DNA of 50,655 bases from a virus (IMGVR_UViG_3300037459_000262:1-50655), one strand, 5' to 3'; positions 1-50,655 are shown, counted from the stretch's first letter. Notes: generated by a model from the letters alone, not told the origin. Program-made: numbers and translations.

Positions 1-1011
1 AAATCCTGCAATGTTTGTAATGAATCGTCCAGCCCAATCTTTATCAGTATTAATAGACAATGTACTAAGCAATCCACCAGCAGCAGTAGAAAGATCCACC
101 AAAGTTGCATGGTATGATGTACCACCATCAAGTGTAGCTAATCTAAATAATGTTCTTGCATTTGCTGCTTTATCTAATAGAGTATCCATCAGAGCTCCAT
201 TCTTAATTGCAGAGTCAACTGTGGATAGTTTACGATCACCTACTGAATCCTGAATGAATAAAACATAGACATCCTCACCTACTGTATTTGTAGGATCTCC
301 AATAATTTGCAGTCCAATATTTCCTGCTGGAAACTGAATTTGTTTTGCGTTTCCAGTCTCTATACTAAGATCAATTGTTTGGTTAAATTCAGCAGCTGGT
401 TCAAGGTCAACTTTTGGATATAAAATTGGAAAGGATATTCCAGTACCACCACCACCAGTACCACCAACTACTCTCCATTTTGCAGTTGTAATGTCATATG
501 TTAAATCAACTACTGCATTTCCAGATAATTCAAAGTTACTACCTCCTGGTGTAAAAATTGTATTATCAATTGCAGAGCCTGTATTTTTTATTGTAATTAT
601 TTGTGTGTCAATATTGTATAGTCTTAGTCTTTGACCAGTACGTTGTGCTCCAAGTATTGTAATTAAATCACCTGTACCTCCTGCTACAAACACAATTTTA
701 TCAATAGATGCTCGTGGTAAAGGAGTGCCACTAGCATCTTCTAAAAGATTTATGGTACTAGTTTCAACATCTAAAACAGCAGTATCTAAAAGAAATCCAA
801 GATTTCCACGAAATAATGCACCATCAAGGTCTGCATTTCTCTGATCTCTGCCTGACTGTAGAAAGTTTCCATACCCACTAGAATCATTAAAAACACCACC
901 ACCCAAGCCTTGTGCATTTTGCTGAGAACTTAGGACAAAGTTTTCATTATTAGATTCTGATTGATACACCTCATCATTTGAGTTATCAGAGAAGAGTCTA
1001 CCTTTGCCCAT
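1..1011 (-). CDS. Virion/tail structural protein, partial (runs off the window's left end)
   Basis: Not in the ORF track. Open frame from ATG at 1011 (MGKGRLFSDNSNDEVYQSES...) to position 1 with no stop. The AATACCCTTA motif lies 32 nt upstream. Gly/Thr-rich. Confidence 0.7.
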   Translation of the reverse strand, partial: MGKGRLFSDNSNDEVYQSESNNENFVLSSQQNAQGLGGGVFNDSSGYGNFLQSGRDQRNADLDGALFRGNLGFLLDTAVLDVETSTINLLEDASGTPLPRASIDKIVFVAGGTGDLITILGAQRTGQRLRLYNIDTQIITIKNTGSAIDNTIFTPGGSNFELSGNAVVDLTYDITTAKWRVVGGTGGGGTGISFPILYPKVDLEPAAEFNQTIDLSIETGNAKQIQFPAGNIGLQIIGDPTNTVGEDVYVLFIQDSVGDRKLSTVDSAIKNGALMDTLLDKAANARTLFRLATLDGGTSYHATLVDLSTAAGGLLSTLSINTDKDWAGRFITNIAGF

Positions 1012-1056
1012 ACAAAAAAAGTGATTTTTGGAATAAGGGTATTTTTAATTAATTAA

Positions 1057-4000
1057 TCACACGAAGCGTTTGACACTGGTGATAGTTCTTGTGAATCCAC
1101 CTTCTCCTGTTCCAGGTGATGTTAAATTATACTGAATATGCTTCACTACAAGCTTTATTTTTTTGGCACTAGGATTAGTTGAATCATCTTGATCATTTAC
1201 TAGTTGGTCATTTTCAAAAAAGTATCCATCACCAAACTTTAGTGAAAACAGCTCACCGCCAGCAGTCTCTATCTGATATTGTTTTAGCTGGAATTGTTCT
1301 TTTTCAAGTTCTGTCTGTGCATCATTTTGGAGTTGTTTAAATGAAATAATATGTGGTCTTTTTCTAAACTGTGCTTCGAGATTTATGTCAGTATCAGGCT
1401 GACGTGCAATAGCTAAAAGTGGTTTTGTAAAATGAAAATCATCAAGTGTTAGTGCAAGTGTTCCTCCAAAAAGTTTAGCAAGTGAACTATTATTAATATC
1501 AAAATCTAATGCATTACCAGACAAATCAGGTGCAAACCGTCCAAACTCATCATAAAAATTCTGAAGCTGAAATCCTACGAACTGGATTTCTCGAAATGCA
1601 AACCTGTTTACAATTTCAAGCTCCTGTGGTAAAATCAATGAGGCAATATTGTTTAGTTGAAGATCAAAGAATCTAGGCTTTTTTCCTCTGTAAATCTTAA
1701 ATGACGAAAACGGAATCTTTACTGGAAAAAATACATCAACAAAGGGAATCTCTACGTCATAAAATACTGTATTGTCATATCTATCAATCATCCAGATTCT
1801 AACTGTAGTGATTCCGTCAAGTTTTGCATTACTCAGAGTTAGATTTGTAATTTTAATAATTACTGCAATCTCCTGCAGCTGTCCCAAGTCCTCGCTTTCT
1901 GTTTGGTTAAATCCTCTAGTTCCCCTACTAGTCCATGTCATGTTTTGCGTATCAAGAAAGGATGGCTGCAAACTATCTTCACCAAATGCTCCTGATGGAG
2001 TAGCAGTTCCAAAGACATTTCCTACAGTAACTGATGGTGCACCAAAATTATTTGGAGAAAATGGAATACGAAATACAGCCCACGCTCCTTTTTTGAAAAA
2101 ATCACCTACTGGAGTAGTAGAACCAGATAAAAAACGGGTTAGAAAATTACTTCCCATTTCATACTTGAATTCTAAAGCAGAAAAGATGTTTGTAGTAAAT
2201 GGACTTCCATCTTTTGTTACATCTGGATGGTTAGTACTGTCAGTCTCAGCAGGTTTTGGATCAAAGGATTCAGATGATTTTATGCTAGTATATTGATGTA
2301 AACAGTCAACTGCTAAATCACTAGTAACTAAACTCCATGTATCATCGTCATCAGTATTCCACTGATAAATTAAACCATCATCAATTACTACTACCTGCAT
2401 ATTATCAATATCAGTTCCAGTATCTGCTGGTCTGTACTTTACAATCCATTCTTCGCCACTCCATTCAGCAATATTATTTAGAAATGGAATTCCGTTTGAA
2501 TCATTTCCTGTAAATCCCGTTGCAACTCCATCAATTAGCATTCGTCTGCCAACAGGAAACTGGTTCTGCTGTCCTGAATACGCCCATCTATCAGCAGCTA
2601 CTGCTATTGATTCACCACTAGTTACAGATGCAGTTGCAGTAGCTGTTGTTCCAAATGAAGGGGAAGCTATTGTAACAGTTGGTGCAGATGTGTAACTAGA
2701 ACCGCCATCATCTACAGTAATAATAGATACTGCTCCATTAGATAAAATTGCACTTGCAGTAGCTCCATTTCCACCACCTCCACTAAGATTTACAGATGGT
2801 GTAGATGTGTAACCAGAACCGCCATCATCCACAGTAATGAGAATTACACGACCGCCACCATCACTAATCCTAAAGTCTACCCAAGTTCTAAGAAACTTGG
2901 CATCAATTGTATTATCCAATACAACAATGTTAATGTCAAACATTGTAGCACCAAGTTTTCCGTTATCAGTGTCTGGAATAATAGTTTCATTACCGATGAA
3001 CTTTACCTCACTAGGATTAGCACCACAGTTTGCCCATTCCTTTACTTTGTCATCAGTCCATTCTGAATATTGAATTGTATCTCCAAACTCATCGGACATG
3101 TCGATTTGTTCCCAGTTTGTAGGATCACTTGGAGGATTTGGAAATGGAGGATTTGGAGGACTTGTAATATTATTTTTTGCTCGAAAGTGTTTGTTATCTA
3201 GATATTTTACAAGAGAGTCTTTTAGATAGAAAAGCTGATCATTCCATTGTGGTCTAAAAATAAATTGATCAACACCACTTGCATATTTTGAGTGACCTGT
3301 CGGTAGAGAGCCGTGAGTCTGTGATCCCCATGCTGCTACTTGTGTTGCAGTAGCTGCTGCTATTCCTACATCAGTAGAGCCAATATTGACATTAAAAACT
3401 ACATCACCGCTTTCTGGTTGTATAAGAGTTGGAAGTGATGCATCATCATCAAGATCAATACTTCTACCTCCTTGCGAAAATAATGCAATATCTAACTGGT
3501 TAACACTTGGAGTTTCAAAACCCAATTCAAAATAATCCAGTACTCCGCCAAAAGCAACAGAGGAACCAAGCTTGTCAAGCATTTGGTTCCAGCGATTATA
3601 TCCAGTATCCTCAACTAGTCCATATTCATAATGATTAACTGTAAAACTTGGAAAACCATTTCCAACGCCACTTGATTGAAGATAACCAAGTGTATGTTTG
3701 GTTAATACTGGTTGCAGAGAATTTCTGTTGTCATTGTAACTAACTCCAATTTCTCGTGCAACACGAAACGCATCAGCAAAGAAAAATCTTCCTGCAAAAT
3801 TTATTCGCTGTGTATGATATTCTATACCAATTAGATTTAGCTCTAAAATTGTTCCATCAGTTTTGGTCTGTGATGGAACTACAAGTGGATTAAACTCAAA
3901 GAATCGGTTATATGTATTTCCTGCCAAGTCTTCTGCTTGGACTCTAAATCTGTCAAATTGAACAAGTACAGGCTGTGAGCCTTTGGTTGTAATGAAATTA

Positions 4001-4167
4001 CCAAATACTCCTGAAAGCTTTAAGATACATTCGTTTACCTGTCCAGAACCTGTATCAGTAAATGAGATTCCTAGTACTTCTTCTGTAATGTCTAGTGTTG
4101 TAGTGTAATCACTTGATGCAGAAAAATATGTTACAAAGAAATTTTTGATATTGCCAATATTTGCCAA
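1057..4167 (-). CDS. Large tail/baseplate hub-like structural protein (1036 aa)
   Basis: Long ORF in the tail module with its own promoter motif. Contains an inserted DDGGSGY repeat module and a short carbohydrate-binding-like segment ([15 protein letters not shown]...WEQI). Confidence 0.6.
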
Positions 4168-4209
4168 TAAAGTTTAGGTGGTTTTTGAAATAAGGGTATT
4201 TTTCTTTCT

Positions 4210-4713
4210 CTATGTACCAAGACCTGATGGATCACCACTAAACCTCAAAGTCAGAACAACTCCTGCCTTTTGTTTGTATTCACCATCTCTAATTATTCTG
4301 GCTTGAGCCAAAACATATCCAAAATTCAGAGCAGGCGTAATATTGAATTGTGGCATGTCATCCATTCTCAAACCAAATCTACCTTTGGGAAAACCATCCT
4401 GTAGTGTCTTGTCTTCTTGTAGCCAAGTTACTAGATTAGCCAGATCTCCATTAGTTAATCGAGTTTGCCTTAGCTGTCCTGTAATTTGAACATCTATTCC
4501 CTGCAATCCCATATCTTGGACTTCGTTTATTTGTCCTGCAACTCTTGGGTTTTCAGGTGTAGAATTTCTATAGTTTACTTCAGTGTTAAACACAAAACTT
4601 CCAGTTGCAATAACGGGTTCTGAGTTGAATTTGATGATATTTACTGCAATAGCATCTTCTTCATCTGCTCCCTGAGTTGTTGTTGCCCTCCAGATTGCTG
4701 TATTATCTACCAG
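4210..4713 (-). CDS. Putative tail protein (distal-tail-like position)
   Basis: The track start at 4863 overlaps the upstream gene by 160 nt. A CTG at 4713, overlapping that gene's end, is a more plausible start. Function inferred from position only. Confidence 0.4.
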   Translation of the reverse strand: MVDNTAIWRATTTQGADEEDAIAVNIIKFNSEPVIATGSFVFNTEVNYRNSTPENPRVAGQINEVQDMGLQGIDVQITGQLRQTRLTNGDLANLVTWLQEDKTLQDGFPKGRFGLRMDDMPQFNITPALNFGYVLAQARIIRDGEYKQKAGVVLTLRFSGDPSGLGT

Positions 4714-5569
4714 GATTAAACACGTTCCTTCTTCTTGGGTTGCCTTGCGAATCAGTAACTGAACCGCTTGCATTTTGACTACGATAAATTTCTTGGCTGT
4801 TACGATAAGGTGAGGACTGTAAAATTCCTGTAGTACCACTAGAGAATTCAAAGAGATTTCCATTTACCTGTGATTGACCACCACGTAATCCTGCCATTGT
4901 AGTTACTCGAATCTCTTGATATCCGTGTCGAAGTTCTTCTTGAAGTTGTCTTTCATAAAAATTCATTGTCTCAATTCTTGCTATCCTCTTGAATCGTCTG
5001 TCAAGTGCTCTTCCTGGCTGCATGAACTGGTCTATTACAAACAAAACAGTCTCATAAATCAGAATTGCAAGTACTGCATAGATTCCACCTTTGGCAGCTG
5101 CCTTTCCATATTTTGATAAGAGTTTAGTTACACCAGCTACAATAAATGCAGAAGGATTTGTTGCAAGTCTAATTAGATTTGCACTTGCTTGGGATGATAA
5201 TCTGTTTATTATTCCAACAGGACCTTTCATGAATTTCTTTTGTTGTAAAGTAACTTTTTCTAATTGTAATTTTTTTAGTATTACTTTAGGGTCTTTACTG
5301 TCTGCACCTTTGATTTCTTCTTTGAGTTTTTTTATGAATTTTTTTAGATACCGAGTTTCTATTTGCTCAAATGTAGGAACACCAAAATCAGCACCAGCAA
5401 CTTTTTCTTTTTTCTTTTTTGGTTCTTCTTCTTTTATTGTAACTTCTTTTTTTACTCTAATATCATCTGCTCTTGCCATCTCTGATGAGAGATTTTCAAT
5501 AAATTGCTTGTCTTGCGGATCAACATCAATTTTTATTCTGATGTGAACAGAGTCTTCCCTATCTGCCAA
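4703..5569 (-). CDS. Putative short tape-measure-like/tail protein (288 aa)
   Basis: Helical, Lys-rich N-terminal half plus a hydrophobic segment (GGIYAVLAILIYETVLFVID). Lies downstream of the neck/tail genes. Confidence 0.35.
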   Translation of the reverse strand: MADREDSVHIRIKIDVDPQDKQFIENLSSEMARADDIRVKKEVTIKEEEPKKKKEKVAGADFGVPTFEQIETRYLKKFIKKLKEEIKGADSKDPKVILKKLQLEKVTLQQKKFMKGPVGIINRLSSQASANLIRLATNPSAFIVAGVTKLLSKYGKAAAKGGIYAVLAILIYETVLFVIDQFMQPGRALDRRFKRIARIETMNFYERQLQEELRHGYQEIRVTTMAGLRGGQSQVNGNLFEFSSGTTGILQSSPYRNSQEIYRSQNASGSVTDSQGNPRRRNVFNPGR

Positions 5570-6161
5570 AGAGCATACTTCTCCCTAACTCGCCTTCAAG
5601 TTCTTCTACAAGTTTTTTCTTAAACTCTGGATATCCTTTTCTAAATCCTTCAGAAAATACATGTCTTGCTTGTATTCCACTAATCCAGTGACCTTTAGAA
5701 AAAAATTTAATACCATTTTGTATCCACATTAATGCTTTTTTTCGTCTAGGAAGTATTGGATGGTCAGGTGTTCCCTCCTCAAACCATTCATCAAGTGGTT
5801 CTAGTTTTTCTCCCTTAAAGTCAACCCAAATCCAGAGATAGGTCCCATCAAAGTCAGATTGGATACTCTGAATGTATCGCTTTGGCATCTTTTTTTTGAG
5901 TGCTTCTTGATGGATTGCCTCTAGGAGTGTCTGGTTTGCAATGCTGAGAATTTTATAATTAATGAATTCCTGTATCCTAAATGATAAAGACTGGGTTCTT
6001 AATGCAGACAGGTAGAGATTACCGCTTGGGGCAAGAGTTGTTGTACTGCGTTTGGTGGGAGTTGTACTAGAAAATGTTTTGCTAAACATTTCAGGATCTT
6101 CAATTGCAAGTGGTGGTAAATCATCAAGATCATCATCCCGAAATGGAGAAAACGCTCCCAT
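5559..6161 (-). CDS. Neck/tail-completion protein (HK97 gp10-like)
   Basis: Motif EEGTPDHPILPRRKKALMW...GHWISGIQARH is typical of phage neck/tail-completion proteins. Confidence 0.55.
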   Translation of the reverse strand: MGAFSPFRDDDLDDLPPLAIEDPEMFSKTFSSTTPTKRSTTTLAPSGNLYLSALRTQSLSFRIQEFINYKILSIANQTLLEAIHQEALKKKMPKRYIQSIQSDFDGTYLWIWVDFKGEKLEPLDEWFEEGTPDHPILPRRKKALMWIQNGIKFFSKGHWISGIQARHVFSEGFRKGYPEFKKKLVEELEGELGRSMLFGR

Positions 6162-6164
6162 CTC

Positions 6165-6608
6165 TCAAGCCACCAGAATTGTATCCGTAGTTATTCGGAA
6201 TCTGACACGAAATATCAGACCACCTTCAATTGGTTTTATTATGTTAAAGTCAGGAAGTTCTGCTGTTACTGTCATTGTGACATTATCTCCACCTCCTCGT
6301 GGCTCTGCAATTATGTTAAAAACATTGGATGGAAGATTACCATCAGTATCAAGTACAGTTAGTAAGTTAAAACTATTAATTTCTGAAGTGGTTAATAGTA
6401 ATGTGGCATCAAAATAGTGGTCACCTTTTCCATAATAGTAGATTACTCCCCCATCAGTTGTTGGCTCTCTTGCTTCAGGTCTACCCAGATGAAAGTCTAG
6501 ATCCTGTAACATGACATATCTGCCAAGAGTAATACCGTCTTGTGTAGAACTATCTAACTCAAGTTTTAGATTCTGTGCATTTACAAGATCACCAATAACA
6601 CCAACCAT
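6165..6608 (-). CDS. Putative tail tube protein (147 aa)
   Basis: Size, beta-rich pattern, own late promoter motif and position in the tail module. Confidence 0.4.
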   Translation of the reverse strand: MVGVIGDLVNAQNLKLELDSSTQDGITLGRYVMLQDLDFHLGRPEAREPTTDGGVIYYYGKGDHYFDATLLLTTSEINSFNLLTVLDTDGNLPSNVFNIIAEPRGGGDNVTMTVTAELPDFNIIKPIEGGLIFRVRFRITTDTILVA

Positions 6609-6654
6609 GAATTTTAGGTGATTTTTGAAATAAGGGTATTTTGTTTACAGTCTT

Positions 6655-8943
6655 TTAGTCTACTCTTCCAATCTCTAACCATGTAGTCTCTGGTGTGAAA
6701 ACAAAAGTTACACTAGTCCCAACTGGTTCATTAGCAAAACCTGTTACTAGATCTAGTGGTGCAAATCCACTACCAGGCATCCCTCCATTTGTAAAACTTG
6801 TACTACCAGTATCCACTATTATTGTAACTTTAGAACCTACTTGCCATCCTGCTGTTGCAATGCCCACAAGAGTTTCAGTAGATTGAAGATAAAATGTATT
6901 TCCGTCTGTTAAAGTAAGGTCACCTCCAGCTACAACAGTTACATCATCTGATGTTTCCTGAAATCTCCCAGTTACGATGACATCTTTGAGTAAGTTGATA
7001 GTTCCTATTCCTTTTGTGTCAATATCCAAAGAAACATCAGTATTATCACCGCTTGACTTTATTATTGGTGCATTACCAGTTGCTTCATTTGAGATAGTTA
7101 TTTCATTTATTGCACTGACAACTGCACTAGGAAATAGAATTAACTCAGCTCCATTTGAATCATTGATACTGCTCGCACTTGTAATTCGAGGAGCAGTTAG
7201 TGTCTTGTTTGTGAGTGTCTGGGTGCCAGCAAGTGTTACAACATTACTATCAGTTTGAAATGCTGGAGCATTACCAGAACCATTACTTGTCAATACTTCT
7301 CCAGCAGTTCCAACTCCAGTATTTCCAATTGCACTTGTACCATTACCAAACAAAATACCATTTTCAGTTAATGTTATTCTACCCGTACCTCCGTTTTCAA
7401 CTGGAAGTGCATCTGTAACTGCATCAGTTAATGAAATTTGCCCACCACCAGCTGTGTCAGAGTGATCATGGTTTGCAGCAGAAAAGCTTGCTATAATCGG
7501 AGTAGTTAATGTTGGCGATAGATTTAACACAACAGAACCCGAACCAGTAGAAGTAGTAACACCAGTACCACCAAATAGAACTGCAATATTTCCAGCTTGC
7601 CATGTACCACTAGTTACAGTTCCAAGTAGAGTAATTGCAGAAGATGAGCCAACATCTAAAGTTGCAGGATCAGTGGTTCCATCACCAATTAGTATTTCAC
7701 CATCTCCAAGTACAGCAAATGCAGTAATTGCACTTGTACCACTACCAAGTAAAATACCGCCATCAGTTAGAGTAGTAACACCAGTACCACCAAATGGAAC
7801 TGCAATGGTATCAGCTTGCCATTCTCCTGTAGTAACAGTACCGAGTGTAACAATACTTGATTGTCCTGGATATGTTGAAGAGATGCTAGCAGAAATTTCT
7901 GCTTCGTCTGTATCATCTTCTACTAGAAAATTAATGTTATTAGCGGTATCAAGAAAATTAAGTGCTGTTTTATTTACTGATACATTAGATCCTTCTAGTC
8001 TTACAATCCTTAATGTACCAGAAGTTGCTGGACTTTGAAATGTTGGAGCATTATCAGAACCATTACTAGTTAATACTTGATCAGCAGTTCCCTGAGAAGT
8101 AGTAGCAGCTACAAAAGAAGAATTAAATTTTAGAAAATCATTATCAACAACTTTATCAACTTCAAGTAAGAGATCATCACTATTACCACTATTTCTCCAT
8201 CCAATAACATCTGTATTTGTCAATCTAAGAATTCCTGCACTTGAAGGAGAACTATTTTCTGATACAAAAAATAGAGATTTAGTTCCTTGTGCAAAATCAT
8301 TTAGTACACTAAGAAGTGGAATGTTTGATGAATCAGCCAAGTTAGATGATGATCCAACGACTTTGTTAGCACCAACACTACCTAATGTTAGACCTGTAAT
8401 AATATTAGTGGCAACGTCAAGCGATTTGTTTAGTAAAGTTTGAGAAAGTGACAAGTCAACTATCTCTCTTGTGGCAGGAGTGCTGTCACCATACTGAAGT
8501 GTGTCTGAACTTCTAAAGATATCACCTGCTACTACTGGTGCTGGAACTTGATTGTTTATATTAATTCCAGCATTATCATCATCAGCTACAAATGACTGCT
8601 TGTTTCCTGCCCCATAGGTATTTGCATCATCAGTAGTTACAACAACTGAGTCCAAAGTAAATGTAATATCATCATCATTTTGTGTAAGATTAATTCTATT
8701 TGATTCACCTATTAATTTTCTAAATTGTAAGATTGTTACGGCTTTCTCAGCAAAGACTTCTGAACCTGGAATACCAAGATTTGTTCCATCACTGACCCCT
8801 CCTGTTCCACCAGGGAGATTGCTTAACTTGAGTCGTTTATTTGTAGTATCAGGGTTTGAATCTGTTGAATCTAATATTAGTATTTCATCATCGTTACTAG
8901 CTTGTTCTGCCTTTTCAGCTTTTTCGCTCCAAGGAAGTGACAT
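6655..8943 (-). CDS. Tail/head fibre protein (762 aa)
   Basis: Repeats of LGTVTxGxW, GGTGxTT, GQVLTSNGS and QTLTNKTL typical of phage fibres. Confidence 0.7.
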   Translation of the reverse strand: MSLPWSEKAEKAEQASNDDEILILDSTDSNPDTTNKRLKLSNLPGGTGGVSDGTNLGIPGSEVFAEKAVTILQFRKLIGESNRINLTQNDDDITFTLDSVVVTTDDANTYGAGNKQSFVADDDNAGININNQVPAPVVAGDIFRSSDTLQYGDSTPATREIVDLSLSQTLLNKSLDVATNIITGLTLGSVGANKVVGSSSNLADSSNIPLLSVLNDFAQGTKSLFFVSENSSPSSAGILRLTNTDVIGWRNSGNSDDLLLEVDKVVDNDFLKFNSSFVAATTSQGTADQVLTSNGSDNAPTFQSPATSGTLRIVRLEGSNVSVNKTALNFLDTANNINFLVEDDTDEAEISASISSTYPGQSSIVTLGTVTTGEWQADTIAVPFGGTGVTTLTDGGILLGSGTSAITAFAVLGDGEILIGDGTTDPATLDVGSSSAITLLGTVTSGTWQAGNIAVLFGGTGVTTSTGSGSVVLNLSPTLTTPIIASFSAANHDHSDTAGGGQISLTDAVTDALPVENGGTGRITLTENGILFGNGTSAIGNTGVGTAGEVLTSNGSGNAPAFQTDSNVVTLAGTQTLTNKTLTAPRITSASSINDSNGAELILFPSAVVSAINEITISNEATGNAPIIKSSGDNTDVSLDIDTKGIGTINLLKDVIVTGRFQETSDDVTVVAGGDLTLTDGNTFYLQSTETLVGIATAGWQVGSKVTIIVDTGSTSFTNGGMPGSGFAPLDLVTGFANEPVGTSVTFVFTPETTWLEIGRVD

Positions 8944-8980
8944 GATTAAAAATGAATTTTTGGAATAAGGGTATTTTTAT

Positions 8981-10540
8981 TTATCCATAACCCATGTTAT
9001 CTGTATCTTCATATTGCATATTACCAGAAGTGCCAGTTTCATTTCCATACAACATATCTCCAGTAATGAAAAATGATGTAGGACCAGTAAGATTTCCACT
9101 AATTCTAAATTCAACGAGTCGTTCATTTTCTGTAATTTTCTCCACATTTGTAATATTTACTGAAACTAGTTCGGTCAGAGAAGAGGAAGGTGTCTCAGTG
9201 TTTGGGGTGATGTGAAAAAATGAGGCAGTTCCAAGCTCGCCATTTGATTGTGGCAGAAATATTTGAGAAAGTGAATTTAGTGTAGTTGGTGTAATGTCAC
9301 TTTTTTTGAGTTGCATGTTGCAGAGAAATCTGCCACTAAATGAACCTCTGAAAAAATTGGGAATTGCTGTAGTAGTTGGAGAGTCAGTTGTAACATATGG
9401 AATGTTTCGCCATCCTTGCAGTATTTGTACTCGCTCAACTTGTGAGTATAGATAGTCAGCAGTTGGTAATGAATCACCACTAGAGCGTGAAAAATCAAAT
9501 AACAAAATTCCGCCATATCCAATAAATACTTCGGGACTGCTAGATACAATTCTTGATAGTGTGAATCGTAATGTTCTAGTTAATTCTGGATCATCAGGCA
9601 AGAACGTATCGTCTTTAGTCCATCCAGTGTTTGTGGAAAAAAATTCTCCAGTAACAGTAGATGGTGCAAATACTGTCTTAAGAATTCGTGATACTTCACT
9701 AGTCATCTGTTGCATCAAGTCAATCCAAACAGAAAACTGATCATCAGCTGCATCAATTACTTGCAAAAAGCATGTAATCTCAAATGTTTCTGATTGCTCA
9801 AAGAACTTTGGATGCTCAATAATGTTTTCATTTCCTAGTGCGTTAATCTTTTGAACAGTAATTGCTTTAGGAAATTTATTTCCAGGAACTTGTCCTCGCT
9901 CAAAAAAGTGAACAGATTCAGTCATAGTATCTGTAGTTTCTTTTGCTAGTTCGCCAGTTAGTGACCAGTTATCAAATAGTAACTCTTGTATGGTTTGAGC
10001 TTCTGATGTTGCAAGAGTAGTGCTTGCAGTATCAGAAGCTGATCCAATGCCCTCACTATTTATTGCAGATACACGATAAATAGCATTGATTCTAACGGGA
10101 GTTATTGGAGTATCAGTAAAAAAAGTATCAGTGCTATTAGTATTTGCAACTATAGTTGTAAATGAAGTGTTAATTGTTGCAGTAGCAGTTGCTGTAGTTC
10201 CAGATGCAGGAGGATCTATTGTAACAGTTGGTGCAGTAATGTATCCAGAGCCCATTTCATCTACAGTTATTGTATCAACTACATCTGTGTCAAGTATTGC
10301 AGTAGCAGTTGCTGTAGTTCCAGATGCAGGGGAAGCTATTGTAACAGTTGGTACAGATGCATAACCAGAGCCCCCATCATCTACAACAATAGTAAAAACA
10401 CTACGTCCCAAACTTCGTTCTATTTCATATCCAATAATTTCAGGATCTGCAACAGGAACAGGTGCATCCCATGTTAGTTTTGCAGTGTTTATGTTTGTGC
10501 CATCAGCTGATAAATTCAGAGGAGCAGTTGGTAGTGCCAT
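8981..10540 (-). CDS. Structural protein with N-terminal fibronectin type III domain (519 aa)
   Basis: FnIII signature PTAPLNLSA...LTWDAP...IIGYEIER...YRVSAINSEGIG, interrupted by a GGSGY repeat module. C-terminal part may be tail-terminator-like (inference). Confidence 0.6.
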   Translation of the reverse strand: MALPTAPLNLSADGTNINTAKLTWDAPVPVADPEIIGYEIERSLGRSVFTIVVDDGGSGYASVPTVTIASPASGTTATATAILDTDVVDTITVDEMGSGYITAPTVTIDPPASGTTATATATINTSFTTIVANTNSTDTFFTDTPITPVRINAIYRVSAINSEGIGSASDTASTTLATSEAQTIQELLFDNWSLTGELAKETTDTMTESVHFFERGQVPGNKFPKAITVQKINALGNENIIEHPKFFEQSETFEITCFLQVIDAADDQFSVWIDLMQQMTSEVSRILKTVFAPSTVTGEFFSTNTGWTKDDTFLPDDPELTRTLRFTLSRIVSSSPEVFIGYGGILLFDFSRSSGDSLPTADYLYSQVERVQILQGWRNIPYVTTDSPTTTAIPNFFRGSFSGRFLCNMQLKKSDITPTTLNSLSQIFLPQSNGELGTASFFHITPNTETPSSSLTELVSVNITNVEKITENERLVEFRISGNLTGPTSFFITGDMLYGNETGTSGNMQYEDTDNMGYG

Positions 10541-10938
10541 TATCTAGTTGTTGTTGTAAATCCCGTAATTCCTGATGTCACACCAAATGTATTAGCACCA
10601 GACAGACCACTTGGATTTTTTCGTCCATATGTAACTAGAACATAGTCTTGCATTGATTTTTTTGCCTGGTTTGTTGCCTCCATCATCTCAGTTTTTCTTG
10701 GGTTTTGAAACTGGTTGAAATATGCAGCTGCTAGTTGTGATGCCATAGATGTCAGTTCAGGATCAGATGGACTTACTGGAATGTCTGCATGTAATCGTAT
10801 TTGGTTTGCAGTATAATTGTCAGATGCGTTTCTTGCAGTGTTAATTTTTACATCAGAGTCATCATTGCTTCGAGCAATGTTTAGGTAATCTTTAGTTTCA
10901 TTAATAGTAGAAAATACCTGATCAGGAGTTGAGGACAC
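10540..10938 (-). CDS. Head-tail adaptor/connector (132 aa)
   Basis: Size, helical pattern (STINETKDYL...ASQLAAAYF) and position after the head genes. Confidence 0.5.
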   Translation of the reverse strand: MSSTPDQVFSTINETKDYLNIARSNDDSDVKINTARNASDNYTANQIRLHADIPVSPSDPELTSMASQLAAAYFNQFQNPRKTEMMEATNQAKKSMQDYVLVTYGRKNPSGLSGANTFGVTSGITGFTTTTR

Positions 10939-11011
10939 AAAAAAAAGTTGTTTAGTAGGTTAAGGGTATTTTGATGGATTGATTATGGAATCATTAGTTA
11001 TTCTCTCCCAA

Positions 11012-13096
11012 CTAGGAAGATGCTTGTAATCCTAAAGTAGCTAATTGTGCAAGAATTGAATTAATTGTATCTCTTGCTTGTGTATCAACAGTTGTTCCTC
11101 CAGACGGATCTGCAATATGGTCTTGTTGTATTATAGGAGTGGTTCCATAAAATGCCAATTTCTGGGATGTTGAAGTTCCAATCTGTGTTCCATTTGTAGT
11201 ATTTAGTACAATATTGGCTCCATCACTCATGATAAGACTAGTTCCAAATGTTTGATTTACAGAAAATGTCTGAGCTATTCCAAGTAATGCAAATGTATCA
11301 TTTGTAGAAAGATTAGGGAAAGATACTGTACTGTTTATACTATTAAGATCGCCTGAAGCAATACTAAGCTGGTTTGCATCTTCTCCATCGGTTCCTGCTC
11401 CAGCACCTAAATTAGCTCCTGAAGTTAGCAGATTTGTTACAGAAGAAGAAGCTAATAATACATTTTGACCAACAGTACCAGTTATACTTGCAGTAAGTGT
11501 GACTATTACACCTAATGAAGTTGCATCTACATTTACAATCGCAGTTGGAATACCTTGTCTGGTATCATTATTGATTGAATCTGCCAAGTCAGTAGCAGTT
11601 TCAGTATTAGTTCCTGAACCATCAAACTGTGTATTATCGGCTTTGGTTCCATCAACAGCAGTGTATACTAAATTAGAGTAAAGTGTTACAGTATCACCAC
11701 CATCTGTACCGCCTAATAATGTAGTGGATGATATTTCAATAGATCCAGTTGTGTTTTCAGACATTGTAATTGAATTTCCTGCAACTCCTACAACATTAGT
11801 AATGACAGTTACTTCGTTAGTTGAAACAGTAGATGAAAGGTCACCCGTATCACCTACTCTAATATCTGCATTAATTGCATCATCTAGAGCTTCTGCAGCT
11901 TCATCATTAGTTCCTGAAACATCAAACTCACCTTCAATAGGTGTTGCTAGGGGGTTTGTTACTGGTGAATATTGTAATTCGTTAAGGGTTACCTCATCAG
12001 ATACATCTAAACCACCAGTTAATGTGGGTCCACTTACTACTGTTCCTACATTAGCTACATCTTCTGCTAAAGTAATAGCATCACCAGTTGCTGCAACTAG
12101 AGTAATTGCAAAGACAGTGATAACGTTTGCTGATACCTCTGCACGAACTACTGCCTCATCTCTAGAGTTGATTGCTGCTGCAAGTGCTACTGCATCTGCT
12201 GAATCATCACCATCAATAGAGAATTGTGTGTCATTTGCTGCTGTACCTGTTACTGCTGTATAGATAAGTGAGTTTACAGTTATTGTTTCAGTATTTGCAA
12301 CACCGACTAGTGTTACTTCACCAAATGAGTGTGTTGCACCTACCACACTTGCTAGTGTAACTGTTCCTTCTGCAAAAGTGCTTAAATCAGGTGTTGCAAT
12401 AGTTACAGTTCCATCTGCTTTTACACCTCCACTGTCTATTTTAAAAGTCTCAGTAGTTCTAATATCACCATTAACATCAAGCTGGAAACTAGCAATAGCC
12501 TTACCTATGGCAGTATTGCCACCCTGTCTGTTAAAGAAGGTAGTTGACTGAAAAGATCCGAGTTGTGACTGTAGTTGGTTACCATTAGAATTAAAAAATT
12601 GAGTATTGTTATTCCCTGTAGAACCACTCTGTAAACCAAATCTGGTTACAGCATTACTATTCGTCCCATCATCTAATGGTATTACCATAATATCCATAAA
12701 GGCAGTACCTGATGTTGAACGCCTATACTGCCAGTCAAATTCCTGACCCATATTCTGTTGAACGGTACCACCAAACCCCGTCATTCTAAACTGGGCTACT
12801 CCTAATTCATCCATATCAGATATGTGTAATTCAAAACCAGTCATCTGGTCTGTACCGATTCCTATATTGTTAGCATTGACAATACTAGAAAAGTTAAGGT
12901 CTTGCGTTAATCCTGAATCGTATATGTTTGATTCATCAAGTAATGCAACATTAGCATTAGAAGTACTCTTTACTACTGAAAATTTTACTCTTTTACTTTT
13001 AGTTGCATCACTTAGATCAGCAGAATCTATCATCAAAAACTCATCGTCATCAACGATTGTGTCTTTTACTGGTTGAACAGACCATTTCTCAGCCAT
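11012..13096 (-). CDS. Fibre/spike-like structural protein with internal repeats (694 aa)
   Basis: Three ~100-aa repeats (YTAVxGT..DTQF...A..LA.AIN). C-terminal QIGTSTSQKLAFYG...DTQARDTINSILAQL is fibre-like. Confidence 0.6.
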   Translation of the reverse strand: MAEKWSVQPVKDTIVDDDEFLMIDSADLSDATKSKRVKFSVVKSTSNANVALLDESNIYDSGLTQDLNFSSIVNANNIGIGTDQMTGFELHISDMDELGVAQFRMTGFGGTVQQNMGQEFDWQYRRSTSGTAFMDIMVIPLDDGTNSNAVTRFGLQSGSTGNNNTQFFNSNGNQLQSQLGSFQSTTFFNRQGGNTAIGKAIASFQLDVNGDIRTTETFKIDSGGVKADGTVTIATPDLSTFAEGTVTLASVVGATHSFGEVTLVGVANTETITVNSLIYTAVTGTAANDTQFSIDGDDSADAVALAAAINSRDEAVVRAEVSANVITVFAITLVAATGDAITLAEDVANVGTVVSGPTLTGGLDVSDEVTLNELQYSPVTNPLATPIEGEFDVSGTNDEAAEALDDAINADIRVGDTGDLSSTVSTNEVTVITNVVGVAGNSITMSENTTGSIEISSTTLLGGTDGGDTVTLYSNLVYTAVDGTKADNTQFDGSGTNTETATDLADSINNDTRQGIPTAIVNVDATSLGVIVTLTASITGTVGQNVLLASSSVTNLLTSGANLGAGAGTDGEDANQLSIASGDLNSINSTVSFPNLSTNDTFALLGIAQTFSVNQTFGTSLIMSDGANIVLNTTNGTQIGTSTSQKLAFYGTTPIIQQDHIADPSGGTTVDTQARDTINSILAQLATLGLQASS

Positions 13097-13281
13097 TATG
13101 TAGTTACTCCTTCATACTCCATGATTATACCGCTCTCAAATGCCATCTCAATTCCTTTCTCAAGTAACATATCAGTAGGTCCTGTATCTCCAGTAGTGCT
13201 ATCCATAAAATTTTGAGGAGGATAATCAGAGTTGGTAACTAGACTTTTGTTTCGCCCTTGTGAAAAATAGTGACGTGTCAT
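13096..13281 (-). CDS. Small virion protein with conserved N-terminal ...PPQ peptide (61 aa)
   Basis: TAATG-coupled on both sides. N-terminus is similar to 13626..14546 and 14546..14911. Confidence 0.6.
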   Translation of the reverse strand: MTRHYFSQGRNKSLVTNSDYPPQNFMDSTTGDTGPTDMLLEKGIEMAFESGIIMEYEGVTT

Positions 13282-13412
13282 TATTTTCTCCCAAAGATTC
13301 TGAGAATATTTATAATGAAAGTTGGGGTTTTCTTTTGAATTGGAATAGTCTTTTCAGGAATTTCTATAATTGGCTCAATGCAAATTTCAGGAACTGGTGG
13401 TGGTGAAGTCAC
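13281..13412 (-). CDS. 43-aa mini-protein, shortened paralog of 14546..14911
   Basis: Below the track cutoff. GTG at 13412 gives MTSPPPVPEICIEPIIEIPEKTIPIQKKTPTFIINILRIFGRK*. Late promoter motif 33 nt upstream. Stop overlaps the next ATG. Confidence 0.55.
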   Translation of the reverse strand: MTSPPPVPEICIEPIIEIPEKTIPIQKKTPTFIINILRIFGRK

Positions 13413-13479
13413 TACAAAAAAGTATAATTTTAAAATAAAGGTATTAACGAATTTAAGAATTGAATTTATTTAAAATTTA

Positions 13480-13560
13480 TACGATTCATACATCAAGAAT
13501 CATGCTCCAAACTGTAGATGAAGTCACACAAAAAATTCTATTTTTGGAATAAGTATTTTG
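13480..13560 (-). pseudogene. Deletion relic of the 14915..15781 gene with a degenerate promoter
   Basis: AAGAATCATGCTCCAAACTGTA (matches 14910-14931, the gene end) is joined directly to TAGATGAAGTCAC (matches 15769-15781, the gene start). A decayed promoter (GAATAAGTATT) follows. Confidence 0.6.
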
Positions 13561-13625
13561 GATTTAAAAAACATTTAAGATTTTTATTTTTTTAATTCAT
13601 CTAAAGTATTTTTTTTAAAGTCATC

Positions 13626-14546
13626 TTATGGTGTTCCCCAGTATGTTTTTTGGTCATCTTCCAAAATTGTTCTTGATGTAAATTCTTGAGATGAATAAAA
13701 GATAACTTCACCGATTGTACCTTCCCACGGCTCAGCACCTGATTCTGGTTGCTTTCTTGCAAATATTCCAAATGGTACATTAAGAGTTTTTAATGTATAA
13801 CTAAATGCCGTTGTACCTTGTGAAACACCATCTTGATAATATCTTATCAAGCCCTGTTCGATTGGGGTTAATTCAACAAAGCCTGATGCTTGTTGATATA
13901 ATTCAAAGATTGCACCACCAACTACGTTTAGATTACTTTGCATAACTATTTGTCCATTATCAGTCATCCCACCTCGTCTGCCTATAAAGAATCTGGCACT
14001 AGGACCATTATCAATACTAACTGCTCTCATTGCAGTGCCTAGTGATGGACCATTCTCAAGACTAACAAGAAAAACTGAAATGTCAGCAACAGCACCGAAA
14101 TTCCCTGCGGTAAACATAACTACTGTGCCACTTCTTGCATCTAAAACTGCTCTATTTGATGCACCTTCTGTTAAAACTACACCAGCAGATACTATTTGCG
14201 GTTGTCGTATGAAAGTTGCTTGAATTACATCATTACCATTTCCACTTTGATCAAACCATGTATCAACAAAACCATCATCATTACCTACAAAAGCCAACAA
14301 TGCAGTAGTATCTAAATCACCATTAGAATCAAAAGGAATATCATCAGTTGCATTATCACTACTTCGTCTAACTTTCATAGCAAATCCAGTATAAGCACTT
14401 CTTAATTTTCTAGTAGAATAAGCATGAGTTGCACCAGGTACTAAATCCAAAGGCAGTACAACACCAAGAATTTCACCTTGCGGAGGATTATTTGTATTGG
14501 TTGTAAGAGATTTTGGAAATCTTTGAGGATGATATGCACGAACCAT
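13626..14546 (-). CDS. Virion protein with LamG/arabinofuranosidase-B-like (concanavalin-fold) domain
   Basis: AYSTRKLRSAYTG..KVRRSSDN...DTWFDQSGNGND and GTIGEVIFY are motifs common in phage glycan-binding domains. Confidence 0.65.
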   Translation of the reverse strand: MVRAYHPQRFPKSLTTNTNNPPQGEILGVVLPLDLVPGATHAYSTRKLRSAYTGFAMKVRRSSDNATDDIPFDSNGDLDTTALLAFVGNDDGFVDTWFDQSGNGNDVIQATFIRQPQIVSAGVVLTEGASNRAVLDARSGTVVMFTAGNFGAVADISVFLVSLENGPSLGTAMRAVSIDNGPSARFFIGRRGGMTDNGQIVMQSNLNVVGGAIFELYQQASGFVELTPIEQGLIRYYQDGVSQGTTAFSYTLKTLNVPFGIFARKQPESGAEPWEGTIGEVIFYSSQEFTSRTILEDDQKTYWGTP

Positions 14547-14911
14547 TATTTTCTCTTAAAGAACCAAACGAATTTTTTGAGGACTCTAGAGAACCAAGAT
14601 TTTGGTTGTGTTTTTTCAATTATCTTTACAACTTTTGGTTTTGTAACTATTTTGGGTAATGTTGGTTTTGTAACTATTTTGGGTAATGTTGGTTTTGTAA
14701 CTATTTTGGTAACTATTTTTTCTTCTTTTACGCAAATTTCTGAAATTGGTGTAGTATCTTCAATTGGAATATCAATTACTTGAGGTTGTGACTCTGTAAT
14801 TTGAGATTCAGAAATTATTGAATCTGGAGGAGGAGGAGGATCTTGTGGTGGATTATTTGTGTTTGCTGTAATGCTTCTGCCTGAGCGTTGTGGCTTGTGT
14901 GAATAAATCAA
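14546..14911 (-). CDS. Pro/Lys-rich small protein with amphipathic C-terminus (121 aa)
   Basis: N-terminal PQR..S.T.NTNNPPQ, KIVTKPTLP repeats, C-terminal SWFSRVLKKFVWFFKRK. Confidence 0.55.
   Translation of the reverse strand: MIYSHKPQRSGRSITANTNNPPQDPPPPPDSIISESQITESQPQVIDIPIEDTTPISEICVKEEKIVTKIVTKPTLPKIVTKPTLPKIVTKPKVVKIIEKTQPKSWFSRVLKKFVWFFKRK
14635..14712. repeat. 27-nt coding tandem repeat (about 3 copies)
   Basis: TTGGTTTTGTAACTATTTTGGGTAATG repeated; encodes KIVTKPTLP on the minus strand. Confidence 0.85.
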
Positions 14912-14914
14912 GAA

Positions 14915-15781
14915 TCATGCTCCAAACTGTACTAGATGTGCTCTAAGGAAATTAACTGAAAGTAAATCACTACCTGTACCGCTTTCTAATTTTAAATTGA
15001 TACTGTCATCTGCCTCTACATCAATATCAAATCGATAATATCCATTAGTAATTATTTGAGAATCATTATCTGCATTAAGTGCTCCTTTTGCAACATCATT
15101 ATTAAAAACGACTATAGTTCCTGGAGATGTATCAAATACAAAGGCAAAGTATAATCGTAAGATTCCTCCACCACCAGGAAATACCAACGAGTTTGTAATT
15201 ACAATATTATTCTTCAAAATATTCACAGATGATGTAAGAGATGCAATTGTTACAGCAATTACAGCATTACTCCCTCCACCTGAACCAGTAACATTAACAG
15301 TTGGTAGAGTAATGTACCCTGAACCTCCAGTAGATAAAGTAATTGAATCAACTTCACCACCATTTATTGTAGCAATAGCAGTAGCTCTTACTCCAACTGG
15401 AGCTGAACCAGTACCAATAATTATTGATGGTACTGAAGATGAAGTGTAACCTGAACCTGGATTAGTAATTGTAATTGAGATAACTTTACCGTTACTTAGA
15501 TTAGCAGTAGCAGTAGCAGTTGTACCAGAGACAGGATCCTCAATAGTTATTGATGGTACTGAAGTGTAACCAGCACCCTCATTTGTAACAGTAATAGAAG
15601 AGACAGTGCCTGCAACATCAATAGTAGCATTAGCAACAGCTAGTATTCCAACGGGGTCTGTATCACCATCAAAAGTTACAGTAGCAGTTCCAGAATAACC
15701 ACTACTACTTGTAACGCTAAGTGAAGTAACAAACCCTACAAAATCAATACTAACTGGTTGTGGATAAATAGATGAAGTCAC
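14915..15781 (-). CDS. Structural protein built of GSGY repeat modules (288 aa)
   Basis: Four SITxTNxGSGY..P.(I/V).I repeats. Own late promoter motif. Confidence 0.6.
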   Translation of the reverse strand: MTSSIYPQPVSIDFVGFVTSLSVTSSSGYSGTATVTFDGDTDPVGILAVANATIDVAGTVSSITVTNEGAGYTSVPSITIEDPVSGTTATATANLSNGKVISITITNPGSGYTSSSVPSIIIGTGSAPVGVRATAIATINGGEVDSITLSTGGSGYITLPTVNVTGSGGGSNAVIAVTIASLTSSVNILKNNIVITNSLVFPGGGGILRLYFAFVFDTSPGTIVVFNNDVAKGALNADNDSQIITNGYYRFDIDVEADDSINLKLESGTGSDLLSVNFLRAHLVQFGA

Positions 15782-15813
15782 TACAAAAAAGTAATAATTT
15801 AAAATAAAGGTAT

Positions 15814-16149
15814 TTAGGATTTTATGTCTTTGAATTTTTTGCTACTAGTTTTTGTTTTTGGTGATGTGTCTCTAGTTGGTGATATAATACCTGAGTTTGG
15901 TGATATGTCTGAGATTGTTTCAGGTGATGCTGAGATTGTTTGTTCTTCTTTTTTTGTTGTTTGAGTTTTAGTTGTTCGAGAAGGAGAAGGTACCACTATT
16001 GGTTTTCCAATTTCTTTTACTGCACCATAACTATCACCACATTTAATTCCACGAGCTAGACCTATTGCATGATTGAGTTGCTTTCTTGCTTGCTCAAAGG
16101 TGTCAGATTGTGCAGTTGCACCACATCTATTACATTTTGCTTTGGACAT
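15814..16149 (-). CDS. Small Cys/His metal-binding protein with low-complexity tail
   Basis: CNRC...H...C motif directly downstream of the capsid gene. Confidence 0.5.
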   Translation of the reverse strand: MSKAKCNRCGATAQSDTFEQARKQLNHAIGLARGIKCGDSYGAVKEIGKPIVVPSPSRTTKTQTTKKEEQTISASPETISDISPNSGIISPTRDTSPKTKTSSKKFKDIKS

Positions 16150-16153
16150 ATTA

Positions 16154-17365
16154 CTAAGTTACTTCGTATGAAGTAATCTTAAAAGCACCTTCAGGATGTG
16201 CTTGTTTGATGTCGATTCTTACTACAAGATCACTCTGATAAAGACCCCCAACTGACAAATCGAAATTTTCTATCGTTAAATCTTCCCTTAATCCCGTTAC
16301 AAGGGCAATGTCTCTCTTTGTAATCATTACAGTTCCTGCTTCTATCTGGGGAGTTTCCCAGACTGCTCTTAGACCAAGTGATTGTGCTAATCCTGAATTA
16401 TTAATTACATCAGTGTCATCAGTTGGTCCTAACTCAAATCTGTTAAAGAACGGATAGAAACCGCCAGTAGATGCAGTCTTTACAGTTAGTGCTGCATCAG
16501 ATGGATTCATAAACATTGTATCTGCTCGATTCCGTAAAGTCCCTGGGAACCTTGAACGAATAACTTCAACTAGAGCTTCTAGTTCTTTTTGAACTGGAGT
16601 ATCATTATGAAGTGCAGCTTTAGTTGCAGTGTTTGATGGTCCAGTTGTTTGTGAAACTAGTGTATCAATAATTTCTTTACCTATCATAAAATAAAATTCG
16701 TTACCTGCGTTCTTTAGCGATTGTTCAACGCTCAAAAAATTATTATCTTTTACGTCATTTCTGTTTACAGATATAGTTCCACGAAATGAATTGTTTGTAC
16801 CACTGGTATCTAATTCTACAGTTTCAATTTTTCCACCTATAGCTGGAGGTACACCGCCAGCTTCTTTGTAGATGATTAGTCCTTTCTGATCAGTTGGTGA
16901 ACCGCCAACCGTATCTGTATATTTTGTAATTGGGACATTAACTTTTGGAGAATCCATATCTATCAATCTTGAATATTGCTTCCAATCTGACCATGGTTCT
17001 GCTCCCTCGAGTATCTCATCTGCAATTTTTAATGCAGACAATGAGTTTGGAACTGAAACTGTTTCTCGTAGTTCCTTTCCTGCAATTCTCATGTTACCTT
17101 TGGCCTCATCACCTATTCTGATACCATAGCGATGCTTCCAGATTGTAGGTAAGTTTGGATTTAGTCTACCTTCTTCAAATCCATTAGGGTGAGTTCTATC
17201 AAAGAATACTGAAAGTGGTGTTTCTCTGATTGGTCTAAATATATCAAATGCATATCCTGCTCTTTGTTGTGCCTCTGCACTAGCAACTAGTGCCTCTTGG
17301 ACATGTGCCATTTCTTTTAATTGTAATATGGATTGCCTGTTGTGTTTTGGACGAGAAGTAGCCAT
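16154..17365 (-). CDS. Major capsid protein (HK97-fold, inferred)
   Basis: 403 aa, after scaffold and decoration genes. DTMFMNP...LGLRAVWETPQIEAGT..I.KR...REDLTIE resembles HK97-type capsid C-termini. Confidence 0.75.
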   Translation of the reverse strand: MATSRPKHNRQSILQLKEMAHVQEALVASAEAQQRAGYAFDIFRPIRETPLSVFFDRTHPNGFEEGRLNPNLPTIWKHRYGIRIGDEAKGNMRIAGKELRETVSVPNSLSALKIADEILEGAEPWSDWKQYSRLIDMDSPKVNVPITKYTDTVGGSPTDQKGLIIYKEAGGVPPAIGGKIETVELDTSGTNNSFRGTISVNRNDVKDNNFLSVEQSLKNAGNEFYFMIGKEIIDTLVSQTTGPSNTATKAALHNDTPVQKELEALVEVIRSRFPGTLRNRADTMFMNPSDAALTVKTASTGGFYPFFNRFELGPTDDTDVINNSGLAQSLGLRAVWETPQIEAGTVMITKRDIALVTGLREDLTIENFDLSVGGLYQSDLVVRIDIKQAHPEGAFKITSYEVT

Positions 17366-17367
17366 GT

Positions 17368-17898
17368 CTATGGTGATCCTTCCCTTTGAATATCGACTGC
17401 AATAATGTCAGTCTCACCCGAAGCTACTGGTTGTAATGCTCGTGCAATAACAAACAGGCCAGCAGTTCCAACTCCTTGAACTAATGTACCACTAACAGAA
17501 CCTTCACTAGGAGCTAACGCATCTCCAACTGAAATATTAGCTCCACCTCCAGTAGTGTTAAATCCAGTTACTCTAGCTAAACATCTTCCCTGAGTAACAA
17601 CTACAACACCTTGTCCTGCACTAGCAGTTGCTCGTGTTGAATCATCAGTTGCAGTTGAGCCATCACCATAAATTCCATCAGTGTCGCCACCAACTGCAAT
17701 ACCATATGCTGATTCAGTGCCGCCTCCAGTTGTCTCTTCAACTCGTGGTAAGAGTTCACTAGAAATAGTAGGAGTTACAAGATCTTTTAGTTTAAGAAGA
17801 GAACCCATCGTAATTGCATCATCGGCAATTACGTTAATTACAGAACTTGCATTGTGATCAATTGGTCCCCTTGCTAGTCCTGGAAATTGATTAGTCAA
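17368..17898 (-). CDS. Capsid decoration/cement protein
   Basis: Gly/Ala-rich; ADDAITMG...GIAV...VVVVTQG...ISVGDAL...IARALQ. Immediately upstream of the major capsid gene. Confidence 0.6.
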   Translation of the reverse strand: MTNQFPGLARGPIDHNASSVINVIADDAITMGSLLKLKDLVTPTISSELLPRVEETTGGGTESAYGIAVGGDTDGIYGDGSTATDDSTRATASAGQGVVVVTQGRCLARVTGFNTTGGGANISVGDALAPSEGSVSGTLVQGVGTAGLFVIARALQPVASGETDIIAVDIQREGSP

Positions 17899-18130
17899 TG
17901 TAAAGTAATAACTATTCTGTTTAAAGGTATTAAGACATACAAATATTATTTTACAAAAAAATATTTTATTTTTTGCAAAATACTTTAATGTAAATGTTGT
18001 AAATTATTTGTTACAAAAAATATTATTACAATAAAAAATTATACATATAACTTTTCAAATAAATTACACAATAATTACAAAACAAAGTATAAAATAAAAT
18101 TATAATTTTTTAAAAATATCTAATTAATTA

Positions 18131-19282
18131 TTAATTATACATTGGATTCTTTTGACTGTTTAACATTTTATCCATGTTTTCAATTTCTGATCTTGCGATT
18201 GCAACCTTGTTTCTCTGATAGTTTGGAAGTGGTTGCACTCCAACAAATGTTTGACTTTGTTGATGAGCTTCTGCAAATCCTTGTAGTGGGGTACTAGGTT
18301 CTGTTGTTTCTCTAAACTTTGCAGTTGCGTTTTGTCGCAATGTATCCAAGTCAAGTTTCATAGAACCATTATTAGTTACTGCTTCTCTTATGTCTACTGA
18401 AAGTTTTTTAATTGCATTTTTTTGATTTACAAATGCCTCTCTTTGTTTTAGAATTGCATCTCTTTGTTGGGAAATAACTCTATTTAGTGGTATTACAACT
18501 TTGTTGTGATATTTTCTCATTTCTTGCTGGACTGTATACTGCATTTGTCTCATCATTTGGTTAGTATCCATTGGTGGTGGTGCTGGCATTCCTGCACCCA
18601 TTTCTCTTGCAATATCAGGCATCAAACCAGCTCCTGCACCCATGTCACCACCCATATTGCCATTGCCGCCCATGTTACCGCCCATATTGCCATTGCCGCC
18701 CATGTTACCGCCCATATTCTGTATAGGTGGCAATCCAGGCACAATCATTCCATTAGTCTCACTCCACTGGTTTACAGTACCATCCATGTCCTGCATTGGT
18801 TTCTCACCATTAGTGGTGTCAACTCCTTGAGCTGGATATGGAGCAACATTATCAGTTGATTGCTCAGAACCGTCTTCTCTTGGTCCGTTATTGTGATTAT
18901 CTAAAACTTCTTCATGTAATTTGTGATCATCTTTATCATCATCTTGCTCATGTAATTTTTTGAAAACATCATCGCCTTCATGTTCTTCATGTAATTTTTT
19001 TTCATTGTTATCATCTTCTTCTTCTTTTAATTTTGGTGCACTAATTCCATCATCTACATCAGGTCCAAGACCAGGATCAGCTTGGTTTTCATCTTCAAGT
19101 TCTTTGATGGCTGACTCCATAAATGAATAAGCATGATTTCTTTGTTGAGGATCAGCGGAGCTTGATAATGCAAGTGCAGTCTCTACTAATTTTTTAACAG
19201 CAGGACCAGCTCCCAATTTAGTTAGAATAGGATCAGCTTGTCCCATAGTAGCACATTCTTGTAATTTTTTAATGAGTCGCAA
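18131..19282 (-). CDS. Capsid scaffolding protein (383 aa)
   Basis: Acidic/disordered middle with KLHEE repeats, MGGNGNMGG repeats and a C-terminal coiled coil. Lies between the protease and capsid genes. Confidence 0.55.
   Translation of the reverse strand: MRLIKKLQECATMGQADPILTKLGAGPAVKKLVETALALSSSADPQQRNHAYSFMESAIKELEDENQADPGLGPDVDDGISAPKLKEEEDDNNEKKLHEEHEGDDVFKKLHEQDDDKDDHKLHEEVLDNHNNGPREDGSEQSTDNVAPYPAQGVDTTNGEKPMQDMDGTVNQWSETNGMIVPGLPPIQNMGGNMGGNGNMGGNMGGNGNMGGDMGAGAGLMPDIAREMGAGMPAPPPMDTNQMMRQMQYTVQQEMRKYHNKVVIPLNRVISQQRDAILKQREAFVNQKNAIKKLSVDIREAVTNNGSMKLDLDTLRQNATAKFRETTEPSTPLQGFAEAHQQSQTFVGVQPLPNYQRNKVAIARSEIENMDKMLNSQKNPMYN
18642..18718. repeat. 30-nt coding tandem repeat (MGGNGNMGGN)
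   Basis: CCCATATTGCCATTGCCGCCCATGTTACCG, about 2.5 copies. Confidence 0.85.
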
Positions 19283-19515
19283 TAATTTGTAATGTGTATT
19301 TAGTTTAAGGGTATTTTCAATTTAAGAAATGTTTAACAAAGAATTTTAATTTTATTTTTTTGTAAAAATACTTTAATGTAGATATTACAAATTAATTATT
19401 ACAAAAATGTTTTTGTAAATTATTTAAGATAGATTTTCTAAAATGCCCAGATGCGTTGGTATTCACGATTTTTTTCGATACTCCATCCCATTTACTAATT
19501 TAATAATTATTAGAC

Positions 19516-21450
19516 CTAAAGTTTTTGGATCAAAGTAAATTTAATTCCTGGTTCCGCAGATGGTATAAAGTGTCCATCCCAATACATCCCTCTAGGATCA
19601 GTTATAACAAATGTCATTCCAATCCCATCAATCTCACCTAACACCACACCCTTTGGAACCAAACACAATTCACAATTATCAGATGTACAGTTATGATCAC
19701 ATGGCTCTATGCTTTCACTTCTGGGCATTCCTCCATTAATTGATACTGCGGTAATTATTTCATCATCAATTGCATTGTTAATTGCGTTATCTTTGACTAT
19801 AACTAACATCTGTATCTCTTTTCTATACTTGTCAAACTCTGCATCTAAAATAGTTGCATCTACTTCAAATTCTGGTTGATGATTAATGTCCATATTTTTT
19901 CCAATTGCAGTCCTTGTCATAGAGTTTAGTTCCTCAGCAGATAGTTTTCGTCTGTATGGTTCACCTTCACTGGTATGATCTGTGATTGTCTCCCCTGCTG
20001 CTCGTATCAGATACAGCACTCCTCCAGAATCATATGCTAACTCTCGTGCCTTTGAAATGTAATCGGTAGTCAACCAATCAAATTGTGAGCGAAGATTTGC
20101 AATGCTTTCTTGCAAAGACTTTCTTGGCAACTCCAAATGAATTGGTGGTATCTGTATTGGAGGGATTTGTATTGGCGGTATTTGTTGACATGCACAAGTA
20201 TTTTCTTTTAGTGGGTTTTTCTTTGTAGTTTTTTTTAAAAGTTTGCCGTCTTTTTTTACTTTGTGTAGTGTTCCACCCTTTGCAGCACTACTAATGTGTG
20301 ATTCAATTTTGTGAATCTCTGATTCCTCTTTTCTTGAAAGTGAATCTGCCGTACCAGTATAATTTTTTTCTACATTCCATTTGCATCTACAATTAGGATG
20401 TCTAGTTGTATATCCTAAATTCTCACTTGGTAGTACAGGTCGCATATGTACCTCAACTAGATTGAAAACTTTGCCATCTGCATTTCTGCATTCAACACAA
20501 GTCTTATCATCAAGCTTTGCAGTGTATTTGGCAAAAATCTCTAGTGATTCATCTGGCTTTAAACTATCTAGAATTTTATCAATTCCTACTGCACCGCCAA
20601 GTAGTAATGCCCACTTTAACAACAAATCACGAAAATTTTTTTTCTTTTTCTTCTTATCTTCTTTTTTTGCCTCAGCTAAAGGATTGATACCACTTGGAGG
20701 AATTATAATATCTGGAATTTTTAATGGATACATTTGAGAGTCTTCAATGTTGTATCGCCATTCAGGAATTGCTTTAGCTACATTGAATCCATGTTCGTTG
20801 TGCATTGATGGTTCTGAATTTAACTGAGATGCAGTTGCACTCCAGTTTGTGTTGTCACCTGGATATGGTGGGTTTAGTACATCATAAACATTTGATAGTG
20901 AACCAACACTGTTAGGATCTGGGCTAAAAAATGATTGGTATGGTTGAGTTGATGAACCAATTCCATATGGTGATCGATTTGGTGTTGGGTATGGTTGTAC
21001 GTCTTTGGGTAGTCCTTGGAAATATGTAGTTGGTTCTCCACTGTCTGGAGTTATTACATTGTTAACTATACCAGCTGCATCAACTCCAGTTACTCCTCCA
21101 GGCCAAGGTTGTGCATATGGCGGTTCACGTTCTGAGAAATATGCAATAACTGCTCTGTGAGCTTCTTCTTCTGGTATTCCTCGAGCTAATAGTTCATGCT
21201 CCATCTGGATTGCTTTTTGTGCAACCTCGCCAGTGGTAGTCTCTACCATAAATCCTGGCTTGTAGTTTACCTCTAGCTTGTTGTATTTTGGATCAACTTC
21301 AGTATCAATTGGTTGAGGATGCCCATACGCATGTAAATCGCATGTGTCTTTAGCTTTAATCTGACCCTTTACTAGCTCACATAGTCCTCCTGCAACAAAG
21401 TGTTTGCAGTTTCCGCATAGTGCGGATCTAGTATCTTGGTTCTTTGACAT
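19516..21450 (-). CDS. Fusion: HiPIP-like Cys domain + MuF/gp7-like head morphogenesis domain + prohead protease-like domain
   Basis: N-terminal CGNCKHF...CELVKG.I...C. Central TCVEC...HPNCRC (MuF signature). C-terminal DINH...AVSING resembles capsid maturation proteases. Confidence 0.6.
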   Translation of the reverse strand: MSKNQDTRSALCGNCKHFVAGGLCELVKGQIKAKDTCDLHAYGHPQPIDTEVDPKYNKLEVNYKPGFMVETTTGEVAQKAIQMEHELLARGIPEEEAHRAVIAYFSEREPPYAQPWPGGVTGVDAAGIVNNVITPDSGEPTTYFQGLPKDVQPYPTPNRSPYGIGSSTQPYQSFFSPDPNSVGSLSNVYDVLNPPYPGDNTNWSATASQLNSEPSMHNEHGFNVAKAIPEWRYNIEDSQMYPLKIPDIIIPPSGINPLAEAKKEDKKKKKKNFRDLLLKWALLLGGAVGIDKILDSLKPDESLEIFAKYTAKLDDKTCVECRNADGKVFNLVEVHMRPVLPSENLGYTTRHPNCRCKWNVEKNYTGTADSLSRKEESEIHKIESHISSAAKGGTLHKVKKDGKLLKKTTKKNPLKENTCACQQIPPIQIPPIQIPPIHLELPRKSLQESIANLRSQFDWLTTDYISKARELAYDSGGVLYLIRAAGETITDHTSEGEPYRRKLSAEELNSMTRTAIGKNMDINHQPEFEVDATILDAEFDKYRKEIQMLVIVKDNAINNAIDDEIITAVSINGGMPRSESIEPCDHNCTSDNCELCLVPKGVVLGEIDGIGMTFVITDPRGMYWDGHFIPSAEPGIKFTLIQKL

Positions 21451-21829
21451 TTCGCCTCAACTGAGTGTCAAGAATTTTTTTCCACAAATCAGTAGTCATG
21501 TTATTTGTGTTAGAATTGCTGTCAATTTTTCCCACTTGTCCACCAATTCCTTTTGTAGTTTTGTGGATGTCAGGTTCTACTGGTCTATTTGTAATTGGAG
21601 GATTAGAAAGTGGAACCTGTCTGTTTGCATTTACTCTTTTATCGTTTTTGTTTTTTACTAGAAATTCATGATCCCCTACATGTTCTTTGATTTTAGCTTC
21701 TGCAATTTCTGCCTTGATGTTTTTAGTATCTGTTTCTTTGCCAAGTTTTGCGTTACAGACTGCCCAAAGATTATCAACTCCTTTTTGTCCTTTGACTTTG
21801 GCTACACAATCATCTAATTTTTGTGGCAC
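21428..21829 (-). CDS. Small head-module protein (133 aa)
   Basis: MPQKLDDCVAKV...WAVC. Late promoter motif 32 nt upstream. Confidence 0.55.
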   Translation of the reverse strand: MPQKLDDCVAKVKGQKGVDNLWAVCNAKLGKETDTKNIKAEIAEAKIKEHVGDHEFLVKNKNDKRVNANRQVPLSNPPITNRPVEPDIHKTTKGIGGQVGKIDSNSNTNNMTTDLWKKILDTQLRRNVKEPRY

Positions 21830-21996
21830 AAAGATTAGTTTGTTTTTAGGTTAAAGGTATTTTTCTGCTTATCTGTTTTCCTCTAATGTTCTAGTAGAGA
21901 TGTAATTTATTGGGATTTGTGGTTGTTGTGGTACAATATTATCATTATTATTTATTGTAATATCAATAAAGTTTTCATAAAGATTAATTTTAATAT

Positions 21997-22236
21997 TCAA
22001 TCCCACATGTGCTCCATCTGATTTTTATATCTGGAATACTTTTGATGCCATCTTGGTTCATATTCAAAATGCGGATACGGCATCCAGTCTTTGTCAGGTG
22101 TTTTAACTACACACCAGTTAGAGTTAGTTAGTGTTGCATTTGTAGCTGTACTTGAAAAAGAAAAGATACCATCACTAGTTGATGCTGTGGTATTATTCCA
22201 CCAATTAAAATTGTCATTTGTAAAATCACTACTCAT
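21997..22236 (-). CDS. Hypothetical protein (79 aa)
   Basis: ATG at 22236 overlapping the portal stop is more plausible than the track start at 22320. Confidence 0.4.
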   Translation of the reverse strand: MSSDFTNDNFNWWNNTTASTSDGIFSFSSTATNATLTNSNWCVVKTPDKDWMPYPHFEYEPRWHQKYSRYKNQMEHMWD

Positions 22237-23923
22237 AGTCTCGTCCCCATCCCCAATCTTGTGATTGATTTGATTGTCTGAAATTTGTTGGAACAAATGG
22301 ATTGCCACTTCCTCTAACATCTCGCATCATAGAGTCATAAATTGGATTGTCCATCGGTGGACTGCCCATAACTTGATTATTAAAAACAGGACCGCCTCCA
22401 ATATCAGCAGTTGGTAGATATGTTCCATCTGCTGTTTTATTTGGCGGTGTAACTATTCCTCCTTGCTCTATTCCTCCTTGGTTTAGTGTTGCATTGCCAA
22501 ATGCTAACTGTCCATGCGGATCATTATACACATTATCAATTGTGACTAGGTAATCCTCGTCAATTGGAAGTCCTGCCTGCTCAAATAATTTGAGAATTTG
22601 TTTAGGATCTTTTGGCATTGGTGATTGCAGGTATAAATCAATTAGCTTTATCATGTCAGCTACTGCTACATCTTTTTTCTCTACTTGTCCAAAGTTCATA
22701 TCAAATCGTGCTAAATGCCAAGGAACTGGAATCATTCCACCATAGTAATTAACATCAAAGAATGGATGTGTATCATACCAAGGCTTGAATAGTAATTCAT
22801 TTAGCTGCTCCCTTACTGAAATTGGAAATGCCGTTAATCCCAACTCATCTAAAAGAGCTGCACGTTCAGCGTTTGCAAATGTATGAGTTGATACTCCAGC
22901 TTGTTTTCCTCTAAAGTCATTTAGTGCTTTGAATAATGGTCCTTGAGTAATATCTGCGAACTGACTTGGATTAAAATTCCTAGCCTGTGATCCTAATTCT
23001 TTTATCTCAACGTTTGTTCCAGAAATAATGTCTTGTCCAATTTGTGCAGACTCTATGTTTGCTTGTAGTGCTGCTCTTTGATCAGCTGATGCACCATCTG
23101 CAATCCAAACATTTCTACTTATGTAACGCTGTTCTGCCATTTGCATTTGAAATTGTGTGGAATACTTTCTGTCAAGCATTGATGGTAATGTAACATCAAC
23201 TGAATCCTCACCATTTAGTGGCATTGTAAATTCACGAGTTGATGTTACTGACACACCAAAGCCTGTACCAAATGGTGATGCGTTAACTGGATTCCATTTG
23301 AAATGCATTACCTCGCCAACATTATGGTACCCTTGATATTCTGGACCTCGGAATTCTAATTTGTATGGCACACGTTGCCTATCAACCCATATTCTTTGAA
23401 ACGATGATATTGGAATATGCATAAGATCTGAGAAATGCTCAACGTTACGAATTCCCATTCTAGGTTTCCAAATAGAATTTCCATACCATAACATTTCCTT
23501 TACTAGTTCTGTATCAAATGTATCAAAGCGAAGGTTTGCAGTAAAATCCTCCATGTACTCTATGAAACTTTCTGAATCTCCTTTGATGTAGTGTTGACCA
23601 CCTGTAACTTTGGATGCTAAATCATTAATTGCAAGCTGTACATCCTCATCTTGTTGTAATGCAACAGCTTGAACATCAAATCTCACGCTAGGTACAAAAA
23701 AAGTTTTTGACGTATAACCTTCACGAGAATATGCACCTACTGTAGAAATTTCAGGTCCCCAAACTGGCTGAGAAAGACCTGGCACCATTTCAGATAACAG
23801 TGTACTATTCATTGTATCTTTGACTAGATTCAGATTCAGCGACCTTGTGGGATGTCTGGCTACATATTCCTCACTGGTAAGAATCTTTGCTAAACCGTTT
23901 CGTAGTCTGGTACCAAATCCCAT
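22229..23923 (-). CDS. Portal protein
   Basis: 564 aa. ELVKEMLWYGNSIW and EVMHFKWNP...PFGTG are portal motifs. Head-module position. Confidence 0.8.
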   Translation of the reverse strand: MGFGTRLRNGLAKILTSEEYVARHPTRSLNLNLVKDTMNSTLLSEMVPGLSQPVWGPEISTVGAYSREGYTSKTFFVPSVRFDVQAVALQQDEDVQLAINDLASKVTGGQHYIKGDSESFIEYMEDFTANLRFDTFDTELVKEMLWYGNSIWKPRMGIRNVEHFSDLMHIPISSFQRIWVDRQRVPYKLEFRGPEYQGYHNVGEVMHFKWNPVNASPFGTGFGVSVTSTREFTMPLNGEDSVDVTLPSMLDRKYSTQFQMQMAEQRYISRNVWIADGASADQRAALQANIESAQIGQDIISGTNVEIKELGSQARNFNPSQFADITQGPLFKALNDFRGKQAGVSTHTFANAERAALLDELGLTAFPISVREQLNELLFKPWYDTHPFFDVNYYGGMIPVPWHLARFDMNFGQVEKKDVAVADMIKLIDLYLQSPMPKDPKQILKLFEQAGLPIDEDYLVTIDNVYNDPHGQLAFGNATLNQGGIEQGGIVTPPNKTADGTYLPTADIGGGPVFNNQVMGSPPMDNPIYDSMMRDVRGSGNPFVPTNFRQSNQSQDWGWGRDYE

Positions 23924-23956
23924 AAAAAAAAGCTGTTTTATAGAATAAGGGTATTT

Positions 23957-24898
23957 TTACGGAGAACCAAAGTTTACCTCAAAAGTAAGAGCAGCAGCAA
24001 TATTAGAATATGCTTCAACTCGATTATTGAGTGTATTTGCTGCAAGAACATAGTTACTTGTATCTTGAAAGGAAGATACAGATTCAGGATAATAAAGATC
24101 CCCAGGTCCAGTTCCAGGCGATGTGTTTGTAGTGTTTGCAATTGTATCAGTAGCTACAGTTTTTAGAATATTATTTCTTGTATCTGCAAATGCGGTAGTG
24201 GCATTACCAGTGAGAATACCATGTCCACTTCCTGGGAAAAACAAATCAGTTCCAGTAGTTCCAGGTGCTCCAAATTGAGCAAGAAAAGTCGTAGCTGCTG
24301 TATCATATCTACTAATCACACCATTAAAAGAATCAGTAACCATAAAGAAATTATTTGTAGCCTCAAAAATTACACCATGAGGTCTGTTAAAAGCTAAAGG
24401 ATTAGGAGTGTCTAATTCTGCTGGAGCACTAGGAGTATCACCAACAGTATATCTTACAGCTCTGTGATTTAATTCATCAGCAATAACTAAAATAGAATTA
24501 TCAGTTGCAATTCCTGCTGGATGATAAAAGTCATTAATACCAGAACCACCTTCTCCAACTGAACCTGAATCAATAAATTCACCACTGGAAGCAGTTAATG
24601 TTCTAATTCTGTTATGAAATGTATCAGTTACAACTAGTCTAGAGTTTTCAAAGACAATTCCTGTAGGACGATACAATGAATTATCAGTTGAACCACCGTC
24701 CCCAATAGGACCACCTTCACCAGAAGTGCCATCAGAGTTACTTCCCCAACTACCATCTAGAACAAAATCAAAATTTGAAGCAGTGTAGTCCCATTTTGAA
24801 ATTCTGTGATTAAACTGCTCCACTACAAAGACACTTTTATTAGCAACATCAAAGGCAACATCAGTCGGTCTATACATTTTTCCAGGATCTAAAACCAT
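23957..24898 (-). CDS. NHL-repeat beta-propeller protein
   Basis: Repeated (L/F)YxPxGI...VxDxxNHRI units. Start moved to ATG 24898 because the promoter motif (24921-24930) then sits at the invariant 32-nt distance. Confidence 0.8.
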   Translation of the reverse strand: MVLDPGKMYRPTDVAFDVANKSVFVVEQFNHRISKWDYTASNFDFVLDGSWGSNSDGTSGEGGPIGDGGSTDNSLYRPTGIVFENSRLVVTDTFHNRIRTLTASSGEFIDSGSVGEGGSGINDFYHPAGIATDNSILVIADELNHRAVRYTVGDTPSAPAELDTPNPLAFNRPHGVIFEATNNFFMVTDSFNGVISRYDTAATTFLAQFGAPGTTGTDLFFPGSGHGILTGNATTAFADTRNNILKTVATDTIANTTNTSPGTGPGDLYYPESVSSFQDTSNYVLAANTLNNRVEAYSNIAAALTFEVNFGSP

Positions 24899-24940
24899 AC
24901 TAAAAAATTGTTTTCTCAATTAAAGGTATTATTAATATTA

Positions 24941-25189
24941 TTAACTAGTGGGCATTTCTGCTATGGAAAATGGAGTATCAGTATAATTTTGTTCCATAGT
25001 TCTTGCTTTACGGACTCCGTGATTTTTTGTATTTTTATAAAATTGAGGATGTAACTTTCTTGCACACCCGAAACACAACTGCCACTTGGTCCAATTGTCA
25101 CGCATTTGTGTCGAACGACTTCTGTGATAACATCCAGTTCCATTAGGGTATTTTGGTGTACGTGCTCTATGACCTAAGCATGTTGCCAA
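24941..25189 (-). CDS. Small Cys-rich protein (82 aa)
   Basis: C...C...CFGC; possible zinc finger. Confidence 0.45.
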   Translation of the reverse strand: MATCLGHRARTPKYPNGTGCYHRSRSTQMRDNWTKWQLCFGCARKLHPQFYKNTKNHGVRKARTMEQNYTDTPFSIAEMPTS

Positions 25190-25389
25190 TTATTTTTTTC
25201 TCCATTGATTAATACCAATTTTTTTTTGGATTCATTGCATAAATATTTGTCCTTTAAGAAAACCTCAAGAAGATTAATCATAAAATTACTAGATGAAACT
25301 TTGACAAATTTTTATCTTCAATAATTATTGTATGTGTTAGTCATGTCATACCTAAAAATACCTTTAATCTGAAAAAAAATCAATAGCTG

Positions 25390-25683
25390 TTGGAATCTAT
25401 ACAACCAGAAAAGCTTGAAACAGAAAAAATGTACGAAGGCATCATACAAGTTTTTGAGAGACTGCACAAGCGATTCATTAGATATGAAAAAGAAAATGAT
25501 GACAACTCACAACCAACACTTGACTACATTACAAAACTTGGTGGCTCTATTGGATATATTGCACAAGTTCACTCTGGACTTGCAAAGGCATACCAACACG
25601 AAAAGAGACTAGCAGACATTGAAAAGAAGCTAGAAAAGATTCCACCAGAGTTACTAAAAGATTTTCTAAAGCCAGGAAGATAG
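25390..25683 (+). CDS. Putative terminase small subunit
   Basis: 97-aa helical protein directly before the large terminase. Promoter motif AATACCTTTA at 25357-25366. Confidence 0.5.
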   Translation: MESIQPEKLETEKMYEGIIQVFERLHKRFIRYEKENDDNSQPTLDYITKLGGSIGYIAQVHSGLAKAYQHEKRLADIEKKLEKIPPELLKDFLKPGR

Positions 25684-25687
25684 ATGC

Positions 25688-27487
25688 TTGCCTGGTTCAT
25701 TTGAGAAAAAGCTAGAAGATATTGAAAAACAAGTATCACCACCTAAAACAAAATCACTAATCACACAACTACCAACTGATCATCTTGAATGGATTAAAAT
25801 TGCTCGCCCCTATGTAGGAAAGATAAAGCGAACCTTTGAGTGGGAACCATTTTGGATTGCTGTGTATAAAGACAAATCACCGAATATCGTTGTTGTTAAT
25901 GGTAGACAATCATTTAAATCAACTTTTGGTACGGATATCATCGGTTGCTATGCAACTAGTCATGCAAACTCTGAGGTCACATATATCGTAGATAGGGAAG
26001 ACCGTGTTTCTGCATGGTCTAAACAGAGATTCAGAAAAGATACAATGCTGCGAAATGAGTTGTTATCGCCATTTCTAATGCATGGTAGGGCAAATGTTGG
26101 AGAAATTAATCTTACAAACAATTCTGTAATTTATGTCAGAACTGATGAGAACGAATTCAATAACGTCCAGGGAATGACAAATAGTTTAATGGTTTTTGAT
26201 GAATGTCAGTACCAAGAGTTACAGTTTCGAGCTGCTGCATTATACTCAATGACAATGACCAAAGGACAGTGTTACTATTTAGGAATTGGTGGGGAAGCTG
26301 GTTCTGAATGGTACAAGTTGTGGAAAAAGTCAGACCAAAATGAATGGAAATTTGATGACAAATATTGGAGAGAGAAGCTAAAATTTGATGATGAAGGGTA
26401 TCTAGCAAACGAGCATCCAGAAAATATTGTTGCAGGAAAGTGGGTTGCAGCATATCCTGAGAATAAAGAATACCGAGGATATCACATGCCTCAAACAATC
26501 TTTGCAAGAATTCCACTAACAATACATGATGCAGTTAACCTATACAAAACAAGACCTGAAAATTCTATAGAGTTTCAAGAAAAATATAATCCCTCAAGTA
26601 TTGTGCAAGCTCACGTATATGGAAATTTCTTCAAGGCAATGCGAAGACCAATCACTCCTGAAATGGTTGAGGCGTGTTATGATTACAATCTTACACTGTT
26701 AACTCCAAAGCAAATAAAGGAACTAAAACAAATACATGAAAACGAGATTCTAATATTTTTAGGAATTGACTGGGGTTCGGGACCAGCTGCATCAAAAACT
26801 GTTGGCACTGTAATAATATACTGGAGAAAGACAAACCGTTACCAAATTGCATGGATTGATTCTAGACCACAAGAACATGAATATGATCAAGCAGCATACT
26901 TTGTTAAACTATACCATGAGTATTGTTGTGATTTTTGTGTAGCTGATTTGGGATATGGTAAAGACAAAGTTACACTAATGCAAAACGGTGGATACACATC
27001 ATTGGGTGAAAAAGTTGTAGGGTTAGGACGGGGACGAGTCAAAGGATGCTGGACATCAGGAAATATTACAACTGAAACAATGAGACATAAAAATCAGGAT
27101 ATAATAGATTCGCCAACTGTAGGTGAGAAAAAAGAACACTATTCAGTTGATAAGACTCAGGTGATTCAGAACTTTATTGATTTTGTTGGCAGTAAGGTTC
27201 CAGATGAGAAAGGCAAACAAGTATCACAGTTAATAATTCCATTCAAAAATGACTGGGAGTGTGACTTTTTAGTTAATGATTTTTGTGATATTACCAGAAA
27301 AGACCTAGACAAAACTAACATGGAGATTAGTAAAGATGACCCAAGACAGAAAGCCAAAAAAGAATACAATCACCCAAAGGATACAGTTATGGCAATTATT
27401 TATTGTATAATTGGTAAAACAAAGTATGATCCAGAAGGATTCCAAATATCTAAAATTAGAGCTAACAGACGATTCAGATATAATTAG
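25688..27487 (+). CDS. terL: Terminase large subunit
   Basis: Walker A-like NGRQSFKST, Walker B LMVFDECQ, C-terminal RNase H-like nuclease FLGIDWG...VADLGYG...HPKD. Confidence 0.85.
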   Translation: MPGSFEKKLEDIEKQVSPPKTKSLITQLPTDHLEWIKIARPYVGKIKRTFEWEPFWIAVYKDKSPNIVVVNGRQSFKSTFGTDIIGCYATSHANSEVTYIVDREDRVSAWSKQRFRKDTMLRNELLSPFLMHGRANVGEINLTNNSVIYVRTDENEFNNVQGMTNSLMVFDECQYQELQFRAAALYSMTMTKGQCYYLGIGGEAGSEWYKLWKKSDQNEWKFDDKYWREKLKFDDEGYLANEHPENIVAGKWVAAYPENKEYRGYHMPQTIFARIPLTIHDAVNLYKTRPENSIEFQEKYNPSSIVQAHVYGNFFKAMRRPITPEMVEACYDYNLTLLTPKQIKELKQIHENEILIFLGIDWGSGPAASKTVGTVIIYWRKTNRYQIAWIDSRPQEHEYDQAAYFVKLYHEYCCDFCVADLGYGKDKVTLMQNGGYTSLGEKVVGLGRGRVKGCWTSGNITTETMRHKNQDIIDSPTVGEKKEHYSVDKTQVIQNFIDFVGSKVPDEKGKQVSQLIIPFKNDWECDFLVNDFCDITRKDLDKTNMEISKDDPRQKAKKEYNHPKDTVMAIIYCIIGKTKYDPEGFQISKIRANRRFRYN

Positions 27488-27545
27488 AATAAAAGATTTG
27501 ACATTCAATAATTATTGAATCTCCAATTAAGTATGAATTTTTTAT

Positions 27546-28421
27546 TTGCTTAATGTGAGTGAGCAAAAAAGTGTCAGTGTCTACATGCCACCCGAAGCAA
27601 AAATTACAAACCTAAAAAATTTTGATTTAACAAAAATTGAGGAAACATTCCAGTACGCAAGTTTTGAGAGAAGAATATCCAAACACAAAGTTCACACGAT
27701 AGCTCAAGCCATGATGGATAACAAATTTACTGATAATGTCTTACGAGTAGTTACTAGTAACAGTTCTGCAAAGTTTGAGGTACTAGACGGACAACACAGA
27801 ATTGAGGGATTGAGATATGCAAGAGATGAGTTTGGACTGCAAACTTATGATCTTATCATATTTTGTTATCTTGGAGGGAACAGACGAGAAATATATCGTA
27901 GACTTAACTTGGGTAAACCACTCACACTAGCTGATCATCTAAAAGGAATTGATGATGGCAAAAATAATTTCTTTAATTCTCTAAGAGGCGAATGTGACCA
28001 TTATCGAACAGCAGATAAAATGGCATACCAAAATGTAATTAACTGTCTGCATTATGCAAAATCAACATCAATTAGAGCAATAAGACCACTAGCCATTGAT
28101 GACTTTATCTCAGCTACCACACCTCAAGACATTGCAACAGTAAAAAGATTCATTCCAATTTTAAAACAAGTTGCAACAAATCCTGATTCATTATTTTATC
28201 ACTATACTTTATTGAGAAATTACTTTCGTATCTTTTATGAAAATAAATTATCAGTTGATGATATGGTAAAACTTGGTGATGTCTTAAAGAGAGCACCAAA
28301 AATTAGAGAACTAGCTGAAAAACGAGATACTTTTGCAATGAGGGGGATTTATCACTATATCATAGATATTGCAGCACCAAAAGCAAATCTGCAACTATCT
28401 AAAGGGGATGTGAGAAAATAG
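27546..28421 (+). CDS. ParB-like / DGQHR-domain protein
   Basis: FERRI...I...M...EVLDGQHRIEGL...RRLNLGKPL is the ParB/Srx-DndB-like signature. True start may be GTG 27555. Confidence 0.75.
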   Translation: MLNVSEQKSVSVYMPPEAKITNLKNFDLTKIEETFQYASFERRISKHKVHTIAQAMMDNKFTDNVLRVVTSNSSAKFEVLDGQHRIEGLRYARDEFGLQTYDLIIFCYLGGNRREIYRRLNLGKPLTLADHLKGIDDGKNNFFNSLRGECDHYRTADKMAYQNVINCLHYAKSTSIRAIRPLAIDDFISATTPQDIATVKRFIPILKQVATNPDSLFYHYTLLRNYFRIFYENKLSVDDMVKLGDVLKRAPKIRELAEKRDTFAMRGIYHYIIDIAAPKANLQLSKGDVRK

Positions 28422-29527
28422 CATCTAAAAGAAAGGCTGTTGTAAAAAAACCTAAACCAAAAAAACAGCCAAAGAAAAAACTAGCAAGCAGAAAAGTAGC
28501 ATCAAAGGCACTTGTAAAAAGAAAAACCAAGTCTTCTAGTCGTTCAAATGTAAAAAGCAACATAAAGAAACGAGCTGAAAAAGTACCTACAAAAAAAATA
28601 GCAAAACCAAAAAGAGAAACAAGTGGTGGTGGTGCAGGATCACTTACTCTTAGAATTAAAAAAGAACCAGTCCCAATTCCATTTCCTGATTCAGAAAAAA
28701 TACCGCACTATCTGCTAAGAAATTTAGTAGACATTTACTATGACTTTCAGGGACAACGAATACAGACTCAGCTTAGAATTGGAGCATCAGAGCGAGAAAA
28801 TACATTGAGCAAAGAAGAGTTGTCAATATTTGGAATTACAACAATTATGGAAAATGCCAAGAACTTTGAGTTAGATTTAGAAAAAATTATTAAAAAACAA
28901 TTACTAAACCATGCTCTATACACACAATACTTTGTAAAGATTCAGGGCATAGGACCATTACTCTCAGCTGGACTCATTGCATACATTGATGATATTGAAA
29001 AGTTCAAGCATGTATCATCACTTTGGCAGTACTCAGGATATGGGATGAACAGATATTGTCCAGAATGTAAAAAGCCAACATCTGTTGAAGTCAAATATTC
29101 AACAGGAAAGATTGCAAAGAAACTACATCCATTTGAGAACTGTCCTGAGTGTGGACATGCAACTAATCCCATCTTACAAAAGAGACAGTCAGGATACCAA
29201 TCAAATTGGAATGACAAACTCAAAGTTTTAGCTTGGAAGGCTGCAACATCATTTGTAAAACAATCAGCAACAAAATCAAAGTACAGAAAACTATATGATC
29301 AGATAAAAAAAGATGAGCGAAGAAAGCATCCAACAAAAAAGATAATCAAAGGCAAGACATTCTTTAATGATGGACACATTAATAATCGAGCCATGAGAAA
29401 GGTATCAAAAATATTTTTGGCTCATGTATGGCAGACTTGGCGAAGACAGCAGGGATTGGAAGTAACAGAGCCATATGCAAAACAACTTTTAGGTCACAGT
29501 GTAGTAGAAGCATTTACTGACAACTGA
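28418..29527 (+). CDS. Tas (TasA-like) Nop-domain RNA-guided protein with Lys-rich N-terminal tail and Zn-ribbon insert
   Basis: The frame of track ORF 28805..29527 is open back to 28403 and includes LRNLVDIYYDFQGQRI (coiled-coil start of Nop/IS110 proteins). Also KIQGIGPLLSAGLI...F...SSLWQYSG, YRKLYD..K, GHINNRAMRKVSKIFLAHVW..WR...PY. No RuvC (DEDD) or HNH motif seen. Start codon uncertain; ATA 28418 proposed. Confidence 0.8.
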   Translation: MASKRKAVVKKPKPKKQPKKKLASRKVASKALVKRKTKSSSRSNVKSNIKKRAEKVPTKKIAKPKRETSGGGAGSLTLRIKKEPVPIPFPDSEKIPHYLLRNLVDIYYDFQGQRIQTQLRIGASERENTLSKEELSIFGITTIMENAKNFELDLEKIIKKQLLNHALYTQYFVKIQGIGPLLSAGLIAYIDDIEKFKHVSSLWQYSGYGMNRYCPECKKPTSVEVKYSTGKIAKKLHPFENCPECGHATNPILQKRQSGYQSNWNDKLKVLAWKAATSFVKQSATKSKYRKLYDQIKKDERRKHPTKKIIKGKTFFNDGHINNRAMRKVSKIFLAHVWQTWRRQQGLEVTEPYAKQLLGHSVVEAFTDN

Positions 29528-29530
29528 GGT

Positions 29531-31180
29531 GATGTTAAAAGACTTTTGAAACTCAAGGATTAGTTACGAGACTATCATAATGTGTAAACCAAAGAGGGGA
29601 TTCGAGTTAGAAGAAATAATGAAACCGAGTGTATTGTTGCGAGTTCACATGTAGATTAGAAAACCAAGTAATAGATACAAGTCAACACACTTTTGATACC
29701 CAAATAGTGTATACGAGTCAGACTGCGATAGAAAACCAACAAGCATAAACGAGTCAGCACATTTTTGAAAACCATATAGGCCATACGAGTCAGGGGGCTT
29801 TTGAAAACCAAAAAATGGTTACGAGTTACACAAACCATGATACCCAAAAGAAAATTACGAGTCATTTAGTTTGTGAAATCCATCATATAGCTACGAGTCA
29901 GGAGTAATAATTAAAATCAATTAAGGTATACGAGTCAAGCAAATCCTGAAAAACCCATCTAAAGGTACGAGTCATTTTGTTGCTGAAACCCACACATGCA
30001 GTACGAGTCTAAGAAATATGAGACAATAAACGAATGAAAAGAAAACACCAAAACATTTCGAGTCATGTAATTTATGAAATCCAAACTATGCAAACGAGTT
30101 CACTATAGAATGCAAACCCAAAAGTGGTCTACGAGTCAACATACTTTTTGAAACCATATAGGCAAACGAGTCATTTAGTTAGTGAAATCCATCATATAGA
30201 TACGAGTTATAGTGGTTATGGAATCCAAACATTCCTTTCGAGTCACCTCTCATGTGAAATCCAGAAAAAGTATACGAGTCACGAAATGTGTGAATCCCAC
30301 AGTATGATTGCGAGTTATCATAGACCAGAAAACCAAAAAAGATGTACGAGTCTAATTCTTATTGAATACTATTCAATAGATACGAGTTACCATAACTTTG
30401 AAACCCATTGAAGAAGAATTGAAGAAGAACGAGATAGCGTGAATGTGAAATCCATGTAAGCACTTCGAGTCACTCTTGTCATGAAATCCAGATGATGCAA
30501 ACGAGTCAGGGAGGCATTTGAAACCAAAAAGGCGATACGAGTTATGAAATACTGAAATCCATGTTAAAGGTACGAGTCTTAGAGATTTTGAAAACCATAA
30601 GAAGAAAGCGAGACATTGAATGGTTGAAACCCACATGCAAGGTTCGAGACAAAAAAACCGAGAAAGCCAATAGACAAGATCGAGTCAGTGCACTTAAAGA
30701 AAACCATAATAAAATTACGAGTCACGAAATGTGTGAATCCCACAATATGATTGCGAGTCAATGTACTTATGAAACCTATACATGGATAGAAATGAGTCAA
30801 CTAAACCCTGAAATCCACATAGCTTGTACGAGTTAGAATCTGTTTGAATCCCACGAATCTCATGCGAGTCATCTTACCGATTGGAAACCAGTATTTAGAT
30901 ACGAGTCAAAGTAAGAGTAAAAAACAAGAACGTTTTACGAGTCAAAATACAATTGAAACCAAGAGAAAAGAAGCGAATCAAATATACCCTGAAATCCAAT
31001 GCACATGTATGAGTCACTGATGTAATGAAACCCACATAATGCAAACGAGTTCAAGTTGTCTATGAAAACTAGAAAATGCATACGAGTCCTTATTCATTTG
31101 AAACCAAGAAGATGAAAGCGAGTCAGCCATGTTTTGAAACTCATTAGTGTAATGCGAGTCAACGTACTCTTGGACCATCC
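29531..31180 (+). ncRNA. TIGR-like dual-repeat guide RNA array, ~45 units of 36 nt
   Basis: Alternating repeats TACGAGTCA and TGAAA(A/T/C)CCA separated by variable 9-nt spacers. Exact 36-nt period at 29712, 29748, 29784, 29820, 29856, 29892. Starts immediately after the Nop-protein stop codon. Confidence 0.9.
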
Positions 31181-31214
31181 ATACCACAAAACAGACACCA
31201 ATAATCTTCTTGAC

Positions 31215-31796
31215 TCAATACAATTCCTCCTGTTTTGAAATAGTTGCATTTGTAGAATCAAACAAAACAATACTGTTACAATCCCAAGTATTGAAAATAG
31301 TGTGAAAATGCAAATCAGATGAATCATCATAATAGATTCCATCACAGTTCTCAAGGGCTTTGCTCCATACTGAACGTGCAGTTACAATATTGCCTTTTTG
31401 TAATTGAGTAATTTGATATTGTGAAATATTCATTAAATCACTTAATGAGCAAGAAAAAGAATATTCTGGAAAAAGATTATGATGTTTTAGTTCAGGGATT
31501 AGAAACAAAAAAAGTTCATCAGCATCACTTACTGTAGATATTCTAATGAATGAAAGATTTGGTTTTAGATATACATCACATATTGTTGATCCTTCTACAT
31601 CTCTAAATTCATTCCCAGTACACCATTCCTCCCAGTCTCCATTAACTGATATCCAGAATCCAGGTGGTTTGTATAGTAATGCATCATCTCCCCTGTCTTG
31701 AATTTTAATGCCATTATTCATCATGCCATCATATCCCTCATGTGAGGTTACATGTGTAAGATTCTCAGTGATACACTGACTGTTAATGTAATTCAA
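31215..31796 (-). CDS. Hypothetical protein (193 aa)
   Basis: KPPGFWIS...WEEWC...DGIYY...FNTWDCNSIVLFD recalls a family of viral hypothetical proteins; function not assigned. Confidence 0.55.
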   Translation of the reverse strand: MNYINSQCITENLTHVTSHEGYDGMMNNGIKIQDRGDDALLYKPPGFWISVNGDWEEWCTGNEFRDVEGSTICDVYLKPNLSFIRISTVSDADELFLFLIPELKHHNLFPEYSFSCSLSDLMNISQYQITQLQKGNIVTARSVWSKALENCDGIYYDDSSDLHFHTIFNTWDCNSIVLFDSTNATISKQEELY

Positions 31797-31804
31797 AAAC
31801 TATA

Positions 31805-32086
31805 CTATCCCCTAAATCGTTCTCTTATCTCATAGTACAGTATCTTTGGATGAAACAAAGAACACCCAAAACAAAAAAATCCATCTTTGAAAATTTTAGA
31901 ATATACAGTTAGGTGATCAAGTGAATATGCACCTTCAAATTGGATTCTATTTTCTAAATGAATGCAAATAGACTGTGTATCATTTTCCTCATTAGTAGAA
32001 CTAGTATGAAACTTGGAACCTGAGCATTCCTTGTTACAAGTATGGTTATCCTGCACCCATGTCATCCAAAACGGAATTTGTTTCAA
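31805..32086 (-). CDS. Hypothetical Cys/His-rich protein
   Basis: Co-oriented, tightly packed ORF. Confidence 0.4.
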   Translation of the reverse strand: MKQIPFWMTWVQDNHTCNKECSGSKFHTSSTNEENDTQSICIHLENRIQFEGAYSLDHLTVYSKIFKDGFFCFGCSLFHPKILYYEIRERFRG

Positions 32087-32089
32087 TAT

Positions 32090-32758
32090 CTATACTCTAA
32101 CCTCAGTGTCATTCTCATTGACAAACGCAACTGGTGGACAGACCTTGTTGTGGTTTGATTTTAGATAAGTCAAAAGCAAGCTTGGGTTTTCTAAAAGTTT
32201 TGGAGTGTCGTCTTTTTTCTCTTTTTTTGCTTCTCTTTTTGCAGTATAATTTGTAATAAATTCAAAGAGATACTTTCCCCACCACTGAAATGATCCTGCA
32301 CCATACTGAAAAAGTGCTATTCCATAATTTCCTTGAAGTAAATTGTATGTACCCCAGACTGCCATAATTGCAATGACTATAACTTTGATAATGTTGGTAT
32401 TTCGTCTAGACTTTTTAATATCAAATGGCTTTTGTTTTCTTTTTGGAATTCTTTTTGCAATTATTGCAAAGGGAAAGAAAATAACAGCAGCTACTACTGC
32501 TCTCAGATATGGACATAAATTTACAGTTTTGGGAATGGACTTGTAAACTAATGAAGATCTTTTTACTTTAAACAAGTCATACTGCTTTTTTAGTTCATCA
32601 AAGCTTGCGTTTCTCCATTTGTTGTGAAACTCTGTTTCTTCTTTTTCAATTACTTTTATTGTAGCATCAACATCAAATCTCTTTTCAACAAAAAGTGAAT
32701 CACCAAAGACATACGATACCAACCAATAATGCCATGAACTTGTGTTGAAAATAATCAC
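32090..32758 (-). CDS. Membrane protein (222 aa)
   Basis: Two to three hydrophobic segments; NLCPYLR and KVCP motifs. Confidence 0.6.
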   Translation of the reverse strand: MIIFNTSSWHYWLVSYVFGDSLFVEKRFDVDATIKVIEKEETEFHNKWRNASFDELKKQYDLFKVKRSSLVYKSIPKTVNLCPYLRAVVAAVIFFPFAIIAKRIPKRKQKPFDIKKSRRNTNIIKVIVIAIMAVWGTYNLLQGNYGIALFQYGAGSFQWWGKYLFEFITNYTAKREAKKEKKDDTPKLLENPSLLLTYLKSNHNKVCPPVAFVNENDTEVRV

Positions 32759-32838
32759 TATAATTTTTATATTTAATTATAGTTTTTAATTTGAGATTCA
32801 ATAATTATTGCAAGTCACATAATGCAACTATTAAAATC

Positions 32839-33111
32839 TTATTTGGTTGGAACAAAACGCTTTGGAAGAGCTACTTTGATTATTCTAGAATTTTTACATT
32901 TTGCACAGGATATTCTAACAGTATTGATAGTTATTCTACCTACTCTGATATATCCAAATGCATTACAGATATCACACATTATTTCTTTAAGATGATTATT
33001 TTTTAAATAGATTTTAGCTTCCCATGTACGCTTGTTTTGTCTTGCAGCATTAGCTTTGTATCTTCTTTGCCACTCTTCATCAGGCAATCTTTTCATACAT
33101 TGAATACACAT
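32839..33111 (-). CDS. Zinc-finger protein (90 aa)
   Basis: CIQC, CDIC and CAKC pairs. Confidence 0.5.
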   Translation of the reverse strand: MCIQCMKRLPDEEWQRRYKANAARQNKRTWEAKIYLKNNHLKEIMCDICNAFGYIRVGRITINTVRISCAKCKNSRIIKVALPKRFVPTK

Positions 33112-33270
33112 TGGTTTGTTTTAAATTTAATTTGTATCATGATGACATTCAATAATTATTGTACCAACAAACACAGACAACATACCATGTTTCTCGTATA
33201 AAATTAGTGTAAATCTGGATAATGAAAACTTGATGATATGATTAATATGAAGTTCAATGGTAATTGAAAT

Positions 33271-33630
33271 ATGATTGATGTTTCAGAATCTGTGAATCAC
33301 CATGAAGATATTGTTTCAGAATCCGTATACCGTTATGATGATTTTATTTCACATTGTTCAAATGTCTTAGAAGCACTAGTCAATATTGCTAAGGAAGTAG
33401 ATCCTATGTTACTTAATAAATTAACTGAACAGGACCAGTATAAATTTAAAAACACATATGCAGAAGCCCTTCACAAGTTACAAACAACTTTACATGCAGT
33501 TATTATAAGAAAGAGAAAAAATGAACCATCACCTGAATGGTTTTTTCAAGGTCAGAGAAAAAAACTGAAAGAAATAGATGAAGAACTTGTTCCAATATTA
33601 CATGAACTAAAATTCCAGATTACAGATTAA
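33271..33630 (+). CDS. Hypothetical helical protein
   Basis: ATG-started 119-aa ORF. Confidence 0.5.
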   Translation: MIDVSESVNHHEDIVSESVYRYDDFISHCSNVLEALVNIAKEVDPMLLNKLTEQDQYKFKNTYAEALHKLQTTLHAVIIRKRKNEPSPEWFFQGQRKKLKEIDEELVPILHELKFQITD

Positions 33631-33893
33631 CTATTGATTTCATTATTTATCTCCTCTATCATTTCTATACAGTCAGGTTCAATTCCATATTTAAAAAAAG
33701 TGTAAAATGAAAAATATGTCAATTCATTATATCCGTGATCAAGATACCAAAAAGTTCCCCCTGAATAATCTAACACATATCCATCAGTCTCATCAGGAGG
33801 AAGTGAAGGAAAGGCAGCAGGAACTGCAACAAGCATTAATGGTGTAAATAGTAAACATGTAATTGTAATGCCGAAAACTTTGTTTAATCCCAC
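33627..33893 (-). CDS. Small membrane/secreted protein
   Basis: N-terminal hydrophobic stretch. Confidence 0.4.
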   Translation of the reverse strand: MGLNKVFGITITCLLFTPLMLVAVPAAFPSLPPDETDGYVLDYSGGTFWYLDHGYNELTYFSFYTFFKYGIEPDCIEMIEEINNEINS

Positions 33894-34043
33894 TAGTTTA
33901 ATTTAATTTTTGATTTGTTTTAAAGATTATGCTCAAGATTTACGTTTTCTGTTGCTTTTTCATCTCTAAATTCTTTAATATTAGATTCAATAATAATTGA
34001 ATCTCAAGTTATAATCCAATAACTTTTAAAATAAAAGTTTACA

Positions 34044-34301
34044 ATGCTACATAAAATATTCATGGTTTTTAATTGTAAAGAATGTGTCCAAGAGTATATG
34101 GACGGAAAATATGGCAGAAACAAATCAATGCAAGAGTTAGCAAGGATTGTAGTTGGCAGAACTAAAACAGGAATCCAAGTTTGGTGTGTAAGACATGACA
34201 AAAATATACTAGATACTGATTTGCCTGATGATCATTACATAATGAATATGCCATTAAAATGTGAAATATGTACTGGTCCTGATTGTGAACATGTAAGTTA
34301 A
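34044..34301 (+). CDS. Small Cys-rich protein (85 aa)
   Basis: CKEC...VGRTKTGIQVWCVRHD...CEIC. Confidence 0.55.
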   Translation: MLHKIFMVFNCKECVQEYMDGKYGRNKSMQELARIVVGRTKTGIQVWCVRHDKNILDTDLPDDHYIMNMPLKCEICTGPDCEHVS

Positions 34302-34355
34302 GAAGCGTGTTTGTATTATTTGGTGATCTTAATAAAATAGTAAGTGTGTTGAGAC

Positions 34356-35171
34356 TTATTTTTTTAATAAATAAAAAGATGAAGCTGCAGTCTCATCTTT
34401 GATCCTGGGTTTTTTCTTTTTGAAGAATCCTCCTTTTATGTTTGAAAAATTACCATTTTTGTATGTGCAATCAGATACATGTTCTATGAAATCCAGCAAC
34501 TCAAAATTATTTTCAAGGAGATCGTTTGATTTACACAATACTTCATAATTTTTATGATGTTTCAAATGATAATAAACAGTAAATGCCTCATCAGTGATTG
34601 TAGGATATTTCATGAATTCACCTAAAGTATACCAACCTTTTTCACACCCTTCTTGAAGAACATCTGGTTCTTGAAAATCATGAATGTGGATTAATGTGTT
34701 GGAGTTCAAATTATCCAATATATCGTAACAAAAGAAGGTGGCAAAATAGGCTTCATGAGGTCCATCAATAAATACAAAATCTAATTTTTTTAGATCAATG
34801 GGATTTTGATAGTATGAATCCATGAAATCTCCTCCATGAAATACATACTCTACATTTTCAGGAATTTTAAAATCTTCACTTGTACGTTCTAATGCAAAAC
34901 ATGTTAATTTTGAACTTTCGTTATTTTTTGCAAGTGCTTGGAATATTATTTTTGTTGAAGTACCCCCTCCAATCTCAAGAATGTTTTTTGGTTTGTATTC
35001 TCGGATATAACAATAAAGAAGAACAGAATCCATGGTGCCAAAATAACCTGAATGAATTACATTATCATTTATTTCTGAATAGTATTTTTTTAATAGCGAA
35101 ACAACATTTTCTTTATCATATTTCATTTGATTTAACCAATCAAGACTTTTTCCATAATTCCAATTACCCAT
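34356..35171 (-). CDS. Class I SAM-dependent methyltransferase (Methyltransf_24-like)
   Basis: KPKNILEIGGGTST, DFVFIDGPH, IHIHD. Confidence 0.8.
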   Translation of the reverse strand: MGNWNYGKSLDWLNQMKYDKENVVSLLKKYYSEINDNVIHSGYFGTMDSVLLYCYIREYKPKNILEIGGGTSTKIIFQALAKNNESSKLTCFALERTSEDFKIPENVEYVFHGGDFMDSYYQNPIDLKKLDFVFIDGPHEAYFATFFCYDILDNLNSNTLIHIHDFQEPDVLQEGCEKGWYTLGEFMKYPTITDEAFTVYYHLKHHKNYEVLCKSNDLLENNFELLDFIEHVSDCTYKNGNFSNIKGGFFKKKKPRIKDETAASSFYLLKK

Positions 35172-35390
35172 AAAATTATGAAATTTCTCTGGTATAATTA
35201 CTGTTTAGTTGATTTTGAGGTGAAGACCTTGAAAAAAAATGGATGGAGAGTTCATTTCCTGGATTAATTGGATCATCACACTTCATAACTTGCATTCTTG
35301 CAAAAACTGCATTAGCCATCAAACGTGGTTTAATACGATATTGTTAATATATTACCATAATTATTTTCTTGTTGTATAACGTCAGAATCA

Positions 35391-35636
35391 TCATGAGCAT
35401 TCTCCTCTGAAATATTCCCATTCATCACACACTGCACCATTTGCAAGTTTGCACATTCCTCTCTGTTCTATCATCTCAATAGTACCGCCATTTTCAAAAC
35501 AAAAAACAGTTGCAGGATTTGCAATTTCTACTATATCTGATTGTAGATCATAATAAAATGCAATAGCAGTATAAATCAAAAATACCGCAAGTATTGTAAC
35601 TATTATTATTTTGGCATTTTGATTCAAGGAGGACAA
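35391..35636 (-). CDS. DUF333-like membrane-anchored protein
   Basis: Transmembrane helix, then IANPATVFC..NGG...GMCKL.NG.VCDEWEYFRGEC. Confidence 0.75.
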   Translation of the reverse strand: MSSLNQNAKIIIVTILAVFLIYTAIAFYYDLQSDIVEIANPATVFCFENGGTIEMIEQRGMCKLANGAVCDEWEYFRGECS

Positions 35637-35935
35637 TTAATTTTTGCAGATACTTGTCATTTAAAAAACTAGCTTTCATTATTTTTTATATAGCAATTTG
35701 ATCACCATTTAGAAAGTAATTCTATGTGTAACTTTTTGCTCTCTGATTTATTATCTTCTTTTTCTTGTAGAGAATTAATAGTTTCTTGGATTTCTATGGT
35801 TTTCTTATCACAATTATAACTTTTAGGTGGATTCACAATTAGGATATACAATCCAGTATAATTTAGTCTTTGCATATAGCCTAATGTTATCTCAAAATTG
35901 GTAAATAATTAAATTCAGAAGAATCATCAAATTTT

Positions 35936-36148
35936 ATGGATTCGGATTTCTCATACAGAATAAGAATAGGAGATATAACAAGTCCAAAGGATCTCATAGG
36001 GTTCAAGGACTTTACACTAGAGATAACATCAGATAAGCCAGAGACTGAGGTTTTTGACTTTGCAGAAAAAATTTTCCAAAAACGTGATGAATGGGCAATT
36101 AGAAGAGGCTTTGTATTTCTTGATCAAAAGAAAACTCAATTTAATTAA
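35936..36148 (+). CDS. Hypothetical protein (70 aa)
   Basis: ATG-started ORF in the accessory region. Confidence 0.45.
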   Translation: MDSDFSYRIRIGDITSPKDLIGFKDFTLEITSDKPETEVFDFAEKIFQKRDEWAIRRGFVFLDQKKTQFN

Positions 36149-36321
36149 GTCAAAGAAAATTTTTTTTCTTTATAAAATAATTATTCACAATTGGGTTTTA
36201 AAAAGTATGGTCGCCAAGTTCTTATGGTAATGGCTCATGGCCTCGCTTGTATCCATGCCATTTTCTGTACTCATAATCAGTTAGTGGTGTATCGCAACCA
36301 CATTTGCAGTTTGGTTTCATT

Positions 36322-36621
36322 TTAATCGGTTTCCCTCTTTTTATTAATTTGTATAAAGGTTATTTGTCTTAAATTTGTAAAACAATACTCGCATTTTATT
36401 TGATGTATTAATGCAGGATCTTTTATCTTTGGTATAGTTGAGTGCAGGTATATTCTATTTTTCTCTATTTTCTTTTTGAGATATCCTTGTTTTATCATTC
36501 TGTTTCTGGTTGTAGTGTATCGACTCTTGTTTACTCGAAGTTTACGATGTAATTCATTTGAAGACAACGAATGCCCTTGCAGATTATACAGTATGAGATA
36601 TTCCAATTTTTCATCTGTCAA
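36322..36621 (-). CDS. Winged helix-turn-helix protein
   Basis: LSSNELHRKLRVNKSRY.....RMIKQGYL is a wHTH pattern. Confidence 0.55.
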   Translation of the reverse strand: MTDEKLEYLILYNLQGHSLSSNELHRKLRVNKSRYTTTRNRMIKQGYLKKKIEKNRIYLHSTIPKIKDPALIHQIKCEYCFTNLRQITFIQINKKRETD

Positions 36622-36905
36622 CTTTCTTTATTACCCTTTGTTCTTCTGATTTGTCCTTTTCCACAATGAGGACAAAAAGCCCAATTTTCATAAATATGAT
36701 TTTTACAATTTTTACATTTAATCAAAGCTGGTAATACATTACCATCAGAAAATACAAATTCTTTCATTAATTAAAAAATAATTATACATTAAAAAAAGGT
36801 GATTCAATTATTATTGAATCCAAAAAAAGTATATGGTATCGTCAATCTTAAAAAGAACTTCAAGTATGTTTAATCATATCACTTAAAAAAATAAACTTTC
36901 CAAAC

Positions 36906-37079
36906 TTGGCACAAATAAAGCCGTATGAATTTGAAGGTCATCTCATCATAGCACTTGATTCCAAATGGCTTGAGTTATTAGATGATGAAGGAAAATTTCT
37001 AGTCAGCATAAAAAATAATCAATTAATACTAAGTGCAAAATTAAATTTCCACAAAATGCAATCCTATAAAAAAATTTAA
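36906..37079 (+). CDS. Possible AbrB-like small protein (57 aa)
   Basis: Not in the track. MAQIKPYEFEGHLIIALDSKWLELLDDEGKFLVSIKNNQLILS has a swapped-hairpin-like pattern. Start uncertain. Confidence 0.3.
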   Translation: MAQIKPYEFEGHLIIALDSKWLELLDDEGKFLVSIKNNQLILSAKLNFHKMQSYKKI

Positions 37080-37150
37080 ATTTTTAACTATATGGTACCA
37101 GAACGTAAACCAATTAAAAGAGAATACCTTAATTTTAAAAATAGATTATC

Positions 37151-37615
37151 TTATTTTGCAGGGATTGTCACTTCAAGAGCTACTGCATCAAAAACAGGTA
37201 AAGGGTTGTCTTCAAATATTTCATCACTTAATCCTAAAAGTTTACCATTAAATCTAACTGTATCTCCGTCCAATACACGCTTTCCTTCATAATTAAGTAT
37301 AATTGGTTTATCTGGAAGTATAAAATAATTTCCTATGGAGATTTTTAGTTCATATTTGTTATTACCAAGATTTGTTATCGAGTATATTTCGCCTTCATAT
37401 TGCATAACTTTGCCAATATGTTTTTCATTGTTTCTTATCAAATCATTATAATGGATTAATTCATTGCCTGTTAAATCATCATTAATGTTTTTTACTACTA
37501 TTGCTGTTTCTTCACGTTCAGTAGTTTTTGAATAATTACTTGCGCTTGCACCAAGAATTATGAACAATAGAAAAATTATACCTATTCCAATGCCTAACTT
37601 TGCAAGTTTTCTCAT
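37151..37615 (-). CDS. Membrane-anchored OB-fold-like protein
   Basis: N-terminal transmembrane helix; YNDLIRN.EKHIGK...GEI...RVLDGDTV.F.G. Confidence 0.6.
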   Translation of the reverse strand: MRKLAKLGIGIGIIFLLFIILGASASNYSKTTEREETAIVVKNINDDLTGNELIHYNDLIRNNEKHIGKVMQYEGEIYSITNLGNNKYELKISIGNYFILPDKPIILNYEGKRVLDGDTVRFNGKLLGLSDEIFEDNPLPVFDAVALEVTIPAK

Positions 37616-37792
37616 AAGAATTTAAGATGTTTTTATGTTGTTTATAAGAATTTATAATCACTAGTCATACCAGAACTGTTTGTAGTCATAATTTGGGGTA
37701 TCTAGTTGAATTTGATAATAAAGGCAATCCTTGTTTACAATGTAATCAATGTGAGAATATTAAGAAAGACTAGTCTGGTCCCAAAGTCAATT

Positions 37793-38119
37793 TCATTTTT
37801 TCATTTTCTTTACAATATTACAAGCACATTGATGGCATATCAAACTGTTAATTAGTCTGTAATATTTTTTTGATGGCATTGTAGCATAGATCAAACCGCT
37901 TTTTAACCTCACTTTTTTTCCTTTTTTGAGCAAACTAACACGACATATTGTACATGTAAGCCACACTTCATGACATTTATGATCTTTTGTAAATAACTGA
38001 TAACATTTTGGACATTGTTTTAGATCAGATTCATTTTTTTGGTGTGCATTACTATATTCATCAATTTTCTTTGGTTCTTTTATTTTGTCTTTAATCAATT
38101 CTTTAACCTTAGCAGTCAC
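37793..38119 (-). CDS. Zinc-finger protein (108 aa)
   Basis: CPKC..H.C, CTIC, CHQC. Confidence 0.5.
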   Translation of the reverse strand: MTAKVKELIKDKIKEPKKIDEYSNAHQKNESDLKQCPKCYQLFTKDHKCHEVWLTCTICRVSLLKKGKKVRLKSGLIYATMPSKKYYRLINSLICHQCACNIVKKMKK

Positions 38120-38352
38120 ACTTTTTAAAAATTATGAACTATAGTACCAGGGGTTAATTTAATTTTAATATTAAGTGGGGGTACCCTCAAAAAAAAATTC
38201 AATATTTTTTATTTAATACAAGGTACTGGGTAAAATGAATATGAAATGTCCAAGGTGTCAGAAATATGTTGCACCTTGTTACAAATCATGTTTATGTGGA
38301 TTTAAGGTACAATAGATATACAATAGCAATTTAGGTTTACATTCAATAATTA

Positions 38353-38601
38353 TTGTATCCAATCGTATCAATCAAGAGTATCAATTCAATGTATGCAAAA
38401 TTATATTTTCATGAGTCATGTAAGATGACAAATTATTTAGAAGATCATGTAAAAATGATGGCATTGCGAGCAACAGCAAAAAAATTTCCCAATGGATCTG
38501 TTGATTATATCCTAAAAGGACTAGATGAAGGATGGGTTGAGGCAATAGATGAATTAAGAGAAGAAATGAAATCAGAACAAAAGTTTGTAACTAAATTTTA
38601 A
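38353..38601 (+). CDS. Hypothetical protein (likely start ATG 38425)
   Basis: ORF track; the listed start overlaps a palindrome copy. Confidence 0.35.
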   Translation: MYPIVSIKSINSMYAKLYFHESCKMTNYLEDHVKMMALRATAKKFPNGSVDYILKGLDEGWVEAIDELREEMKSEQKFVTKF

Positions 38602-39234
38602 GGGTACCAGATTGATTTAATGTTAATGTAAAGGGTACCCTTAATTTTAAAATTCAAAAAATTTGGATTTACTTTTAGTTCATGTGAATGCAGGTAGTCA
38701 ATTTTTAATCCGTTTGTATAGTATTTGCCTCGTGCCTTTTTTTGTAAGTAGGCCTGACACGAGACAAACAACTAGGAGTTAAGCGTACAAATTATTAATT
38801 TAACTTGTTATTAAAAATTTAGTATGGTACCAGAACGTTAATGCAGTTAATGTAAAGGGAGGTAACCCAAATTTTAATCCGTTTCTTGAGAGGGGCGTAA
38901 GATGTACATTTGGGACTCCTTGCTTTATGACACTCCTTTTTTTAATGAATGGATGGGTATAGGTGAATAACTCAGAATTTAATTATTATAATTAATCAAG
39001 CTTAGGCATGATTAGGCGTGATCATGCCATGAATTATAGAAAATTCATGGAAAATCTAATTGCATACCCCTTAGGTTCAGATGACACTAAGGGTATGATT
39101 GGGGGTAGGGTGGCTATAAAATAATTTCATTCGCTCGATAGGTGTCATTATTAGACAATTTAACATAATCAAATAATGTCATTTTTAACATAAATGTCAT
39201 TAATAGTTAAATGATGACACACAATAATTAAAAC

Positions 39235-39417
39235 ATGAATCTAATTGATGCCATTACTGAATTAATTAACAATAAATCAAAAAAGGAAAATAATCTTACT
39301 AGCGAGTTATTATTAAATATCTATCAAAAGGCTTCACTATCAGAGAAGGAAATTATTAATAAAATGTTTTGGTGTTTAACTGATATTCAATTTGACACAA
39401 TTTTAAAAGAATTATAA
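39235..39417 (+). CDS. Hypothetical protein, resembles 48348..48566
   Basis: ATG start; shared ELI...Y..A....K..I...F.C....(F/L)DTI pattern. Confidence 0.5.
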   Translation: MNLIDAITELINNKSKKENNLTSELLLNIYQKASLSEKEIINKMFWCLTDIQFDTILKEL

Positions 39418-39518
39418 TTATTAGACATGGGTTTAAGAGAATTTCAAGAGTTATTTAAATAAGAAAAGATCAATAATGCGATAATATCTTATAGTATAAG
39501 ATAGTATAAGATAGTAAT

Positions 39519-39734
39519 ATGATAACACAACAAATATCAAGAAATGAATTTATCCGTAAATTCAATGAATTAGATGTTACAGCCAAAACAGCAATTTTAT
39601 TAAAAGCTGGTGTAACAATCGAAGAATCAAAACAAATAGACACAGACACAAACGCAGCCGAAATAGTCGAAAATTTCACAGATGGTACAGAGTTGATCCA
39701 CAACATATGGAATATAATGGAAGATGAAAATTAA
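39519..39734 (+). CDS. Hypothetical protein
   Basis: Preceded by an early-promoter-like sequence; TAATG-coupled to the next ORF. Confidence 0.5.
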   Translation: MITQQISRNEFIRKFNELDVTAKTAILLKAGVTIEESKQIDTDTNAAEIVENFTDGTELIHNIWNIMEDEN

Positions 39735-39949
39735 TGTCTCATCCTTGTAATGTTTGTAAAGTTGTTAATATTAGCTCAGAAAAAACTAAAATTCGTTGTG
39801 TTCAATGTAATGAAGACTTGAGCGAATGTGTAAAAATGACAAATATGAATTTAGAGCAATTCACAAAAAGACAATTAGAGAGAATAGAAATTTTAAAACT
39901 TTTACCAAACGAGATCCAAAGAATGCAAAAAAGAGAGGATGAAAGCTAA
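39734..39949 (+). CDS. Small zinc-finger protein
   Basis: CNVC...CVQC. Confidence 0.5.
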   Translation: MSHPCNVCKVVNISSEKTKIRCVQCNEDLSECVKMTNMNLEQFTKRQLERIEILKLLPNEIQRMQKREDES

Positions 39950-40097
39950 TGAATAAAGCACAAATCATTAAAAACAACAAAAAAGAGAGATCACAAGCTT
40001 ATCAAGATTATAAAAACGGTAAAATTGATCTTATAGCATATGCCCACATAGTAAATAATATCACATACTCTGAAGAAGCACAAGGGATCGAATACTA

Positions 40098-40253
40098 ATG
40101 GATAAAAAAGTAAAAATAACAACAACGATCACAGAAGCTAATTTTAAAACCATACGAACAAAAGCAGAAAAGATCGCCAAGGCTGCAAATGAACCAATTA
40201 ATTTATCGATGGCATTAAGAGCTATATTAAATGAGTATGAACGCATAAAATAA
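40098..40253 (+). CDS. Ribbon-helix-helix (CopG/Arc-like) DNA-binding protein (51 aa)
   Basis: Below the track cutoff: MDKKVKITTTITEANFKTIRTKAEKIAKAANEPINLSMALRAILNEYERIK. Beta strand, helix, then the S..LR.IL helix. Confidence 0.55.
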   Translation: MDKKVKITTTITEANFKTIRTKAEKIAKAANEPINLSMALRAILNEYERIK

Positions 40254-40299
40254 TAAATTTTTCAAAGCTCGTCTAATGGTCCATATAGATCACGCTAGG

Positions 40300-40830
40300 C
40301 CAAAAAAAAAATTTTTATTTATCGCTGAGTCAAAAAACAAAATTTTTCAAGCTCAATGAAGCTCAAAACAAAATTTTAGCTAGTCATAAAATCAAAAAAT
40401 GAATTTTTATCTACTCATACAAACCTAAAACAAAATTTTAGCTACTGTATGAGCTAAAAAACAAAATTTTAAGTTATCACAAAATCTCAAAACAAAATTT
40501 TTCAATCAGGCCAGGAGCTAATAACAAATTTTTATGATTAGGAACAACCACAAAACAAATTTTTTCAAACTCATAAAATCAAAAAATGAATTTTTACCTA
40601 CTGTATAAGATGAAAAACAAAATTTTTGATCCTTATAAAATCACGATTTTAATTTTTTACATATACACGCAGCATCAAAACAATTTTTTAAGAATACACG
40701 CAAGCTCAAAACAAAATTTTAGGTTTACATGCGAGCTCAAAAAAATTTTTCAAAAGCACTAAAAAATTTTCGTGGGTAGACAAAATTAGAAATCAAATTT
40801 TTTAAAGCACGTAAACGAAATTTTTAATTT
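40300..40830. repeat. Phased AAAACAAAATTTT array, ~31-bp period, ~15-18 copies
   Basis: A-to-T junctions at 40312, 40343, 40374, 40404, 40436, 40467, 40498, 40529, 40560, 40591, 40623, 40653, 40684, 40717, 40746. Non-coding. Confidence 0.85.
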
Positions 40831-41151
40831 TTTATTTTTACATGAAATTTAAGAGAATTTCAAGTTTTGTTTAAATATCAAATATCTAATAATGCGTAAC
40901 TGTTTTAAGTAAATATGATACATACTAATTAATGGAAAGTAAAAGACTTTTAGAAAAAACAAACATCAAAACCGATAAATTTTTTCAAAAAAACCTCAAG
41001 ATGTTAATAAATGGAGAGATCATAAAATGGTAAATCTCTCAAATAACATTACAGATTTAGAGTTTAACGACTCAATTTGTAATTGTTCAATAATCATCCA
41101 CAAAACAAATGAATGTCATGCTAACAGCTTGCAAGATATTTTAAATGGTCC

Positions 41152-44100
41152 ATGTATTATGGAGACAAAAAATTAAAAATGTCTCTTTTACTATTAGAAC
41201 CAGAAGACAAAGCTATAATTCATTGTGCTTTATGGCTAAATCAAAACGAATTTTTTAAAATAATGAATTTAGTTGAATTAAATCAGATTCATTATGAAAT
41301 AATTAACCAATTTACGGAGGCTTTAAGAAATTGAGCGTAATTTATCAAGACGATCCCCAGGCATTAGAAAAATTAGGTGTAAAACTTGAGAAATTAGAAA
41401 AAGAAAAAGCATATTGGAAAGGAATTAAAAAAAATAAGCCTCGAAAATATGATCAATCACCTGAAGATCAAAGATGGTATATGTTAACAAATGTCACAAC
41501 TAGAATAAGAGAAGTAAAAAAGAAAATAGAAATTATTGAAAACAGAGAAAAAAACGGTAAAGAATTAGTGAGAAATACAACTTTTAAAGATGGTCGTAGA
41601 TGTTTTTTCTTTACAGAAATAGATAAGGAGGCTAAAAACTAATGAGTCAAATTTTAAAGCCTATTGAAGATTCTTTATGGTATTCAAAAGATCCTTATAA
41701 TTTCAGGAAATTAAATCTAGAAATTGATAGAATAGAGACAGAAAAACAAATTGATCAATATTCTATTAATACAAGTATGGAAATAATAACAGATTCAGAA
41801 ATTGGGCATAATTCATTTAGAACTTTTTTTAAAGTCCATTATTCTATTTCTTGGAGTCATACAAAATATTTTGATATTAACAGAAAAACCAAGAAATATG
41901 AACATTATACAGAAAATAGATTATTTAATTTCGCATCTGTTAAAGTCTATTTTCAAAAGGAAAATAAATCTAAAATCAAGGCCCAAATTAAAAGAATTTT
42001 AGATAATGAAATTAAAGCAGACATGGTTTTTTATGAAAAACATCAAACTATAGAAAAACCAGCTTATTTTGATTATTCAGAAAAATCTGATATTTTAGAG
42101 AAAAAATTGGAGGCTTTAAACTAATGTCTCAAAAAATGAATTCACATATTGAGACTTTAAAAAATATTTTTGGGGATAAATCAAAAATTGAATTATTAAA
42201 TGATCCAAATTTTGTTACATCATATAAAATAACAACTAATGAAATTCATAGAGAAATTTTAACTGCATTGGGAATATTTACATTTTCAATTATGAGTTTA
42301 AGGCCCATTAGTAATAAAATTGAGATTATAGTTGAGATCAAGGAGGCTTTAAAATAATGTCACAAGATGGTATTTTTTCAAGTAGATGTTTTAACATGTC
42401 TGGATTAGAATTAGATGAAAAAGGAAAAATCAAAGATAAAGGTCAAATTTTTTATGGAGCTGATTTTGTTTTAAAAAATTCTGTTTTTGAATCTAATAAA
42501 GCAGGTGATTATATGTTAATCATTCAATCTGTGAGAAATGGAGAACAAACAAAAAATAAAATGCTCAAGGCCAAAACTGAAAGATCAGCAAGAATAGAAA
42601 TTAATAAAATAAATTCAATGTACAAACACCAAAAACCCCGTTTTATTAATCGTGATCAATATTTAGCAAAGCTGAAAGATCAAAAAGAAAAAGCAGGAGG
42701 TATTCACAATTGAATAAAAGAGAGATAAAAAAAGAGATCAAAAGACTCTCAAAGTTTATCATAATAGCTTCAATTGAAAATCCTTTGAATTTGGACCAGG
42801 AAAAACAAAAGCTTGCAGAATTGCAGGAGGAATTAAAAAAATGAGTAATCAAATTTTATCAACTAGTGATAAGGCGTGTAAAATTTTACAAAATACTCAA
42901 GATGGGGATAATTTAAGCCCTAATCATTTAAAATTATTAGAAAACGCCATTAATGGATTTTTAAATGAAAATGGGCTTAAAGTATTCAATGAATTATATG
43001 AAAAAATAATCAAAGATGGATATACTAAGCCGTGGTTTATGGGCCTTGAAAATTTTACACAAGATTTGGAAGGATATGTGTATTATAAAGGAGTACATAT
43101 TGAACATTATTCATTTAGTGATTATGATGAGGCATTAAAGGCTTTAAAGAAATTAGAAAAAAGATGTCTATATCTAGAATCAAAGGGAATTAAACCAGAT
43201 TCAATTAATGCTATATGGAAATGGAATAAGCAGGAGGCTGGATTTTAAAATGATCCATTATGATGTTAAATTCATTTTTGATAATGATAATTCTAAACAT
43301 TTATCATATTATGTTGAAGCCTCAGACATTATAGAAGCTGAAAAACTAGCTTTTAAAAAATTAGGCACAATGGGCCAAAATCATAAAACATCTTGTGAAA
43401 TTACGCCTATAGTTTTAAATTTCACAATAGGAAAACCAGATAAAAAATATAATAATTTTAAGGACCAATTAGCAGACGATCCCAAAATTATCGAATTAGC
43501 TGCAATGTATTTGAGAGGAGATCAAAAAATCAAAGATGAAATAAAAAACAAGCTAGAAAAAATGTTTGAATCATTAGGTAATGAATATCAAAAACAAGCT
43601 ATTACCACATTAAAAGCGGTGGTAGGCATTGCTGCAATTCATGACTATATGAAATACGGTAAAAAACCATACTTGATCGAATGGTTAAAGGAGATTAAAA
43701 ACTAATCATGACAGAAATTTGTTTTTATTTTAAATTAATTGAAAACACAGATTTTATTAAATGTAATTTATGCAATGATGAAATCGATTTAAACAAAAGT
43801 TTTGCATTACTTGAAACACACATGAAAGCAAAACATAAAGAAAAACAGTGGGATAAAGAACGCTTCATCATTGGAAATTCAGGAGCTAAAAACTAATGAT
43901 TAATCCAAATCAGCTAAAAATCGAGCTAGAAAAAGCAATTAAAAACAGAGAAGATAATGAATTGAATTTTAATTCTGAATTCCAAAAGGGGGAATTATCA
44001 GGATTTAAAGAGGTTCTAAGACGAATCAATCAATTTTTTAATGAATCAGAAAAATGTTCATTTTGTCAAAGTACCATTAATGTAATGCCTAAAACTGGAT

Positions 44101-44231
44101 CAGGTGTTGAATCTAATTGGGTTTGTTTAACTTGTGTAAATGAAAATAATATTGATGTTTTGCCTGAATATTTAGAAAATATTCAAAATTTTGGACATTG
44201 GCACAGACCACTAAGCGGAGATTTAATTTAA
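41152..44231 (+). other. Early-region operon of ~10 small hypothetical ORFs (41331, 41642, 42124, 42357, 42841, ~43250, 43708, 43896 etc.)
   Basis: Co-oriented, TAATG/ATGA-coupled, with GGAGG upstream of starts. No recognisable domains. Confidence 0.6.
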
Positions 44232-44423
44232 CATGAAAATAAAAATAAACCCTCATAAAAATAAGAGGCTGCATAACAAGGGAATGAAAAATTTAAAACA
44301 GCTTATTTTAAAATTTAACATTCCCTTGGAAATTATTTTTATAAATGGGCATATTATTTGAGCCTATTTTTTTTATTCTTATAGTGCGTAACACTTTAAT
44401 AAAAAACTGATACATAATAGAAT

Positions 44424-47243
44424 ATGAAAGTAAACCCAATACCAGAACAAGCGATCAAAGCAATTGAAAAAATTATTTATTCAGAAGATGGCGTTCAATT
44501 TATCGCATTAGGAAGTTATTGTTTAGATTTTAAAAAGAAATTCGCATTTTTAGGATTTACAAAAAATAAAACCAAAGTAATTTTAGGAGATATTCACACA
44601 TACGGCCCAAAAGGAGTAATGAAATATACTAAAAAATTTGGTAAAGTCGAATTTAGAGAAAATAGTAAAATTGTAGAAAAAAAAGTTGTTCCCTACAATT
44701 ATTATCAATTAGTTACAGATGGATATCGATATTCTGAAACTTTATGCGAGGTTACAAACTAATGATTCAAGAAACTATACACAAAATCACAGAAATTGAG
44801 ACAAACAGAAAATTCAAGCTAGAAAATGATTATGAAATTTATATAATTACAATACCTGATGAATTTTTAAAGATGACACCTAATCAATTATGGTTATTAT
44901 CTCATCAAATTACAGCCTTTGGTCATGGGTTCGGGCTTGATCATGGGCATATGATTTCGATTGACAAATGTGAGCCTCATCTATACAAATATGAAAGAAA
45001 AGCTAAAGTTTACAGAATTGATCCAAGTGTGCAGCAAAATAATTTAAAATCATTTACCTCATGGCTATGTGATTATAAAAAAAACTGGACTGATGGAATA
45101 GAATATGATTGTCATCCTCAAAGTTTTGATGATTTTCTAAATGATGAGAAAAATAATAATTGGTCCGAACGTCTAGAGATATTTTTAATGATTGTATTAT
45201 TGCAAAACATTAATTCACAAAATATTGAATGTTTACCCACTCAGAAAAAAATAGACTTGGAAAAAAAAGGGAGAATAAGTCATAATGACTGAAAATAATA
45301 TTTCACTTGAAAAAATGGAGATTTTAAACTAATGAAAGTTATTTCAGAAAAAATTAGAAAATCTCATAACACTCATGAGTTTTATGAAAAAATTCAAAAT
45401 GTTTTAGAAAATGAGCAATTATTTTCAATCAGTGCTAATTCACACAGTACGGGGACCATTCAGATAAAAAGAATGGGGATTAATGGTGAATGGGAAACAC
45501 TAGAATATAATAATGAATTTCATATTAGATATTGGCGTGTTGATTTTCTTAAAGGAGGAGGAGAAGATCCAAATTTTAATGATGTTTGGAAATATCTTTT
45601 AAAACAAGTAAAACAGTATGCCGCAATTTTACCAAAATATCCAAAAGAGGTAAAAGGAGAAACATTAAATTGATTCGTCTTTATGAAATCAAGCCAGATG
45701 CCAAAGCACCACGCAAGGCAAAGAGAGGCAAAGAAATTACAAACGTTATGAATCAAATATATGAAATCATAAACGGACACTGGGCTTTTATTTCAGGCTA
45801 CAGTAAAAAAGGCAACGTAATAAGAATAGAAAGTGAGATGGGATTATTTCAAGATACCATTAACAAAGAAATAAGAGACAAAATATTAAGCCACAAACTA
45901 GCTTTAATAAATTGGAACGTGCTTAAACAATGGGATCACAATGGCATAGAGTGTGCAAACTTTGAATTTTCAACTGATGAGAAGGGCCGAACAATTCAAA
46001 AATTACACGGTCAAACATTTACAGAATTCTGTGATCAATTATTCGAGTTTGAATTATGTTCTGAATGTGGAGGAGATACTAAGGACCATGAGCCGAACAC
46101 GCTTTTAGGTAATTGGTTTGCACGATGTAAAATTTCAGATAACCCAAACTACAAAGTAAGGAGTCGTGAAAAATAATGGCTGAAAAATGGTTTATTTGTT
46201 CAGTTAAAATTAAAGCTGAAAATAAAGAACATGTTAGAGCATTACTTTACTCAAATGAACCTGGATTAGCTGAGGCATTAGACATAGATGAGGAAATAAA
46301 AAAATGAGTCATTTAATGCTAACCATTCCAAAAGAGGTAACTAAATTATTAAAAAAAATTGAAACTCTAGAAAAAAAAGAATCTGTATTAATGGAAAATT
46401 ATAATGGCATTGTTGCGACATGTGGTTATTGCCAAATTCCAGACATAGGCCATAGAACATTAGATAAGGCCATTGAAATAAGCAAAAAAAAATATAAAAT
46501 TTGGAAAGACATTAGAGGCTTTGTTTTTGGAGGTCTTACACTTTGGCAGCTTGGTATTAATTCAAAATATCCAGTTAGCATAAATGATAATTCTGAATTG
46601 TTACAAATTACCACAAAAGAGATTAAAAAGTTAATTGCATTAGGAGTGAAAAATCAATGACTACACAAAAACAATTAATTCAAAAATGGCAAGAAAAAAT
46701 TAAAGAATCACAAAATGATGGACAAATGCTTTTTGCAGTACAAGCTCATTCAAATTATATTCTCATTAAAAACAATACGCCAAAAAAAGCCCTTGAAAAA
46801 CTTAAAGAGCAATACAAAAAATATGGAGATATGGGAATTGCTATGTTTATCAAAGAAGGAATTGATGATTTAGAGGAGCTTTTAAAAAAATGAAATTTAG
46901 ATGGACCATACAAGAATTAGAAGAATCAAGTGATAGCAGAATTTTAAGAGGAATTTTATCTGAGCGAATGAGTGAGCTAAATTGTTATTCACCCTTGAAA
47001 AAAAGACTTCAAAAATTATACAATAAATTTGAAAATAAGGTAAACATGGAAAATCAAAACATAACTTTTGATATGTCAATACATGCAGACAAAGACTATG
47101 CAGGAAACCTTGTTACTCAACGCCTTTCTAATGAAAAAGGAAATGTTGATGAATTAGTTAATGACTTTGAGAAAATCATTAATGGAATTAAAATCAAAGA
47201 AGATGGGCTTTTAAGACTCAATATTTGGAGGTATGAATCATAA
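44424..47243 (+). other. Second early-region operon of small hypothetical ORFs (44424, ~44762, 45332, ~45670, 46304, 46657, 46890)
   Basis: Begins at a promoter cassette copy; tightly coupled ORFs. Confidence 0.6.
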
Positions 47244-47472
47244 TGAGTTTAGAAATTATAGATGATAAAATAAAGGAGACTGTAGATTAATGAAAATTGA
47301 CAAATGCAGTGATCAAGCTGTCTATATTACAATGGATGGATGGATATTTTACATTGACAATTCAACAAACGAGCAAATTGTCAAGAAATGGAAAGTCTCT
47401 GATGATTCTGTTATAGATGTTAAGAATGTTTTTGAATGTAAATGGATGCCTCAATCCAAAAATTGAGGAATA

Positions 47473-47543
47473 TTTTTTATTCTTATAATGGGTAACATTT
47501 AAGTATAAATCTGATACTTAATAAATATGAAAACACAACAAAT
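47473..47543 (+). promoter_or_regulatory. Early promoter cassette (copy 1 of a near-identical pair)
   Basis: 71-nt match to 50201-50271 with 2 mismatches. Contains TTAAGTATAAA about 25 nt before the ATG. Diverged copies near 44367, 40888 and 39473. Confidence 0.75.
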
Positions 47544-48348
47544 TGAAAAAGAAATTGAACACATGGATGAAATAGTTTTTTCAGAAAGCTCCAATACTGT
47601 TCAAGTCGGTTTTACTACTGACAAAAATACATTATTACAAATATCAAAATCAGTTGAATTATTAAAAGAAAATGATGCTACATTTACCCTTGATGAGGAA
47701 GGAATTAGTTTTCGTGGAATGGATCATTCTCATGTTGCATTAATTGATATTGGAATTCCAAATACTTGTTTTGAGAAATATTCATGTATTGAAAAACAAA
47801 AATTTGGAGTAAACATTATAGAATTTAGAAAATTAGTTTATTCTCTAGATAATAAAGGCAGTATTTCTTTAATTATCAAAAAAGAAGAAATTCTAATTTC
47901 ACAAAACGGTTTTAATGCAAAAATCAAACTTTTAGAACCAAGTGAAAAAGATTGTCCATTACCTCATATTTCATATGATGATAGTATGGTTATATTTTCA
48001 CCAGAACAAAATACAAATGCCATTGAATTTAAAAAAATTCTTGCAAAAATAAATACAATATCAGACCATATCACAATTAATTGTGATGATTCAAGAATTG
48101 TTTTTAGTGGTAGTGGTGATAGTGGCAATGCAGAAAAAACAATTGATAGAGAAGAATGTGAAATAAATAATAAAGAAGATTCTGAGACTACATACGGATT
48201 AGAGTTTATTATGGCATTTTTGAAAACTTTGTCAAAAAATTCTAATGTTGAATTAGGATTTAGTAAAGAAAGACCATTGAGGCTGCAAACAAAAATTAAT
48301 AATTTGGGTAGAATTGACTTTTACCTAGCACCAAGGGTTGAATACTAA
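47527..48348 (+). CDS. pcn: DNA polymerase sliding clamp (archaeal/eukaryotic-type PCNA)
   Basis: EEGISFRGMDHSHVALIDI...FEKY; YGLEF; PLRL...GRIDFYLAPRVE. Confidence 0.92.
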   Translation: MKTQQIEKEIEHMDEIVFSESSNTVQVGFTTDKNTLLQISKSVELLKENDATFTLDEEGISFRGMDHSHVALIDIGIPNTCFEKYSCIEKQKFGVNIIEFRKLVYSLDNKGSISLIIKKEEILISQNGFNAKIKLLEPSEKDCPLPHISYDDSMVIFSPEQNTNAIEFKKILAKINTISDHITINCDDSRIVFSGSGDSGNAEKTIDREECEINNKEDSETTYGLEFIMAFLKTLSKNSNVELGFSKERPLRLQTKINNLGRIDFYLAPRVEY

Positions 48349-50019
48349 TGATATTTGATAATATTATCTCAGGGATTCAAGAATTAATTAGTAATGATAA
48401 TGAAGATCCACAAAAACAAAGTGATAATTTAGAGTCACTATATCAATTAGCTACATCCACACAAAAAAAGGCCATTGATAATGCTTTCATTTGTATTTGT
48501 GGGTATACACTAGACACTATAATTAATAATCCTGAGAATATTTCATTGGAGGCTAGCAACTCATGACTTTAACAAAAAAACTCAAAGAACAATACAATAA
48601 AGAGACAGTTCAAAAATTAAAGTCATTAATTAAAGATATCAGAGAAATTCCAGACGGAGAAGTTGACAGATATTTAATAATTGTTGAGATTAAAAAAATC
48701 ATAAAGGATATTAAAAAATGAAAACAATCTATGATTTGACGTTTCAAAATGCAACAAAAAAAGATTGCAATTTGAAAATAATCAAAATTCCAAAAGAGGA
48801 CACAATAAAAATTTGCAGGATTAAAGGGTATGAACAAAATCAAACACTTGTTTTGTTTGATGGATACTATTATTCTGATGTTGATAAATTTAGTCCCTCA
48901 GTAAAAAAAATAATTTCTCTTGAAAATAGAGTAACAGAGAAAGCTGCAAAGAAATTCCTGGATAAGATAAAAAAAGATCATCTGAAATATTCAAGTGTTA
49001 TAAATTTAGAGTTTTATCTGATTGGTACAAAACTTTATCAAAAATACTGTAAAAAATCAAAATTAGGCATTACTGAAACTGGAAATACTTTGTTTGGTGA
49101 TTGGTGGTCTTTGTGGGTTGAATCAATGCATAATTCAAATCTTACATATACAAAATTCACCAAAAAGAATTTTGAAAAGAAATTAAGTAAAGCCCAAAAA
49201 TGGGTAAAATCAATCTCAAAAAAGTACAACAATAAAAAAATCCATTTCTCATACCCAAATATTAAGTGGTTTGTGGAGGAAATATCATGACTTCTAATCT
49301 TACTTTCTTTATGTATGTGTCATTGGCTTTTGGAGTAATTTTAATAGCCCTTGCAGACAAAATTGATAAAGTATATCCAGACATTCCAACCGAAATAGGA
49401 TGGATAATAGGTAGTATTGCAGCTGTATTATTTTTTGTATGGGTGTGGCGTGTAGATAAAAAATACGAGGCAGTTAAAAAATGATAAAGAAAATAAATGA
49501 CTTTTATGTTATTAAAGTAAATGGTGTAACTATCTACTATTCTTTTAATTATATTGTGGCCTTTGATTCTTTTTCAACAGGTCTAGTAATACATGAAAAT
49601 ACCTCTGGTCAGAAAACAGGAAGGCATCTGTTACTAATAGATCCAAATAAAGAAATAATCAGAACAGAAGAACAGGAATTTTTGAAAATAAGAAAAGAAG
49701 TTTTTGCAATGCATCAGATTGATATATCCTTTTCAGTGTGGGGAGGGAAAATATGGTAAACTCACATGATACAAATGGAAAGCTAGCAAATCATTGTTAC
49801 AACATAAAATGTTATAACTTTACATCAAATCAAGAACTTAACGGTAGATGGTGCTGTGATGAGTGCTTTATAGAATCTGAAAGTGAAGAGCCACGAATTA
49901 CACGAAGAGAATTATTAGAAATAAAAGTAAAGTATGACTGGGACATGGACCCACACGAAAAAAGACAAGTTGTAGAGATGAATATAACAAAATCATTAGA
50001 GAGGCCAAAAATTGATTAA
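48348..50019 (+). other. Small hypothetical ORFs downstream of PCNA (48348, 48718, ~49287, 49481, ~49753)
   Basis: Co-oriented coupled ORFs. The ORF ending at 49484 has two transmembrane helices. Confidence 0.55.
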
Positions 50020-50200
50020 ATCTATTTCATCTCAAATAACAAATGATGAGATGATAAGAATAATTGATTTAGCATTAAGAAGAGTTGTAGAAAATGGGGA
50101 ATCAGAATATAGTAAAGAAGAGCAAAAAATCTTTGATAAAATTAGAGAGATAAAAAAACAACATGCCAAAAAATATGGCAAATTTCTCTAATTTTTTTTC

Positions 50201-50271
50201 TTTTTTATTCTTATAATGGGTAACACTTAAGTATAAATATGATACTTAATAAATATGAAAACACAACAAAT
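50201..50271 (+). promoter_or_regulatory. Early promoter cassette (copy 2)
   Basis: TTTTTTATTCTTATAATGGGTAACACTTAAGTATAAATATGATACTTAATAAATATGAAAACACAACAAAT. Confidence 0.75.
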
Positions 50272-50655
50272 AATCGAAATAAACACGACTCAACAAATAT
50301 TTTTTTATAGTCTAGTTGGGAAGATGGAGAAATTAATCTAATGAAAGTCACGTTTAAGCTTGAACTTATTGGGCGTGGTAAAAACAAAGAAGAAGCTAAA
50401 AATGATGCAATAGAGCAATTAAGAAATACAATTCATGATAATGTCGAAATTACATCTTGGCTTGATGTTGTTAAAACTGAAAAGGATGAGGATGAAGAAT
50501 AATGAAAGTAAAATATTCAACAGTCTCAGTTGAAAAACAAAAATCACTAAACTTAGAGTCAGCACAAGATATCATTACACCACTTGATGATATAATAGAA
50601 GAAGATGGTTTAATCTCTGAAGTTTTAGAAAAAGAGGCACTAGATGAAATAATTT

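Follow-up and report, generated by a model that had tools for sequence, protein, structure and literature searches.

The tasParB and tasA genes of this genome and the repeat array beside them very probably make up a dual-repeat TIGR-TasA system with a ParB-like partner, carried by a complete tailed virus that is probably archaeal. The locus is a large further example of a system type published in 2025, and the type itself is not new. New here are the guide units common to related viruses, a start-less tasA junction with an ATA, and a zinc ribbon within the Nop domain. All positions refer to the window, the whole 50,655-nt stretch of DNA that was analysed (Table 1).

The IMG/VR record and CheckV (100%) confirm the virus status of the window, and an ORF scan found that it encodes a large terminase together with tail and head proteins. 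The tasParB-tasA-array unit sits directly after the large terminase gene of the complete 50.7-kb genome. The earlier note had proposed a probable archaeal virus; the viral part of that proposal stands, and an archaeal host is plausible given the presence of a PCNA gene. Among candidate stretches from GTDB genomes searched for a host, a tasA relative was confirmed in none of 64 and a PCNA relative in none of 28. The large terminase is only ~25% identical to Bacillus phage terminases, no tRNA genes were found, and a scan for bacterial-type promoters and terminators gave no more than the shuffle level. All sequencing runs listed as containing the locus are non-RNA.

Table 1. Coordinates of the features of the tasParB-tasA-array locus within the window
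Feature	Position	Strand	Details
tasParB, ParB/Srx-fold protein, 291 aa	27546..28421	+	TTG 27546, stop TAG 28419-28421
Shine-Dalgarno-like GGGG	28404..28407	+	11-14 nt before tasA ATA, inside parB end
tasA, nuclease-less Tas protein	28418..29527	+	369 codons, ATA 28418 to TGA 29525-29527
Lys/Arg-rich low-complexity N-terminal region of TasA	28418..28700	+	translation; no domain by Pfam
Four-cysteine zinc-ribbon insertion in Nop domain	29057..29152	+	C214, C217, C242, C245 (counted from ATA)
Tyr353 ... His360 (EPYAKQLLGHS), candidate pre-tigRNA processing pair	29474..29497	+	alignment with SpTasH
Partial first unit, loop-like TGAAACTCA (29547-29555) and 9 nt	29547..29564	+	sequence reading
Dual-repeat TIGR array	29565..31188	+	45 edge repeats, at most 44 guide units, 39 of 35-37 nt
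Two truncated/degenerate units, 27 and 28 nt, mid-array	30002..30056	+	unit layout
11-nt tandem duplication (ATTGAAGAAGA x2.1)	30407..30429	+	Tandem Repeats Finder, unit table

Array layout and predicted guides

The array lies at the place and in the layout that had been claimed for it (~45 units with a period of ~36 nt). Edge repeats, TACGAGTCA, alternate with loop repeats, TGAAAHCCA, and are separated from them by 9-nt variable segments. The array starts 37 nt beyond the tasA stop, its edge repeats run from 29565 to 31161, and the last degenerate unit ends at 31188. The 44 spacings between edges are predominantly 36 nt (n = 30), followed by 37 nt (n = 7) and 35 nt (n = 2), with one each of 27, 28, 38, 39, and 47 nt. 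The 30 units of exactly 36 nt yield the consensus TACGAGTCA-N9-TGAAAnCCA-N9, and the mean information in these units is 1.46 bits per repeat position against 0.21 per spacer position. The core motif CGAG[TA] occurs 42 times on the plus strand between 29500 and 31250, compared to 23 times elsewhere on that strand and 15 times on the minus strand of the whole window. In 34 cases a second copy follows 35-37 nt downstream, a figure that averaged 0.17 and never exceeded 2 over 200 mononucleotide shuffles of the window. The 11-nt duplication extends unit 24 to 47 nt and is strain-specific; a contig of run X2 is without it.

The non-coding character attributed to the array is borne out by its six frames, each of which holds 23-38 stops, with a longest open run of 104 codons. 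Standard repeat finders do miss the array, as had been anticipated, because Tandem Repeats Finder reports just a 72-nt fragment of it. CRISPR-Cas systems combine a single repeat of 25-36 nt and similarly sized spacers with cas genes. A CRISPR-Cas identity was rejected for an array of two 9-nt repeats and 9-nt spacers in a window where no Cas family was detected among 27 scanned ORFs, which agrees with the earlier statement that no cas gene is present. PADLOC returned no match for the parB-like gene and tasA. TIGR arrays are defined by two alternating repeats of 8-12 nt with spacers of ~9 nt between them (PMC12045711), and each unit in the window consists of two 9-nt repeats and two 9-nt spacers, with the array adjoining a tas gene.

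In the published rule for tigRNAs, a box D (UG) and a box C (CCA) flank the spacers, the loop is A-rich, and the guide ends are paired and covary (PMC12045711). The repeats of the window and its relatives follow this pattern. In the loop repeat (UG-AAAH-CCA), positions 2 and 7 are G and C in 201 of 214 loops. The edge repeat (UA-CGAG-UCA) shows compensatory A2-U7, G2-C7, and U2-A7 combinations between neighbouring edges, assessed in 12 arrays with a total of 188 pairs of adjacent units. Where position 7 is an A, the following edge has a T at position 2 in 17/17 cases (Fisher 1.7e-19), and where it is a C, the following edge has a G there in 9/10. These two positions can form a base pair in 180/188 cases, compared to 145/188 when an edge is paired with itself, and positions 6 and 3' of adjacent edges are G-C 182 times and A-T four times. 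Because related units share descent, all of these figures are cell counts, not independent events. Covariation across the 12 arrays thus supports a pairing of the two guide ends with each other. Mature guides are predicted to be 36 nt long, with the form 5'-AGUCA-N9-UGAAAHCCA-N9-UACG-3', because the repeats are almost the same as in TaTasR, a tested system; the cut site is set by analogy to Table S3 of PMC12045711, which gives the tigRNA1 oligo of TaTasR.

The same covariation bears on whether the array could be a centromere-like iteron block (sopC/parS-like) whose DNA the ParB-like protein binds to partition the viral genome, with the Nop protein being incidental. Partition centromeres are often tandem repeats adjoining parB, and a ParB-fold gene lies two genes upstream of the array. 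Such a site is highly improbable, however, as half of each unit is variable (the 0.21 bits per position given above) and the Watson-Crick covariation between position 7 of an edge and position 2 of the one after it is an RNA-pairing signature that would be meaningless for a DNA-binding site. Further, the repeats are almost identical to those of TaTasR tigRNAs, and the array tracks tasA while its position relative to parB varies among relatives.

TasA, TasParB, and the junction between their genes

The product of tasA passes the NCBIfam model NF052498, 'TIGR-Tas system RNA-guided endonuclease' (169.6 bits, cut-off 100, E 9.3e-50), and by phmmer it is related to TasR (PDB 9mty, E 7.7e-30) and TasH (E 1.1e-10). 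An AF2 model of residues 80-369 (pLDDT 93.1, pTM 0.87) returned 9mty first in Foldseek (E 1.5e-12, TM 0.60), then eight TasH chains and IS621. These matches uphold the earlier description of a Nop-domain Tas protein, and the family comprises 2783 representatives at E<=1e-3. The further description as nuclease-lacking and TasA-like also agrees with the results. Pfam detects no HNH or RuvC domain and the N-terminus is Lys-rich, so the protein is a TasA. Homology to 9mty begins at chain residue 120, past the RuvC part of 9mty, and the Lys-rich stretch spans the first ~100 residues of TasA in a region that varies in length and sequence across a 12-sequence alignment. IS110 transposases consist of an N-terminal RuvC-like DEDD domain and a C-terminal Tnp domain. 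An assignment to this group was rejected, with the NCBIfam IS110 model scoring 24.7 bits against a cut-off of 140 and Pfam Transposase_20 scoring 20.6 against 21.3 (E 5.8e-4) over 35 residues only.

Two features within the Nop protein are held in common by the related sequences. In the phmmer alignment, query residues 216 to 255 are skipped while 9mty goes from 214 to 215, marking an insertion that has weak Pfam zinc-ribbon matches (216-255), beta strands in the model, and four cysteines invariant in 12/12 sequences. This zinc ribbon could alter target geometry relative to TaTasR. Additionally, Tyr353 and His360, likewise invariant in 12/12, align with Y289 and H296 of SpTasH, the residues named as catalytic for pre-tigRNA maturation (PMC13421893), and are candidates for the processing pair of TasA.

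Upstream, the ParB-like gene of the earlier note is recovered as a ParB/Srx-fold gene by Foldseek, and it lies directly upstream of tasA in 12/13 related IMG/VR loci, with the 13th cut by its contig end. The TasParB protein, for which GTG 27555 is an alternative start, matches phrog_1033 'ParB-like partition protein' (E 3.5e-4). Its AF2 model (pLDDT 79.2) has as top Foldseek matches CTP-bound ParB (7bnr/6sdk), Noc, KorB, and sulfiredoxin at a probability of 1.00, but with TM values of 0.22-0.40; the alignments to ParB, Noc, and KorB span 239-276 columns, with TM scores in this same low range. Canonical CTP-dependent ParB proteins have a GERRxR-type nucleotide-binding motif and a parS-binding helix-turn-helix. 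In TasParB the place equivalent to the GERRxR-type motif is occupied by DGQHR, and the NCBIfam DGQHR domain is matched weakly, under its cut-off. A complex prediction for TasA and TasParB scored 0.00, which gives no verdict either way, and no ParB-TasA fusion was observed among proteins of 509-2000 aa, where the two relatives recovered both contain inteins (weak evidence).

The tasA gene lacks a conventional start. Its frame is open from 28403, the first ATG, GTG, or TTG does not occur before 28805, and homology to TasR already starts at ~nt 28733, upstream of that codon. This corrects the earlier note, which gave 28418..29527 for the protein. The ATA, in the -1 frame, shares bases with the stop of parB (A-TAG), giving a gene overlap of 4 nt. 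For want of a canonical start, tasA would have to be expressed from the ATA or through a frameshift, both unproven. This operon junction exists in two forms among related loci. In 7/13 junctions, those of the window and 6 of the 12 relatives with a readable junction, tasA has a conserved ATA on the parB stop in place of ATG, GTG, or TTG. The start-less junctions share a conserved AAATAG and a Shine-Dalgarno-like motif, which in the window is AGGGG at -15..-11. GGAG replaces GGGG in four relatives, the sequence at the corresponding distance from the ATA in relatives is AAAGGAGAT, AAAGGGGAT, or AAAGGGGGT, and operon genes of the virus have GGAGG ending at -11 before an ATG. In a contig from a different run, ATT is inserted in frame behind 28422.

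With no ATG, GTG, or TTG in the first 129 codons from the ATA, and with several degenerate array units, the locus could be read as a decaying remnant with an untranslated tasA and a drifting array. Decay is very unlikely, as the 369-codon frame is intact and 62-80% identical to 11 relatives with invariant key residues, the start-less junction with AAATAG and the Shine-Dalgarno-like motif recurs in 7/13 junctions, indels near the tasA start are in frame, and guide units are conserved well above a shuffled control.

Related viruses, target searches, and possible function

The conservation of the guides points to selection on them. The array parser found the same repeats in 11/13 related loci, a twelfth (L014) holds at least two units, and the thirteenth (L009) ends 5 nt past tasA. 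Over the 11 aligned relatives the catalytic and zinc residues of TasA are all invariant. A total of 24 spacer-pair clusters are present in two or more loci, and 13/35 window units have a relative in another locus. Cross-locus unit pairs differing at no more than 4/18 nt number 93, against a mean of 8.55 and a maximum of 13 when the B partners are shuffled. Related viruses thus have guide units in common, far above the shuffled control, at a divergence of 20-38% between their TasA proteins.

Searches of the virus itself, the related loci, IMG/VR, and JGI metagenome contigs gave no natural target, which the earlier note had supposed to lie in host genes or competing mobile elements. The geometry expected of a site, contiguous as in the TaTasR oligos, is spacer B and then spacer A as its reverse complement (rcA). 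For the 40 window units, searched in both strand orders with gaps of 0-3, there was no self-target with 0-1 mismatch, the 39 matches at <=3 mismatches were scattered over all geometries, and nothing clear had the two spacers within 60 nt in any orientation. Across the window and 13 loci, 181 units gave 66 matches at <=2 mismatches in 16 geometries, of which two had one mismatch and none was exact. A comparison of four geometry classes returned 64/48/43/36 matches; the A..B class is inflated because of unmasked array units, and B..rcA at gap 0 (n = 4) is not enriched. Several individual candidates were rejected. The match of unit 11 to the parB/tasA junction at 28397-28414 (B 9/9, rcA 6/9) was treated as chance; the relative of this unit in L002 fails to match L002's own junction at <=2 mismatches. 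For the most conserved guide (CGAAAYGTK / CARTAYGAT, in 8 loci), IMG/VR held 25 stretches with rcA-N0-4-B, 12 from one near-identical lineage and the others scattered, and 11 scattered stretches with B-N0-4-rcA. Three homologous AT-rich contigs with rcA-N4-B in a small ORF are unlike the window and matched by no other guide, and the JGI metagenome contigs gave 19 stretches of the validated geometry in ~15 unrelated contexts. The candidate for a second guide (TTGAAYGGT / CATGCAAGG) has a gap of 4, in disagreement with the contiguous TaTasR geometry.

These empty DNA target searches could be explained if the guides act on RNA, through box C/D-like modification or transcript binding. Guidance of RNA modification is a role of Nop-domain proteins in box C/D sRNPs (PMC12045711), and the array contains a sub-threshold Rfam C/D-box snoRNA match (SNORD62, E 0.16, scoring 24.7 bits where the gathering score is 39). 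That match is at chance level, however, the scan of the 25 larger ORFs showed neither fibrillarin nor L7Ae, and the closest characterised relatives (TasR, TasH, and TasA) all bind double-stranded DNA, making an RNA target very unlikely.

By homology to tested systems, a TIGR-TasA system acting on DNA would operate as follows. The array would be transcribed together with or after tasA, and a TasA dimer would bind the edge and loop repeats, each at its box D/box C nucleotides (U-R ... Y-C-A). Tyr353 and His360 may then cut the edge repeats between G4 and A5 (UACG^AGUCA), yielding ~40 different 36-nt guides whose two ends would pair mutually (A2-U7, C3-G6). Each guide would direct TasA to an 18-bp DNA site composed of spacer B and then the reverse complement of spacer A, with each of the two spacers reading one DNA strand. 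Because TasA lacks a nuclease, the outcome would be binding, either as a block to transcription or replication or as the marking of a site, and TasParB probably acts on or from the TasA-bound site.

A more specific proposal, that TasA and TasParB form an RNA-programmed ParB system with a conserved guide repertoire and an AUA-set TasA dosage, is unlikely. If it were true, each of the ~40 guides would put a TasA dimer on an 18-bp site, where TasA would recruit or load a ParB-fold NTPase. TasParB would spread along or bridge the DNA and thereby silence or segregate the molecule, making the site a programmable 'parS'. The guides would represent a selected repertoire of sediment archaeal viruses and not an adaptive record of invaders, and the unusual AUA start, coupled to parB termination, would set TasA dosage.

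Comparison with known systems

The TasA protein of the window shares its RNA-binding fold with the IS110/IS621 bridge-RNA recombinases (Foldseek IS621, E 2e-5) and archaeal Nop5 box C/D sRNPs. It differs from the former in having no RuvC-like or Tnp catalytic domains, and from the latter in that the scan of the 25 larger ORFs saw no fibrillarin or L7Ae. FpTasA, MbTasA, and PlTasA are nuclease-less like the window TasA; they bind guides and DNA and, when programmed, repress or activate transcription, and RNA-guided transcription repression by TasA is also described in a preprint (10.64898/2026.09.09.750476). No ParB partner is mentioned for these three proteins in the published descriptions examined. 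MbTasA and PlTasA use stem-loop guides and are without the Tyr/His loop, while the window TasA keeps the Tyr/His pair. SpTasH, from Salicola phage CGphi29, is likewise phage-borne and shares the Nop domain and the Y289/H296 pair, but it contains an HNH nuclease and its spacers are of 8 nt, totalling 16 nt, where the window has a protein without nuclease and 9-nt spacers.

TaTIGR-TasR (Thermoproteota archaeon LB_CRA_1, PDB 9mty) has a loop repeat, UGAAACCCA, that fits the window consensus TGAAAHCCA, and its edge repeat (UGCG+AGCCA) differs from TACGAGTCA only at the covarying positions 2 and 7. Both have 9-nt spacers and 36-nt guides, predicted in the case of the window, and TasA, TasR, and TasH all bind 36-nt RNAs cut in mid-edge (PMC12045711). 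The TaTasR Nop domain is 31% identical to that of the window TasA (Foldseek). TaTasR cuts DNA with an N-terminal RuvC nuclease, whereas the window TasA has a Lys-rich tail in that place and contains a 38-residue zinc ribbon absent from 9mty.

The suggestion that this architecture may be undescribed does not hold, as tasParB-tasA operons with dual-repeat arrays were described by Faure et al. 2025 (PMC12045711), where Table S1 covers the TasA subfamily of the window and includes TasA proteins identical to those of the related loci L005 and L014. In the literature searched, the ParB-linked form of TasA is noted but not studied. The locus leaves knowledge of the system type unchanged and provides a good specimen for testing TasA-TasParB function, with a complete viral genome, an unusually long array, and relatives that make comparative statements possible. 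The published operons and the window share the order of a parB-like gene followed by tasA, an adjoining dual-repeat array, and a viral context. They differ in repeat length (~10 nt in the published operons, 9 nt here) and in that published edge repeats are of the form UG...CCA where the window has UA...UCA. Finally, the window array has 45 units where published arrays most commonly have 5-15 (PMC12045711), and the TIGRFinder collection of 65,635 guides in 4,126 dual-repeat arrays corresponds to ~16 per array.

The array and its Nop-domain protein

The earlier note had read the sequence behind the Nop-domain gene as a dual-spacer, TIGR-type array, and such an array is present: 45 edge repeats alternate with a loop repeat (TGAAAnCCA), with two 9-nt variable segments per unit. 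Edges are spaced exactly 36 nt apart in 30 of 44 cases, the others being 37 nt (seven), 35 nt (two) and 27, 28, 38, 39 and 47 nt (one each). Mean information content is 1.46 bits at repeat positions and 0.21 at spacer positions, and CGAG[TA] recurs at 35–37 nt 34 times, whereas 200 window shuffles averaged 0.17 such cases and never gave more than 2. As anticipated, repeat finders miss the array (Tandem Repeats Finder detects only a 72-nt fragment). No open frame spans it, as 23–38 stops occur in each frame. Because three pairs of units are near-duplicates, the array appears to have gained units by internal duplication. Within the array, a match to the C/D-box snoRNA family SNORD62 in Rfam stays below threshold (24.7 bits vs 39, E 0.16) and is at chance level, although the array has box C/D-like motifs.

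Coordinates of features in the viral genome
Feature	Coordinates	Strand	Remarks
Large terminase	25688-27487		phrog_675, E 7.7e-28
ParB-like gene (parB)	27546-28421		directly after terminase
Nop-domain gene (tasA)	to 29527		between parB and the array
TIGR array	29565-31188	+	45 edge repeats, consensus TACGAGTCA, alternating with loop repeat
Near-duplicate units 6/17	29748-29783/30130-30164		
Near-duplicate units 9/18	29856-29891/30165-30200		
Near-duplicate units 21/33	30273-30308/30716-30751		
SNORD62 match	30357-30442		sub-threshold
PCNA-type sliding clamp	47527-48348		Pfam PCNA_N/C

The Nop-domain protein passes the NCBIfam model NF052498, 'TIGR-Tas system RNA-guided endonuclease' (E 9.3e-50, 169.6 bits vs 100), and matches phrog_4285 (E 3.3e-43), the TasR sequence of PDB 9mty (E 7.7e-30) and TasH (E 1.1e-10). 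The expected Nop-like fold was borne out by a structural model of residues 80–369 (40-sequence alignment; pLDDT 93.1, pTM 0.87), for which the top structural match was 9mty (E 1.5e-12, TM 0.60), a structure of TIGR-TasR bound to tigRNA and target DNA, followed by TasH complexes and then the IS621 bridge-RNA recombinase. Pfam searches and inspection of the translation found no HNH or RuvC domain in the Lys-rich first ~100 residues; the protein is therefore assigned by sequence to TasA, the nuclease-lacking type that the earlier note had proposed. In SpTasH, Y289 and H296 have been shown to cut pre-tigRNA (PMC13421893), and the Tyr and His of EPYAKQLLGHS, invariant in 12 of 12 aligned sequences, align with them as a candidate processing pair. 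A four-cysteine zinc ribbon of ~38 residues, all four Cys invariant in the 12 aligned sequences, is inserted where the 9mty alignment continues uninterrupted; zinc is not mentioned in the main text of the TIGR literature searched. Three close homologues (P0153, P0154 and P0093) carry an intein with LAGLIDADG/Hint matches at a conserved LWQY|(S/C)GYG site immediately before the ribbon. The tasA of the related locus L009 (L009:4001-5629), with 302 matching residues over 1629 nt, may carry one as well.

The parB-tasA junction

TasA is encoded in 13 further IMG/VR loci (64–85% identity over the best matching segment), with parB directly upstream in 12 and the thirteenth cut by a contig end. In six of them (L006, L007, L008, L010, L011 and L014) tasA opens in the +1 frame with a TTG that overlaps the last parB codons, and L005, cut by the contig end, opens with the same TTG. 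At the other seven of 13 junctions (the window, L002, L003, L004, L009, L012 and L013) tasA lies in the -1 frame with no ATG, GTG or TTG start. In the window, none of these codons occurs in the tasA frame between the preceding stop (28400-28402) and 28805, and TasR homology begins at about nt 28733, upstream of the first of them. Because all seven share a parB end of AAATAG, with an in-frame ATA overlapping the TAG stop, either initiation at AUA or a -1 frameshift fusion is suggested. The virus's operon genes have a GGAGG ending 11 nt before ATG, and a Shine-Dalgarno-like AGGGG or GGAG precedes the tasA ATA at this usual distance. On balance we lean towards initiation at the AUA, coupled to termination of parB. 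Less likely is a -1 slip at (A/G)-AAA-TAG that would yield a ParB-TasA fusion; a search of longer database proteins turned up no in-frame fusion, though this is weak evidence. The remaining probability falls to something else. Unit 11 of the array matches this junction (28397-28414) in the validated geometry, spacer B agreeing at 9 of 9 positions and reverse-complemented spacer A at 6 of 9, and was set aside because such matches occur at chance frequency and this one is absent from the L002 junction.

Guide form, repertoire and targets

Faure et al. list TaTasR tigRNA1 as a synthetic oligo together with an optimised target (PMC12045711, Table S3, sheet 'Oligos'). From its 5' end, this guide parses into a half-edge of 5 nt that ends in CCA, spacer A (9 nt), the loop UGAAACCCA, spacer B (9 nt) and a 3' half-edge of 4 nt, UGCG; on the target strand, spacer B is joined without a gap to the reverse complement of spacer A. 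The TaTasR loop falls within the window's loop consensus, and the edges differ at positions 2 and 7 alone. By analogy, each edge would be cut between G4 and A5, and the guides would be 36-nt RNAs, 5'-AGUCA-N9-UGAAAHCCA-N9-UACG-3'. Across 188 adjacent units in 12 arrays, edge position 7 can pair with position 2 of the next edge in 180 (same-edge control, 145 of 188). All 17 edges with A7 precede an edge with T2 (Fisher 1.7e-19), and 9 of 10 with C7 precede one with G2; at positions 6 and 3' the combination is G-C in 182 cases and A-T in four. These counts overstate the independent changes because related units share ancestry. These comparative data support the predicted unit definition, and the pairing corresponds to that between the two ends of the processed TasR guide described in the figure 6G legend of Faure et al. 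(PMC12045711).

The same repeats were parsed in 11 of the 13 loci; L014 carries two or more units whose edge has diverged, and the L009 contig stops 5 nt past tasA. Arrays mostly lie downstream of tasA (1–1.8 kb downstream in L011 and L012), those of L006 and L007 upstream of parB. At least two loci share each of 24 spacer-pair clusters, 13 of 35 window units have a relative elsewhere, and 93 cross-locus pairs differ at no more than 4 of 18 positions, vs 8.55 (maximum 13) when B partners are shuffled. Unit order differs between loci, sediment and marine contigs from other runs (four compared) join units in different orders, and one such contig lacks the 11-nt duplication of unit 24. Variation in the most widespread guide (eight loci) is confined to positions three apart within each spacer. 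Judged from these comparisons, the guides look like a selected, shuffled repertoire. At the end of the 5.3-kb L002 contig (L002:5249-5348) units are repeated in inverted orientation, probably an assembly artefact.

The note suggested that the guides may address host genes or competing mobile elements. A spacer-pair search, run with TaTasR and looser geometries on the virus, its relatives, IMG/VR and JGI metagenome contigs, returned no convincing natural target. Unit 30, TTGAAYGGT/CATGCAAGG, is present in four loci. Sought in IMG/VR in the order spacer B, gap of 0–4 nt, reverse-complemented spacer A, it gave 36 stretches (L057-L092, contigs G004-G007), 34 with a gap of exactly 4, which conflicts with the contiguous TaTasR geometry. 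They come from six or more unrelated contexts, among them a helicase-like gene and a primase-polymerase-like family (24 contigs, 64–100% amino acid identity) with the site inside a ...TCKDQPFKSYC... motif; a control search with the pattern reversed returned 10 stretches from about three contexts. The matched contigs have a GC of 0.40–0.59 vs 0.33 for the window.

The virus and comparison with known systems

The 50,655-bp IMG/VR record is a complete linear genome (CheckV 100%) of a tailed virus, as its head-morphogenesis and tail-fibre-like proteins imply, in which the terminase, parB, tasA and array are directly consecutive. Because the best PDB sequence matches of its sliding clamp are archaeal and eukaryotic clamps and it passes NCBIfam TIGR00590 (107.8 bits vs 99.1), homology makes an archaeal host plausible. 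Neither relatives sought in genome databases nor terminase similarity named one. Sediment and marine metagenome runs from 11 studies also contain the virus's DNA, mostly as small word shares. G+C falls from ~0.33–0.39 in the left 33 kb to 0.26–0.30 in the right 17 kb (33000-50655), a plus-strand operon whose small genes have strong GGAGG sites and which includes the PCNA gene.

The ParB-like identity also stands: the protein has a DGQHR motif, and its model (pLDDT 79.2) best matches CTP-bound ParB, Noc, KorB and sulfiredoxin (probability 1.00, TM 0.22–0.40). In the literature searched, the name TasParB is found in a single paper, and the protein's role appears unstudied.

TIGR arrays, TasA, TasR and TasH and 36-nt guides were defined by Faure et al. 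2025 (PMC12045711), who also report TIGR-Tas loci in archaeal viruses and whose Table S1 includes TasA sequences identical to those of L005 and L014; this lineage's arrays may already be shown in their fig. S14, the PDF supplement or TIGRSafari. The locus is thus a published kind of system, of which a large, well-preserved example is new here, and beyond anatomy and homology its mechanism is inferred. Its value lies in comparative features, namely the conserved guide repertoire, the end-pairing covariation, the AUA/frameshift junction and the zinc ribbon, and it offers a test case for the unexplained partnership of TasA and TasParB.
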